From Anaeromyxobacteraceae bacterium (GTDB taxonomy: Bacteria; Myxococcota; Myxococcia; Myxococcales; Anaeromyxobacteraceae): a stretch of DNA of 64,000 nucleotides. The DNA lies in the NCBI GenBank assembly GCA_047602405.1, contig JASGHJ010000001.1, positions 1,888,001-1,952,000 of the forward strand. The letters run 5' to 3'. The position numbers and the translations under genes were made by a program. Shown one piece after another: positions 1 to 64,000 of the stretch. Each line of letters opens with the position of its first letter. Position 1 is the first letter of the stretch. The notes under the pieces were generated by a model. It saw only the letters and a list, made by a program, of their open reading frames with translations, made no database searches and had not been told where the DNA came from.

Positions 1-80
1 CGACCGCCGTCCGTCCCCGGTGCGCGCCTCACCACGCGCCCGGGCGGCTCGCCCGGCACACACGAAAGGACTCCATCCCC

Positions 81-479
81 ATGAAGCTCGCCACCATGTT
101 CGCCGCCGCCTCCATGTTCGCGTTCACCGGGCCCGCGCTCGCCGACGACAAGCCGGCCGACGCCGCCGCCAAGGAGGTCAAGGAGGCGAAGGAGAAGGCC
201 GACGAGGGCGCGAAGAAGGCCCACGAGCACCACAAGGAGATGAAGGGCAAGGCCGAGCACCACGAGAAGGAGATGAAGGAGCACGCGGCCGAGGCGAAGG
301 AGAAGGGCGAGGGCCACGCCGAGCACGGCAAGGCGAAGGGCAAGGAGAAGGCCGAGAAGATGAAGAAGCACGGGAAGGCGATGTCGAAGGAGGCGAAGGA
401 GAGGGCCGAGAAGGCCCCCGCCGCCGCCCCGGCCCCCGCCGCGCCCGCGACGCCCGCCGCCCCCGCGCCGGCGAAGTAG
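81..479 (+). CDS. Secreted low-complexity Lys/Glu/His/Ala-rich protein
   Basis: AAGGA RBS, signal peptide (MKLATMFAAASMFAFTGPALA), high-GC3 codon usage, charged repeats. Confidence 0.8.
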   Translation: MKLATMFAAASMFAFTGPALADDKPADAAAKEVKEAKEKADEGAKKAHEHHKEMKGKAEHHEKEMKEHAAEAKEKGEGHAEHGKAKGKEKAEKMKKHGKAMSKEAKERAEKAPAAAPAPAAPATPAAPAPAK

Positions 480-547
480 CCCCCGGTCGAGGCCCGCCCC
501 GTCCCGTCCTCGGACGGGCCGCGACGGACGGAGCCTTGCCGTGCACC

Positions 548-590
548 GCGCCCGCCCGGCGAACGTCCGGGCGGGCGCATTCCTTTCCGC
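548..590 (+). terminator. Possible intrinsic terminator hairpin
   Basis: Perfect 12-bp stem gcgcccgcccgg/ccgggcgggcgc (548-578) followed by attcctttcc. Confidence 0.4.
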
Positions 591-617
591 GCGCCGCGTG
601 CACACCTTGCCGGTGCC

Positions 618-1304
618 GTGGATCTCCGCGCCGAGTTCGCCCTCCACCTCCTCGCCGCCCTCGGCGCCGGCGCCGGGATCGGGCTCGAGCGCAGCATCCA
701 CGGCCGCCCGGCGGGGTTCCGCACCCACGCGCTGGTCTGCATGGCGGGCTGCCTGCTCATGCTGCTCGCGGTGCACGAGGCCGACTGGTTCCCGCGCGCC
801 GGGGACTCGGTCCGCGTCGACCCGACCCGCATGGCGCAGGGGATCATGACCGGCATCGGCTTCCTCGGCGCCGGCGTCATCTTCAAGGAGGGGCTCTCGG
901 TCCGGGGGCTCACCACCGCCGCCTCCATCTGGATCACCTCGGCCATCGGCGTCGTCATGGGGGCCGGGCTCTTCGTCGAGGGCGCGCTGGCCGCGCTCGC
1001 GACGCTGGGCGTCCTCTCCGGCTTCCGCTGGATCGAGGAGGCGGTGCCCGCGCAGCAGTACGCCCACCACCGCGTGCGCTTCGACCGCGAGGACGTGCTG
1101 GCCGAGCCCGCGCTCCTCGAGCTCCTGCGCGGGCAGGGCTTCGACGTGTTCGGCGTGTCGTACCGGCTCACCGACGAGGGGAAGCGGTTCGAGTACCGGA
1201 TGACCATCCGCACGAGCGACGCGCGCAACTACGCGCGCCTCGCCCAGGCGCTCTCCGGCCTCACGCAGGTGCGGGAGTTCCACATCTCGCCCGCGGGCGC
1301 GTGA
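618..1304 (+). CDS. MgtC/SapB family membrane protein
   Basis: IGLER..HGRPAGFRTHALV, DPTRMAQGIMTGIGFLGAG, GLTTAASIW motifs. Confidence 0.9.
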   Translation: MDLRAEFALHLLAALGAGAGIGLERSIHGRPAGFRTHALVCMAGCLLMLLAVHEADWFPRAGDSVRVDPTRMAQGIMTGIGFLGAGVIFKEGLSVRGLTTAASIWITSAIGVVMGAGLFVEGALAALATLGVLSGFRWIEEAVPAQQYAHHRVRFDREDVLAEPALLELLRGQGFDVFGVSYRLTDEGKRFEYRMTIRTSDARNYARLAQALSGLTQVREFHISPAGA

Positions 1305-1345
1305 CCGCGGCGCGAGCGGGGCGGTTGCGCTAAGGTTCCCGCTCC

Positions 1346-2368
1346 ATGACGCCTCGCTTCCGTCCCCGCCGCCCGCTCGGCCGCACCGGCTTCGTCGCCA
1401 CCGTCATCGGCCAGGGAGACCTCGCCGACCGCGCCGTGCCGCGCGAGCGCTGCGTCGCGACCCTGCGCCGCGCGCTCGACGCCGGCGTGAACGTGCTCGA
1501 CACCGCCCCGATGTACGAGGACGGGTACTCGGAGGAGCTCGTGGGGGAGGCGGTGCGGGGCCTCGTCGGCGCGGGCGGCCGCCGCGAGGACGTGTTCGTG
1601 GTGGACAAGCTCGACGTGCTCGACGCGCCGGTCGCGCCGCAGCTCGACGCGAGCCTCGCGCGGCTCGGGCTGCCCGGCGTCGACCTCGCCGCCTTCCACG
1701 CCGTGAAGAAGCTCGCGCAGTGGGAGGCGCTCGCGGCGAAGGGCGGCGGGCTCGACCAGCTCGAGGCGGAGGTGCGGCGCGGCCGGGTGCGCTTCCGCGG
1801 CATCTCGAGCCACGATCCGGACGTGCTCGCCGCCGCGCTAGACGACGGCCGCTGCGACGTCCTCATGTTCCCGGTCGGCCTGTACGTGGCGCGCCGGTAC
1901 GTGACCGAGATCCTCCCGCGCGCCCGCGCCGCCGGCGTCGGCACGATCTGCTTCAAGACCTTCGGCGCGGGGAAGCTCCTCGGCGACACCGAGGGCTACG
2001 GGCGGCCGCTCGCGAGCCGCCCGCGCGGGAAGGTGAGCTCAGGCGGGGGTGGGGCCCCGACGAGCTCTGCTCGGCGGGGCGGGGGTTCTACCCCCGGAGA
2101 TGCAGCCGGGGAGGACGCGGCGAGCCCGACGCTCCCCCGCCTCGACGTCGCCACGTGCGTCCGCTACACGCTCACCGTCGATCCGGACGTGGCGCTGCTG
2201 GGCCTCTCGTTCGCGAACGAGCAGGACGCGGCGTGGGCGGCCGTCGAGGCGTTCACGCCCATGGGCGAGGACGAGCAGCGGGCCGCCCGCCTCGCCGCCT
2301 GGGAGGCCGCGAAGGACAAGGGGGAGATCTGGTGGAACCCGCCTCCGCAGATCCCGGGCCGTACCTAG
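1346..2368 (+). CDS. Aldo/keto reductase family protein with an in-frame palindromic insertion
   Basis: RRPLGRTG, GVNVLDTAPMY.DGYSEELVG, RFRGISSH motifs. Confidence 0.85.
   Translation: MTPRFRPRRPLGRTGFVATVIGQGDLADRAVPRERCVATLRRALDAGVNVLDTAPMYEDGYSEELVGEAVRGLVGAGGRREDVFVVDKLDVLDAPVAPQLDASLARLGLPGVDLAAFHAVKKLAQWEALAAKGGGLDQLEAEVRRGRVRFRGISSHDPDVLAAALDDGRCDVLMFPVGLYVARRYVTEILPRARAAGVGTICFKTFGAGKLLGDTEGYGRPLASRPRGKVSSGGGGAPTSSARRGGGSTPGDAAGEDAASPTLPRLDVATCVRYTLTVDPDVALLGLSFANEQDAAWAAVEAFTPMGEDEQRAARLAAWEAAKDKGEIWWNPPPQIPGRT
2045..2096. repeat. Double-hairpin palindromic element (family B), in-frame within the AKR gene
   Basis: ggggccccg-acgagctctgctcgg-cggggc-gggggttctaccccc; same architecture as the intergenic element at 50715-50769. 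Confidence 0.6.
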
Positions 2369-2404
2369 ATTCGCCCCACGCGAACTTTCCGCGGGAGGCG
2401 AGCC

Positions 2405-2830
2405 ATGACGGTCGGCGAGGCGATGACGAGGAACCCGGTGTCGTGCCCGGTGGAGGCCAAGCTGGGTGACGTCGCGAAGCAGATGGTGGAGCACGACTGC
2501 GGGGCGATCCCGATCGTCGAGGGCGGCCGCGCGATCGGTATCGTGACCGACCGCGACATCGTCGTCCGGGCGGTGGCGCAGGGGCGCAACCCGCTCGAGT
2601 GCACGGCGAGGGACGCGATGACCGAGGGCGTCCTCACGGTGCGCGAGGAGCAGGACCTCGAGGAGGCCGCCGAGCAGATGCAGGCGCAGCAGGTCCGGCG
2701 CGCGGTGGTGGTCGACGCGCAGGGGAAGATCTGCGGCATGCTCGCGCAGGCCGACATCGCCGAGGAGGACGAGGACCTCGCGGGCGAGATGGTCCAGGGC
2801 GTGTCGCAGGGGCCCGGGCTCCAGCACTGA
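2405..2830 (+). CDS. CBS domain pair protein
   Basis: GGAGG RBS; MTVGEAMT, GIVTDRDIVVR, GMLAQADI. Confidence 0.9.
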   Translation: MTVGEAMTRNPVSCPVEAKLGDVAKQMVEHDCGAIPIVEGGRAIGIVTDRDIVVRAVAQGRNPLECTARDAMTEGVLTVREEQDLEEAAEQMQAQQVRRAVVVDAQGKICGMLAQADIAEEDEDLAGEMVQGVSQGPGLQH

Positions 2831-2841
2831 CTTCGTCGAGC

Positions 2842-2880
2842 GCTCCGTTCGTCCTGAGCATGTCGAAGGACGGACGGAGC
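2842..2880 (-). repeat. Short REP-like palindrome (family A short form)
   Basis: Minus strand reads ccttcgacatgctcaggacgaacgg inside an outer stem; related to 43632-43701 and to the ends of the array unit. Confidence 0.65.
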
Positions 2881-2934
2881 ACCCGAAAGCGAACGCGGCG
2901 TCCGGGGGCCCGCCCGGTTATCCTGGCGGGCACC

Positions 2935-3916
2935 ATGAACGAAGCCGAACGCAGCGCCACGCTCGCCATCTGCCTGCTCGCGGCCCGGGCCGACGGCAAG
3001 ACCGACGACCGGGAGCGCGCGCAGCTCGCCGCGATCTCGGAGACGGTCGCCGCCGGGGCCGACCTCGCCCGGGCGCACGCGCTCGCGCGCGCGTACAACG
3101 AGGTCCTGCTCGGGAAGGTCACGCTCGAGAAGGCCGCCGCCGCGCTCACGACGCCGGAGGTGAAGCAGCTCGCCTTCGAGCTCGCGGTGGTGATCTGCGA
3201 CGCAGACGGCGTGCGCGTCCCGGAGGAACGGCAGTTCCTCGAGCGGCTCCGCGGCGCGCTCGGGCTCGAGCTCGCCGCGACCGAGCGGTTCGCGCAGTCC
3301 GCGGACGCGCTCGCCACGGTGCCGGCGGTCCCGCTGCAGGCCGGGCCGGCCACGGCGGTCGCCCCCGCCTCGCCGGCGGTGGACCCGGCCGCGCTCGACG
3401 AGAAGATCCGCAACTACGCCGTGCTGAACGGTGCGCTCGAGCTGCTCCCCGACTCGCTCGCCACCATGGCGATCGTGCCGCTGCAGCTCAAGATGGTCTA
3501 CGAGCTCGGCAAGGCGCACGGCTACGAGCTCGACCAGGGCCACATCCGCGACTTCATCGCCACCGCGGGCGTCGGCCTCGGCGCGCAGTACGTCGAGCAG
3601 ATCGGCCGGAAGCTCGTCGGCGGGCTCCTCGGGAAGCTCGCGGGCGACCTCGTGGGCGGGCTCGCCGGGCAGGCGCTCGAGTCGGGCGTCTCGTTCGCGA
3701 CGACCTACGCGCTCGGCCAGCTCGCGCGCCGGTACTACGCCGCCGGGCGCAACATGACCCCCGAGCTCCTCCGCGAGACGTACCAGGGGCTGCTCGCCGA
3801 GGCGCAGGCGCTCCGGGGGAAGCTCGCCGGCCAGATCGAGGACCGCGCCCGCGGCATCGATCCCCTCCCGCATCGGCGAGCTCGTCCGCGCAGCTGGGCA
3901 GTCGCGGCCCGCGTAG
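2935..3916 (+). CDS. TerB-like N-terminal domain plus DUF697/YcjF-like C-terminal domain; +1 frameshift near 3862
   Basis: LAICLLAARADG..DDRERAQL and VICDADG...EERQFL; removing one C at 3862-3865 gives IDPSRIGELVRAAGQSRPA then TAG at 3914-3916. Confidence 0.7.
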
Positions 3917-3936
3917 CCCATGCGCGAGGAGGGCGC

Positions 3937-4530
3937 GTGCTGCTCTTCCAGAAGCGCTTCCACGCCGGGCTCGTCGACGGCTCGGTCGAGCTGACCTTCC
4001 GGCGCTGGGACCGCCCGCACGTGAAGCCGGGGGGGCGCTACCGCGTGCACCCGATCGGCGTCGTGGAGGTGGACGCGCTCGAGGAGGTGCCCTTCGGCGC
4101 GGTCGGCGAGGCCGACGCGCGGCGCGCGGGCTTCACGGGGCTCGCCGAGCTCCGCGCGTTCCTCGCCGAGCTCGGCCCGCTGCGCGCCACGACCCGCGTC
4201 TGGAAGGTCGCCCTCCACCACGCCGGCCAGGACGACCGGGTGCCGCTCGCGCTCGAGGCCGAGCTCACCGACGCGGACGTCGACGCGATCGCTGCCCGGC
4301 TCGCGAAGCTCGACGGCCGGGGCGCCTGGACCCGCGAGACCCTCGCCCTGATCCGCAAGCACCCGCAGACCGCCGCCTCGCGCCTCGCCGCGAAGCTCGG
4401 CAGGGAGACGCTCCCGTTCAAGGTGGACGTCCGCAAGCTCAAGCGGCTCGGCCTCACCATGAGCTTCGAGGTCGGCTACGAGCTCTCGCCTCGCGGGAAG
4501 GCGTTCCTCGCGCGGCGGAAGCGGTGGTGA
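3937..4530 (+). CDS. ASCH/PUA-like domain plus C-terminal winged-helix protein
   Basis: GAGGAGG RBS and GTG start; GLVDGSVELTFRRW, ADARRAGF, FKVDVRKLKRLGLTMSFEVGYELSPRG. Confidence 0.75.
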   Translation: MLLFQKRFHAGLVDGSVELTFRRWDRPHVKPGGRYRVHPIGVVEVDALEEVPFGAVGEADARRAGFTGLAELRAFLAELGPLRATTRVWKVALHHAGQDDRVPLALEAELTDADVDAIAARLAKLDGRGAWTRETLALIRKHPQTAASRLAAKLGRETLPFKVDVRKLKRLGLTMSFEVGYELSPRGKAFLARRKRW

Positions 4531-4778
4531 GCGCCCCTCGTCTCCGGGCCGCTGCGCGGCCCTACGCTCGGGGCGAACGGTCGAGAGGAACGCGGAACAC
4601 CGGCGGGCGGGACACGGGGCACACGGTCGGCAGGAGCACGGGGCACACGGGTGGCAGGAACACGGGGCACACGGGTGGGCAGGAACACGGGGCACACGGG
4701 GGGGCAGGAGCGGACTCGGTCTTTCCCCCGTTCGTCCCGAGCGTAGCGGCCACGCAGTGGCCGCGGAGACGAGGGACG
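4531..4778. repeat. Inverted pair of family A palindromic units enclosing ~24-bp tandem repeats
   Basis: Direct unit ~4533-4580, inverted unit ~4728-4778; about four copies of gaacacggggcacacgggtggcag in between. Confidence 0.85.
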
Positions 4779-4787
4779 ACCCCTGGA

Positions 4788-5096
4788 TCACCGCTGGGTT
4801 CTCCGCTCCCACGCGTTTTTCCCGCGCGCGGCCCGCTTCAGCTCCGCCCAGTCGCCGCGGATGAGCGCCTCCTTCTTCCGGCGACTCCACGGCTTCACCC
4901 GCTGCTCGGTCTCCTTGGCCTCATCGCGGGTGGGGCAGTCGCACGCCCAGACGAGCTCGACCGGGCGACGGCGAGAGGTGAAGCCCGGGAAGATGCCCTC
5001 CTGGTGTTCCCAGACGCGCTTCTCGAGCTCGTCGGTGTGGCCCACGTAGAACGACCCATCGGCGCAGCGGAGCATGTACGCGTAGAAGGCAGGCAT
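4788..5096 (-). CDS. Small stand-alone GIY-YIG nuclease (UPF0213/YhbQ-like)
   Basis: FYAYMLRCADGSFYVGHT..LEKRVWEH..G...FTSRRRPVELV....TRDEAKETEQRVKPWSRRKKEALI. Confidence 0.9.
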   Translation of the reverse strand: MPAFYAYMLRCADGSFYVGHTDELEKRVWEHQEGIFPGFTSRRRPVELVWACDCPTRDEAKETEQRVKPWSRRKKEALIRGDWAELKRAARGKNAWERRTQR

Positions 5097-5122
5097 GGTG
5101 CCCGAGCGCTGCAAGAGTGGAT

Positions 5123-5590
5123 CCGGGGCGCCCCTCGTCTCCGCGGCCGCGGTGCGGCCGCTACGCTCGGGGCGAGCGGGAGCTGTCGAGAAGGGCGAGG
5201 ATCACCGGGGCGCCCCTCGTCTCCGCGGCCGCGGTGCGGCCGCTACGCTCGGGGCGAGCGGGAGCGGTTGAGAAGGGCCAGGACCACCGGGACGCCCCTC
5301 GTCTCCGCGGCCGCGGTGCGGCCGCTACGCTCGGGGCGAGCGGGGAGCTGTCGAGAAGCGCCAGGATCACCGGAGCGCCCCTCGTCTCCGCGGCCTCGGT
5401 GCGGCCGCTACGCTCGGGGCGAGCGGGAGCTGTCGAGAAGGGCCAGGATCAACGGGGCGCCCCTCGTCTCCGCGGCCGCGGTGCGGCCGCTACGCTCGGG
5501 GCGAGCGGGGAGCTGTCGAGAAGGGCAGGATCACCGGAGCGCCCCTCGTCTCCGCGGCCGCGGTGCGGCCGCTACGCTCGGGGCTGACGG
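5123..5590. repeat. Tandem array of six palindromic units, period 82-83 bp
   Basis: Units start at about 5123, 5205, 5287, 5370, 5452, 5534; core cgcccctcgtctccgcggccgcggtgcggccgctacgctcggggcgagcggg. Confidence 0.95.
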
Positions 5591-5663
5591 TGGGGGAGAC
5601 CGGCTCTGTTGTGGACGTTGGTCCGTGCGGCAGACGCCTGGTCCGCGCGGCGGCCCTCCGATC

Positions 5664-6027
5664 TCAATATTGCGGCACCCGGCCCGCTCCCAGCTCGGAC
5701 AGCCAGGCGGCGAGGGCGCGGCGGTCGTCCTTCGTGCCGGGGAACGGCGGCATGGGGCGCTTGCCCTCCTTGCCGATGGTCTGGAGCTTCCCGACCACGC
5801 CGTAGGCGTGCAGCGGGTCCCAGCCGGCGACGCGCTTCTGGAGGGGGATGTCCGTGTGGCACGAGTGGCAGCGCTCCCGGTAGACCTTCCGGCCGGCGGC
5901 GACGAGCGCGGGCGTCACGACGATGGGCCTCGGGGGGCGGGTCGAGGAGCCCGGCCTGGTCGACTCCGACCGCCGCCACCACGACCGCCACCGCACCTGC
6001 GAGGACCCACCGCACCCAGGAGCTCAT
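5664..6027 (-). CDS. Small monoheme cytochrome c; +1 frameshift near 5935
   Basis: N-terminal TM/signal in one frame; [13 protein letters not shown] and MPPF (axial Met candidate) in the next; one extra base in the run at 5932-5937. Confidence 0.75.
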
Positions 6028-6085
6028 GCCCCTGTCTCTAGCGTTTCTCGCCCGGCCCGGGAAAGGCTATAAACGCCGCACCGAT

Positions 6086-7855
<1,770 letters not shown>

Positions 7856-7874
7856 GTCCCCCGGAGGAGCGCCC

Positions 7875-8954
7875 GTGCGCCTGAAGCTCGAGGTAGGTCC
7901 GGAGGGCGAGATCACCGTGCCGCCGCACGAGGCGGAGGCGCTCGGCCTCGCCGGCGGCGGGCCGGTGGAGCTCGTCTCGGCGCGCGGGGCCTGCACGCTC
8001 ATCGTGCCGGCCCGCGAGGACGCGCCCACGAACTTCTTCGCCGGCACGCTCTCCTCGCTCACCGTGGGCGAGGTCGTGCAGTCGATCTTCACCTCGCTCA
8101 AGTCCGGCGTGCTCCTGCTGGGGTTCCCGGGCGAGGGCGGCCGCCAGCGGCGGCGCAGCCTCTACTTCCGCGACGGGCAGATCGTCTACGCCTCGTCGAG
8201 CGACCCCCGGGACCGGCTCGGCCCCGTGCTCGTGCGGAAGGGGCTCATCACCGACGAGGCGCTGAAGCGGGCCTCCCAGCTGGTGAAGTCCGGCCGGCCG
8301 CTCGGGCAGGTGCTCGTGGACGAGGGCGTGCTCACGCCGGCGCGGCTCTACGAGGGCGTCTCGGCGCAGGTGAAGGAGCTCTTCCTCGCCTCGTTCGAGG
8401 AGGTGGACGGGAAGTTCGCCTTCCTCGAGGGCCAGACCGACGAGGCCTCGAGCGTGAAGCTCCCGGAGCGCATGCGCGACCTCCTGCTCGAGGGCATGCG
8501 CCGCCTCGAGGCGGCCGAGCAGCGCCGGCTCGCCGCCGCGCCACCGCCGGACGAGGAGGAGCTGGTGGTGGAGGTCGAGCCGCCCGCGCCGGTGCACCAC
8601 GGGCCGTTCGAGACCTACCGGCGGATCCTGAAGCACGTGCACGGCGCGCTCGCCTCGCACGCGCCGGACGCGGTCGCCCGCATCAACGGCTGGTTCGAGG
8701 GGCTCCCCGCGACGAAGCGGCCGCTCTTCCAGGGCGTCGTCATGAGCGCGGCGGGCGAGCTCGAGACCACGAAGGTCCTCGAGAACGCGAACGCGACCGG
8801 GACGCACCCGGGCGCCGCCGGACGCGCCCGCGCGCTCGAGGCGCTCGAGGAGCTGCTCTCCTTCGTGCTCTTCGAGGCCAAGAACCGCCTGCCGAAGGCC
8901 GAGGCCGAGCGCCTCGTCCGCGAGGTGGGCCGCATGCAGATGGGGAAGGCGTAG
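7875..8954 (+). CDS. DUF4388 domain protein
   Basis: [33 protein letters not shown]...[23 protein letters not shown]. Confidence 0.75.
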
Positions 8955-8979
8955 CGCGCCGAAGGCGCCGAGGGAGCAC

Positions 8980-9666
8980 ATGGAAGCCCGCGAGCGGATC
9001 TGCGCAGCGATCGACACGCCGTCGTGGGCCGAGGGCGAGGCGTTCGCGCGCGCCGTCGCGCCGCACGTCGGCATGCTCAAGGTGGGGCTCGAGCTCTTCA
9101 CGGCCGAGGGCCCCGCCGCGGTGAAGGCGGCCGCGGCGCTCGGGCGGCCGGTGTTCCTGGATCTCAAGCTCCACGACATCCCGAACACCGTCGAGGGCGC
9201 CGCGCGGTCCGCCGCGCGGAGCGGCGCCGCGCTCCTCACCGTGCACGCCGAGGGTGGCGCCGAGATGGTGCGGGCGGCCGTCCGCGGCGCGGGCCCGGGC
9301 GTGCGGATCCTCGCGGTGACGGTGCTCACGAGCCTCGACGGCGCCGCGCTCGAGTCGATCGGCCTCGCCGGCCCGCCGGAGGCGGCGGTGGTCCGCCTCG
9401 CGAGGCTCGCGGTCGGCGCGGGCGCGGGCGGGCTCGTCTGCTCCCCGCACGAGGTCGCGGCGGTGCGCGCCGCGGTCGGGCCCGGGCCGCTGCTCGTGGT
9501 GCCGGGGGTCCGCCCGCCGGGCGCCGACAGGGGCGATCAGGCCCGCGTCGCCACGCCGGCCGAGGCGGTCCGCGCGGGTGCGGACGTGCTCGTGATCGGC
9601 CGCCCGCTCCGCTCGGCGAAGGACCCGGCGCAGGCCGCGCGGGACCTCGCCGCCTCGCTGTCATGA
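8980..9666 (+). CDS. pyrF: Orotidine-5'-phosphate decarboxylase
   Basis: [41 protein letters not shown]. Confidence 0.95.
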
Positions 9667-10298
9667 GGCGCCTCGCGCTGCTCGCCGCCGCGCTCGCGGC
9701 TGGCTGCGTCACCTCACCGCCGCCCCAGCCCGCGCCGCGGCCGGTCCGGAAGGCCTCGACCACCCCGGCCCCGGCCAGGAAGCCCGCCCCGGCGCCCGCG
9801 CCCGCGCCGTCCGGCCCCGGGCCGGTCACCGCGACGAACTGGCGGAGCCACCCGAGCGTCGAGGCCGTGAGCCGCCTCGTGGCCGACGGCGACGCCGCGC
9901 TCGCCGCCCACCGCTGGACGCGGACCCAGAGCCAGATCTGCGCGCCGGAGAAGAGCCCGCGCGGCTACGGCCTCGAGCGCACCGTGGTCCTCGACGAGCG
10001 CGGCAAGATCCGCCGGTACGTCGTCGCCGAGGGCGACGACCACGCCACCTTCAAGGTCGAGCACCACTACGACGAGGCGGGCCGGCTGCGGTACGCGGTC
10101 GGCACCGCGGGCGCCGACACCGGCGCCTCCGAGCGCGCGACGCTGTTCGTGGGCGAGGACGGCGCGACGCTCTGGGTGGATCGCAGCCACAGCGGCCCGC
10201 CGTACGCGTTCCCGGTGGCGTGGCCCGAGGGCTCCCTCGTACGCGATCCGGCGAAGGACTTCGTCGCGCCCGGGCCGAAGGGGTGCAGGGTGAGGTAA
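9663..10298 (+). CDS. Hypothetical lipoprotein
   Basis: ATGA overlap with pyrF; lipobox LAAGC; Pro-rich linker. Confidence 0.7.
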
Positions 10299-10391
10299 GC
10301 GTTTGCGCGCCCCCTCGCGGGCACTCGCCGGCAGGCGCGAACGTGCATACCTGGGACCCCGCCGAGCCACCGGCCGGCGGGGGGACTCGAC

Positions 10392-13236
10392 GTGAAGGAA
10401 CACCGCGAGCGCGGCGAGCCCGTGGAGGTGGCGGGTCCCGGTCGGGAGGCACTCGAGCTCCTGCGCGTCACGCTCTCGAGCATCGGCGACGGCGTCATCT
10501 CCACCGACGACGAGGGGCGCGTGTCCTACGTGAACCCGGTGGCCGAGGCGCTCACCGGGTTCAGCCAGGCCGACGCCCGCGGGCGCCCGTTCACGGAGGT
10601 CTTCCGGATCGTCAACGAGGAGACGCGACGCCCGGTCCAGGACCCGGTGGCGCGGGTGATCCGGGAGGGCAGGATCCTCGGGCTCGCGAACCACACCCTG
10701 CTGCTGCGGCGGGACGGGTCCGAGACGCCGATCGACGACAGCGCGGCCCCCATCCGCGATCGAGAGGGCCGGGTGCGCGGCGTGGTGGTCGTCTTCCGGA
10801 GCGTGGCCGAGCGCCGGCGCGCCGAGCGCGAGGCCGCGCGGCTGGCCGCCATCGTGGAGTCGTCGCAGGACGCCATCGTGAGCAAGGATCTCGACGGCTT
10901 AGTCCTGACCTGGAACGGAGGCGCGGAGCAGGTCTTCGGCTGGCGGGCGGACGAGATCATCGGGCGGAGCATCACGCTCCTCATCCCGCCCGACCGGCTC
11001 GACGAGGAGCGTCAGATCCTCGAGAGCGTGCGCCGCGGCGAGCGCGTCGAGCACTACGAGACCGTGCGTCGCAGGAAGGACGGGCGGCTCATCCAGGTCT
11101 CGCTCGCGATCTCGCCGATCCGGGACGGCGCGGGCCGCATCGTCGGCGCGTCGAAGGTCGCGCGGGACATCAGCGCGCGCGCGGAGGCCGAGGCCCGGAT
11201 CCGCGAGAGCGAGGCGCAGTTCCGCTCGCTCGCGAACGCGCTGCCCGCCATCGTCTGGACCGCCACGCCCGAGGGCGCCATCACCTTCGCGAACGACGTC
11301 TGGTTCGACTACACGGGCCTCGCGCGGGAGGGCGGCATGAGCGGCTGGGCGGAGCGCGTCCTCCACCCGGACGATCGCGACGCGGCGGTGGCCGCCTGGA
11401 GAGCGTCGCTGCGCGACGGCGCGCCCATCGAGACGGAGCTCCGGAACCGCCGCCACGACGGCGCCTACCGGTGGTTCCTCTCGAGGGGGGTGCCCGTCCG
11501 CGACGCGGCGGGTGGGATCACGCGGTGGGTCGGGTCGATGATCGACATCGACGACCGAAAGCGCCTCGAGGGCCGCGCCCGGTTCCTCGCCGGCGCCAGC
11601 GCCGCGCTCGCCGCCACCGTGGATCGCGAGACGGCCCTCCGGCGGCTCACGCGGCTCGCGGTGCCGACGTTCGCCGACTGGTGCGCGGTCGACCTGCTCG
11701 AGCCGGACGGGAGCATCCGCCGGGTCGAGGTCGCCCACGTCGATCCGGCGAAGGAGGCGTACGCGCGTGAGCTCCACGCGCGGTATCCCGCCCGTAGGAC
11801 CGACGCGCGCGGGGTCGGGCTGGTCCTGCGGGAGAAGCGATCGGACCACGAGGCCTTCATCACGGACGAGCTCCTGGAGCGCGGCGCTCGCGACCCCGAG
11901 CACCTCCGCATCGCCCGCTCCCTCGGCCTCCGCTCGTACGTGAGCGTGCCCCTGCGCCTGCGCGGGCAGGTCCTCGGCGCGATCACCTTCGTCACGGCGG
12001 AGTCCGGCCGGGAGTACGGCCCGGACGACGTGGCGGTCGCGGAGGACCTCGCCGCGCGCGCCGCCGTGGCACTCGAGAACGCCAGCCTCGTCGCCGCGAT
12101 GCGCGACGCCGATCGGCGCAAGGACGAGTTCCTCGCGATGCTCTCCCACGAGCTGCGAAATCCGCTCGCCCCGATCTCCAACGCCGCCGCGCTCCTGCGC
12201 GCCGCGGGGCCGGGCGTTCCGGGGACGGACCGGGCCGTGGAGGTGATCGACCGGCAGGTGCGACACCTGGCACGGCTGGTGGACGACCTGCTCGACGTCT
12301 CCCGGATCACGTGGGGGAAGGTCGAGCTGAGGAGGGAGGTGGTCGAGCTCGGGACCGTGATCCGCGCCGCGGTCGAGGAGAGCCGGGGCACGATCGAGCG
12401 CCGGGGCCACGCGCTCGCGCTCGAGCTGCCAGGGGAGCCCATCGCGCTCGACGCCGACCCGATCCGCCTGGCGCAGGTCCTCTCGAACCTCCTCGTGAAC
12501 GCCGCGAAGTACACCGATCCAGGTGGACACATCCGGCTGTCCGCCGCCCGGGACGGGGACGAGGCGCGCGTGACCGTCCGCGACGACGGGATCGGCATCC
12601 CCGCGGCAGCGCTGCCCCGCATCTTCGAGCTTCTTCTCGCAGGTACCCGGCACGCACGGGCGCTCGGAGCGGGGGCTCGGCCTGGGCCTCACGCTGGTGC
12701 GGCGGCTGGTGGAGCTGCACGGCGGGTCGGTGATCGCGACGAGCCCGGGCCCGGGACGGGGCAGCGAGTTCGTCGTGCGGCTCCCGGTGGCGCGAGCGAG
12801 CGCACCCGCGACGGCGGCGACGGCGGAGGCGCCCCGGGCCCGCACCGGCCGTCAGCGGATCCTCGTCGTCGACGACAACCGCGACGCGGCCGACAGCCTG
12901 GCCGCCCTCCTGGAGCACGGAGGGCACGAGGTCCGGGTGCTCAACTCCGGCGCCGAGGCGGTGGACGCGTGCGCCCGGCTGCGCCCCGACCTCGTCCTGC
13001 TCGACCTCGGGCTGCCTGGGATGGACGGCTACGAGGTGGCGCGGCGCATCCGGGCGCTGGAGCACGGCCGCGGCGTCTTCATCGCGGCGCTCACCGGCTG
13101 GGGGCAGGCCGAGGATCGTCGCCGCACCCGGGAGGCGGGCTTCGACCGGCACCTCACGAAGCCCATCGACGTCGAGGTGCTCTCCGAGGTCCTGCGGTTC
13201 GTGCAAGACGGTGGTCCCGCAGCCCGGGGAGCCTAG
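10392..13236 (+). CDS. Hybrid sensor histidine kinase (3 PAS, GAF, HisKA, HATPase, receiver); +1 frameshift near 12631
   Basis: PAS motifs, FLAMLSHELRNPL, NLLVNAAKYT, DDGIGI; after the shift GLGLGL..VELHGG and receiver ILVVDDN/DLGLPGMDG. Confidence 0.9.
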
Positions 13237-13504
13237 GGCGGGCGCAGCCGGGGGCTCCGCAGACCGGGACCGCCTCGCCACGGCACACGCAAACGAGCGT
13301 CGCGTAGCCGTCGCACGCGCACCACTCGCCTTGCTCGTATCCCGTCCGGCGACACTGGATCGCGCAGACGGCGTCCACGTCCTCGACCCGCTTCGAGCCG
13401 GGCGTGAGCTCCGCGACGGGCGCGGCGCGCTCGGGCGCCGGGTCGCCGCAGGCCGCGAGGACGAGCGCGAGGATGAGGCCAGGCAGCGGCCTTGCCCTGC
13501 TCAT
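13154..13504 (-). CDS. Small Cys-rich lipoprotein; C-terminus uncertain (overlaps kinase end)
   Basis: GGGAGG RBS, lipobox LAAC, CAIQC...GEWCAC...CVC. Confidence 0.6.
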   Translation of the reverse strand: MSRARPLPGLILALVLAACGDPAPERAAPVAELTPGSKRVEDVDAVCAIQCRRTGYEQGEWCACDGYATLVCVCRGEAVPVCGAPGCARPRLPGLRDHRLARTAGPRRAPRRRWAS

Positions 13505-13725
13505 GGGGTCCTCCCTTCATCCAGGGACCTCGCTCGCCTCGATCAGACGAACACCTGGCGGCGGAATCAACACACAGTCCGGGCTGACTCCGGGAGGTGC
13601 GGTGACACCGCGCCCGGGCGCGTCGGCGCAGGGGCCGATGGGACGGACCGTGAACCGTGCCGCGGGTCAGCCGGCCTTCGCGGCCAGCACCTGCACGCGC
13701 CGGGCGCGGGTCTCGGGTCCGGAGG

Positions 13726-13908
13726 CTACTCGTCCTGCCGCGCGACCGCCACCGCGTACCCGCCCGCCTCCTCCTCGCGGGCGAACACGTTCCAGGGGCG
13801 GCAGCAGACCGGGCAGTCCTCGACGTAGCTCTGGCTCTCGCCGCCGCCGGGGTCCACGAAGATCGTCACGAGCTCGCCGCAGTAGGGGCACTCGATCTCG
13901 ATGTCCAT
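13726..13908 (-). CDS. CPXCG-motif cysteine-rich small protein
   Basis: [12 protein letters not shown]...[13 protein letters not shown], 60 aa. Confidence 0.85.
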
Positions 13909-13932
13909 GCCGCTCGCCGTTATAGTCGGTCC

Positions 13933-14619
13933 GTGGCCGCGAAGCCCTGGAACAACCCGTTCGGCGAGCTGAAGGCGCTCAAGAAGGCGGCGGAGGCCGA
14001 GGCCGAGGCCGCCCGGAAGAAGGCCCGCGAGCCGCCCCCCCCGCCCTCGCCCGTGGAGCCCCCGCCGGAGCGCCCGCGCAGCGAGGCCGAGCTCTGGGCG
14101 GAGGCCACGCTCGGCGCCCGGCCGGTCGAGCGCGGGACCGAGCGCGTCTCGCGCGCCGCGCCCAGCCTGCCGCCCGACAAGTACTGGCACCCGGACCTCG
14201 AGGCCGTGGACGCCCTGCGCGCCCTCGTCTCGGGCGACGCGCCCTTCGACCTCTCCGACACGGACGAGTACGTGGAGGGCTGCGTCGCGGGGCTCGACCA
14301 GGCCGTCGTGAAGAAGCTCCGCCGCGGCGAGTTCGCGGTGCAGGGCCACGTCGACCTGCACGGGCTCACCCGCGGCGAGGCGAAGGCCGCGGTCGACGAC
14401 TTCCTCAGGAAGGCCCGCGGCGCGGGGAAGCGCTGCGTGCTCGTGGTGCACGGGCGCGGGCTGCACTCGAAGGACCAGCTCCCGGTGCTGAAGGACGCGC
14501 TCCGCAGCTGGCTCGCCTCGGCGCGCTTCGCGCGGCACGTGCTCGCATTCGCGACCGCCCGCCCCGCGGACGGCGGGGCGGGGGCGGTCTACGTGCTGCT
14601 GCGGCGGCCGGGGCGCTAG
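13933..14619 (+). CDS. Smr domain (small MutS-related) protein
   Basis: [27 protein letters not shown]. Confidence 0.9.
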
Positions 14620-15116
14620 CGCAGCTCGACCATCTGCCCGCGGAAGGCGACCGCCGCCGGGTCGTCCCGCACGCTGGTGCTCCCCGGCTCGGCCTGCACG
14701 CGGAGCTCGCCCTCCGCGCCCGGGGGGAGGTGAGGCTGGCCGGGCTGCGCGCGGCTCCACCCTGCGTTGCCCGAAGGAATGGCGTACCCGCGCGTCTCGG
14801 TGCCGGAGCGGGTGCGGATGCGGAACCCGTCGGTGAGGGCGGTCCACGGGAGGGGCGTCGTGCCCCGGTTCACGGCCGATGCCTTCACCACGTTCAGCCA
14901 GGAGCTCTTCCCGAACGCCGTGTGGTGCTCCTCGACCAGCACCTGGTGCACGCGCACCTCGACGTCGCCGCTCCGGAACGTGAACGGCGCGGCGCTCACC
15001 GGGTGTTCGTCGACGTAGACCTTCCAGCCGGGCTTCGCGGCCTTGCCGGAGCCGGATACCGTGCAGCCGGCGGCGAGGAGGCCGGCGAGGGCGAGCAGCG
15101 AGGTGGTCGAACGCAT
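14616..15116 (-). CDS. Hypothetical lipoprotein
   Basis: GGAGGAG RBS; lipobox LAAGC. Confidence 0.75.
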
Positions 15117-15186
15117 GCGGTGACTCCTCCAGGTTGCGGCCCGATTGTACCTCCCCCGGGGCGGCCTCCTCGGCGCCCCCGGCAGG

Positions 15187-18100
15187 TCATCGCCCCACCG
15201 CCTCCGGCTCCCGCACCTCCGCGAGCCACGCGTCCACGAAGGCCCGGTCGGCCTCCGGCGCCGCCGCGCGGAGCCGCGCGTGGAGCTCCCGCGCCGTCGC
15301 CCGCCCCCCGGGCCCGCGGTGGGCGGCGGCGAACGCGGCCAGCACGCCGTCGAGGCGGTCGGGGCCGAGCCGCTCGCGCAGCGCCTCGAAGGCGACGAGC
15401 GCCTTCGAGTAGTAGAGGTGCGGGACGTCCCCGGTGATCTCGACGAGCGGCGCCTCCTCCGACCCTCCGCGGCGGCGGAGGTACCGTTCGAGCTCGAACG
15501 CGCGCAGGCTCCGGACCTGCTCCGGGCCGCGCAGCGCCTCGAGCACCCGCGCCTCGGCGTACTTGGTCACGCCCTCGACGAGCAGCGCCGCGCCCGGCCC
15601 CGCGGCGGGCGCGACCTCGTGCCCCCACCACTGGTGCGCCACCTCGTGGGCGACCCGGCGCACCACGAGATCGATGGGCTGCTCGCGCCGCCCGTTCACG
15701 GCGAACACGCGGTGCTCGCCGAGCAGGACCACGCCCGGCATCGCGTAGCCGCCGAAGTCCCAGGTGGACGGCACCTCCACGAGCCGCAGCGCGGCGTGGG
15801 GGTACGGGCCGAAGCGGGCCTGCAGCACCTCGAGCGCGCCGCGGGCGGCCTCGAGGATCGCGGCCCGGTTCCAGGGGTGGCCGGGGTGCGCGTACAGCTC
15901 CACCTCCACCTCGCCGTGGCGCGCGCGCGTCACCTCGTACCGGGCGGAGGTCACCGCCAGGGCCCCGTGCACGGGGCGGTCGGTGCGCCACCGGGACAGT
16001 GCGCGGCCACCCTCCGTCCACGCCTGCTCGAGCCGCCCGGGCGCGACCGCGACCTGGTCGAGGTCGGTGGAGACGGTGAGGTCGAGGTTCACCCACGGCG
16101 AGACCGGAGCCCCGTCGCCGTCGCCGGGGATGGCGCGGGCGCGGCCGCGCTCCGGGAGCCCCGCGGCGCGCCGCTCCCGCGGCTCCACGAGCTCGTACGA
16201 GCCGCGGTAACCCACGCCCGGGAACGCCCGGTGGCCGAACACGAGCGAGCCGTTCGCGACGACGTCGGCGTCCGACGGATCACCGGGCGGGTGCTCGAGG
16301 TCGAAGGCGAGCGCGGTCCGCTCCCCGGGGGCGAGCGGCGGATCGAGCGAGAAGGTGAAGACGCCGTGTCGGGCATCGGCGGCGGGCGGCCCGGCGCGGT
16401 CGAGCGCGAGCGAGACCACCCGGGCCTCGCGGCGCACGGTGACGTGGACGCTCGCGATCGGCCGGGCGCCGTCGTTGACGAGCCGGAGCGTGCCGCGCGA
16501 CCGGTAGCGCCCCGCCCCGGGCTCGAGCTCGAGCCGTGCCTCGATCGTCTCGATCCGCGGCTGGGGCGCGTCGGCGACCGCGCCGTAGGTGCGCTCGTAG
16601 GCGGCCTTCCCGGCGCTGACCTCCGCCCGCGTGCGGTGGCCGCCCTGCGCCGCGAGCCCCGCGTGGAGCCGTACGCCGGCCGCGACGGCGACGAGCGCGA
16701 GCGCCGCGGCCGCGGCGAGGAGCCCGCGGGTCGCGCGGGCCGGCCGGGCGCCCCGCCGGACGAGGAGGCCCGCGCCGGCGAGGAGCAGCCCGAGCACGGC
16801 GGCGCCGTACGCCCCGCGGAGCGCGAGGTCCGGGAGCGTCGCGCCGAAGCCGGCGAGGTCGGACCAGCGGAGGCGGGGGAGACTTCCCGGGCGCAGGAGG
16901 GGGTGCTCCACCCCGAGGAGGTCGGCCCGCAGGAGCAGCGCCGCGAGGGGGAGCGTCAGGAGGAGCCCCACGTGCCGCGCCGGCGCGAGCACGTGGACGG
17001 CCGCGCAGCCGGCCGCGAGGAGCACGAGCTCCGCGGCGCCGCCCGCGGCGAGCGCCAGGGTCACGCCGGGCTGGAAGGCGGGGGCCCGGAAGAGGACCTG
17101 GGTGGCGAGGACGGTCGCGGCGCCGGCGAGCGCCAGCGCCGAGGCGAGCGCCGCGAGCGCCCCGACCTTCGCGAGCAGGATCACCTCGCCGGGGACGGGG
17201 GCCGCGTGGACGATCCCCTCGACACCCACCGTGCGCTCCCGCCAGAAGATCTCGGAGGCCCAGAGCAGCACGGCGACGGTGCCGAGCACGGTGAGCGGCT
17301 CGTCCAGGCGAGGGGCGAGGAGCCCGGCCAGCGGGAGGAAGCCCGACCCGTACTCGCCACGCGTCACGGCCGGCCAGAGCTCCGGCACGAGGTAGACGAG
17401 GAAGCAGCCGACGAGCAGCGGGAACGGGAACCCCCGCAGCGCGAGCCGGGCCTCGAGCGCCGTGGACGAGGCCAGCGAGGCGATCCAGCGCGGGCGCGGC
17501 GGTGAGCCCCGCCGGACGGGCGGCGTCGGGACCGGTCCGGACTCCGGCTCGCGCCGCAGGCGACCGCCGGGTTCGAGGAGGCGGAACGGATGGCGCCACG
17601 CGGTCGCGCCGAGGACCGCCGCCGACACGGCGACCCACAGGAGCCGGTTCGCGAGGAGGGCGCCCGCGAGCGGCGGCAGGCGGCCGTTGCGCTCGGCGAG
17701 CGTGAAGTGCCGCGTCGCCTCGAAGAACGCGGACAGGCCCACCGGGTCGAGGAGCGCGGCGAGCCGATCCGGCCCGGCGCCGGGCGAGGAGGCGGCCATG
17801 ACGGGCGAGGAGGTCAGGGTGGCCGCGACGAAGTAGAGGACGTAGAGCGCCACGCTCGTGACGTGGCAGGCGGCGGCGCTGCGGGTCAGGGCGCCCACCG
17901 CGAAGAGCGCGGCGGCGGCGACGAGCACGCCGGGCAGGGCGAGCACGGCGAGCGCCCAGAGGTAGGGCCCGACGCCAGGCGCCCCGAGGCGGTCCAAGGG
18001 GATCGCGCCGGACAGCGGCGCGGCCACCATGCCCGCCACCCCCGCCGAGAGCACCGCGAGCGCGGCGAGGAGGGCGCCCGCGAAGCGGCTCCCGAGGAAC

Positions 18101-18378
18101 GCGCCGCGGCGGACCGGGGTCGAGAAGATGACCTCCTCGAGGCGGTGCTCGCGGTCGCGGAGGATGGCGCCCGACACGAGGACGCCGAGCGGGAACACCG
18201 TGGCGAGCGTGAGCAGGCCCGTGATCTCCGCGACGAGGTAGGGCGAGTTCGCGTGGGCGTCGCCGCCCCCGAGGCCCGCGGTCAGCGCGAACCCGAAGAG
18301 GGCGAAGAGCGCCGCGGCAGCGGCGAGCGCCGGCTGCCGGAGCTGGGTGCGGAGCTCGAAGAGGAGGAGGGATCCCAG
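15187..18378 (-). CDS. ABC-2-type permease fused to M1-family (gluzincin) aminopeptidase; start uncertain, probably CTG
   Basis: Multi-TM N-terminal half; AHEVAHQWWG...VEGVTKY and YYSK; frame stays open upstream of 18198 to a CTG at 18378 behind GGAGG. Confidence 0.8.
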   Translation of the reverse strand: MGSLLLFELRTQLRQPALAAAAALFALFGFALTAGLGGGDAHANSPYLVAEITGLLTLATVFPLGVLVSGAILRDREHRLEEVIFSTPVRRGAFLGSRFAGALLAALAVLSAGVAGMVAAPLSGAIPLDRLGAPGVGPYLWALAVLALPGVLVAAAALFAVGALTRSAAACHVTSVALYVLYFVAATLTSSPVMAASSPGAGPDRLAALLDPVGLSAFFEATRHFTLAERNGRLPPLAGALLANRLLWVAVSAAVLGATAWRHPFRLLEPGGRLRREPESGPVPTPPVRRGSPPRPRWIASLASSTALEARLALRGFPFPLLVGCFLVYLVPELWPAVTRGEYGSGFLPLAGLLAPRLDEPLTVLGTVAVLLWASEIFWRERTVGVEGIVHAAPVPGEVILLAKVGALAALASALALAGAATVLATQVLFRAPAFQPGVTLALAAGGAAELVLLAAGCAAVHVLAPARHVGLLLTLPLAALLLRADLLGVEHPLLRPGSLPRLRWSDLAGFGATLPDLALRGAYGAAVLGLLLAGAGLLVRRGARPARATRGLLAAAAALALVAVAAGVRLHAGLAAQGGHRTRAEVSAGKAAYERTYGAVADAPQPRIETIEARLELEPGAGRYRSRGTLRLVNDGARPIASVHVTVRREARVVSLALDRAGPPAADARHGVFTFSLDPPLAPGERTALAFDLEHPPGDPSDADVVANGSLVFGHRAFPGVGYRGSYELVEPRERRAAGLPERGRARAIPGDGDGAPVSPWVNLDLTVSTDLDQVAVAPGRLEQAWTEGGRALSRWRTDRPVHGALAVTSARYEVTRARHGEVEVELYAHPGHPWNRAAILEAARGALEVLQARFGPYPHAALRLVEVPSTWDFGGYAMPGVVLLGEHRVFAVNGRREQPIDLVVRRVAHEVAHQWWGHEVAPAAGPGAALLVEGVTKYAEARVLEALRGPEQVRSLRAFELERYLRRRGGSEEAPLVEITGDVPHLYYSKALVAFEALRERLGPDRLDGVLAAFAAAHRGPGGRATARELHARLRAAAPEADRAFVDAWLAEVREPEAVGR

Positions 18379-18482
18379 GCGCGGCCTCCGCGGTCGCCGG
18401 AACTACGGAGGGCCGCAGCCGGTATTTCGAGGCCCGGCCCCCGGGGCGGACGCGAGCCGGGCAGGGGGCTCGCCGGGCGGGC

Positions 18483-21400
18483 TCACGGCGGCCGGCCGCA
18501 CCAGTAGCGCTCGACCGCGGACGGCGTCGCCGGCACCGCCACGAAGAAGCCGGCGGGGGTGGCCCCGCCGACCGGGTGCCCGGGCGCGGTGGGCTGGGCG
18601 TGGCAGCCGATGCAGGACGCGAGGGTGTTGCCCGCGAACGAGATCGTGGAGTGGTTGATCCCGTTCACGGCGAGATACGCCGCGTCGGCGCGCGCCTGGT
18701 CGCACCGGAAGTAGCCGACGTTCACGGTGAACGCCGCGGTCGCGGTCCCCTCGTTGCCCGCGGCGTCGACGACCCGGATGTTGAAGCTCACCGGCGAGCC
18801 CGAGACGGGCTGCAGCGCCGGGGAGGCCGGGTTGTAGGCCGGGAGCGCCGTGCTCGTCGTGTCGACCACGGTGAGGCCGGTGTCGAGGGACGCCTCGTAG
18901 CAGTTCGCGCCGCAGACGTTCGACGGCGTGACCACGAGCGGGGTCGTCCCGCGGCGCAGGCTGATCGACTCCCCGGCGCCGAGGGCGCCCGAGAGGGTGA
19001 ACCGGAAGATCGGGGTCGCGTCGTCGGTGTTGCCGCCGTTCGCGATGAGGTTGCTGGCCGGATTGGTCGCGCCGGCGGGTGCGGTCGTGGGCGCGAAGTC
19101 GCTCCGGACCTGGTTGAGGGTGATGGTCTGGGCCGGCGCGACGGTGTCCACGGTGAGGCTGTACGTGCCGCTCGCCGTGCCGGCGATGGGGCCGGCGAGG
19201 GTGTGCACCGTGTACGCGTGCAGGCCCTGGGTCGCGCCGGAGTCCGTGAACGTGCAGGGCGACGCGCAGGTCGAGAGGGGCGTGCCGGCCTGGGCGCCGT
19301 CGCGCAGCACCTCGACCTGGTAGCCGGCCGGGAGCGCCGCGGCGAGGGTGACCGTGAGCGTGGGCGTCGTGTCCGGGATCGCGCCGCCGGAGGCGACGAC
19401 GGTCCCGTTCGGCCGGGTGGGGCTCCCCGTGCCGGACACCGCCGCGCTCGTGATCGTCGCGTTCGGCAGGCTCGTCGCGAGGATGAGGTTCACCGTGTGC
19501 GTCGGGCTCGCCGCGGCGGTGCCGCCGTTGCCCGCGTCGTCGCGGACGTCCGCGCCGTAGGCATGCGAGCCGAGCGCGACCGCGGCCGGCTCGACGTAGG
19601 ACCAGGTGGTGCCGGCCGGCCGGAGCTTCGCGATCTCGACGCCGTCGCGCGTCAGCCGGAGGTAGTCGGTCGCGGCGAGGGCCGCGGTGAGCGTCCCGTC
19701 GATCCGCGGCGTGACGTCGGTCGAGTACGTGTCCGTGCGGACCGCGAGCGCGCCCGAGTCGTCGTAGATCGTGGAGATCGTCGCCCCCTGGGTGGGCGCG
19801 GTGCCGTCGATGGGATCGGAGACCGACGCGCTCGTGAGCCCGAACACCGCGGCGTTCGCCGCCTGCTCGATCCGGGCGCGGAACGCGTAGGTGCCGTCGG
19901 CGAGCGAGGCGCTCGTGAAGGTCCAGCTCGTGGTCGTGACCGTCCCGTTCCCGACCGCCACGTTGTCCCGGTAGACCTTCACGACCTCGCCCGCGACGAG
20001 CGCGCGCTGGAGCGTGCCGGCGAGCACCGGGGTCCGGACGTTGTTGAGGGCCACCGCGCTGTTCACCGGCGCGACCCCGTCGATCGTCGCGAGCGTGGTC
20101 GCCGCGCCGATGAGCGGCACGGAGGAGGTGTTCACCACCACGCTGCGCGAGGCGCCGGAGGCGGGCCCGAGCTGGCCCGCGGCGTCGAGCACCCGGGCCG
20201 TGTACGCGTAGGTGCCGTTCGCGAGCGAGGTGGGCTCGGCGAAGCCGAAGGTCAGGCCCGAGGCGGCCACCGTGGCCACGGCCACCCCGCCCCGGAGCAC
20301 CTGCACCTGCTCCCCGGCGCCGAGCGCCGCGGAGAGCGTGCCGGACACGAGCGGCGTCGGGTCGGCGGTGGTGGCGCCGTCGGCGAGCGCGCCGTTGAAG
20401 TCGTCGGCGATGCCGGTCACGTTCGCGACCTGCGCGGGCGGGACGGTGTCGACCGTGGCGGACCACGGCCCGGAGAAGTTCCCGAGCACGAGCCCCGCCT
20501 CGACCCGCGCGGTCCACGCGTACGTGCCGTCGGCGAGGCTCGAGTCCGTGAAGCTCCAGGTCGTGCCGGTCGCGGCGGCGGCGCCGGCGTCGACGCCGTT
20601 GCGGCGGATGCGCAGCGCGTAGCCCGGCTGCAGCGCCGCCGTGAGGGTGCCGGACACGACCAGCGTCCTCGAGGTGGTCGAGGCGCCGCTCGCGAGCGGC
20701 GCCCCCCCGGCGGTCACATGGGTGATCGAGGCCCCCGGGAGCGCCCCGACGGCCGTGTACGTCGCGGCGGGCGAGCTCGCGCCGACGTTGCCGGCGAGGT
20801 CGATCACCCGCGCCGCGTACGCGTGGGCCGCGAGGGTGAGCGCCGCGGCCTCGGCGTAGGTCCAGCCGGTGCCGCTGACGGTCGCGCTCCCCACGAGGCT
20901 CCCGTCGCGCAGCACCTGCAGCGCCTCGTCCGCGGCGAGGCCCGCGGTGAGCGTACCGTTCACGACGGGCGTCGTGTCGGTCCCGAAGCCGCCCGGCGTC
21001 ACCGCGCCGAGGAGGTCGTCCTGGAAGCCGGTGATGGCGGCGAGCTGGGCGGGCGGGGTCGCGTCGATGCTGAAGGTGAAGCCGTTCGAGGTGGCGCCGA
21101 AGTCGACGCCGGAGACGACCCGCGCCGTGTACGTGAACGTGCCGTCTGCCGGGGCGGCGTCGGTGAACGTCCAGGCCGTGCCGGTCGCGTTCGCCGTGCC
21201 GGCGACGGCGCCGCTCCGGGAGACCTCGAGCGATTCGCCGGAGTCGAGCGGCGCCGAGAGCGACCCGTAGATCACCGGCGCGCGGGTCGCGACGAGGCCG
21301 CCGGGCGGGATGGGCAGCGCTGCGGCGTCGGTGGCGCCGGTCACCGTCGCGGTCGTCTCGAGCGTGGGGAGCAGCCCCGAGCTCGGCTGCGCGCAGGTGG

Positions 21401-23921
21401 GGACCATCGTGTTGAGCGGGCGCGCGAGCACCGACTGGTGGCAGGTGGCGCACACCGTCCCGGGCGGTGTGAACGTGTGGCGCGGCGGGATGGTGCAGGG
21501 ATCGGTGATGAGCGGCGGATCGACGAAGCCGCGCGGAACGAGGCCCGCCGGTGGCGCGCAGCTGGGCCACGCACCCGAGGCCTGGAACGGCTGCTTCCCG
21601 TCCGGGGTCGTGATCGGGTAGTCGATGCGCGCCGGGTTGTGGCACTGCACGCAGACCGTCTCGGCGCGGATGAGGTAGCCGAGCGGCCCCTCGTGGATGC
21701 CCGGCGGGATCTGGCACGCGGGCAGCCCGGTCGTGCTGGGCGCGAGCGCCTGGTACTCGACGAGCGGCCGGTCGAGGTACTGGTGGCACGCGATGCAGTC
21801 GACGCGCGGCCCCTGGCCCTGGGGCCGGTGCTGGCTCGCAGGGTTCGCGGGATCGAACGCCTCGGCGACGCGGCCGCGGACCTTCCAGTAGCCGCCCGCG
21901 TAGTCGACGCCGAGCCCGGTGAGCCGGTCGAACGCGCGCAGGCCGTAGCCGATGTAGCCGCCGGGGAGGAGGTCGCGGAGCGGCGGGAGCCCGAGGACGC
22001 GCACCGGGGTGAGATCCCTGAGGACCATGCCCGCGGTCATGTCGAAGTGCACGCCCCACGCCCAGACCTGGCCGTCGTCGAGCAGCGCCGCGAACACGGC
22101 CTGCTCGGTGAGGAGCTTGCGGATGCCCACGCCCGCCGGGAACCCGGTGATCTGCGTGGGCACGAGGTTGCCGCCGGTGTACGGCAGCGAGGGATCGTGG
22201 GCCACGAAGGCCGGATCGGGCGCGGGGAAGCTGCCCCACTGCCACACCGTCCCGTCGGCCTTCACGACCGCGACGTCGAGGTCGCGCGCCGCGAGCTGCG
22301 TGACGCCCGCGAGCCCGGGGACCTTCGCCGGCGAGGTGGAGCGCCCGTTCCGCAGGCCGTCGCCGAGCAGGCCGTAGCCGGCCTCCGAGCCCCACGCCCA
22401 GACGGTGCCGTCCGCGAGCAGCGCGTAGCTCGCGACCGTCGTCGCGCCGACCGTGAGCGCCTTCGCGGGCAGCGTCACCTGGAGCGGCGTCGTCGAGCGG
22501 CGCAGCTCGGCCCCGGTCTTGCCCTGGCCGAGCTGGCCGTAGGCGTTGTCGCCCCACGCCCAGACGGTGCCGTCGGCGAGCCGCGCGACCGTGTGCGCGA
22601 ACCCGCCCGCCGCGAAGGTGAGCGTCGCGCCGGCGGGGAGCGTCGTGAGCTCGATGCCCGAGCCGCCGGTGGAGGACCGGTTGCCGAGCCCGAGCTCGCC
22701 GTTCACGTTGTCGCCGAGCGCGTAGATCCTGGGCGTGCCGCTCGCCGCGTCCGCCTTGAAGTACCCGCCGCCGTGCCCCATGTTCGCGAAGAGCCCCGCG
22801 GTGCGGGTCACGAAGGAGACCTTCTGGTCGGTGTTGCCCGGCTGCTTGCCGAGGGCGTTGCCCGCCACCCAGCCGGCGACCGTCGAGTACGCCTGGCCGC
22901 CGCTCGTGACCGAGCCGTCGAAGAGGTAGCCCTGGTAGCGCGTGTTGCCGAAGCTCACCAGCGGCGGGAGCTTCTGGGTGACCTCGGCCTTGCCGTAGCG
23001 CTCCACCTGCTGCGCGAGGCCGGAGACGAGCTCGGTGCCGAAGGCGCCGGGCTCGTAGGCGCGCCGGTCGGCGGGCGCGGCGGGGAGGGTGCCGTTCAGG
23101 CCGTCGAGGCGCCCGTCCTTCAGGTCCTCCGCGAGCTCGTCGGTGGCGTCGAGGCCGGGCGAGGTGGACGCGCCGTTCGCGCGCTGGGCGAGCTTCGTGA
23201 GGGCGCCCTCCACGAGCGCATAGCGGCCGCGGGCGTCCGAGCCGAGGCTGCCGGCCGCGTTCTTCGCGTTCCGCTGGCCCGGCAGGCGGGTCAGATCGTC
23301 GAGCTGCAGCGAGGCCGGAAGGAAGGCGTTCAGGACGCCCCGGACGCGGTCGTTCGCGGCCTGGAGCTGCGCCGCCGTGGGCACGCCGTCGACGCGCTCG
23401 GGTGTCGAGCCGGCGGTGAGGACCTGGTGGGCCGCCTCGGTGAACGCGGTGACGCCGACGTTGCGGCGCAGGATCGGCACCCACGCGTGGAGCACGCGGC
23501 CCTCGGGGAACGGCACCGCCGCGTCGAGGCCCTCGTCGTGGATCGTCGCGCTGGCGGTGCCCTTCACGACGACGTGCAGCCAGCCGGTGTAGGTCGGCGA
23601 GGGCTTCGCCGTCACGAGGCCGGTGGTCGCGTCGGTGGGCGCGCTGCCGAGGAGCTCGCCGTCGGCGAGCCACGCCTCCACGGTCGCGCCGAAGAACTTG
23701 CCGCCGATCGCGATCCCGCCCTGGCCGTCGGCGCCGGTGCCGACGCCGTTCACGCCACCGTCCGCGAGGTCCCAGTCGAGGTCGCCGGTGAAGCCGGTGG
23801 AGAGGAGGTTCTTCGCCTGCGGCGGCGGGGAGCCGTCCGGCGCCGGGTCGAGCTTCACGGTGCAGCTGGCCACGGCCAGCGGCATCGCGGCCAGGAGGGC
23901 GAGGCGGGTCGGTGCGCGCAT
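18483..23921 (-). CDS. Giant lipoprotein: RCC1-like repeats, multiheme c segment, tandem Ig-like (Big) domains, C-terminal heme motif
   Basis: Lipobox VASC; DGTVWAWG.N..GQLG repeats; CIACH, CVQCH, CATCH, CIGCH; repeated D.TP...GTL...DGTY.YTAR..D.AGN units. Confidence 0.85.
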   Translation of the reverse strand: MRAPTRLALLAAMPLAVASCTVKLDPAPDGSPPPQAKNLLSTGFTGDLDWDLADGGVNGVGTGADGQGGIAIGGKFFGATVEAWLADGELLGSAPTDATTGLVTAKPSPTYTGWLHVVVKGTASATIHDEGLDAAVPFPEGRVLHAWVPILRRNVGVTAFTEAAHQVLTAGSTPERVDGVPTAAQLQAANDRVRGVLNAFLPASLQLDDLTRLPGQRNAKNAAGSLGSDARGRYALVEGALTKLAQRANGASTSPGLDATDELAEDLKDGRLDGLNGTLPAAPADRRAYEPGAFGTELVSGLAQQVERYGKAEVTQKLPPLVSFGNTRYQGYLFDGSVTSGGQAYSTVAGWVAGNALGKQPGNTDQKVSFVTRTAGLFANMGHGGGYFKADAASGTPRIYALGDNVNGELGLGNRSSTGGSGIELTTLPAGATLTFAAGGFAHTVARLADGTVWAWGDNAYGQLGQGKTGAELRRSTTPLQVTLPAKALTVGATTVASYALLADGTVWAWGSEAGYGLLGDGLRNGRSTSPAKVPGLAGVTQLAARDLDVAVVKADGTVWQWGSFPAPDPAFVAHDPSLPYTGGNLVPTQITGFPAGVGIRKLLTEQAVFAALLDDGQVWAWGVHFDMTAGMVLRDLTPVRVLGLPPLRDLLPGGYIGYGLRAFDRLTGLGVDYAGGYWKVRGRVAEAFDPANPASQHRPQGQGPRVDCIACHQYLDRPLVEYQALAPSTTGLPACQIPPGIHEGPLGYLIRAETVCVQCHNPARIDYPITTPDGKQPFQASGAWPSCAPPAGLVPRGFVDPPLITDPCTIPPRHTFTPPGTVCATCHQSVLARPLNTMVPTCAQPSSGLLPTLETTATVTGATDAAALPIPPGGLVATRAPVIYGSLSAPLDSGESLEVSRSGAVAGTANATGTAWTFTDAAPADGTFTYTARVVSGVDFGATSNGFTFSIDATPPAQLAAITGFQDDLLGAVTPGGFGTDTTPVVNGTLTAGLAADEALQVLRDGSLVGSATVSGTGWTYAEAAALTLAAHAYAARVIDLAGNVGASSPAATYTAVGALPGASITHVTAGGAPLASGASTTSRTLVVSGTLTAALQPGYALRIRRNGVDAGAAAATGTTWSFTDSSLADGTYAWTARVEAGLVLGNFSGPWSATVDTVPPAQVANVTGIADDFNGALADGATTADPTPLVSGTLSAALGAGEQVQVLRGGVAVATVAASGLTFGFAEPTSLANGTYAYTARVLDAAGQLGPASGASRSVVVNTSSVPLIGAATTLATIDGVAPVNSAVALNNVRTPVLAGTLQRALVAGEVVKVYRDNVAVGNGTVTTTSWTFTSASLADGTYAFRARIEQAANAAVFGLTSASVSDPIDGTAPTQGATISTIYDDSGALAVRTDTYSTDVTPRIDGTLTAALAATDYLRLTRDGVEIAKLRPAGTTWSYVEPAAVALGSHAYGADVRDDAGNGGTAAASPTHTVNLILATSLPNATITSAAVSGTGSPTRPNGTVVASGGAIPDTTPTLTVTLAAALPAGYQVEVLRDGAQAGTPLSTCASPCTFTDSGATQGLHAYTVHTLAGPIAGTASGTYSLTVDTVAPAQTITLNQVRSDFAPTTAPAGATNPASNLIANGGNTDDATPIFRFTLSGALGAGESISLRRGTTPLVVTPSNVCGANCYEASLDTGLTVVDTTSTALPAYNPASPALQPVSGSPVSFNIRVVDAAGNEGTATAAFTVNVGYFRCDQARADAAYLAVNGINHSTISFAGNTLASCIGCHAQPTAPGHPVGGATPAGFFVAVPATPSAVERYWCGRPP

Positions 23922-24104
23922 GGATGTCGGTTCCCCCACCGGGGAAACGGCCCCCGGGCCGGCCGCCGGGCGGGCGTCCGTACCAGGGTGTCCGATGTAA
24001 GCGAGGCGTTTCGCCGCACTCGAGCCATCGGGGGGTCCCGTGAGGGAGTGAACCCCGTACGGGGCCCGCAGGGAGGGCGCGATCCGCCCGCCCCCGGGGT
24101 CCGG

Positions 24105-24136
24105 TCACTCAGTTCAGTCTTGACTGAACCGAGTGA
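24105..24136. promoter_or_regulatory. Inverted-repeat operator, probably for the adjacent GbsR/MarR regulator
   Basis: tcactcagttcagtc-tt-gactgaaccgagtga, 15-bp arms with one mismatch, 20 bp upstream of the regulator start. Confidence 0.7.
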
Positions 24137-24155
24137 ACTCTCTAGACCGGGGCAC

Positions 24156-24734
24156 GTGACCGAGCACGAGCGCCACCTCCGCGAGTGGGTCGAGGAGCTC
24201 GCCGCGCAGCTGGAGGGCGACGGCCTGCCGCGCATGGGCGGGCGGATCTTCGCGTGGCTCCTCGTGTGCGAGCCGGCGGAGCAGTCGATGGAGGCGCTCG
24301 CCCGCGCGCTCGGGGGCTCGAAGGCCTCCATGAGCACGATGACCCGCCTCCTCGTGGGCGCGGGCTTCGTCGAGCGCGTTCGCCGGCCCTTCGAGCGGCG
24401 CGACGTGTTCCGGGTGCCGGAGGGCCAGTGGGGCCGGTTCTGGCAGGCGCAGATGGCCCGGCTCCACCAGGTCACGCAGATCCTGACCCGCGGCGCCGGG
24501 CTCGTCGCCGCCCGGCCCGCGCCGGTCCGCCGCCGTGTCGAGGACACGCTCGAGCAGTACCGGTTCCTCGAGGGCGAGCTCGAGCTGCTCGCGCAGCGCT
24601 GGCGGGAGCGCTTCCTCGCGGCTGAGCTCCGCGCCGCCGCCGGCGCGCCGGCCGGGGCGCCGCGGGATGGGGCGACCCCACGCCGCACCGGCAAGCCGCG
24701 CGCCGGTCGACCGCGGCCGCGGCCCCGCGCCTAG
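24156..24734 (+). CDS. GbsR/MarR family transcriptional regulator
   Basis: GLPRMGGRIFAWLLVCEPAEQSMEALARALGGSKASMSTMTRLL. Confidence 0.85.
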   Translation: MTEHERHLREWVEELAAQLEGDGLPRMGGRIFAWLLVCEPAEQSMEALARALGGSKASMSTMTRLLVGAGFVERVRRPFERRDVFRVPEGQWGRFWQAQMARLHQVTQILTRGAGLVAARPAPVRRRVEDTLEQYRFLEGELELLAQRWRERFLAAELRAAAGAPAGAPRDGATPRRTGKPRAGRPRPRPRA

Positions 24735-24786
24735 CATCCGCACCACACCCTCAGCGAAGCCCCAGCACGCAGCACCCGGAGCCCAA

Positions 24787-25487
<701 letters not shown>

Positions 25488-25491
<4 letters not shown>

Positions 25492-27677
25492 CGCCGAAGA
25501 GGGACAGCATCCGCATCCTCCTCACGATCGCCTTCCGGAACCTGCTCGCCTCGCCGGTCCGGACCGCGATCCTGGGTGGGATCATCCTGCTCGGCTCGCT
25601 CATCGTGGTGGTGGGCACGTCCGTGCTCGACTCCATCGATCGCGGCATGCGCACGAGCATCCAGGGCAGCCTCGGCGGCCAGCTCCAGCTCTACGACGGC
25701 CGCTCGGAGGACCAGCTCGCGCTCTACGGCGGCATGACCGGCGAGTCGCGCCTCGAGCCGATCGAGGACTTCTCGGTCGTGAAGGCGGCCCTCGAGAAGG
25801 TCCCCGGCGTGAAGCAGATCGTGCCGATGGGCATCGACCAGGCGATGGTCGCGACCGGCAACGCCTTCGACCTCGCCCTCGAGCGGCTGCGCAACGACGT
25901 GCGGCGCCTGGAGGCCGGCGAGCGGGGCCCGGAGCTCGAGCGTTCCTACACGGCGCACGTCGCGCACGTGAAGCGGATGATCGAGCTCCTCGCGGCGGAC
26001 TACGCGCAGGCGGCGGTCATCGTCGACCTCGACTCGAAGGAGGGCGCCGAGCGCCGCGCCGAGGCGAAGAGCCTGACCCGCGTGCGGGAGCCGGAGTTCT
26101 GGGAGGGCCTCGACCGCGACCGCTACGCCCGGCTCGAGTTCCTCGAGAACAAGATCGCGCCGCTCGTGATGGACGGCGGGTTCACCTTCCTGCGCTACGT
26201 GGGGACCGACCCGAAGGCGTTCTTCGAGGCGTTCCCCCTCGCCGAGGTCTCGAAGGGCCAGATGATCCCGGAGGGCAAGCGCGGCATCCTCGTCGGCGAG
26301 CAGTACGCCGACGAGTGGCTGAAGCTCAAGAACGCCCGCCGGCTCGACCAGATCCGCGACCGGCGGCGGGACCGCGGCAAGAAGATCGCCGACGACGAGG
26401 AGCTGCAGCGCTGGGTGCGCGAGAACCGGAGCGGGATCCGCGAGATCCAGCTCCAGCTCGACCCGGTGCGCGCCGAGGAGGTGGCGGCGGCCCTCAGGCC
26501 GGCGCTCGGCGGCGAGGGCGACGACCTCGAGAAGCTCCTCCAGAAGCTCTTCGCCACCACCGACCAGGACTTCGACCAGAAGTACAAGCTCTTCTACGAC
26601 GTGGTCGCGCCGAGGATCCGGCTCTACCAGGTGAACGTCGGCGAGACGATCACCATCAAGGCCCCGTCGAAGAGCGGCTACTTCAGCTCGATCAACGTGA
26701 AGGTCTACGGCTTCCTGCGCTTCAAGGGCATCGAGAAGTCGGGCATCGCCGGGATGATGTCGGTGATGGACATCCACTCCTTCCGCGACCTCTACGGCTA
26801 CCTCACGCCGGAGAAGCAGGAGGAGATCGCGGCGATGAAGGCGAAGCTCGGCGCGCGCGAGGTCTCGCGCGAGGACGCCGAGGCCGCGCTCTTCGGCGGC
26901 GGGGCCGCGCCGGCGGTGGAGGCGGAGGCGCGCTCGACCACCATCGACGACGCGAAGCTCGTGGCCGGGGCGGGGAGGGCGAACGCCCAGGCCGCGGCGT
27001 CCGCCGACCGCGTCTACACGGCGGCCGAGGTCGAGAAGGGCGTCGCGCTCAACGCGGCCGTCATCCTGAAGGACCCGGCCCACATGGCCGAGGCCCGCGA
27101 CGACATCGAGCAGGCCCTCGCCGCCGCGGGCCTGGGCTACCACGAGGAGAAGGACGCGAAGGGCGAGGTGGTCTCGAAGGCGGGCGTGAAGGTGCTCGAC
27201 TGGCAGACCGCCTCGGGCATCGTCGGCCAGTTCGTGACCCTGCTCCGGGTGGTGCTCTTCACCGCGGTCCTCATCTTCTTCGCCATCGCGCTCGTCATCA
27301 TCAACAACGCGATGGTCATGGCGACGCTCCAGCGCGTGAAGGAGATCGGCACCATGCGCGCCGTCGGCACGCAGCGGCGCTTCGTGGTGGTCATGCTGCT
27401 CGTCGAGATCGTGTCGGTGGGGCTCGTCTTCGGCCTCGGCGGCGCGGTGCTCGGCGGCGTGGTGGTGGGGCTCATCCGGCTCGCGGGCGGCATCCCCGCC
27501 ACCACCGACATGCTCTACTTCGTCTTCTCCGGCCCGGCGCTCTTCCCGCGCCTCGGCGCGCTCGCGGTGGGGACCTCGCTCACCATCGTGCTGCTCGTCG
27601 CGATCCTCTCCGCCCTCTATCCGGCGCTGCTCGCCATGAAGGTCTCGCCCGTCGAGGCGATGGCCACGGAGGAATGA
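25488..27677 (+). CDS. ABC transporter permease (FtsX/LolE-type) with large periplasmic region
   Basis: IAFRNL N-terminus, QRVKEIGTMRAVG, LYPALLAMKVSPVEAM. Confidence 0.9.
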
Positions 27678-28993
27678 CCGTGCTCCTCATGGACCTCGAG
27701 CTCGCGGGCCGCAACCTCGCCCGCCACGCCCGCCGGAACCTGTTCCTCGGCGGCGCGCTCGGCGCGGTGACCTTCCTCCTCGTGCTCCTCGGCGGCCTCA
27801 CCACCGCCATGGAGCAGGCGATGATGCAGTCCGCCGAGACGCTCCTCACCGGCCACGTCAACGTGGGCGGCTTCTTCAAGGTGACCGCCGGCAGCGCGGC
27901 GCCGCTCGTCTCGGACTACCCGAAGGCGCTCGAGACCCTGAAGAAGGAGGTGCCGGACATCGACTTCTACACCTCGCGCGTGCGCGCCTGGGCGAAGGCG
28001 GTCTCCGAGACCTCCTCAATGGACCTCGTGCTCGGCGGCATCGAGGTCGACGAGGAGCCGGCGCTCCCGAAGGTGCTCAACGTCATGGAGGGCAGCCTCG
28101 ACGAGCTCCGGAAGCCCGGCACGCTGCTCCTGTTCGAGGCGCAGGCGAAGCGGCTCAAGGTGAAGGTGGGCGACGCGATCACCATCTCCGCCCCGACCGC
28201 CCGCGGGGTTAACAACACCGCCGACGTGCGGGTGGCCGCGGTCGCCCGCGACGTGGGGCTGCTCTCGTCCTTCTCGGCGCTCATGGAGGCCTCCTCCGTG
28301 CGCGCGCTCTACGGCCTCAACACGACCACCACCGGCGCCATCCACGTGTACCTGAAGGACGCCTCGCCCGAGCACCTCAAGGCCGTCGCCGCGCGGCTGC
28401 GCACCGCCTACTCGAACGCGGGCTGGCGGGTGATGGAGCCGGAGGCGCAGCCGTACTGGATGAAGCTCATGCAGACGGTGCCGGCGGAGGACTGGACCGG
28501 CCAGAAGCTCGACATCACCACCGCCGACGACGAGATGGGGCAGTTCAAGCAGTTCATCACGGCGCTCCGGGTGGTGACCGGCCTGCTCGTCTTCATCCTC
28601 ATGATCGTGGTGGTCATCGGCATCCTCACGACGCTCACGATCGCGGTGCGCGAGCGGACGAAGGAGATCGGCACGCTGCGCGCCATCGGCATGCAGCGGA
28701 CGAAGGTGCTCTGGCTCTTCGTGCTCGAGACCGGGCTCCTCGGCCTCCTCGGCACCCTGGCCGGGGCCCTGGGCGCGGCCGCGCTCGCCGGCCTCGTCAA
28801 CCGCGCCTCCATCGCGCTGCCCGCCGCGGTCCAGGTGTTCCTCGCGATGGACCACCTCCGCATCGCGCTCGTCCCCGCCGCGATCCTCGGAAACATCGTG
28901 TTCCTCACGGTCGTGACCGTGTTCGCCTCGATCTTCCCCGCCCGCCGCGCCGCGCGCCTGAAGCCCGTCACGGCCATGCACCACATCGGATGA
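27674..28993 (+). CDS. ABC transporter permease (FtsX/LolE-type)
   Basis: LAGRNLARHARRN, ERTKEIGTLRAIG, PARRAARLKPVTAM; ATGA overlap. Confidence 0.9.
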   Translation: MTVLLMDLELAGRNLARHARRNLFLGGALGAVTFLLVLLGGLTTAMEQAMMQSAETLLTGHVNVGGFFKVTAGSAAPLVSDYPKALETLKKEVPDIDFYTSRVRAWAKAVSETSSMDLVLGGIEVDEEPALPKVLNVMEGSLDELRKPGTLLLFEAQAKRLKVKVGDAITISAPTARGVNNTADVRVAAVARDVGLLSSFSALMEASSVRALYGLNTTTTGAIHVYLKDASPEHLKAVAARLRTAYSNAGWRVMEPEAQPYWMKLMQTVPAEDWTGQKLDITTADDEMGQFKQFITALRVVTGLLVFILMIVVVIGILTTLTIAVRERTKEIGTLRAIGMQRTKVLWLFVLETGLLGLLGTLAGALGAAALAGLVNRASIALPAAVQVFLAMDHLRIALVPAAILGNIVFLTVVTVFASIFPARRAARLKPVTAMHHIG

Positions 28994-29775
28994 CCGCCAT
29001 GAACCGCCTCGCCACCGCCGCCGCCCTCGCCCTCGCCGGCCTCCTGGCCGGGCCCGCCCGCGCCCTGACCGACGCGGAGCTCGCCTCCATCGTGAAGGTC
29101 ATCGACGACCGCCAGCGCAACTCCGGCGACTGGAAGGCGCTCTGCTGGATGGAGGCGAAGGAGAAGGGCAAGACCGACGTCGTCTACGAGCTGCTCGTCT
29201 ACCGCCGCGACGCGGACGACAAGCAGATGTTCCTGTTCACGAAGCCGAAGGCGGAGGCGGGGAAGGGCTACCTGCGCCTCGACAAGAACCTCTGGCTCTT
29301 CGACCCCTCGACCGGCCGGTGGGAGCGCCGCACCGAGCGGGAGCGCATCGGCGGCACCGACACCCGCCGCGGCGACCTCGACGAGTCGCGCCTCGCCGAG
29401 GAGTTCGACGCGAAGTACCTCGGCGAGGGCACCCTGGGCGCCTTCACCGTCCAGAAGATCCAGCTCGACGTGAAGCCGAACGTGGACGTCGCGTTCCCGC
29501 GCATCGAGCTGTGGGTCGACAAGGCGACGCTCAACGTGCTGAAGCGCTCGGAGTACGCGCTCTCCGGGAAGCTGATGCGCACGAACTACTACCCGCGCTG
29601 GAAGAAGATCTACTCCGAGTCGAAGAAGGGCGAGGTCTGGTTCCCGGAGGAGATGCGGATCTTCGACGAGATCGAGAAGGGCAACTCGACGACCATCCTG
29701 ATCAAGGAGGTCGACCTGAGGCCCCTCGAGGCGAACATGTTCACGAAGGCGTGGCTGGAGTCGAAGTCCAGGTAG
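28990..29775 (+). CDS. LolA-like outer-membrane lipoprotein-sorting protein
   Basis: Signal peptide; FTKPKAEAGKGYL...NLWLFDP, LWVDK; typical position after Lol-like permeases. Confidence 0.75.
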   Translation: MTAMNRLATAAALALAGLLAGPARALTDAELASIVKVIDDRQRNSGDWKALCWMEAKEKGKTDVVYELLVYRRDADDKQMFLFTKPKAEAGKGYLRLDKNLWLFDPSTGRWERRTERERIGGTDTRRGDLDESRLAEEFDAKYLGEGTLGAFTVQKIQLDVKPNVDVAFPRIELWVDKATLNVLKRSEYALSGKLMRTNYYPRWKKIYSESKKGEVWFPEEMRIFDEIEKGNSTTILIKEVDLRPLEANMFTKAWLESKSR

Positions 29776-29780
29776 CCACC

Positions 29781-31371
29781 ATGAGAACCTTCGCGCTCGT
29801 CGTCGTCGCTGCGCTGCCGGCGCTGGCTCTCCCTCAGGAGCGTCCCACCGAGGACGAGCTTCTTCGGGAAGCCCGCCGCGCCCGCGGAGCCCTCCACGCA
29901 GAAGCCGCCGCCCGACCCGGGCGACCGCGCCGCGCACGAGGCCGAGATGTTCGGCTCCACTGGCGCGCCCGCCTCGCAGCCGCCGCCGCCCGAGGGGCTC
30001 ATCAAGAAGGACCAGGAGGATCCGCTCAAGATCGGCGGGCAGGTCTACCTGCGTGGCCAGGCCGCCTGGTACGAGCGCCAGTCGGGCTCGGAGGGTCCGC
30101 TCTCCACCCCGAACCTCGTCGACCTCTTCCTCGACGCGCGCCCCAACGACCGCGTCCGCGCCTTCGCGCTCGCGCGCACGAGCTGGAATCCCACCGGCGG
30201 CGGCTCGGCCGGGCCGTTCCAGGACCTCCTCGGCGCGCTCGGCGTGCCGCCGGCCTCCACCGCGAGCACGCAGCCCCGCGCCGTGCTCGACCAGCTCTGG
30301 CTCAACTTCGACGCGGACCGGAAGGTCTTCGTCACGGTCGGCAAGCAGCACGTGAAGTGGGGCGTGGGCAAGTTCTGGAACCCCACCGACTACCTCCACC
30401 CCACGAAGCGCGACCCGCTCGCCGTCTTCGACGCGCGCACCGGCACGACGATGATCCGCGCGCACGTGCCCTGGGAGAAGTACGGCTGGAACTTCTACGG
30501 CATCGGCCTCCTCGAGGACGCCTCCGGCGCGGCGCAGCCGGTCGACACCGTCGGCCGGGTCGGCGGCGGCGCGCGCGCCGAGCTCGTCCTCGGCGCCGCG
30601 GAGCTCGGCCTCGACGCGCTCGTGCAGAAGGGCAACCACCCGCGCTTCGGCGTGGACCTCTCCGCCGGCATCTGGGAGCTCGACCTCTACTCCGAGCTCG
30701 CGGTGCGCACGCAGACCGACGTCGGCCGCTGGAGACAGGTGGACGCGACGGCCGGGCTCAACCAGCGCTACGCGCGGGTGGAGAGCTCCGGCTTCGAGCC
30801 GCAGCTCGTGGTGGGCGGCAGCTGGACGCGGCAGTACGGGAAGGACCAGGACACGTTCACGCTGGGCCTCGAGTACTTCTGGAACGGCTTCGGGTACGAC
30901 GACCCGCACATCTACCCGTTCCTCCTCGTCGGCGCGCCCGCCTGGAACGGCAAGGAGCCGGTCGTCGGAGGCGTGCCGAGCGACTACCTCACGTTCCGCG
31001 ACCCGCGCGCGTTCACGTCCTTCTACCTGGGCCGGCACTACCTCGGCGCGTACGCGATGCTGCCGCAGCCCGGCTCGTGGAACGACACCACCTTCACGCT
31101 CTCGGCGCTCGGAAACGTCACCGACAAGAGCTTCGTGGTCCGGCTCGATCACTCGGTGCTCGTGAACACCTACCTGCGCGTCGAGACCTTCGTGTCCGTG
31201 AACGGCGGCGCGAAGGGCGGCGAGTTCCGCCTGGGCCTCGACCTCGAGCCGCAGCTCGTGGTGAAGGGCGTGGCGCCGGACCCGGACATCTACTTCCCGG
31301 CGCAGGGGTCCACGCTCTCCATCCCGGCCCCGGTCGTGTCGGCCGGCGTGGCGTTGAGGGTGAGCCTCTAG
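29781..31371 (+). CDS. Putative outer-membrane beta-barrel protein; +1 frameshift near 29860
   Basis: Signal peptide from ATG 29781 joins the 29947 ORF if one T is removed; TVGKQHVKWGVGKFWNPTD; amphipathic C-terminal strand. Confidence 0.7.
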
Positions 31372-31464
31372 ACCGAGATCTTTGTCAGGAACGCCTGCAG
31401 GACGAGCTCCGGGCCACGTCCCCCTGCTCCCCCGGCACAGCTGGGGCTCGGATACACTGCGGGT

Positions 31465-32844
31465 ATGTGTCCCGCCTCCGCAGCTGCCGCGCGCTGTACC
31501 CGCCATCCGGGTGTCAGGGCCGGCTGGCGCTGCACGGCGTGCGGCTCGGCGCTGTGCCCCGGCTGCACGTACGTGGCCCGGGCAGGTGGGCTCGACCTCC
31601 CATCGTGCGTGTCGTGTCGCGGCCTCGCCGAGGTGCTGAAGGCGCCGCGCTCCGAGCTCACGTCCTACCTCCAGCACGTGGGCCGGGCGCTCCGCTACCC
31701 AGTGAAGCCGGCGTCGATGCTGGCCATCTTCGGGTGTGCGCTCGTGATGCTGATGGTGTCGTTCGTGCCCCTCATCGGTGGGTTCGCCGCCTTCGGGATC
31801 CGGTGGTCGTTCCTGCTCGCGATCATCCGCCAGGCCTCTCGCGGCGCGGACGAGTTCCAGGCGCCGGAGGCGGCGGACCCGTGGGATGGCATCCTGGCCC
31901 CCGGCGCGCGGGGCCTCATGGCGCTCGCGATCCTGTGGGTGCCGGCCATCTTCCGCGCGGGGAGCCTCCTCGCCTCCGGGCGAGTGGAGTCGGCCGCCGA
32001 CCTCTACGGCGACCCGATCCTCTGGCTCCTCCTCCTCGCGAGCGCGCTCTACGCCCCGGCGGCCGTGCTTGTCGCGGCGTTCGGAACGTCGATCGGGATG
32101 TTGAACCCGCTGCACGTGCTCGGCACTGCCTACCGCTTCGGAAGGGACTACCTGTACGCGGTGGGCGCCGTGCTGCTCGTGTTCTTCGCGAGCTACGTGT
32201 TCGAGGCCGTCGTCCCGAGCGCGTTCGGCTCGATCTTCCTGGTGTCGGCCCTCCTCCGTGAGACGGCGGAGCTCGTCCCTTCGGCCTTCGCGGCCTACCT
32301 GCTGGGACTGCTGGTGTTCGTACGAGGGGACGCGATCGAGCTCGGCCCGGCTTCGGACCATCTCGTCCCCGTACTGGGCGACGCCGTCCCGCGGGGCGCC
32401 GCGCCGCCCGACCTGGCCACCGTGCCCGTTCGCCCGGATCGCCCGGAGCCCATCGCGCTCGAGCCGGAGCCGGCGCCAGGCCCGGCGGACGAGATAGCCC
32501 GACTCGTGGCCGCCAGCGACCTCGCGGGCGCGGCGAGGCTCTTCGAGGCGCACCGGAGGACGCCGCTGGTGCTCACCCCGGCCGTGCTGTTCGAGGTGGG
32601 CCGCGGCGCCTCGCAGGCGGGCGCGCACGCCGTCGCCGCGGAGGCGCTTCACCGCGCCGCTCGCAGCGAGGATCCTGCCGTGGCGCCCGCCGCGATGCTC
32701 GTCCTGGCGAGGATCCTGGAACGCCGGCTCTCGAGGCCCGCGGACGCCCAGCGCCTGTATCTCCATCTCGTGCGGCATCACGGCGACACCGACGCTGGCC
32801 GCCAGGCGAAGGCTGCGCTCGGGGTGGGCGCCCCCGGGGGCTGA
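31465..32844 (+). CDS. Membrane protein with N-terminal B-box-like Zn finger and C-terminal TPR-like helices
   Basis: CTRHP....WRCTACGSALCPGC...CVSC; several TM segments; helical C-terminus. Confidence 0.7.
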   Translation: MCPASAAAARCTRHPGVRAGWRCTACGSALCPGCTYVARAGGLDLPSCVSCRGLAEVLKAPRSELTSYLQHVGRALRYPVKPASMLAIFGCALVMLMVSFVPLIGGFAAFGIRWSFLLAIIRQASRGADEFQAPEAADPWDGILAPGARGLMALAILWVPAIFRAGSLLASGRVESAADLYGDPILWLLLLASALYAPAAVLVAAFGTSIGMLNPLHVLGTAYRFGRDYLYAVGAVLLVFFASYVFEAVVPSAFGSIFLVSALLRETAELVPSAFAAYLLGLLVFVRGDAIELGPASDHLVPVLGDAVPRGAAPPDLATVPVRPDRPEPIALEPEPAPGPADEIARLVAASDLAGAARLFEAHRRTPLVLTPAVLFEVGRGASQAGAHAVAAEALHRAARSEDPAVAPAAMLVLARILERRLSRPADAQRLYLHLVRHHGDTDAGRQAKAALGVGAPGG

Positions 32845-33056
32845 CCGGGCACGAACCCTCCGCGCCGGGCCAGGCCCCACCCTCGTGGACGACCGGCGCG
32901 TGAGCCGGCGCAGACGTCTGCGCGCGCGGATCCGCTCGACCCGGACCCGGTCCTGCCAACATGGCAAACCGAGTTGTCACCCAGGGTTACGCCACGAAAT
33001 TGGCCAGTTCAAGCGCTTGAACCAGGCCCGATGTAGGGACCAGGGTCGGGACGCGA

Positions 33057-33380
33057 ATGTCCGTCGCCCTGCCATCTCCTGGGGCTGATCGTCTGACCGC
33101 GTCCGGACCGCGCGCAGACGTCTGCGCAGGGAGCCCCCGCGGGCCACGGTTTGATCTCCGGCGCCTTCCTGAGCGGACGGTGCTCTGGCAGGGGCTCTGC
33201 AGCTTCCACGCCGACGACGCTCCGCGGCCGATGGGCGAGCTCGCCGCCGACGGCTACGCGCTCCTGCGCGCCCGCCGCGCAGAGGTGGCGCGCGGCTGCG
33301 CGGACCAGCTGCTGGGCTCGTTCGCGGGCCGGACGGCCTGGTCCGGCTGGTCGGGACGGAACGAGGCCGTGCCGCGCTGA
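33057..33380 (+). CDS. Hypothetical protein
   Basis: ORF fills the gap with plausible codon usage; no motif recognised. Confidence 0.3.
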   Translation: MSVALPSPGADRLTASGPRADVCAGSPRGPRFDLRRLPERTVLWQGLCSFHADDAPRPMGELAADGYALLRARRAEVARGCADQLLGSFAGRTAWSGWSGRNEAVPR

Positions 33381-33388
33381 CGGACTCC

Positions 33389-33973
33389 TCACTCCACGGG
33401 GACGGCGGCCCGCAGCTCGACCGCGTGCGCCGCGAAGTCGCCGAGCAGGGCGCAGTACGCGCGCTCGAGCGTTTCCGCGTGGTCGCTCCCGTCCACGTAC
33501 ACGACGCGCTTCGTGGCCTCGCCGTGGAAGGTGCCGGCGTCCACGCCGCCGTCCGCCCGGACGACCCGCGCGGTCGCGACGATCTCGCTCGTGACCGGCG
33601 CGGTCAGCTCGAACCACCCCGCAGACTGCGAGCGGGTCGACACGCGCTGGATCCGGACCTCCAGGCGAGCGCCGGCGCTCGCCATGGCGTGCGGCGCGGC
33701 ACCGAGGAGCCGCGCGACGTCGTCGGCCAGCGTCCCGCCGAGCTCCGCGTAGTCGAGGGAGAGCGGGAGGTCGCCGTGCCAGTTGAACTGGGCGCCGATC
33801 CGCGTCGGCCGGGAAGGGGCCGGCGCCGGGACCACGGGCAGCGGGCTCGCCGCCGGCGCCGGCGCCGGCGGGGCCGGGCACCGGATGGCCCGGAACGTCT
33901 GCGGACGCTGCTGGAGCGCGCAGCCGTTCACGGCGGTGGCCAGCACCAGGGCCACGAGCGAGGTGCGCTTCAT
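33389..33973 (-). CDS. Hypothetical lipoprotein
   Basis: GGAGG RBS; MKRTSLVALVLATAVNGC lipobox-like. Confidence 0.7.
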   Translation of the reverse strand: MKRTSLVALVLATAVNGCALQQRPQTFRAIRCPAPPAPAPAASPLPVVPAPAPSRPTRIGAQFNWHGDLPLSLDYAELGGTLADDVARLLGAAPHAMASAGARLEVRIQRVSTRSQSAGWFELTAPVTSEIVATARVVRADGGVDAGTFHGEATKRVVYVDGSDHAETLERAYCALLGDFAAHAVELRAAVPVE

Positions 33974-34163
33974 GCGAGCCTCCGCGCCGGGCTCTACGAC
34001 CGAGCGTCGGTCCTCGCTCCGCCCTTTCGGGACGGCGCGGACGAAACGGCGGAGGAGCGGGAAAGTTCGACGCCGGGGGCGTGAAGCGCCCGCGCGGACT
34101 CCCGGTCCCCGCCCGGACGGGGCGGAGGAGGTCACGCCCGGCGCGCCGTGAGATCCTTCGCTC

Positions 34164-34775
34164 ATGCGCCTCGCCGGTACGGTCGCTGCCCTCGCCCTCC
34201 TCGCCGCGGGTTGCGGGACCGCTCGCCCCTCGCTCGCGGCCCGTGCGCCGATCCATGGCGGCCTCGCCGACGCTCCGGTGGAGGTGCCGCGGCCGGCCAC
34301 CGTGCAGGGCCAGGTCAAGGAGGTCATCGCCGCCGCCGGGCCCATCTACCTCTCGGGCCAGCCGTCGGAGGCGGCGCTCCGCGAGCTCGTCGCGGGCGGC
34401 GTGACCGTGGTCGTGAACCTGCGCACGCCCGAGGAGATGGCGGACCGTGCGCAGGTGCCGTTCGACGAGGAGGCGCTCGTGAAGTCCCTGGGCGCGAGCT
34501 ACGTGCACGTGCCGCTCGGCGGGAAGGACCACCCCTACACGCCCGCCGCGGTGGACGAGGTCGCGCGGGCGCTCGCCGCGCACCAGGGGAAGGCGCTCCT
34601 CCACTGCACGGTCGCGTGGCGCGCCTCGCACATGTGGGCCGCCTACCTCGTCCGCCACCGCGGCGTACCGGTCGCCACCGCGCTCGAGCACGCGCGCGCG
34701 GTCAACGCCGGCACCCGCTGGCCGATGGCCGACCTGCTCGACGCGGACGTCGCCCTCGAGCCGCGCGGACGGTGA
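34164..34775 (+). CDS. Cys-based phosphatase-fold (DUF442/BLH-like) lipoprotein
   Basis: Lipobox LAAGC; SGQP, VVNLRTPEE, LLHCTVAWRA (CX5R-like). Confidence 0.8.
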   Translation: MRLAGTVAALALLAAGCGTARPSLAARAPIHGGLADAPVEVPRPATVQGQVKEVIAAAGPIYLSGQPSEAALRELVAGGVTVVVNLRTPEEMADRAQVPFDEEALVKSLGASYVHVPLGGKDHPYTPAAVDEVARALAAHQGKALLHCTVAWRASHMWAAYLVRHRGVPVATALEHARAVNAGTRWPMADLLDADVALEPRGR

Positions 34776-34888
34776 CGGCGACTCGAGGTACCACGGCCCC
34801 CCGGACCCTCCGCCTGGGTGCCGTCCTCAGGTGTCACGCTGGCGGCGCGGACCCCTCCCAGAGCCGCAGCTCAACCGCCGAGGTCCCC

Positions 34889-35371
34889 ATGCTCCCTGCG
34901 CTCCTCCTCGCCGCGGCGCTCGCCGCGGATCCCGTCCCACCCGCTGCGTGCGGTGCCCCGCAGCATCGCGCCTTCGACTTCTGGCTCGGCACCTGGGACG
35001 TCACCGCCGGGGCGAAGACCGCCGGCCAGAACCACATCGAGCGGATCCTGTCGGGCTGCGGGCTGCAGGAGCACTGGACCGGCGCGAAGGGGAACCGCGG
35101 GACCTCGCTCAACTGGTTCGACCCCGCCGACGGGAAGTGGCACCAGCTCTGGCTCGACGATCAGGGGACGGTGCTGAAGCTCGAGGGCGGGCCGCGCGAC
35201 GGCGGGATGGTCCTCGAGGGCGAGGCGCCCGGCCCCGGCGGGAAGCTCGAGCGCCAGCGGATCACCTGGTCGAGGCTCGACGGCGGCAAGGTGCGCCAGC
35301 GCTGGGAGGCTTCCGCCGACGGGAAGGCCTGGCGCGTCGTGTTCGACGGGCTCTACGCGCCGCGGGGCTGA
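34889..35371 (+). CDS. Secreted beta-rich protein (DUF1579-like)
   Basis: Signal peptide; FDFWLGTWDV, GKWHQLWLD, WEASADGKAW. Confidence 0.7.
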   Translation: MLPALLLAAALAADPVPPAACGAPQHRAFDFWLGTWDVTAGAKTAGQNHIERILSGCGLQEHWTGAKGNRGTSLNWFDPADGKWHQLWLDDQGTVLKLEGGPRDGGMVLEGEAPGPGGKLERQRITWSRLDGGKVRQRWEASADGKAWRVVFDGLYAPRG

Positions 35372-35372
35372 C

Positions 35373-35849
35373 TCACTTCTTCCCGTGGTGCATGAGCTTC
35401 TCGTGCCCCGCGGAGAGCTCGGCCTTCGAGAGCGAGCCGTCGTGGTCGGTGTCCATCGCGTCGAACATCCTCTCGGAGGCGGCCGCGTGCTCCTCCGCGG
35501 TGAGCACGCCGTCGCCGTTCGCGTCGACGGTCTTCAACTTCTCGGCCGCGGACAGCTCGCCCTTCGCCGCCTTCTGACCGGTCGCCTTCGCGTGCCCGGC
35601 CTCCATCTCCGCCGCGGTGACCTTGCCGTCCTTGTCGGCGTCCATGGCCTCGAACATCGCCTTCGCGGCGGCGGCGTGCTCGGCGCGGGTGACCTTCCCG
35701 TCCCCGTTCGCGTCCATGCGGTCGAGCATCGAGCCGTGGACCTTCCCGCCGGAGTCGGGCGGATCCGCGGCGAGCGCGGGCCGGCCGGCCAGCAGGGCGA
35801 GGGCGAGGGGGACGAGGACCGGGCGGACGAGCGACAGCGGGGTGGCCAT
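35373..35849 (-). CDS. Secreted EF-hand calcium-binding protein
   Basis: Four loops: DANGDGKVTRAE, DADKDGKVTAAE, DANGDGVLTAEE, DTDHDGSLSKAE; GGAGG RBS. Confidence 0.9.
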   Translation of the reverse strand: MATPLSLVRPVLVPLALALLAGRPALAADPPDSGGKVHGSMLDRMDANGDGKVTRAEHAAAAKAMFEAMDADKDGKVTAAEMEAGHAKATGQKAAKGELSAAEKLKTVDANGDGVLTAEEHAAASERMFDAMDTDHDGSLSKAELSAGHEKLMHHGKK

Positions 35850-36018
35850 GTACGACCTCCGTGCGTCGACGATGTGGACGGCCTCCGCGCGTCGAAACCC
35901 CCCAGCGCACGGGCGTTCCACGAGCGAACGGTCGGCCTCCAGCCGACGCAGGGGTGAGCGTGAGGCCCCACCGGAGGACGTTGAGCGCGACGCGGGCGGG
36001 GGCGTAACGTCGTCCGTC

Positions 36019-36492
36019 ATGCCCGACGCCCCGAAGGTCGCCCTCGCGTTCGCCGTCGCTGCCGTTGCCCTCGCGCGTCCGGGCCTGGCGGGCGAGCCCT
36101 CCGAAGCCTCGCTCCGGGCCGCGGACGCGGAGCAGATGCGCATCATCGTGGAGGGCGACGCGGAGGCGCAGCGCGCCTTCATGCACGACCACTACATCCT
36201 GAACGGTCCGTCGAACCGGGTCCTCCGGAAGGCGGTCCTCGTGGACATGCTCGCGCGGGGGAAGATGGCGAGCGAGCGCTTCGAGCGCGTGATCGAGGGG
36301 ATCGCCATCACGGGGAACGTCGGCATCGTCATGGGCAGGGAGACCGTGCAACCCCGCGCCGGCAGCGAGCTCGCGGGGAAGTTCGGCACCGCACCCCTCG
36401 AGCGCCGCTTCACCAACGTCTTCCTCTTCGAAGGCGAGAGGTGGAGCTTCCTGGCCCGGCAGGCGAGCGTCATCCAGGCGCCCGGCAGGTGA
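36019..36492 (+). CDS. NTF2-like (DUF4440) secreted protein
   Basis: Signal peptide; GNVGIVMGRE, RRFTNVF....WSFLARQAS. Confidence 0.75.
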   Translation: MPDAPKVALAFAVAAVALARPGLAGEPSEASLRAADAEQMRIIVEGDAEAQRAFMHDHYILNGPSNRVLRKAVLVDMLARGKMASERFERVIEGIAITGNVGIVMGRETVQPRAGSELAGKFGTAPLERRFTNVFLFEGERWSFLARQASVIQAPGR

Positions 36493-36514
36493 GGGCGCAC
36501 CCTCCTCGCGCCCC

Positions 36515-38830
<2,316 letters not shown>

Positions 38831-38982
38831 GGGACCCTTACAGAGCGCAGGCGCACCCCCCCGTCAATACGCGCGGCGGCAGCGCACCCGGGCCGATGCA
38901 CCGCGCGTACGGGTCACCATCCGGAGGCTTACGCCCGTGCACCGCGCAACCGATCGTGCCCCAGGGCTCCGGGGAGGCGTCG

Positions 38983-41613
38983 ATGCGGTGCTGGCGGGTG
39001 GTGGCGGTCTCGGCGGGCCTCTGGCTCGCCGCTCCGGCGTACGTCCTGGGACAGGCGGGGACGCCCGGGCCGATCGCGGCCGAGAACGCGCTCCCGGGCG
39101 ACGGCGGCTGGCGACTCGTGCAGCGCGCGGGCCCGGGCCAGCTCGAGGCGTACTCCGACGCGCCGAGCGCCCCGCGCGGCGGCTCGTTCGGGATCCACGC
39201 CCGGGCCGACGCGCCGCACGCGGTCCGCTGGGCACTCTTCCGGATGGGCTGGTACGGCGGCGTGCGCGGGCGGCGGGTGGCCGAGGGCGGGCCGGTGGCC
39301 GTCGGACCGCAGGCGACGCCGATCCCGGATCCCGCCACGGGGCGGAGCGCGTGCGCCTGGCCGGAGACGTTCCGGCTCGCCACGAGCCCGTCCTGGCCGA
39401 GCGGCGTCTTCCTGCTCGTGCTCACGCGGGACGACGGCGCGCAGACGTACGTGCCGCTCGTCCTGCGGGACGACGCCCGCAAGGGCGTCGCGGTGCTGCA
39501 GGTCTCGGTCAACACCTGGCAGGCGTACAACTGGTGGGGCAGCGGCAGCCTCTACACTCCGGGCGTCTACGCGGTCTCCTTCGACCGCCCCTACGCGGAC
39601 GCGAACGGCGCCGGGCAGTACTTCCGCGTCGAGCACGACCTCGTCGCGTGGGTCGAGAAGCGCGGCCTCGACGTCACCTACCTGACGAACGTCGACCTCG
39701 ACCGGGACGCGTCGCTCCTCGCGGGGCAGAAGCTCTTCGTCTCGATGGGCCACGACGAGTACTGGACCCGCCCGGCGCGGGCCGCGCTCGAGGCCGCCAT
39801 CGCGGCCGGGACGAGCGTCGCGTTCCTCTCGGCGAACTCGATCTACTGGCAGGTGCGGCTCGAGCCGGGCGTGGCGCCGGCGGGCGGCGTCGCGGCGCCC
39901 GCCCGCACGCTCGTCTGCTACAAGGACACCGCCACCAGGCTGGACCCGCTCCGGGGCACGAACCTCACCACCGTCCGCTGGCGGCAGGCGCCGGTCTCGG
40001 AGCCGGAGAACGCGCTCCTGGGGTCGATGTACTCGGCGTGGATCCTCGCCGACACCGCATGGGTCGTGACGAACGCCGGCCACTGGCTCTACGCCGGCAC
40101 CGGCCTCGCCGACGGCGACGCCATCCCCGGCGTGGTCGGCTACGAGACCGACCGGCGCTTCTCGAACGGGGTGGAGCCGCCGGGGGTCGAGGTGGTGGCG
40201 CGCGCCGCGGTCGCCGACGTGGAGGGCCGGCCGGAGTGGCACGAGGCGGTGGTCCGCGCGACGCCGGCGGGCGGCTACGTGTTCGCGGCGGGCAGCATCG
40301 AGCTCGCCTGGGCGCTCGCGCGCACGGGGTACGCCGACCCGCGCATGCAGCGCATGGCCGAGAACCTGTTCCGCCGCGCGGGCGTGGTGCCCGAGACGCC
40401 GGACTCGCCCGCCGCACGCCCGGACCCGCTCGTGCTGTCCGCCGCCGCGGACGCGGTGGTGACGACGGTCGCCGGCGCGGCGTTCGAGGAGGGGCTCGTC
40501 GACGGCCCCGCCGCCGCGGCGCGGTTCCGGCGGCCCACCGCCGCCGCGGTCGACGCGCTCGGGCGCGTCTGGATCACCGACACCGGCAACCACGCCGTGC
40601 GGCTCGTCCTGGCGGACGCCGGGCGCACGGTCCAGACGGTCGCCGGCGACGGCGTGCGCGGCTGCGGGACGGGCACCTCGGCGCGGCTCGACGCGCCGCA
40701 GGGGATCGTCATCGACGCCGACGGGAGCGCGCTCGTCGCGGACACCGGCAACCACCGCATCGTACGCATCCGGGACCTCGGGGGTCGGTTCGAGGTCGAG
40801 CGCGTCGCGGGCGGGGACGGCTGGAACGGCTTCGCCGACGGCCCCGCGGACGACGCGCGCTTCTTCGGTCCCTCCGGCCTCGCGCGCGCGGGCGGCGCGC
40901 TCTTCGTCGCCGACCGCGAGAACCACGCGGTCCGCCGGCTGGACGCGGCGGGCCTCGTGACGACCGTCGCGGGCAAGGGCTACGAGCCCGGGCTCGCCGA
41001 CGGGCCCGCCGGGACCTCGCGCCTGAACCTCCCGAGCGACCTCGCGGTGGTCGGCGACGGGCTGCTCGTGCTCGACGCCGGCAACCGCCGGCTGCGCCGG
41101 CTCGCGCTCGACGGGCTCGTGCTCTCGTCGGCGGCGGGCGCGAACGACGGCGGCTTCGCCGACGGCGCCGCGGACGCCGCGCTCCTCATGGGGAACGCCG
41201 GGCTCTCCGCGCTCGCCGGCGGCGCCGGGCTCGCCTTCGCGGACGGCGGCAACGCGCGGATCCGCCTCCTGCGCGAGGGGATGGTGGAGACGCTCGCCGG
41301 CGACGGGACCCCCGGGGCCCGGGACGGCGCCGCGGCCGGCGCGCGCTTCGCGCTGCCGACCGGGGTGGCGACGCTCTCGGCGTCGGAGTGGCTCGTCGTG
41401 GACAACGGCGCGTCGACCCTGCGGCGCATCGCGGGGGCCTCGGCGCCGCCTCCTCCGCCTCCTCCGCCCGCCGCGAAGGGGCCGCGGGCGGGCGGGGGCG
41501 GTTGCCAGTCCGGCGGCGCGGGCGTGCTCGGCCTCGCGCTCGCCGGCCTGGCCTGGCTCGCTCAGGCGCGCGGGCGCCGGCGGGCCGGCAGGAGCGCGAT
41601 CACCGCGCCGTAG
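38983..41613 (+). CDS. Secreted DMF-amidase-beta-like (DUF6605) domain plus NHL repeats and MYXO-CTERM-like tail
   Basis: IAAENALPG, TWQAYNWWG, VSFDRPY, GHDEYW, GYETD; NHL repeats (ADTGNHRI); GGGCQS + TM + RRR. Confidence 0.8.
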   Translation: MRCWRVVAVSAGLWLAAPAYVLGQAGTPGPIAAENALPGDGGWRLVQRAGPGQLEAYSDAPSAPRGGSFGIHARADAPHAVRWALFRMGWYGGVRGRRVAEGGPVAVGPQATPIPDPATGRSACAWPETFRLATSPSWPSGVFLLVLTRDDGAQTYVPLVLRDDARKGVAVLQVSVNTWQAYNWWGSGSLYTPGVYAVSFDRPYADANGAGQYFRVEHDLVAWVEKRGLDVTYLTNVDLDRDASLLAGQKLFVSMGHDEYWTRPARAALEAAIAAGTSVAFLSANSIYWQVRLEPGVAPAGGVAAPARTLVCYKDTATRLDPLRGTNLTTVRWRQAPVSEPENALLGSMYSAWILADTAWVVTNAGHWLYAGTGLADGDAIPGVVGYETDRRFSNGVEPPGVEVVARAAVADVEGRPEWHEAVVRATPAGGYVFAAGSIELAWALARTGYADPRMQRMAENLFRRAGVVPETPDSPAARPDPLVLSAAADAVVTTVAGAAFEEGLVDGPAAAARFRRPTAAAVDALGRVWITDTGNHAVRLVLADAGRTVQTVAGDGVRGCGTGTSARLDAPQGIVIDADGSALVADTGNHRIVRIRDLGGRFEVERVAGGDGWNGFADGPADDARFFGPSGLARAGGALFVADRENHAVRRLDAAGLVTTVAGKGYEPGLADGPAGTSRLNLPSDLAVVGDGLLVLDAGNRRLRRLALDGLVLSSAAGANDGGFADGAADAALLMGNAGLSALAGGAGLAFADGGNARIRLLREGMVETLAGDGTPGARDGAAAGARFALPTGVATLSASEWLVVDNGASTLRRIAGASAPPPPPPPPAAKGPRAGGGGCQSGGAGVLGLALAGLAWLAQARGRRRAGRSAITAP

Positions 41614-43442
41614 AGCGCGAGCAGGGTGGTCTCGCCCGCGCTCGTGCAGCCGCCGCGGCCGCGCTGGACCGTGGGCGTCTCGGTGACGGGGTCCGGAGAG
41701 GGCGTGGGGTCGGGCGTGGGCGTCGGGCCCGGGCCCGGATCCGGCGTGGGCGTGGGCGTTCCGCCGGCGAGCGCCTCGATGCGAGCCGCGATCCGTTCGC
41801 GCGCGGCCATGAGGTCCTCCGGCTTCTGCTCGGTCGAGTACGGGTGCGGGAAGAGCGTGAGCGCCTCCCGGCGGGCCATCGCCTCGTCGCCCGCGCTCGC
41901 GAGGAGCTTCAGGTACTCGTAGTCCTCCATGCCCTCGCGGATGTACTTGAGCCGCATCGAGGCGATGGGGATGTCGGTCGTGCCGCCGATGCGCGAGGTC
42001 TGCCCGGGGTAGAAGAGCGTGCCGTCGCCGTTGCCGGAGAACTGGTACACGCTGTTCCAGGGGTCCTGCCCGTACGCGTAGGCGGTGTCCCAGTACAGCT
42101 CGCCCGTCATCCGGAAGGTGAAGAGGAGCCACTGCATCGCGCGGTTCCGCACCGCGGACGCGTCGATCATGTAGCTCGGCCAGCCGGTGAAGTAGCGGTC
42201 CTCCTCGTTCGGCGAGCCCATGTTCACCGTGCCGCCGCAGCCGTGGCTCATGCAGCTCTGGTAGCCCCACAGCTCGCGCTGCGCGGAGCCGGCGAGGAAC
42301 CCGTCGTACTTCGGCCGCTGGTCGCCCGCCGAGCCGGAGCCGGGCTTGTCGTCCATGAAGTTGATGCAGGGGACCATCACGTCGATGGACGAGGTCACGC
42401 CGTGCTTGTCCGACTCGTCGATGGAGGTCGTGACGAGGGTCTTCACGTTGGCGGCGCGGGCGGTGGCGGCGCGCGTGGGGATGTCGCTCCAGGCGCAGGT
42501 GAGGGGCGGCTCGTCGCAGGTGTACTGGAAGAGCCGCGGCAGCCAGCCCTTCGACTGGAAGTGGCTCGACCAGCTCGAGGCGGGGCCCATGAGCTCGACC
42601 GCGGTCATCTCCGCGCCCCCGAGCCGCGTCGCGCCGCCGCCATCCATGGACGGGCCGTACCACTGATCGTAGTGCGGCATGGAGGCGTCACCGTCGTCCA
42701 CGCGGGAGAGCGTGACGCGGTGGTCGAGCGCCATGTTCCCGTAGCGCACGCGGAGCTGCGCGAAGGCGTCGCCGGAGGAGACGCCGTGCTCGGACGGGAT
42801 GGCACCCCAGTTGAACGAGAACGCCGAGCGGAGCGACGCGGTGGCCGGGAGCGTGAAGCGGCGGACCGTGAGCGCGACCGGCACCTTCGCCGAGCCGCCG
42901 GTCCAGGTCACGTCGACCGCGCCGGTGTACGCGCCGGGGGCCGCGCCGGCGGGCACGAACACCTCGACCCAGATCGCCCGGCTCTGGCCGGCGGGCACGT
43001 CGAACGGGAAGGCGTTCCGCTGCTGGCCCACGAGCTCGTCGACGTCGGGGACGAGGGGGTCGGGCCACGGCCCGGTGCCGCCGTCGAGCGCGGAGGGCTG
43101 CGTGAGGTTCAGCAGCGCCTCGCGGTAGAGGCGGACCTCGGAGATCGTCCCGGCGCCGGTGAGCGCGCTCGCCTTCGCGCGCACGCCGGTCGCGGGGCCG
43201 GTCACGACGATCTGGAACGCCTCGAACTCGTTCCGCGCGGCGGAGATCGCGGCGGACGGGCCCTGGCGGGCGGCGGTGGAGGGCCGGATCTTCTCGGTCG
43301 CGACCGCGGTCCACACCTCGACGGCGCCGGCGGGGGACGGCGCGGCGCAGGCGAGCGCCGCGGAGACGAGCGGCGCGAGGAGCAGGTGGCGGAGGTGACG
43401 TCGGGTGAAGCTCGGCAGGTCGGCGGGCAGCGGAGTCGGCAC
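41562..43442 (-). CDS. Secreted glycoside hydrolase-like protein (GH123/DUF4091-type) with MYXO-CTERM-like tail; start uncertain
   Basis: AARNEFEAFQ, DEP, GDGTLFYPG, SMRLKYIREGMEDYEYL; PT-rich linker; GGCTS + TM + RRR. Confidence 0.8.
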   Translation of the reverse strand: MPTPLPADLPSFTRRHLRHLLLAPLVSAALACAAPSPAGAVEVWTAVATEKIRPSTAARQGPSAAISAARNEFEAFQIVVTGPATGVRAKASALTGAGTISEVRLYREALLNLTQPSALDGGTGPWPDPLVPDVDELVGQQRNAFPFDVPAGQSRAIWVEVFVPAGAAPGAYTGAVDVTWTGGSAKVPVALTVRRFTLPATASLRSAFSFNWGAIPSEHGVSSGDAFAQLRVRYGNMALDHRVTLSRVDDGDASMPHYDQWYGPSMDGGGATRLGGAEMTAVELMGPASSWSSHFQSKGWLPRLFQYTCDEPPLTCAWSDIPTRAATARAANVKTLVTTSIDESDKHGVTSSIDVMVPCINFMDDKPGSGSAGDQRPKYDGFLAGSAQRELWGYQSCMSHGCGGTVNMGSPNEEDRYFTGWPSYMIDASAVRNRAMQWLLFTFRMTGELYWDTAYAYGQDPWNSVYQFSGNGDGTLFYPGQTSRIGGTTDIPIASMRLKYIREGMEDYEYLKLLASAGDEAMARREALTLFPHPYSTEQKPEDLMAARERIAARIEALAGGTPTPTPDPGPGPTPTPDPTPSPDPVTETPTVQRGRGGCTSAGETTLLALYGAVIALLPARRRPRA

Positions 43443-43631
43443 GTTCGGCGGGGCCTCGCTCTCGGGTGGGTGCCTGTCGGGCACAGGAGCAGCAGCCCGC
43501 ACTCCGGACGGGTGAGCAGCCGCTGCTTCCTCTCCGCGAACGAAGACGGCTCGTGTGGGTATTCCCTCGCCGGGTACACGGCGAGAGAAGCCAGGGGGTG
43601 AGGTGGGGGCGGGTGAGCGAGCGCGCGCAGC

Positions 43632-43701
43632 TCGCCCTACGACAGGCTCAGGGCGAACGGTGCTCGATCACCGCTCGTGGTGAGCCTGTCGAACCACGAG
43701 C
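43632..43701. repeat. Inverted doublet of short REP-like palindromes (family A short form)
   Basis: tcgccctacgacaggctcagggcgaacgg and inverted gctcgtggttcgacaggctcaccacgagcgg. Confidence 0.75.
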
Positions 43702-44153
43702 CGCTCGAGGTCGAGCGGCACGCCGGAGCCGGCGAGCACGTCGGCCACGACGTCGGCGACGGTCGCCGCGAGGTCGGTGCAGTGCGCGTGGCGCGCGGGC
43801 GACTGGAACTCGCCGAACGCGCGCACGAGGTCGTCGCAGACGTACGAGGGGCGATCCAGCCGCCGCCGGATCTCCGCCTCGTAGGCCGTCATCGCGGCGC
43901 GGAGCGCGGGCGTCACGGCGCCCGTGGGCGAGGGATCCCCGAGGAGCTCGCCCAGGATGAGCTGCCCCGCGACGACGGCGCCGCAGGTGCCGTGCCCGGT
44001 GATGCCGCCGCGGCGAAGCGCCTGGTAGGGCGCCGTGGGCCGGCCGAAGGTCTCGGCGAGTGCGATGCCGCAGCTCCGGTGCGGGGTCTCCTTGCCGTCG
44101 TAGAGGAACCGGGCGCGCTCGCGGAGCGCGGCGACGAGCTCTTCTCGGGTCAT
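43668..44153 (-). CDS. C-GCAxxG-C-C family putative redox protein
   Basis: HRSCG, GGITGHGTCGAVVAG, YVCDDL, HCTDL. Confidence 0.8.
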   Translation of the reverse strand: MTREELVAALRERARFLYDGKETPHRSCGIALAETFGRPTAPYQALRRGGITGHGTCGAVVAGQLILGELLGDPSPTGAVTPALRAAMTAYEAEIRRRLDRPSYVCDDLVRAFGEFQSPARHAHCTDLAATVADVVADVLAGSGVPLDLERLVVRQAHHER

Positions 44154-45121
44154 GGCCCGCTCTCCTTCTTCGGTGGCTTCGGCGCCCGCTTCGGCTTCGG
44201 CGGCGGCGCCGGCCGAACCGACCCGAGCGCCGCGTTCTTCTCGAGCTCCTCGACCGTGCGCGGCCAGTCCTCCTTGAGGAGGCGGGCGAGCGAGCGGTCG
44301 GAGAGGATCTGGCCGCCCGTCTGGCAGCGGGGGCAGTAGTCGACCTCGTTCTCGGCCCGCTGGATGCGCTGGATGGCGGTGCCGCACACCGGGCAGGCCT
44401 GCCGGAACTTGCCGTGCACGGCCATCTCCGGCCGGAAGGCGGTCACGCCCTCGGGGAACTCGCCGCCGGCCTCCGCGCGCAACAGGTCGCGCCAGCGCAC
44501 GAGCACCTCGCGCGTCTTGTCGTGGAGGCGGGCGACCTCCTCGTCGGTGAGCCGCGAGGTGAGCTTCACCGGCGAGAGCCGCGCCGCGTGCAGGATCTCG
44601 TCCGAGTAGGCGTTGCCGATGCCGGCGAGGAAGCGCTGATCGGTCATGGCGCGCTTCAGGGTGTGGTTCTCGCGGCGGAGCGCCTCGCCGAAGGCCTCCG
44701 CCGTCGCGCCGAGGGGGTCGATGCCGCCGCGCCCGAGCGCCGCCACCCCGGCCTCGCCGCGCACGAGGTGCAGCGCGGCCCGGCGCTTCGTGCCGGCCTC
44801 GGTGAGCGTGAGGGTCCCGCCCGGGAAGTCGAGCGCGAGCAGCCCCACCTTGCCGGGGAGCTTCGCGCCCGCCTCCTTCCAGTGCAGCCGCCCCGCCACC
44901 ATGAGGTGGAGCACGAGGAAGAGGTCGTCCTCGAGCGCGAAGACGAGCCGCTTCTCGGCGCGGCGCACCCCGAGGACCCGCTTCCCCGTCGCCGCCGCGA
45001 GGGGCGGGTCGGCGGAGCGCAGCAGGAACGGGCTCCCGAGCCGGGCCGCGACGAGGGGCTGCCCGCGGAGGCGCGCGTTCAGGGCCTCGACGTAGACCTC
45101 GATGTCGGGCAGCTCGGGCAT
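44150..45121 (-). CDS. Fpg/Nei family DNA glycosylase
   Basis: MPELPD, HLMVAG, AGIGNAYSDEIL, CPVCG...YCPRCQ. Confidence 0.9.
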   Translation of the reverse strand: MPELPDIEVYVEALNARLRGQPLVAARLGSPFLLRSADPPLAAATGKRVLGVRRAEKRLVFALEDDLFLVLHLMVAGRLHWKEAGAKLPGKVGLLALDFPGGTLTLTEAGTKRRAALHLVRGEAGVAALGRGGIDPLGATAEAFGEALRRENHTLKRAMTDQRFLAGIGNAYSDEILHAARLSPVKLTSRLTDEEVARLHDKTREVLVRWRDLLRAEAGGEFPEGVTAFRPEMAVHGKFRQACPVCGTAIQRIQRAENEVDYCPRCQTGGQILSDRSLARLLKEDWPRTVEELEKNAALGSVRPAPPPKPKRAPKPPKKESGP

Positions 45122-45194
45122 CCCAGGAGCCCGGAAGTTATCACGCGCGGACCGTGACGACGCCGTGACCTCCGCCGGGTATCATCCCGGTCCC

Positions 45195-45956
45195 GTGCAC
45201 GCCCTCCTGTACCCGATCGGTTACCCGCTCGTCGTCCTGCTCATCTTCCTCGGCCTCCCGGTCCAGGCGCTCCTGCTCGCCGTCACCGCGCCCTTCGACC
45301 CGAACCGCCGCATCGCGGGCCGGTTCCTCCGGTTCGTGGGCTGCGGCATCGCGGCGTGCTTCCCGCCGTGGCGGCTCAAGGTGAGGGGCGCGTGGCCCGC
45401 GGGCGGGCCGTTCGTGGTGGTGGCGAACCACCAGTCCATCCTCGACATCCTCCTCCTCAGCCACATGCCCCGCGAGATGAAGTGGGTGGCGAAGAAGTCG
45501 CTCTTCGACATCCCGTGGGTCGGCACGATGTTGCGGATGAGCGGCGACATCCCGGTGCTGCGCGGCGACGCCGAGAGCGGCGGCGAGGCGCTCAAGAAGG
45601 CGCGCGCCTATCTCGACCGCGGCATGAACGTGATGATCTTCCCCGAGGGCACGCGCTCGAAGACGGCGCAGCTCCTCCCCTTCAAGTCCGGCGCCTTCCG
45701 CCTCGCCATCGAGGCCGGCGTGCCGGTGCTGCCGGTGCCGGTGTTCGGCACCGCCCGCGGCATGCCGAAGGGTGGCCCGTGGGTGAACCCCTGCCGCGCC
45801 GTCGCGCGGATCCTCGAGCCCGTGCCGACCGCGGGCCTCACGACCGACGACACGAACAAGCTCCGCGACGAGGTCCGCGGCAGGATCGCCGCGGTGCTGC
45901 CCGAGCTCGAGCGCGAGACGCAGGGCGGGGGAGAGCCGGTCACCGCGCACCCGTGA
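45195..45956 (+). CDS. 1-acyl-sn-glycerol-3-phosphate acyltransferase family protein
   Basis: NHQSILD, FPEGTRS, PFKSGAF. Confidence 0.9.
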   Translation: MHALLYPIGYPLVVLLIFLGLPVQALLLAVTAPFDPNRRIAGRFLRFVGCGIAACFPPWRLKVRGAWPAGGPFVVVANHQSILDILLLSHMPREMKWVAKKSLFDIPWVGTMLRMSGDIPVLRGDAESGGEALKKARAYLDRGMNVMIFPEGTRSKTAQLLPFKSGAFRLAIEAGVPVLPVPVFGTARGMPKGGPWVNPCRAVARILEPVPTAGLTTDDTNKLRDEVRGRIAAVLPELERETQGGGEPVTAHP

Positions 45957-45961
45957 GGTCC

Positions 45962-46480
45962 ATGTCCCGCCTCGTCGCGCTCACGCTCGCCTTCTCGCTC
46001 TCCCTCCCGGCCTCGGCGGCGGCGGGCCCCGCAGAGCCGCCCCGCCCGTCCCGCCGCGTCTCCACGCCCGAGGACCTCGCCGCCATCCGCGAGGTGCTCG
46101 ACGGCTTCATGGCCGCCATCCGCACGAAGGACGGGAAGGCCCTCTCCGCGCTCGTGCTCAACGACCGGATCCTCTTCAACTCGCCCGGCGACCAGGCGCG
46201 GGTCGACGCCATCCGCCAGCACGACACGCACTTCGACGGCCTCGGGGCGCCCGGCTTCCGCGAGTTCGCCGAGTTCGTCGCGAGCGCGAAGGCGCCGATC
46301 GAGGAGCGCTTCTCGAACGTGCAGATCACCCAGGACGCCCACCTCGCCTGGGCGCTCTTCGACTACGAGTTCCTCGAGGGCGGGAAGGTCCAGAACTTCG
46401 GCGTCGAGGCCTGGCAGCTGCGCAAGACCGACGGCAAGTGGAAGATCTTCAGCGTCGTCTGGTCGCAGCACGCGCCGTGA
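45962..46480 (+). CDS. Secreted NTF2/SnoaL-like protein
   Basis: Signal peptide; AWALFDYEF....NFGVEAWQLRKTDGKWKI. Confidence 0.75.
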   Translation: MSRLVALTLAFSLSLPASAAAGPAEPPRPSRRVSTPEDLAAIREVLDGFMAAIRTKDGKALSALVLNDRILFNSPGDQARVDAIRQHDTHFDGLGAPGFREFAEFVASAKAPIEERFSNVQITQDAHLAWALFDYEFLEGGKVQNFGVEAWQLRKTDGKWKIFSVVWSQHAP

Positions 46481-46594
46481 GTGGCGGCGTGGCAATTCCT
46501 TCGGTTCGTGAACGATGTCCGGACAGTCCGGACATGGTTCGGCGGGCGAACGATGCTCCGGCTCGCGAATGTCGGGCCGGGCTATGATCCCCCC

Positions 46595-46981
46595 GTGCTC
46601 CCCGAGGAGTTCGCCCGCTTCAAGGACTACTGGCGGAAGGTCTCCCGCGGCCGCGGCTTCACGGTCGAGGCCGTGGCGCGCGAGCCGCGGGACGCCGCCA
46701 TCCCGCGCGTCGAGGCCGCGGTGCAGGCCCAGCGCGGCTTCGTGCTCGACTTCAAGCTGTTCAGCGACCTCTCGCTCGCGATGATCGTCGAGCTGGACGG
46801 CCCGGGTGTCGCGGCGCTCGTCGACGCGCTCCGCGCGCTCGGATGGCCGGCGGACGTCTCGCCGCCGCGCGACGAGCTCGCGGCGCTGCCGGCAGGCGCG
46901 ACGGTGGAGGGCACCGTGCAGGTCACCTTCCCGGAGGGGAAGGGCGAGCACGTCATCCCGACGCCGGCGGTGCCGGGGTGA
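46595..46981 (+). CDS. Hypothetical protein; start uncertain
   Basis: High-GC3 codon usage from the GTG at 46595. Confidence 0.55.
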   Translation: MLPEEFARFKDYWRKVSRGRGFTVEAVAREPRDAAIPRVEAAVQAQRGFVLDFKLFSDLSLAMIVELDGPGVAALVDALRALGWPADVSPPRDELAALPAGATVEGTVQVTFPEGKGEHVIPTPAVPG

Positions 46982-47466
46982 TCATCGGTAGACGGGTGCG
47001 CGACGAGGCGACCGTGACGAGCCGCCGACACCCGCCCCTGTTCACGTTGGCAGCGCTCGGGATGGTCGCGTGCCTGGGCTGTTCACGCCCTGGCTATCGG
47101 GTGCTCCTCCCGGTGAACTACGTGGGCTGGGTGGTGCTGAAGTGCGGCGTGCCGGGAGCTGGGACACTGCCTGAGGAGGACGGTTATGCCGTCCTGGACG
47201 TACCACCGGGCGGGGTCGTGGCGACCGAGCAGCGGTGTCGCGTCGGCGGATCGCGGGTGGTGACCTTCTGGAAGAGCGCGGACGGTCCGAGGAGCGCGCC
47301 CGACGCGCGGTCGAACTTCGTGACGGCGGGGCGGGACTACGACGATCGCCTGGGCAACGTGACCTACTTCTTCTTCTACGGCTCGGACGCGGCTTACGCC
47401 GAGTGTGGCCGCGAGCGCGACGCCGCAGGCCTCCCTCGGGCCGGGCGCTGCGCCATGTCGAGGTAG
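46978..47466 (+). CDS. Hypothetical lipoprotein; start uncertain
   Basis: Lipobox-like CLGC; LLPVNYVGWV; codon usage less biased than neighbours. Confidence 0.5.
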   Translation: MIIGRRVRDEATVTSRRHPPLFTLAALGMVACLGCSRPGYRVLLPVNYVGWVVLKCGVPGAGTLPEEDGYAVLDVPPGGVVATEQRCRVGGSRVVTFWKSADGPRSAPDARSNFVTAGRDYDDRLGNVTYFFFYGSDAAYAECGRERDAAGLPRAGRCAMSR

Positions 47467-47497
47467 CGCGGGGCGCCCCGGGCATGCACCGCGCGCC

Positions 47498-48289
47498 TCA
47501 ACTCCTCAACCGCCTCGCGAGCTCCCGCGTCGCGAGCCCGAGGTCGAGGTCCGCGACGAGCAGCCCCGCCTCGCCGTACGGCTGCCACGCGAGCAGCGTC
47601 CCGTCGGGCTTCACGATCGCGGAGGTCGTCGGCGAGCCCGCGCCGGCGAAGTTCACGCTCGCGATCCAGACGGTGTTCTCGGCCGCCCGGCAGAACAGCG
47701 CCTTCTCGTGGAAGCTGTTCGCCTCGTCGGCGAACCGCGCCGGGCGGTAGGAACCGGGCTCCGCCTCGCCGAAGTGCGGGTGGAGCACGAGCTGGGCGCC
47801 GCGCACGGCGGCCCAGCGCACCGTCTCCGGATACCGCCAGCCCTCGTGGCAGATCGCGACGCCGAAGGTGACCTCGCCCACCGTGAACACGTGGCGCTCG
47901 GTGCCGGGCGTGAACTGGCCGTCCTCGCTGGGGTCGAGCTGGACCTTGTCCTGCCAGCCGACGATCGCGCCGTCGGCGTCGGTCACCCGCGTCGTGATCC
48001 GGAGCGCGCCGTCCACGAGCCGCTCCGTGCCGAGCACGACGGCGACCCTGGCCTTCGCCGCGGCGCGGTCGACGGCGGCCCAGGCGCGGCCGAGGAACTC
48101 AGGGTCCGGCGGCGGGAGGGCGCGCGCCGGCGTCCGGTAGCCGGGGACGTAGCTCTCCGGGAAGCAGATGACCCCGGCGCCGCGGTGGCCGGCCTCCAGG
48201 ATCGCCGCCTCGGCACGCTCGACGGACTCCGCGGGCGAGGCCGGGAAGGGGAGGTTGGCGAGGGCGAGGCGGAGCGTCGGGGCGGGCAT
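47498..48289 (-). CDS. Carbon-nitrogen hydrolase (nitrilase superfamily)
   Basis: E-K-C triad motifs CFPE, QDKVQL, AICHEG; RAAEN. Confidence 0.9.
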   Translation of the reverse strand: MPAPTLRLALANLPFPASPAESVERAEAAILEAGHRGAGVICFPESYVPGYRTPARALPPPDPEFLGRAWAAVDRAAAKARVAVVLGTERLVDGALRITTRVTDADGAIVGWQDKVQLDPSEDGQFTPGTERHVFTVGEVTFGVAICHEGWRYPETVRWAAVRGAQLVLHPHFGEAEPGSYRPARFADEANSFHEKALFCRAAENTVWIASVNFAGAGSPTTSAIVKPDGTLLAWQPYGEAGLLVADLDLGLATRELARRLRS

Positions 48290-48299
48290 GCCCGGAAGG

Positions 48300-49623
48300 C
48301 TACCGCGCCGGCGCGGGCGGCGTCTCCAGGTCGGGCGGCGCGGCGCCCGACCTCGCGCGCAGCCGCGCCTCCGCGCTCGTCTCGAGGATGAGCCGCGCCC
48401 CGCGCCCGAAGGTCAGGTAGTGCCAGGCCCAGGTGAGGATCACGGCGATGCGGTTCCGGTAGCCGATGAGGAACCAGACGTGGACGAAGAGCCAGGCGAA
48501 CCAGGCGAGGAGGCCCGTCAGCCGCAGGCCGGCGAACTCGGCGACGGCGTGCGCGCGCCCGACGGTCGCGAGGTTGCCCTTGTCGAAGTAGGCGAACGCC
48601 GTCGTGGACTGCCCCTGGACCTGGTTCCAGATGTTGCGCGCGGCGTGGCGTCCCAGTCTGCAGCGCGGCGGGCGCCACGCCGGGGACCGGGCGGCCGTCC
48701 TTGCGCTTCACGGCGGTGAGGTCGCCCACCACCTGGATCTCCGGATGGCCGGGGACGGTGAGGTCGGGCTCCACCAGCACGCGGCCGGCGCGGTCGAGCG
48801 GGACCCCGAGCCCCCGCGCGAGCGGCGACGCCTGCACGCCGGCGGCCCAGAGCACCGTGCGCGCCTCGTAGCGCGTCTCCCCCACCGAGACGCCCCGCGG
48901 GTCGATGCCGGTCACGAGGGCGCCGGTGTGCACCTCCACGCCGAGCTCCACGAGCGAGCGGCGCGCGGCCTCCGAGCTCCTCGGGTCGAACGCGCCCAGC
49001 AGGCGGTCCGCGCCCTCGAGGAGGATGACCCGGGCGTCCGCGCTCGCGATGGCGCGGAAGTCGCGCGCGAGCGTGTACCGCGAGATCTCGGCGAGCGAGC
49101 CGGCGAGCTCGACGCCGGTGGGGCCGCCGCCGACCACCACGAACGAGAGCAGCGCGGCGCGGCGGGCGGGGTCCTGCTCGCGCTCGGCGCGCTCGAAGGC
49201 GGTGAGCACGCGGCGGCGGATCTCGACGGCGTCCTCGACGGACTTCAGGCCGGGCGCGAGCGGCGCCCACTCGTCGCGGCCGAAGTAGGAGTGCGTGGCG
49301 CCGGCGGCGACGATGAGGTGGTCGTAGGAGAGGGTGTAGCCGTCGGTGAGCCGGATGCGCCGGGCGGCGGGCTCGACCGCCTCGACGTCGGCGAGCACGG
49401 TGCGGGCGTTCGGCTGGCCCGCGAGCACGTGGCGGATCGGCGCCGCGATGTCGGACGGGTTCAGCGCGGCGGAGGCCACCTGGTAGAGCAGCGGCTGGAA
49501 GAGGTGGTGGTTCTTGCGGTCGACGAGGATCACGTCGACGGGGGCGTTGCGCAGGTTGCGGGCGGCCTCGAGGCCGCCGAACCCGCCGCCGATGATGACG
49601 ACGACCGGGCGCTTGGCGTTCAT
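48300..49623 (-). CDS. ndh: Type II NADH dehydrogenase; +1 frameshift near 48653
   Basis: IIGGGFGG, HHLFQPLLYQVA, VVGGGPTGVELAG; after the shift YFDKGNLATVGR, WLFVHVWFLIGYRNR; stop at 48300. Confidence 0.88.
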
Positions 49624-49763
49624 GGTCAGCCCATCTCTGTCGGCATCGCCGCGTCGCGTCAACGCCCGGGAGCGACAAAGGAGGCGGTGACGGACGTGTG
49701 CGGGCGGGTTAGATGACGCCTGGACGAAAGCGGGCAACCGCTGGACACCCGTCCGGGTACAAC

Positions 49764-50663
49764 ATGGCGCTCCGCTACCCCATCCGCGCGGTCTCGAAGC
49801 TCACGGGCATCTCCGTCGACACGCTGCGTGCGTGGGAGCGGCGCTACGGCGTCGTGGAGCCCGAGCGCGACGAGCGGGGCCGGCTCTACTCCGAGGCGGA
49901 CGTCGAGCGCCTGAAGCTGCTCCGGAGCGCGGTGCAGGCCGGCCACGCCATCGGGCGCGTCGCCGGGCTGCCCGTCGCCGAGGTGCGGGCGCTGCTCGCG
50001 CGCGGCGTCGAGCGCGTCGAGCCGCCGGCGGCGGCCGCGCCGGTGGACCTCTCGGCGCTCCAGAAGGCGGTCGAGTCGTTCGACGGCGCCGCGTTCCGGC
50101 GGGAGCTCTCGCGGCTCGCGGCGGTGCTGCCCGCGCGCGCGTTCGCGCGCGAGGTGGCGCTGCCCTTCATGCACCTCGTCGGCGAGGCGTGGCACGAGGG
50201 CAAGCTCACCATCGCGCAGGAGCACATGGTCTCGGCCGAGCTGCGCAGCCTCCTCGGCGCGCTCGCGCGGCTGCACCCCATCCCGGAGTCGGCGCCGCGC
50301 CTCGTGCTCGCGACGCCGGAGGGCGACCTGCACGAGCTCGGCACGCTCGCCGCCGCGCTCGTCGCCTCGGCGGCGGGGCTCGGCGCGGTCTACCTCGGGC
50401 CGGGGCTGCCCGCCGAGGAGATCGTCGGCGCCGCGCGGCGCACCGGCGCGCGCGCGGTGGTGCTCGGGCTCTCCGGCGGCGGCGCCGCGCCGGCCTCCGA
50501 GGCCGTGGCCGGCGCGGTCGCGCGCGAGCTGCCGGAGGGCGTGGAGCTGTGGCTCGGCGGCCCGGCCGCGCACGCCGCCGCGATGGCCGCGGGGCCGCGG
50601 GCGGTGGCGCTGCCGGACTTCGAGGCGTTCGAGAAGGCGGCCGCGCGGCTCAGGGCGGGCTGA
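49764..50663 (+). CDS. MerR-family B12-binding regulator (CarH/LitR-like)
   Basis: TLRAWERRYG MerR HTH; W-x9-EH (WHEGKLTIAQEH); EGDLHELG...YLG B12-binding motif. Confidence 0.85.
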   Translation: MALRYPIRAVSKLTGISVDTLRAWERRYGVVEPERDERGRLYSEADVERLKLLRSAVQAGHAIGRVAGLPVAEVRALLARGVERVEPPAAAAPVDLSALQKAVESFDGAAFRRELSRLAAVLPARAFAREVALPFMHLVGEAWHEGKLTIAQEHMVSAELRSLLGALARLHPIPESAPRLVLATPEGDLHELGTLAAALVASAAGLGAVYLGPGLPAEEIVGAARRTGARAVVLGLSGGGAAPASEAVAGAVARELPEGVELWLGGPAAHAAAMAAGPRAVALPDFEAFEKAAARLRAG

Positions 50664-50714
50664 GGCCGTCCCTCGTCTCCGCTGCGGCTGCGCCGCACGT
50701 GAACCTTGCTGCCA

Positions 50715-50769
50715 GGGAGGGGCCCCGCGGAGCTTTGCTCCGCGGGGAGGGGGGCGCCGAGCCCCCCTC
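50715..50769. repeat. Double-hairpin palindromic element (family B) between convergent genes
   Basis: ggggccccg-cggagctttgctccg-cgggg-aggggggcgccgagcccccct. Confidence 0.65.
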
Positions 50770-50774
50770 GAAAC

Positions 50775-51542
50775 TCAGTGCTTCGACCCGTCCGCGTGCG
50801 TGTGCTCCTCGGGCTGGTGCGAGTGGCCCGGCTGGCCGAGCGCGTTCCGGTGCTTCAGCGGACCGCGGAGGTCGGCGAGCCAGCCGACCCACTGGTCCAT
50901 GCCGGCGCCGGTGCGGGCCGAGACCTCGATGACGCGCGGCTTCGGCATCACGCGGGCGAGCGCGTCGTGCACGGCCTTCATGTTCACGTCGAGGTGCGGG
51001 ACGAGATCGCACTTCGTGAGGAGCACCAGGTCCGCGGCCTTGAACATCACCGGGTACTTGAGCGGCTTGTCCTCGCCCTCGGTCACCGAGAGGACGACGA
51101 CGTTCGCGCGCTGGCCGAGGTCGTAGATCGCCGGGCAGACGAGGTTGCCGACGTTCTCGATGAAGAACACGTCGAGCTCGCGCCAGGGGAAGTCGTGCAC
51201 CGAGCGGTGGACGAGCTCGGCGTCGAGGTGGCACGCCTGGCCGGTCGTGATGGCGCGCGACGGGATGCCGGCCTTCTCGAGGCGGCGGGCGTCGTTGTCG
51301 GTGGCGAGGTCGGCCGAGACCGCGCCGAGCTTCCAGCCCTTCGACGCGGCGGCCTTCGCGGTCGCCTCGAGCACGGCGGTCTTGCCGGCGCCCGGGGAGC
51401 CCATGAGGTTGAGGGCGAGGACGCCCGCCTCCTCGAAGTGCTCGCGGTTGTGCCGGGCGGTGCGGTCGTTGCCGGCGAGGATCTTCTCGTGCAGCTCCAC
51501 CGGGACGAGCTCGGAGTCGCCACAGCCACAGGTCGTGCACAT
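50775..51542 (-). CDS. hypB: Hydrogenase nickel incorporation GTPase
   Basis: MCTTCGC, GSPGAGKT, CHLDA, ENVGNLVCPA, EGEDKPLKYP. Confidence 0.95.
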   Translation of the reverse strand: MCTTCGCGDSELVPVELHEKILAGNDRTARHNREHFEEAGVLALNLMGSPGAGKTAVLEATAKAAASKGWKLGAVSADLATDNDARRLEKAGIPSRAITTGQACHLDAELVHRSVHDFPWRELDVFFIENVGNLVCPAIYDLGQRANVVVLSVTEGEDKPLKYPVMFKAADLVLLTKCDLVPHLDVNMKAVHDALARVMPKPRVIEVSARTGAGMDQWVGWLADLRGPLKHRNALGQPGHSHQPEEHTHADGSKH

Positions 51543-51544
51543 TT

Positions 51545-51889
51545 CTACGGTACCTCCATCTCGATGCCGTCCAGCATGAGCGCGTCGCCGCCTTCGTCCA
51601 GCTTGGCGGGCCGGTCGCAGTCCGGGCAGCGCAGGATCGCCCCGCGCGCCATGGGCTTCTGGCAACCCGGGCAGGACCAGGTCGCCTCGATCTTCTTCAG
51701 GGTGAGGGTCGCCTCCGCGCACATCGTGCCCGCGCGGAAGGTGTCGTAGGCGGTCTGGAAGAGCTCGGGGTCGACGCCCGCCATCGATCCCACGCGCACG
51801 TGGAGCGACACGATCCGCGTCGCCTGCCGCTTCCGGGCTTCCTCCTCCACGCGGGAGACGAGGGCCTCGACGAGAGAGTATTCGTGCAT
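51545..51889 (-). CDS. hypA: Hydrogenase nickel metallochaperone
   Basis: MHEYSL N-terminus, CPGC and CPDC. Confidence 0.93.
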   Translation of the reverse strand: MHEYSLVEALVSRVEEEARKRQATRIVSLHVRVGSMAGVDPELFQTAYDTFRAGTMCAEATLTLKKIEATWSCPGCQKPMARGAILRCPDCDRPAKLDEGGDALMLDGIEMEVP

Positions 51890-51920
51890 GCGGTTTGACT
51901 GGACCGGCCCTGGGGGCCGG

Positions 51921-53057
51921 TCAAGCCACATCCTTCAGGTCGGGGACGCCCCCGTAGGTGTGCCAGATCCGGCAGGTCCCTTCCATCGAGACCATGCAGG
52001 CGCCCACGGGGTTCTCCGGGTTGCAGCCCTTCTGGAAGAGCGTGCAGTCGGAGGGGTTCTTGAGGCCCGCCATGATGTCGCCGCAGATGCACTGCGAGGC
52101 GAGCTCGTTCGGCGCGTGGTCCCAGAGCTCGTGCACGCGGATCTCGAACCGCTTTCGCGCGTCGACGTGCGCGAACTCGTCGGTGAGCCGGAGGTTGCCG
52201 TTCGGGATGTGCGCGATGCCGCGCCAGCGGCCGCCGTGGAGCCGGAACACCTTCCAGAGCTTCTCCTGCGCGGCGGCGTTGCCCGCGGCGGAGACGCAGC
52301 GCGGGTAGAGGTTCTCGACCGCCGGCCGCTTCTCCTTCACGAGCTCGACGAGCTTCACGAGCGCCCCGAGCACGTCGAGCGGCTCGAAGCCGGCCACGAC
52401 CACCGGCAGCTTGTGGCGCGCGACGAAGGGGAGGAACACGTCGGCGCCGGTGATGGAGGCGGCGTGCCCGGCGGCGAGGAAGCCCTCGACCTTGTTCTCG
52501 GGCATCTCCGCGACGATCTCCATCGCGGGCGGGATGTACTTGTGGGCCGACAGCACCGAGAAGTTCTTCGGCACGCCCGCGAGCACGGCGGCGGCGGTGG
52601 CGACCGCGGTGGTCTCGAAGCCGGAGGCGAAGAACACCACCTCCTCGTCCGGGTGCTTCTCGGCGATCTCGACCGCCTGCAGCACCGAGTAGACGCTGTC
52701 GACCTTGCCGCCCTCGCCGACCGCGTCGGCGAGCGAGCGGGACGAGCCCGGCACGCGCAGCATGTCGCCGTAGGTCGTGATGCGGACGCCCTGGCGCGCG
52801 AGCCAGACCGCCTCGTCGATCTCCGGGCAGTCGGTCACGCAGACCGGGCAGCCCGGGCCCATGATCACCTGCAGCTGCCGCGGGAACGCGGCGCGCAGGC
52901 CGAAGCGGGCGATCGCCTGCTCGTGGCTCCCGCAGACGTGCATCACCGAGACCGGCCGGCCGATGTCGTCGACGAGGCGCTGAAGGGTCTCGGCGAGCTT
53001 CTTCGCGCGGACCGGATCGCGGAACTTCAGCTCCTTCGTGACGTCGGCGGGGGCCAT
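51921..53057 (-). CDS. hypD: Hydrogenase maturation protein HypD, second paralogue
   Basis: MHVCGSHE, GPGCPVC, GFETT, C-terminal Cys cluster with GACMVSMEGTC. Confidence 0.93.
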   Translation of the reverse strand: MAPADVTKELKFRDPVRAKKLAETLQRLVDDIGRPVSVMHVCGSHEQAIARFGLRAAFPRQLQVIMGPGCPVCVTDCPEIDEAVWLARQGVRITTYGDMLRVPGSSRSLADAVGEGGKVDSVYSVLQAVEIAEKHPDEEVVFFASGFETTAVATAAAVLAGVPKNFSVLSAHKYIPPAMEIVAEMPENKVEGFLAAGHAASITGADVFLPFVARHKLPVVVAGFEPLDVLGALVKLVELVKEKRPAVENLYPRCVSAAGNAAAQEKLWKVFRLHGGRWRGIAHIPNGNLRLTDEFAHVDARKRFEIRVHELWDHAPNELASQCICGDIMAGLKNPSDCTLFQKGCNPENPVGACMVSMEGTCRIWHTYGGVPDLKDVA

Positions 53058-53060
53058 GGT

Positions 53061-53915
53061 TCACCTTCCCTGGAAGCGCGGGGGACGCTTCCCGAAGAAC
53101 GCCTCGACCCCCTCCGCGAAGTCCGCCTGGTCGGCGGAGCGCGCGAGGTGCTCGAGCTCGACGTCGAGGTGGTGATCCAGCCGGTCGGCCTGGGCGCCCT
53201 GGGTGAGGAGCGCCTTCGTCATCGCGAAGGTGCCGCTCGGACCCTCGGCGAGCCGCCGGGCGAGCGCGGCCACGCGTCCGTCGAACTCGGCGACCGGGTA
53301 GACCTCGTTCACGAGCCCCCACTCGAGCGCGGTGCGCGCGTCGAGGCGCGGGTTGAGGAGCGCCATGCCCATCGCGCGCCGCAGGCCGACGAGCTTCGGC
53401 AGGAAGAACGTGGAGGACTCGGCGCCCGAGAGCGCAGTCTTCGCGTAGGCCCACTCGAACGCGGAGCGCTCGGAGGCGACCACGAGGTCGCAGCACATGG
53501 CGAGCCCGAGCCCGCCCGCCGCGGCGACGCCGTCCACCGCGGCCACCCACGGCTTCCCGGAGCGGCGGATCTCCGAGATGGTCGAGTGGAGGTACTCGAG
53601 GATCTGCTTGAAGACCGCGCCGAAGCCCTTCGGCGCGGGGCGCTGTCCGGGGGCGAGGTAGCCGAGGTCCTCCTGGGCGCCGCCCGCCTTGATGTACTTG
53701 AGGTCGGCGCCGGAGCAGAACGCCTTCCCGCCCGTGCCGCGCAGCACGACCGCCCGCACCGAGGGGTCGCGCGCGAGCTTGAGCCCCGCGGCCCTCAGGT
53801 CCCGCGCCATCGTCACGTCGAGCGCGTTGAAGCGGTCCGGGCGGTCCATCAGCAGGAACGCCGCGGCGCCGTCGCGCTCGATGCGGATGAAGCTCTGGGC
53901 GGGCGCGTCGGCCAT
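53061..53915 (-). CDS. Enoyl-CoA hydratase/isomerase (crotonase) family protein inside the hyp operon
   Basis: DRPDRFNAL, AFCSGADL, KPWVAAVDGVAAAGG, DFAEGVEAFFGKRPPRFQG; TGATG coupling to hypE. Confidence 0.9.
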   Translation of the reverse strand: MADAPAQSFIRIERDGAAAFLLMDRPDRFNALDVTMARDLRAAGLKLARDPSVRAVVLRGTGGKAFCSGADLKYIKAGGAQEDLGYLAPGQRPAPKGFGAVFKQILEYLHSTISEIRRSGKPWVAAVDGVAAAGGLGLAMCCDLVVASERSAFEWAYAKTALSGAESSTFFLPKLVGLRRAMGMALLNPRLDARTALEWGLVNEVYPVAEFDGRVAALARRLAEGPSGTFAMTKALLTQGAQADRLDHHLDVELEHLARSADQADFAEGVEAFFGKRPPRFQGR

Positions 53916-54937
53916 CAGCAGATCCGGGGGAGGAGCTCGCCCTCCGGCTCCGCCAGCATGCGGCGGCCGAAGCCGGTGTCGAGGATGACCGAGCCGGGGC
54001 GCTCGGCGATGGCGGTCGCGATGATCGCGGCGTCCCTGCCCTGCGGGTGGGCGCGGAGCGCCTCGAGGACCTTCGCGGCGGACCGCTCGCGCACCGCGAT
54101 GACCGCCTTGCCCTCGTTCGCGACGAGCAAGGGGTCGATGCCGACCATGTCGCCCGCCGCGCGGACCTCGGCGCGGACCGGGACGCTGCCCTCGTCGATG
54201 ATGATGCCGACCTTGCCCTTCGCGGCCATCTCGTGGAGCACGCCCGCGACGCCGCCGCGGGTCGGGTCCTTCATGGCGCCGACGTCGTCGCCCGCGACCT
54301 TCAGGACCTCGCGGATCATGCCGTTGAGCGGCGCGACGTCGGAGCGGAGGTCGCCCTCGAGGCGCAGGTCGTGGCGGCGGGTCATGATCGCCATGCCGTG
54401 GTCGCCGATGTGGCCGGTGACGATGATCCTGTCGCCGGCCTTCAGGCCCGCGTCGGAGATGACGCGGCTCGTGAGCGCGACGCCGGTCGTGTTGAGCACG
54501 ATCCCGTCGACCTCGCCCTTGCCCATGACCTTCGTGTCGCCGGTCACGATGGGCGCGTTCGCCTCGGCGGCGGTCGCCTTCATCGAGGCGACGATCTTCT
54601 CGAGGTCCTCGCGCGGGAAGCCGTCCTCGAGGATCACCGCGCAGGTGAGGGCGAGCGGCTCGGTCGCGCCCATCATCGCGAGGTCGTTCACGGTGCCGGA
54701 CACCGAGATCCGCCCGATGTCGCCGCCCGGGAAGAAGATCGGGTGGACGACGTGCGAGTCGGTGGTGACGACGAGCCACCGGTCGCCGACGCGGATCGCC
54801 GCGCCGTCGTCCATCTCGGCGAGCCCGATCCCGTCCACCGGCGAGGCGAGCTGCAGGAACACGTCCTCGATGAGCTGGCGCATCGCGCGCCCGCCCGAAC
54901 CGTGCTTGAGCCCGATCCGGGCGCCCGGCCGATCCAT
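53915..54937 (-). CDS. hypE: Hydrogenase maturation protein HypE
   Basis: HGSGG, TTDSHVV.PIFFPGGDIG, DPTRGG, C-terminal LPRIC. Confidence 0.95.
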   Translation of the reverse strand: MDRPGARIGLKHGSGGRAMRQLIEDVFLQLASPVDGIGLAEMDDGAAIRVGDRWLVVTTDSHVVHPIFFPGGDIGRISVSGTVNDLAMMGATEPLALTCAVILEDGFPREDLEKIVASMKATAAEANAPIVTGDTKVMGKGEVDGIVLNTTGVALTSRVISDAGLKAGDRIIVTGHIGDHGMAIMTRRHDLRLEGDLRSDVAPLNGMIREVLKVAGDDVGAMKDPTRGGVAGVLHEMAAKGKVGIIIDEGSVPVRAEVRAAGDMVGIDPLLVANEGKAVIAVRERSAAKVLEALRAHPQGRDAAIIATAIAERPGSVILDTGFGRRMLAEPEGELLPRIC

Positions 54938-54939
54938 CG

Positions 54940-56121
54940 TCACGCCTCCACTTTCCGAGTCGCAGCCTGAGGTGTCGCAGCCTTCGTGTCCGGCGCCCGC
55001 AGGTCGGGCGCGCCGCCGTAGGTGTGCCAGATGCGGCACTGGCCCTCGGAGGAGACCATGCAGGCGCCCACCGGCGCCTCCGGCACGCAGGCCTTCCCGA
55101 ACAGCGCGCAGTCGTTCGGCGTCGAGAGGCCCAGCATGATCGAGCCGCAGATGCAGCCCATGGCCTCGGCGCTGCGGGCGTCGTCGCGGACGCCCGAGGT
55201 GTCGATCGTGAACCGCTTGCGCGCGTCGAGGTGCGCCCAGTCGGGCTTGAGATCGAGGTTGCCGCCCTTCACCATGGCGATGCCGCGCCAGGTGCCGTCG
55301 ACGACGTCGAAGACCTTCCACAGCGACCGCTGCGCGGGGAGGTTGCCCTCCTTCGACACGCAGCGCGGGTAGACGTTCGCGACCTCGGGCTTCCCCTCGC
55401 GCACGAGGTCGGTGACCTTCACGAGCGAGGCGAGGATGTCGAGGGGCTCGAACCCGGCCACCGCCACCGGTGAGCCGGTCTTCCGCGCGAAGGGCTCGAA
55501 GATCTCCCAGCCGGTGATGATCGCGGCGTGGCCGGCGGCGAGGTAGCCGTCGATGCGGGTCTCGGGGCTCGCGGCGACGATCTCCATCGCGGCCGGCACG
55601 TACTTGTGCACCGACAGGATCGAGAAGTTCGCGGGCGGGTTCGTGAGGGCGACGGCCGCCGTGGCGACCGCGGTGGTCTCGAAGCCGGAGCCGAGGAACA
55701 CGACCTGCTCGGCCGGGTGCGCCCTCGCGAGCTCGACCGCCTGGGACACCGAGTAGACGATGTCGACCTTCGCGCCGAGCCCCTTCGCGTCGCCGAGCGA
55801 CTTCGAGGTGCCGGGCAGGCGGAGCATGTCGCCGTAGGTGCAGACCCGGACGCCGGCGAGCGCGAGCGCGACCGCCTCGTCGACCTCCGGCGCGTCGGTC
55901 ACGCAGACCGGGCAGCCGGGGCCCATGATGAGGTCGAGGCCGGGCGGCAGCACCGCGCGCAGGCCGAAGCGGGCGATGGCCTGCTCGTGGCTGCCGCACA
56001 CGTGCATGATCGCGACCTCGCGGCCGATCGCGTCGACGTTCCGGGCGAGCGCGTCGGTGAGCGCGCGCGCCTTCGCGGGGTCGCGGAACTTGAGCTCCGC
56101 GGTGAGGTCCTTCCCGCTCAC
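54940..56121 (-). CDS. hypD: Hydrogenase maturation protein HypD, first paralogue
   Basis: MHVCGSHE, GPGCPVC, GFETT, GACMVSSEGQC. Confidence 0.93.
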   Translation of the reverse strand: MSGKDLTAELKFRDPAKARALTDALARNVDAIGREVAIMHVCGSHEQAIARFGLRAVLPPGLDLIMGPGCPVCVTDAPEVDEAVALALAGVRVCTYGDMLRLPGTSKSLGDAKGLGAKVDIVYSVSQAVELARAHPAEQVVFLGSGFETTAVATAAVALTNPPANFSILSVHKYVPAAMEIVAASPETRIDGYLAAGHAAIITGWEIFEPFARKTGSPVAVAGFEPLDILASLVKVTDLVREGKPEVANVYPRCVSKEGNLPAQRSLWKVFDVVDGTWRGIAMVKGGNLDLKPDWAHLDARKRFTIDTSGVRDDARSAEAMGCICGSIMLGLSTPNDCALFGKACVPEAPVGACMVSSEGQCRIWHTYGGAPDLRAPDTKAATPQAATRKVEA

Positions 56122-56411
56122 TTCGCGTCCTTGCCCGCCGAGATCTCGCCGCGGACGTCCTCGGCCATGAGGTCGAGCTCGGCCTTCGCGCCGGTGACGT
56201 CCAGGATCTGGTCGAAGAGGGCGAGCGTCTCCTGGACCTCGCTCTCCGGGATGCGGCGGATGGCGAAGCCCACGTGGTTGAGCACGTAGTCACCCACCTG
56301 CACGGGCTCGTCGACGATGTCGAGGCGGAGCTCCTTCTTCACGCCGAAGAAGTCGACCGTCGCGTTCATGCCGTCGATGGCGAGGATCTTGCCGGGGACG
56401 CCGAGGCACAT
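56118..56411 (-). CDS. hypC: Hydrogenase maturation chaperone
   Basis: MCLGVPG, VGDYVLNHVGFA. Confidence 0.95.
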   Translation of the reverse strand: MCLGVPGKILAIDGMNATVDFFGVKKELRLDIVDEPVQVGDYVLNHVGFAIRRIPESEVQETLALFDQILDVTGAKAELDLMAEDVRGEISAGKDAK

Positions 56412-56428
56412 GTCCGAACTCTCCTGTC

Positions 56429-58802
56429 TCAGGCCGATGCGTCGGCCACGATGGCCTGCCCGAGCGCGATCCCCCCGTCACCGGGGGGGACGCGGCCGTG
56501 CAGGTATACCCGAAAATCGCTCCCCAGTTCCCCGAGGATCCCCTCGGCGAGCCGGGCGTTCTGGAAACAGCCGCCGGTGAGCACCACCGGCAGCCGCCCG
56601 GCCTGCCGCGCGGCGTCGCGGACGAGCGCGGCGCCGGCCTTCGCCAGGGCGGCGTGGAACCGCGCCGAGATGGCGCCCGGCGAGGCCTCCGCCGCGGCGT
56701 CGGCGGCGAGCGCCCGCCAGAGCGGCCTGAGGTCGAGCGAGGTGAGCGGGCCGGCGCGGCCGAGGTCGAAGGGGTAGGCGCCCGGCTCCGACGGATCCGC
56801 CGCCGCGTCGAGCGCGATGGCGACCTGGCCCTCGAACCGGGCGTCGCCGCGGCCGAGCGCGAGAGCCCCCGCGGCGTCGAAGACGCGGCCCACGCCGTGG
56901 GCGAGCGGGGCGTTCACGCCACCCGGAGATCATCCGCCGGACGGTCTCGAGCTCGGCGGGCGGCACGGCGCGGAAGAGGGGGAGCGACTCCAGCGGAGGC
57001 GCGCCGTCGAACGCGTCGAGGAGCGCCGCGAGCGCCGCGCGCCAGGGCTGGCGCACGGCGCGATCGCCACCGGCGAGCGCGAGCGGGCGGAACGTGGCGA
57101 GCCGCTCGAAGCGGCCGGCCTCGGCGAGGAGCAGCTCGCCGCCCCAGGCCGCGCCGTCGGTGCCGAGGCCGGTGCCGTCCCACGCCAGCGCGAGCACCGG
57201 CCCGTCGAGGCCGTGCTCGGCCATCGCCGCCGCGGCGTGGGCGTGGTGATGCTGCACCTCCACGAGCGGCACGCCGAGGGCGGCGGCGCGCTCGCGGGCG
57301 TACCGGGTGGACAGGTAGAGCGGGTGGAGGTCGCAGGCGACGACCTCGGGGCGCACCGCGAGGAACGTCTCGAGCCGCGCGATGGCGGCCTCGAAGGAGG
57401 CGTAGGTCTCGAGGTCGTCGAGGTCGCCGACGTGCGGCCCGAGCGTCGCCTCGTCGCCGCGGGCGAGGCAGAAGGTGTTCTTGAGCTGGGCGCCGACCGC
57501 GAGCACCGGGCGGCGGACCCTGCGCGAGAGCACGACCGGGCGGGGCACCCAGCCGCGCGAGCGGCGCATGACGAGCGGCTTCCCGGCGACGACGCGGGTG
57601 ACGCTGTCGTCGGCGCGCGACGCGATGGGCCGGTCGTGCACGAGGAACAGGTCGGCGATGCCGGAGAGGCGGCGGACCGCGTCGTCGTCCTCGAACGCGA
57701 TCGGCTCGTCGGAGAGGTTGCCGCTCGTCATCACGAGGGGCCTCGCCACGGCGGCGAGGAGCAGGTGGTGCAGCGGCGCGTAGGGGAGCATCACCCCCAC
57801 GAGCGGGCTCCCCGGGGCGAGGCCGGCCGCGAGCCGCGCCCCGTCTTCGAGCGGCACGGCCCGCCGCCGCACGAGCACGATCGGCCGCTCCACCGAGGCG
57901 AGCAGCGCCTCCTCCGCCGGCCCGAGCTCCGCGACCGCGCGCGCCTCCTGGAGGTCGCGCACCATGATCGCGAGCGGCTTCTCCTCCCGGTGCTTCCGCT
58001 GCCGGAGGAGCGCCACGGCCGCGTCGGAGGTGGCGTCGCAGGCGAGGTGGTACCCGCCGATGCCCTTCACGGCGGCGATCTGGCCCGCCACGAGCGCGCG
58101 GGCGACCTCTTCGATGGCGTGCTTCGACTCCCGCTCATGCTGAGCGTAGGCCCCCCGGTGCTCCGCACCGGGGGCCGAAGTCGAAGCACGCTCAGGATGA
58201 GCGGCCAATGAAGGACGGACCACCCACACCTTCGGCCCGCACGCCGGGCACGCGTTCGGCTGGGCGTGGAAGCGGCGGTCGCCGGGGTCGCCGTACTCGC
58301 GCGCGCAGGCGGGGCACATCGTGAACCCGGCCATCGTCGTGGCCGGCCGGTCGTACGGGACGTCGAGGGCGATGGTGAACCGCGGGCCGCAGTCGGTGCA
58401 GTTCGTGAACGGGTAGCCGTGGCGGCGGTCGGCGGGGTCGAGGAGCTCGCGCCGGCACGCCTCGCAGGTGCCGAGGTCGGGCGGGATGGCCACCCGGCGC
58501 TCGGTGGCGCCGCCGCTCTCCACGATCTCGAACGCGGCGGCGGCCTCGGCGGGGATCGGCGAGGCCTCGAGGGTCTCGATGACCGCGGCGGGCGGCCGGT
58601 CGGTGCGGAGCCGGGCGGTGAAGGCCTCGAGCGCCGGCGCGGGCGCGAAGGCCTCGATGGTCACGCCGGCGGCGTCGTTCCGGACGCGGCCCGAGACGCC
58701 CGCCTCGCGGGCGAGCCGGTAGACGAACGGCCGGAAGCCGACGCCCTGCACGGTGCCGGTCACGCGGATGCGCCGGCCTTCTCTGGTCTCGCTCTCGGAC
58801 AA
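56429..58802 (-). CDS. hypF: Carbamoyltransferase HypF; +1 frameshift near 56922 and in-frame repeat insertion; TTG start inferred
   Basis: GTVQGVGFRPFV, Zn fingers, KGIGGYHL, QHHHAH, DGTG; after the shift GRVFDA, GGCFQN, DGGIALGQ. Confidence 0.92.
58119..58204. repeat. Nested family A palindromic elements in-frame within hypF
   Basis: Minus strand cttcgacttc-ggcccccggtgcggagcaccggggggcc-tacgctcagcatgagcgg inside a plus-strand cttcgact...acgctcaggatgagcgg. Confidence 0.7.
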
Positions 58803-58951
58803 GCGGTCGATCGCCCCGGCGGTTCCTGCGTGGAGGGGAGCCGGGGTCCACGTGAAAGGGTGCAACGGGCGGTCCAGGGACCCCCTGAAACGAACCCGCC
58901 GGAATCCTAGGGGATTCCGGCGGACGAGGCGCAGGCGGGGCGGATCGGGCG

Positions 58952-58965
58952 TTGATCTCGCGCAA
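58952..58965. promoter_or_regulatory. Possible FNR/CRP-family binding site upstream of hypF
   Basis: TTGAT-ctcg-CGCAA compared with consensus TTGAT-N4-ATCAA. Confidence 0.35.
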
Positions 58966-59025
58966 AGGCTTCGTGCGCGCACCGCCCAGGCGGTGACCCT
59001 CGACGGGCCCTGGGCGGGCGGCTCA

Positions 59026-60522
59026 GGGACCGTGAAGGAATGGCCCGGCGGTAGCGGAGGCGGCTCCCGGGCTGGCCGTCGCGGGCGGTGGGCGGGGTGA
59101 GAGGCCGACGACGGCCCTCACGCCTGTGGGCGGGATTCGTCGAGGACGATCGATCGGCTTCGCCCGATGTCAGGTCGCCGCGCTCGCGGCGACGACCCGC
59201 AGGAGGTTGAAGGTCAGGGCGGCGAGCAGCACAACCGTCTTCACTTTCACGATGCCGCGGACCTTGAGGCGATCGAGCCCTCGGTGTCCTCGAAGATCGG
59301 CGTTGGTCCGTTCGGCGAGCACGCCACGCTGGACGTAGATGCGCTTCGCATCCTCGGTTCCCATCCGGACGCGCCAGGCGGCTACGTTCGGTGTGTCGCC
59401 GCGCTTGGGGGCGTACCGGTCTACGGTGTCGTTCTTCGGCTTGGGGGTCGGCGCGTAGATCGTGGCGCCGCGGTGCGAGACGACCTCGATGTTCTCGAGG
59501 CTCGTGAAGCCGCCATCCACCAGGTACTCGTCCGGCACCTTGCCTGTGCGCCGCTCGATCTCATCGAGCATCGGCACGACGTGGGGTTGGTCCGTCCCGT
59601 GGTTCGTCACGTCGACGCCCACGATGATCCCGCTCTCGTCGGTTGCGAGCTGGACGTTGTATGCGGGCCGGAAGCCACCGTCCGCCATCTTCATCACCCT
59701 GCTCTCGGCGTCCGTCGTGCTGACGCGGATCTCCTTGCGCCGCTTGGCCTCGGAAGGCTTCCTCGCGTCGCGCTCCGCACGATCCCGCTCGATGATCGGC
59801 AGTTCCTTCAAGGCCGCCTCGATCGCGGCCTGGCGAGCCGTCGCCGCGCGCTCCTTCGCGGCCGAGACCCGCTTCGACGACGCGGACGGGTCCGACTCGA
59901 ATCTCTCGGCGCAGCTTACGAACCTGTTGCTCCGCCTCGTCGCGGCAGCGCTCCAGGGACTGCCGCCGCCGAAAACTCGCTGCACCAGCGCTCGCTCGGA
60001 CCTTCATCCCGTCCTGCGCGACACGCCGCAACTTCACCACGCCTTCCTTCATGAGGACGGCGAGCACCTGGGTCAAAAGGCCATCGAGCTTCTTCCCGTG
60101 GTCCACGCGGAAGTCCGCGAGCGTGTGGTAGTTCACCGGGACTCCGCCGCAGATCCACCGATACGGAGCATCCCGGACGCAGAGCTGCTCCAGCAGCCGC
60201 GCGCTACCGACACCCTCCGAGTTCGCGAACAGCCACAAGGCGAGCATCACGGCGGGATCCGTGGCGGGGCGCCCAGCGATGCTGCCTCGCGCGCGGATCT
60301 CGTCGTAGAACGCCGACAGGTCGAGGCGCTCGACCATGGCCCAGATCCCACGCACCGGGTGGTCGTCGGGCACCATCGCCTCGAGGTCCGTCGGCTGCAA
60401 CGCCAGCTGATTCCGGACCGGCCTCAGCACTCGCGGCGCGTCGTCGTCGCTCACGCCACCAGAAGATCACGGCCAGGGGGCCCCAGTCCATGGGACACCC
60501 CGGCCGATTCCTTCACGCTCTC
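59026..60522 (-). mobile_element. IS1182-family insertion sequence
   Basis: Imperfect terminal inverted repeats gggaccgtgaaggaat / attccttcacgctctc; TCA on both flanks. Confidence 0.85.
59170..60454 (-). CDS. IS1182-family DDE transposase; +1 frameshift near 59900
   Basis: GRPATDPAVMLAL, YRWICGG, NYHTLADFR, QDGMKVRASA, MKMADGGFRPAYNVQ, LVDGGF. Confidence 0.85.
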
Positions 60523-61050
60523 TCAGTCGAGCCGGGGCTTCTCCCACCAGAGATCGGGCTCGAGCGGCTGGGCCCGGAGCCTGGGCGTCACGCCGACCTT
60601 CTCGAGCTCCATCAGGACGCCCTTCACGGCGCGCGGGATGGCCGCCCGGACGACCGCCGAGAGCGTCTCGTTCGACTCGACCTGCTCCGGGATGACGCCG
60701 ACGAGCTTGAACACCTTCGGCAGCACCTCGTTGAACTCGGCGTTGAGGAGCGCCTCGCGCACGCCGGGCTCGTGCGCGCTCACCACGCCGGGCATCGGCC
60801 GCTTGAGGAGCTCGGCCCCGTCGACGATGTGCACCTCGCCCGGCTCGCCCTTCAGCTTCACGGCGTCGATGAGCACGACCGCGTCGCGGTCCATGATGAA
60901 CGTGGTGAGCTCGTAGCCGGGCGTGCCGAAGTCCTCGCAGGTGACGCCCTCGGGGAACTCGTACTGCGCCGCGAGCAGGCGCGCGACGGTGGGGCCGATG
61001 CCGTCGTCGCCGTTGAGGACGTTGCCGATGCCGATGATCGCGACGTTCAC
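60523..61050 (-). CDS. Hydrogenase maturation endopeptidase (HybD/HyaD-type)
   Basis: IGIGNVLNGDDGIG, DFGT, LIDAV, SAHE. Confidence 0.9.
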   Translation of the reverse strand: MNVAIIGIGNVLNGDDGIGPTVARLLAAQYEFPEGVTCEDFGTPGYELTTFIMDRDAVVLIDAVKLKGEPGEVHIVDGAELLKRPMPGVVSAHEPGVREALLNAEFNEVLPKVFKLVGVIPEQVESNETLSAVVRAAIPRAVKGVLMELEKVGVTPRLRAQPLEPDLWWEKPRLD

Positions 61051-61080
61051 GTGAAGCCTCCGCTGCGCAGCCCAGAAAGC

Positions 61081-61114
61081 GAACATCCCGTCCCCTTGCG
61101 AGGACGGGATGTTC
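61081..61114 (-). terminator. Strong hairpin between hybC and the protease gene (terminator or mRNA stabiliser)
   Basis: Perfect 13-bp stem gaacatcccgtcc/ggacgggatgttc, followed by gctttct on the minus strand. Confidence 0.55.
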
Positions 61115-61160
61115 TAGCCCTTCTGGTTGTCCGAGTGGAAGTGCTGACGGGCTAACCGGC

Positions 61161-62924
61161 TTACAGCACCTTCACCGAGGCGATCTCCTGGCCGTCGGCG
61201 TCCACCGTGTGGATGGCGCACGCGAGGCAGGGGTCGAACGAGTGGATCGTGCGGAGCGCCTCGAGGGGCAGCTTCGCGTCCGCGATCGGGTTGCCGACGA
61301 GGGAGGCCTCGTACGGGCCCTTCTCGCCCTTGGCGTCGCGGGGACCCGCGTTCCAGGTCGAGGGGACGACCGCCTGGTAGTTGTCGAGCTTCATCGACTT
61401 GCCGTCGGAGGAAGCGGAGACGACGCACCAGTGGGAGAGCAGGCCGCGGGGCGCCTCGTGGATGCCGACGCCCTGGTAGACCTTGCCCTTCTCGAGCTTC
61501 GCCATCGGATCGACGAAGATCGAGGTGTCGCCCTTGCCGATGTTCTCGACGAGGAGCTTCCAGTGCTTCAGCGCGAGGTCGCTCATGACGGCCGCGCGGA
61601 TGGCGCGGGCGCCGTGACGGCCGAGCGTGGAGTGGAGGACGGCCGGCGTGAGCTTCACGCCCGCGATCTTCCCGGCGGTCTCGAGCATCCAGGTCGCGTA
61701 CTTCACGAACAGCGGGCTGCCCGTGGCGACGCCGACGAGGACCTGGGCGAGCGGACCGACCTGGACCGGCTTGCCCTCGAGGCGAGGCGCCTTGACCCAG
61801 GAGTACTTGTCCGGGGCGGGCGTCTCCTGCTTCCAGTCGGCGACCTTCTGGAGCTCGTCACCCGGGAGCGGCTTCGTCTCGCCCTTCCACGGGTGCTTCG
61901 CGTCGGCGCCCTGGTAGAGCGAGTGGGCGACGGACTCGGTGACGTTCTCGCGGAAGTACTTGTCCTTCCAGTCCGCGATCTTCTGGACCTTGCCGAGGTC
62001 GGCGTTCCAGATGATGCCGCCGGGCAGGTCGAACTGCGTCATCTTGGCGTCGGTCGGGAGATCCGGGATCGCCATGTAGTTCGTGACGCCCGCGCCGTAC
62101 TTCAGCCAGTCCGGGTAGCTCGCCGCGATGGCGGCCACGTCGGGCAGGTAGACCTGCTTGATGAAGGTCGCGACCTCCTCGAAGAGCTCCTTGACCTTGT
62201 ACAGGCGCTCCATGTTGAGGGTCGCCGGGTTGTCCAGGTTGATCGCGTTGGCGACGCCGCCGACCGCGAGGTTCTGGATGTTCGGCGTCTTCGACCCGAG
62301 GATCGCGACGATCTGGTTGGCCTTCCGCTGCACCTCGAGGGCCTGCAGGTAGTGCGCGACGGCGAGGAGGTTCACCTCGGGCGGGAGCTTCATCGCCGGG
62401 TGGCCCCAGTAGCCGTTCTGGAAGATGCCGAGCTGGCCCGCGGCCACGAAGCTCGCCACCTTCTCCTTCACGGCGGTGAGCTGGTGGACGGAGTTGCCCG
62501 CCCACTGCTCGCCGAGCTTGTCGGCCAGCGCCGCGGCCTTCGCCGGATCGGCCTTGAGCGCGGAGACCACGTCCACCCAGTCCAGCGCGGACAGGTGGTA
62601 GAAGTGCACGATGTGGTCGTGCAGCGCGTGGGCCGTGATGATGAGGTTGCGGATCAGCTGAGCGTTCAGCGGGATCTCGAGGCCGAGCGCGTCCTCGACG
62701 GAGCGGACCGACGCGATCGCGTGCACGGTCGTGCACACGCCGCAGATGCGCTGCGTGAAGACCCAGGCGTCACGGGGATCGCGGTCCTTGAGGATGACCT
62801 CGATGCCGCGCCACATGGTGCCGGCGGACCACGCGTTCTTCACGACGCCCCCGTCGACCTCGCAGTCGATGCGGAGGTGACCCTCGATGCGAGTGACAGG
62901 GTCGATGGTGATGAGCTTGCCCAT
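61161..62924 (-). CDS. hybC: [NiFe]-hydrogenase large subunit, Hyd-2-like (group 1c)
   Basis: DPVTRIEGH, L1 QRICGVCTTVH, L2 SFDPCLACAIH, cleavable C-terminal tail. Confidence 0.93.
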   Translation of the reverse strand: MGKLITIDPVTRIEGHLRIDCEVDGGVVKNAWSAGTMWRGIEVILKDRDPRDAWVFTQRICGVCTTVHAIASVRSVEDALGLEIPLNAQLIRNLIITAHALHDHIVHFYHLSALDWVDVVSALKADPAKAAALADKLGEQWAGNSVHQLTAVKEKVASFVAAGQLGIFQNGYWGHPAMKLPPEVNLLAVAHYLQALEVQRKANQIVAILGSKTPNIQNLAVGGVANAINLDNPATLNMERLYKVKELFEEVATFIKQVYLPDVAAIAASYPDWLKYGAGVTNYMAIPDLPTDAKMTQFDLPGGIIWNADLGKVQKIADWKDKYFRENVTESVAHSLYQGADAKHPWKGETKPLPGDELQKVADWKQETPAPDKYSWVKAPRLEGKPVQVGPLAQVLVGVATGSPLFVKYATWMLETAGKIAGVKLTPAVLHSTLGRHGARAIRAAVMSDLALKHWKLLVENIGKGDTSIFVDPMAKLEKGKVYQGVGIHEAPRGLLSHWCVVSASSDGKSMKLDNYQAVVPSTWNAGPRDAKGEKGPYEASLVGNPIADAKLPLEALRTIHSFDPCLACAIHTVDADGQEIASVKVL

Positions 62925-62938
62925 GGAAATGACCTCTA

Positions 62939-64000
62939 TTACCGGTGGGCCGCGGCGGCGCCGCTGCCGACGTTGGAGTGCGCGCGGTCTTCCACGACCA
63001 CGACAGGGAACAGGCGGGACACGACCACGAAGATGGCGATGCCGACGGCGGCCATGCCGATGGTCACGATGGACTCACCGAGCGACGGGAAGTACTGCCA
63101 CCCCGCCTCCCACGGCTTGCCGTTCGGCTGCCAGCCGACCGGACGGTAGAACGTGAGGTACGTGTCCACCCGGTAGAAGGCCCCGGCCATCACGGCCATG
63201 AACGCGGCGAGGAAGAGCTGCCCGCGGTTCGAGGCGACCTTCGTCGACATGAACATGAAGGCCGGCACGAGGAAGAGCGCCATCTCGAAGAGGAACCAGA
63301 TTGTCGGGAAGTTGAACCCGAGGAAGCTGAGCTTCGAGACCAGCACGTCCTGGCCGTTCACGCCGATCGTGTACTTCCCGACGAAGAGCTCGCCGATGCG
63401 GAGGGCGGCGTAGAGGAAGAGCAGCCCGCCGTTCACCTTGGAGAGGGACACGAAGAGCTTCTGGTCGACCTTCGCGTTCCAGGTCATCCCGAGGATGTTG
63501 GTCAGCACCACCACCGTCCCGTACCCCATCGAGAGGCAGGAGATGAGGAAGAGGGTGGGGAGCAGCCCGTTGTGCCAGAGCGGGTGGATCTTCGGCCCCG
63601 CGATGAGCATCAGGCCGCCCAGCGAGCTCTGGTGCATGGTCGGGAGGACGATGGCCGCCGCGATGAAGAAGGGCATCGCCTTCGCCATCACCGGCTTCCA
63701 CTTCTTCCCGAACGCCTGCCAGCCCTTGTCCTGGGCGACCTCGGCGGCGTCGAGCGCCGACGGGATGACCTCGATCCAGAGCACGCAGACGTACGCCATC
63801 ACGCAGACGGCGACCTCGAGCAGCGCGGAGGACAGGTTCCAGTACGGGATCCAGGGGAGCCAGTACGCGTTCCACGGACGGCCGAGCGCGATGACGATCG
63901 AGCTCGCGCCGAGGGTGTACGCGATGGCGCCCGTGAGCACGGCCGGGCGGACCAGGCCGTGGTACTCGCCCTTGTTGAGCGCGTAGCAGAGGAGGCCGAC
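62939..64000 (-). CDS. hybB: Hydrogenase-2 membrane subunit (NrfD/HybB-type), 5' part outside the window
   Basis: LGRPW, SALLEVAVC, LPTMHQSSLG, IHPLW, YFPS; directly upstream of hybC. Confidence 0.88.
   Translation of the reverse strand, partial: VGLLCYALNKGEYHGLVRPAVLTGAIAYTLGASSIVIALGRPWNAYWLPWIPYWNLSSALLEVAVCVMAYVCVLWIEVIPSALDAAEVAQDKGWQAFGKKWKPVMAKAMPFFIAAAIVLPTMHQSSLGGLMLIAGPKIHPLWHNGLLPTLFLISCLSMGYGTVVVLTNILGMTWNAKVDQKLFVSLSKVNGGLLFLYAALRIGELFVGKYTIGVNGQDVLVSKLSFLGFNFPTIWFLFEMALFLVPAFMFMSTKVASNRGQLFLAAFMAVMAGAFYRVDTYLTFYRPVGWQPNGKPWEAGWQYFPSLGESIVTIGMAAVGIAIFVVVSRLFPVVVVEDRAHSNVGSGAAAAHR

Follow-up and report, generated by a model that had tools for sequence, protein, structure and literature searches.

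A giant lipoprotein carrying four CxxCH motifs, an RCC1-like propeller and an Ig stalk in an Anaeromyxobacteraceae bacterium: a candidate heme-propeller redox enzyme of the cell envelope

The window analysed in this study is a 64,000-nucleotide stretch of an Anaeromyxobacteraceae genome. One large open reading frame on its minus strand, at 18483-23921, was examined, and its product (P0001) was divided into the following parts:

18483..23921, minus: whole gene P0001, a 1,812-aa lipoprotein with four heme motifs (single ORF, 109 homologues)
23862..23921, minus: signal peptide and lipobox with Cys20 (sequence inspection; Cys aligned in 105 of 109 homologues)
23700..23786, minus: Gly/Asp-rich linker, aa 46-74 (conserved motif)
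22962..23699, minus: unnamed N-domain, aa 75-320, with a beta part and a helical part (AF2 model; no Pfam or NCBIfam match)
21837..22961, minus: predicted seven-bladed RCC1-like propeller, aa 321-695 (Pfam, AF2 model, fold search)
21387..21809, minus: triheme module, aa 705-845, with CxxCH at 709, 757 and 824 (sequence; conservation in homologues)
18717..21350, minus: stalk of eight Big_13-type Ig repeats, aa 858-1735 (Pfam; repeat count)
18486..18710, minus: tip monoheme domain, aa 1738-1812, with C1740, H1757, CIGCH at 1770-1774 and YWC at 1806-1808 (sequence, homologues, model)

The GC3 of the reading frame is about 0.98 over its full length. This value and the 109 homologues rule out a shadow ORF. 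No sigma-70 promoter or terminator match was found for the gene. A family search with aa 320-860 yielded 1,579 matches; among the best 120, which were considered further, 109 span the whole region and share 47-72% identity. Organism labels among these homologues are Rubrivivax, Ideonella, Burkholderiaceae or Burkholderiales, and most homologues carry none. P0001 belongs to an unnamed family of heme-propeller lipoproteins whose labels are mostly of Burkholderiales.

P0001 contains only 19 Cys residues, and in a control of 5,000 shuffled sequences one CxxCH motif occurred nine times and two motifs never, which argues that the motifs are not due to chance. A preliminary description, made from the letters alone, had noted a single large lipoprotein frame with a lipobox, RCC1-like repeats, three clustered CxxCH motifs, a distal CIGCH and a repeated C-x-IPP-x-H stretch in front of two of the clustered motifs; each of these was recovered here, the last at aa 736-743 and 809-815. 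Its count of roughly nine Ig-like repeats has to be corrected to eight. In Pfam, RCC1/WD40_RLD was matched at aa 399-631, with PF00415 and PF13540 above cut-off, and six stretches matched Big_13; the heme regions and the N-terminal region gave no Pfam match, and NCBIfam gave none anywhere in the protein. All 30 matches (E ≤ 1) of a sequence search against solved structures were RCC1-like propellers. A search of full-text literature, with most subscription papers and all supplements beyond its reach, found no description of this architecture; genome-wide cytochrome tables in supplements could list members. The view that the architecture matches no characterised family is supported for Pfam, NCBIfam, solved-structure sequences and the literature so covered. 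Taken together, P0001 is real, conserved and apparently undescribed, a probable multiheme lipoprotein of the envelope for which a function can be proposed from sequence and models.

Sec export and acylation at Cys20 are predicted, and the protein is likely fixed to the cell envelope by lipid. The linker that follows bears the motif [GA][GAS]DG[GASDQ]G, present in 96 of 109 family members and in 59 of 142 wider N-domain proteins. The region of about 400 aa described beforehand as unrecognised is only in part enigmatic: an N-domain of about 245 aa is indeed unnamed, the remainder being the Gly/Asp linker and the first two propeller blades. The N-domain is common to many different lipoproteins, a profile of aa 65-320 matching 625 clusters (50% identity, E ≤ 0.001), and falls in unnamed clusters of the protein atlas. 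Among 142 newly listed N-domain proteins only seven contain CxxCH, all of them members of the heme-propeller family, and many of the others carry a heme-less RCC1-like propeller. Geobacterales lipoproteins have an N-domain homologous to that of P0001 (hhalign probability 99%, E 7e-18); related heme-less N-domains occur at 30 Geobacterales loci plus L122, and in a second set of 30 loci. The N-domain may be an export or display module.

We had presumed that the N-domain might be equivalent to the secretion domain of PgcA. This idea found no support: the related N-domains at the Geobacterales loci are heme-less, and the two PgcA-like proteins available for comparison lack the N-domain (E > 4). 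The two lipoproteins come from one Geobacteraceae genome (L207:1252-2448 and L216:2136-3740). One has four monoheme domains on Pro/Thr linkers, the other a different N-domain and a single heme.

The triheme module has four extra Cys residues (736, 788, 809 and 843) and two candidate distal His residues (743 and 815). All 15 Cys and His residues of the module are retained in 108-109 of 109 homologues, so that the extra Cys and the axial His candidates proposed earlier are as well conserved as the heme motifs themselves. For hemes 2, 3 and 4, a His precedes the CxxCH motif and two Cys flank it; heme 1 has neither feature. Disulfide pairing and distal ligands can be proposed from motif order and conservation. 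Profile comparison of the four short heme modules gave no significant homology among them (probability 0.2-5%). The triheme module seems confined to this architecture, since all 21 matches lie behind this type of propeller, and none of 420 shorter-protein candidates in a limited, word-based search represented a stand-alone module. A protein language model showed a weak likeness of the module to c3, c7 and MtrC domains (score 0.88), which we regard as a lead only; leads for it in the protein atlas all scored below 0.9. Heme-bearing members formed one clade against five heme-less relatives (support 100/99).

Four of 13 metagenome loci (L224, L227, L230 and L231) have genes for cytochrome c maturation (ccm) next to the homologue, which favours real c-type hemes. 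At L231 ccmB and ccmC enclose the gene pair, and at L226 DsbD flanks the homologue. The host genome (G000) contains three Cytochrom_C_asm genes. With its conserved motifs, export signal and available maturation genes, P0001 is likely a c-type multiheme protein.

For the propeller, an AlphaFold2 run on aa 21-860 with 91 sequences gave a pTM of 0.90 and a mean pLDDT of 87, supporting the placement of N-domain, propeller and triheme module as one unit. The predicted strands form seven four-stranded blades (aa 321-689). Fold search of the propeller matched UVR8 (Z 31.6, rmsd 3.1, 332 aligned), BLIP-II (Z 17.8, rmsd 3.0, 242 aligned), HERC and RCC1 propellers; propeller and Ig domains filled the fold-search lists, which thus say nothing of the N-domain, the triheme module or the tip domain. 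None of the UVR8, HERC, RCC1 and BLIP-II structures listed carries c-type hemes, whereas P0001 combines its heme module with an invariant polar face and a unique blade-7 insertion. According to the accessible text of one report, RCC1 and BLIP-II are interactors or binders (PMC9218822). These closest folds are binding scaffolds, which counts against an enzymatic function of P0001.

The polar face comprises R328, N380, H383, R546, D547, D549, E606, Q607, Y659, R662, D665 and R666. Loops were assigned from the predicted strands and the general blade topology of RCC1, in which the A-B loops share one face. Polar residues conserved to at least 97% occupy 14 of 60 A-B-loop positions, compared with 21 of 319 positions in the rest of the propeller region. 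Most of these face residues persist in three divergent members that bear hemes. In contrast, none of the 18 heme-less relatives examined retains the set; the face positions vary freely there, and the blade-7 insertion GG[FY]xGYGxRPFDR is absent as well. The face residues may, on the other hand, have no role beyond docking the heme module or binding heme propionates. A covariation signal between heme module and propeller was gap-driven (128 sequences, effective 55) and did not place the module on the propeller; an enzymatic pocket and a docking surface would look alike in these data.

The stalk matched SiiE repeats best in Foldseek, albeit weakly (E 0.003), and a profile count gave about 2-12 repeats among members with a tip. 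In the tip domain the order C..H..CxxCH..C is the same as around hemes 2 and 3, and of 116 members 107 have C..H..CxxCH..YWC, in 14 cases with CX3CH or CX4CH in place of CxxCH. Conservation of all four heme motifs, expected from the preliminary description, was thus confirmed for head and tip. The other nine members lack a recognisable tip domain; some are truncated and some end in other domains. A model of the last Ig repeat and the tip (aa 1545-1812) reached a mean pLDDT of 89, with generic Ig/FN3 folds as its only matches. The last two Ig repeats contain CxxxC pairs at aa 1552-1556 and 1670-1674, the latter being CGxxC in the family consensus.

A stretch of 877 heme-free residues separates heme 3 from the tip heme, which, if extended, far exceeds the range of electron tunnelling. 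The heme chain of P0001 is therefore not a wire. This bears on the suggestion that P0001 passes electrons to minerals or electrodes outside the cell, as a terminal cytochrome or an adhesin with tethered hemes as in PgcA. The lipobox, the separated heme domains and the SiiE-like Ig repeats are in line with such a role, as are the 45 ORFs of the host with at least two CxxCH motifs and two cytochromes with 14 and 19 CxxCH motifs (L224:17489-21246), located 3-6 kb downstream of a homologue that itself follows ccm genes. Moreover, the tethered monoheme domains of PgcA can exchange electrons, as stated in the accessible part of the source (PMC10570954). However, MtrB/PioB was detected in only 1 of 15 Burkholderiales carriers of the giant gene compared with 26 of 157 non-carriers (Geobacter-type porins being outside this count), and in neither of the two Anaeromyxobacter carriers, whose genomes are 98-99% complete. 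In the window, inspection without a profile revealed no OmbB/ExtB-type porin gene adjoining the giant gene. In addition, the stalk is not lined with hemes and varies in length, the tip can be missing, only two of 37 genus genomes have the gene, and the invariant propeller face would be left unexplained. A link to extracellular electron transfer, as proposed at the outset, was not supported by these data; we regard this role as improbable, and a classical electron conduit is less likely than a heme-propeller redox enzyme.

The two genus genomes with the gene are the host and G010; many of the 36 others are incomplete. In the host the gene is located between an Smr gene and a Lol-like ABC operon, which abut in 5 of 6 non-carrier loci examined, and it represents an insertion. 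A 22-row tree was rooted on the five heme-less relatives. In this tree the two Anaeromyxobacter-type proteins formed the sister group of three proteins with a Rubrivivax or Burkholderiales label (100/99), and a constraint uniting the 15 Burkholderiales rows was rejected (p-AU 0.0007). The host copy was thus likely acquired from Burkholderiales. We do not consider this transfer proven, because a quick 65-row tree preceded the choice of rows and the two Anaeromyxobacter-type proteins sit on a long branch.

The divergent operon (24787-31371, plus strand) encodes an ABC ATPase, two FtsX/LolCE-like permeases, a LolA-like protein and a probable outer-membrane barrel, the last without a Pfam or NCBIfam match. 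It is a candidate second lipoprotein export system. A specific link to the giant gene was ruled out, as all 37 genus genomes have the operon, including the LolA-like gene; its transporter could nonetheless serve the giant lipoprotein as an exporter. Several other genes of the window deserve mention. A MarR-like gene (24159-24734, plus), divergent from the giant gene, occurs in G000, G010 and G021 and is absent from five other relatives examined. Downstream, an ABC2-membrane/M1-peptidase fusion and a small lipoprotein (14619-18402, minus) are both missing at the G010 locus. A probable hybrid sensor kinase (10392-13307, plus) shows an apparent frame change before its receiver domain, which lies in another frame (12574-13236) and appears to reflect a frameshift or a sequencing error. 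At 50778-64000 (minus) we found a NiFe hydrogenase cluster with a confirmed large subunit; judged by eye, its maturation genes are apparently duplicated and a transposase-like fragment lies near 59173-59811.

The giant proteins of G000 and G010 are 77% identical, compared with 92-99% for their neighbours, as would be expected for exposed proteins or replaced alleles. Such divergence, and the variable faces of the heme-less relatives, which are typical of binding propellers, would suit an adhesin or recognition protein in which the face merely docks the heme module and the hemes scavenge peroxide, NO or similar oxidants. Yet the head is the most conserved part of the protein (mean conservation 0.70-0.71, compared with 0.46 in the stalk), and the membrane-distal end is a heme domain, not a known binding domain. 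We therefore give this explanation little credence.

To examine the gene neighbourhoods elsewhere, we surveyed 172 genomes of the family of G061 (Burkholderiales). The giant gene was present in 15 of them, an N-domain in 35, MtrB/PioB in 27 and an orthologue of a WD40-caspase protein in 32. The latter accompanied all 15 carriers and only 17 of 157 non-carriers; the genomes are kin, so that these counts overstate independence, and we claim no statistical weight for them. The WD40-caspase gene was found at 18 of 27 loci outside Anaeromyxobacter, and of the nine loci lacking it, five are short or stop close to the gene. Most copies have an apparent signal peptide, and the His/Cys dyad is intact in 16 of 16 aligned sequences. 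The surroundings of the homologues repeatedly contain genes for ECF sigma factors, OmpA, DUF4384 kinases and two-component systems, and Burkholderiales neighbours are often signalling and secretion genes.

These neighbours would fit a redox or ligand sensor as well as they fit an enzyme. The head of such a sensor would bind a signal that is relayed by the WD40-caspase, a Ser/Thr kinase or an ECF sigma/anti-sigma pair, and the protease may cut and release the lipoprotein. However, the protease is associated with the N-domain superfamily as a whole: an N-domain is present in 29 of the 32 protease genomes, and 31 of 52 protease genes have an N-domain gene no more than 8 kb away. The WD40-caspase therefore says little about the hemes. 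Furthermore, G000 and G010 have only distant caspase-like genes (best E 5.7e-7 and 4.8e-6, compared with at most 1e-60 in Burkholderiales) and keep the giant gene intact; the host copy likely arrived without its usual protease partner. The sensor of the earlier suggestion stays a live rival, though an unlikely one.

WD40-caspase genes were also seen beside N-domain lipoproteins with or without hemes, e.g. at L231:2375-11658, L233:7156-12771 and L116:723-7357, and OmpA, DUF4384 kinase or ECF sigma genes often accompany such pairs. Some genomes of the G061 family have 8-11 N-domain genes. A full-text literature search, with most subscription papers beyond its reach, found no description of the lipoprotein and WD40-caspase pair. 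At L110:1516-5535, L109:13805-19998 and L118:6536-11577, homologues adjoin secretin and FHIPEP genes (type III-like) or genes that resemble TssK/L/M of type VI secretion, a resemblance judged by eye.

Several known systems resemble P0001 in part. MtrC, OmcA and MtrF are multiheme outer-membrane lipoproteins with extra Cys pairs. They have ten hemes compared with four CxxCH motifs in P0001, which lacks a cytochrome Pfam match, and the MtrB porin of the Mtr conduit is missing from most carriers of this family. SiiE, a heme-free type I secretion substrate, shares the Big_13 repeats and differs from P0001 with its lipobox and eight repeats. Propellers combined with heme c are known from a group of enzymes in which a beta-propeller adjoins an active-site heme and further hemes act as relays, or a cytochrome domain sits on a tether; it includes cytochrome cd1, quinohemoprotein dehydrogenases and, as the tethered case, cellobiose dehydrogenase. 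The alpha subunit of hydrazine synthase likewise has a beta-propeller beside the active-site heme, according to the accessible text (PMC12758564). We see only an analogy in these enzymes, since P0001 differs by its propeller class, lipid anchor and Ig stalk. Neither hydrazine synthase nor cd1 nor quinohemoproteins occur among the sequence and fold matches listed for P0001, an absence which excludes nothing. PgcA of G. sulfurreducens is described as "heme-tethered redox strings" and, as far as the accessible parts of both reports go, is likewise a lipoprotein, in which the N-terminal domain is folded and a long tether spaces out the c-heme domains (PMC10570954, PMC5732950). Its own features in the same texts are helical OmcF-like monoheme domains of about 65 aa on Pro/Thr linkers (PMC10570954, PMC5732950). 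P0001 instead combines a predicted propeller with a Cys-stapled triheme module, and its linkers are folded Ig domains.

At slightly less than even confidence, we favour the idea that P0001 is a heme-propeller redox enzyme anchored to the envelope, with a further heme tethered at its tip. It draws on a polar face that is invariant only in heme-bearing members and on a first heme lacking the His and Cys pair of the others; P0001 does not show any catalytic motif recognisable from known enzymes. The N-domain, the seven-bladed propeller and three c-type hemes would form a compact head acting as a heme-dependent redox enzyme, with a small ligand bound in the Arg/Asp/Glu/His/Tyr pocket on the A-B-loop face. 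Heme 1, which has neither its own distal His nor a pair of flanking Cys, would be the reactive one, with a distal site left free or taken by a propeller residue, for instance Y659 or H383. The role of His/His relays, closed by the disulfides C736-C788 and C809-C843, would fall to hemes 2 and 3. The fourth heme (H1757, C1740-C1808) would act on its eight-repeat stalk as a tethered electron shuttle or a separate contact, reaching the head or an outside partner through bending of the stalk. The family likely originated by addition of the heme module to a variable binding lipoprotein. A fuller scheme, in which an RCC1-like binding fold has turned into a heme enzyme, the Ig arm swings its heme and a caspase-like protease cuts or activates N-domain lipoproteins, is doubtful as a whole.

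The finding adds an unnamed family of four-heme lipoproteins, whose heme module, tip domain and N-domain are unrecognised by the libraries searched. If the head is catalytic, it would constitute an enzyme on an RCC1-like fold with a short list of residues to mutate. The pair of an N-domain lipoprotein and a WD40-caspase with a signal peptide suggests a testable role for secreted bacterial caspase-like proteases. Lipoproteins of this kind in Burkholderiales metagenomes should not be scored as electron-transfer genes on account of their CxxCH motifs. If the predicted hemes and head hold, P0001 would be an unusual envelope cytochrome rather than an electron wire.
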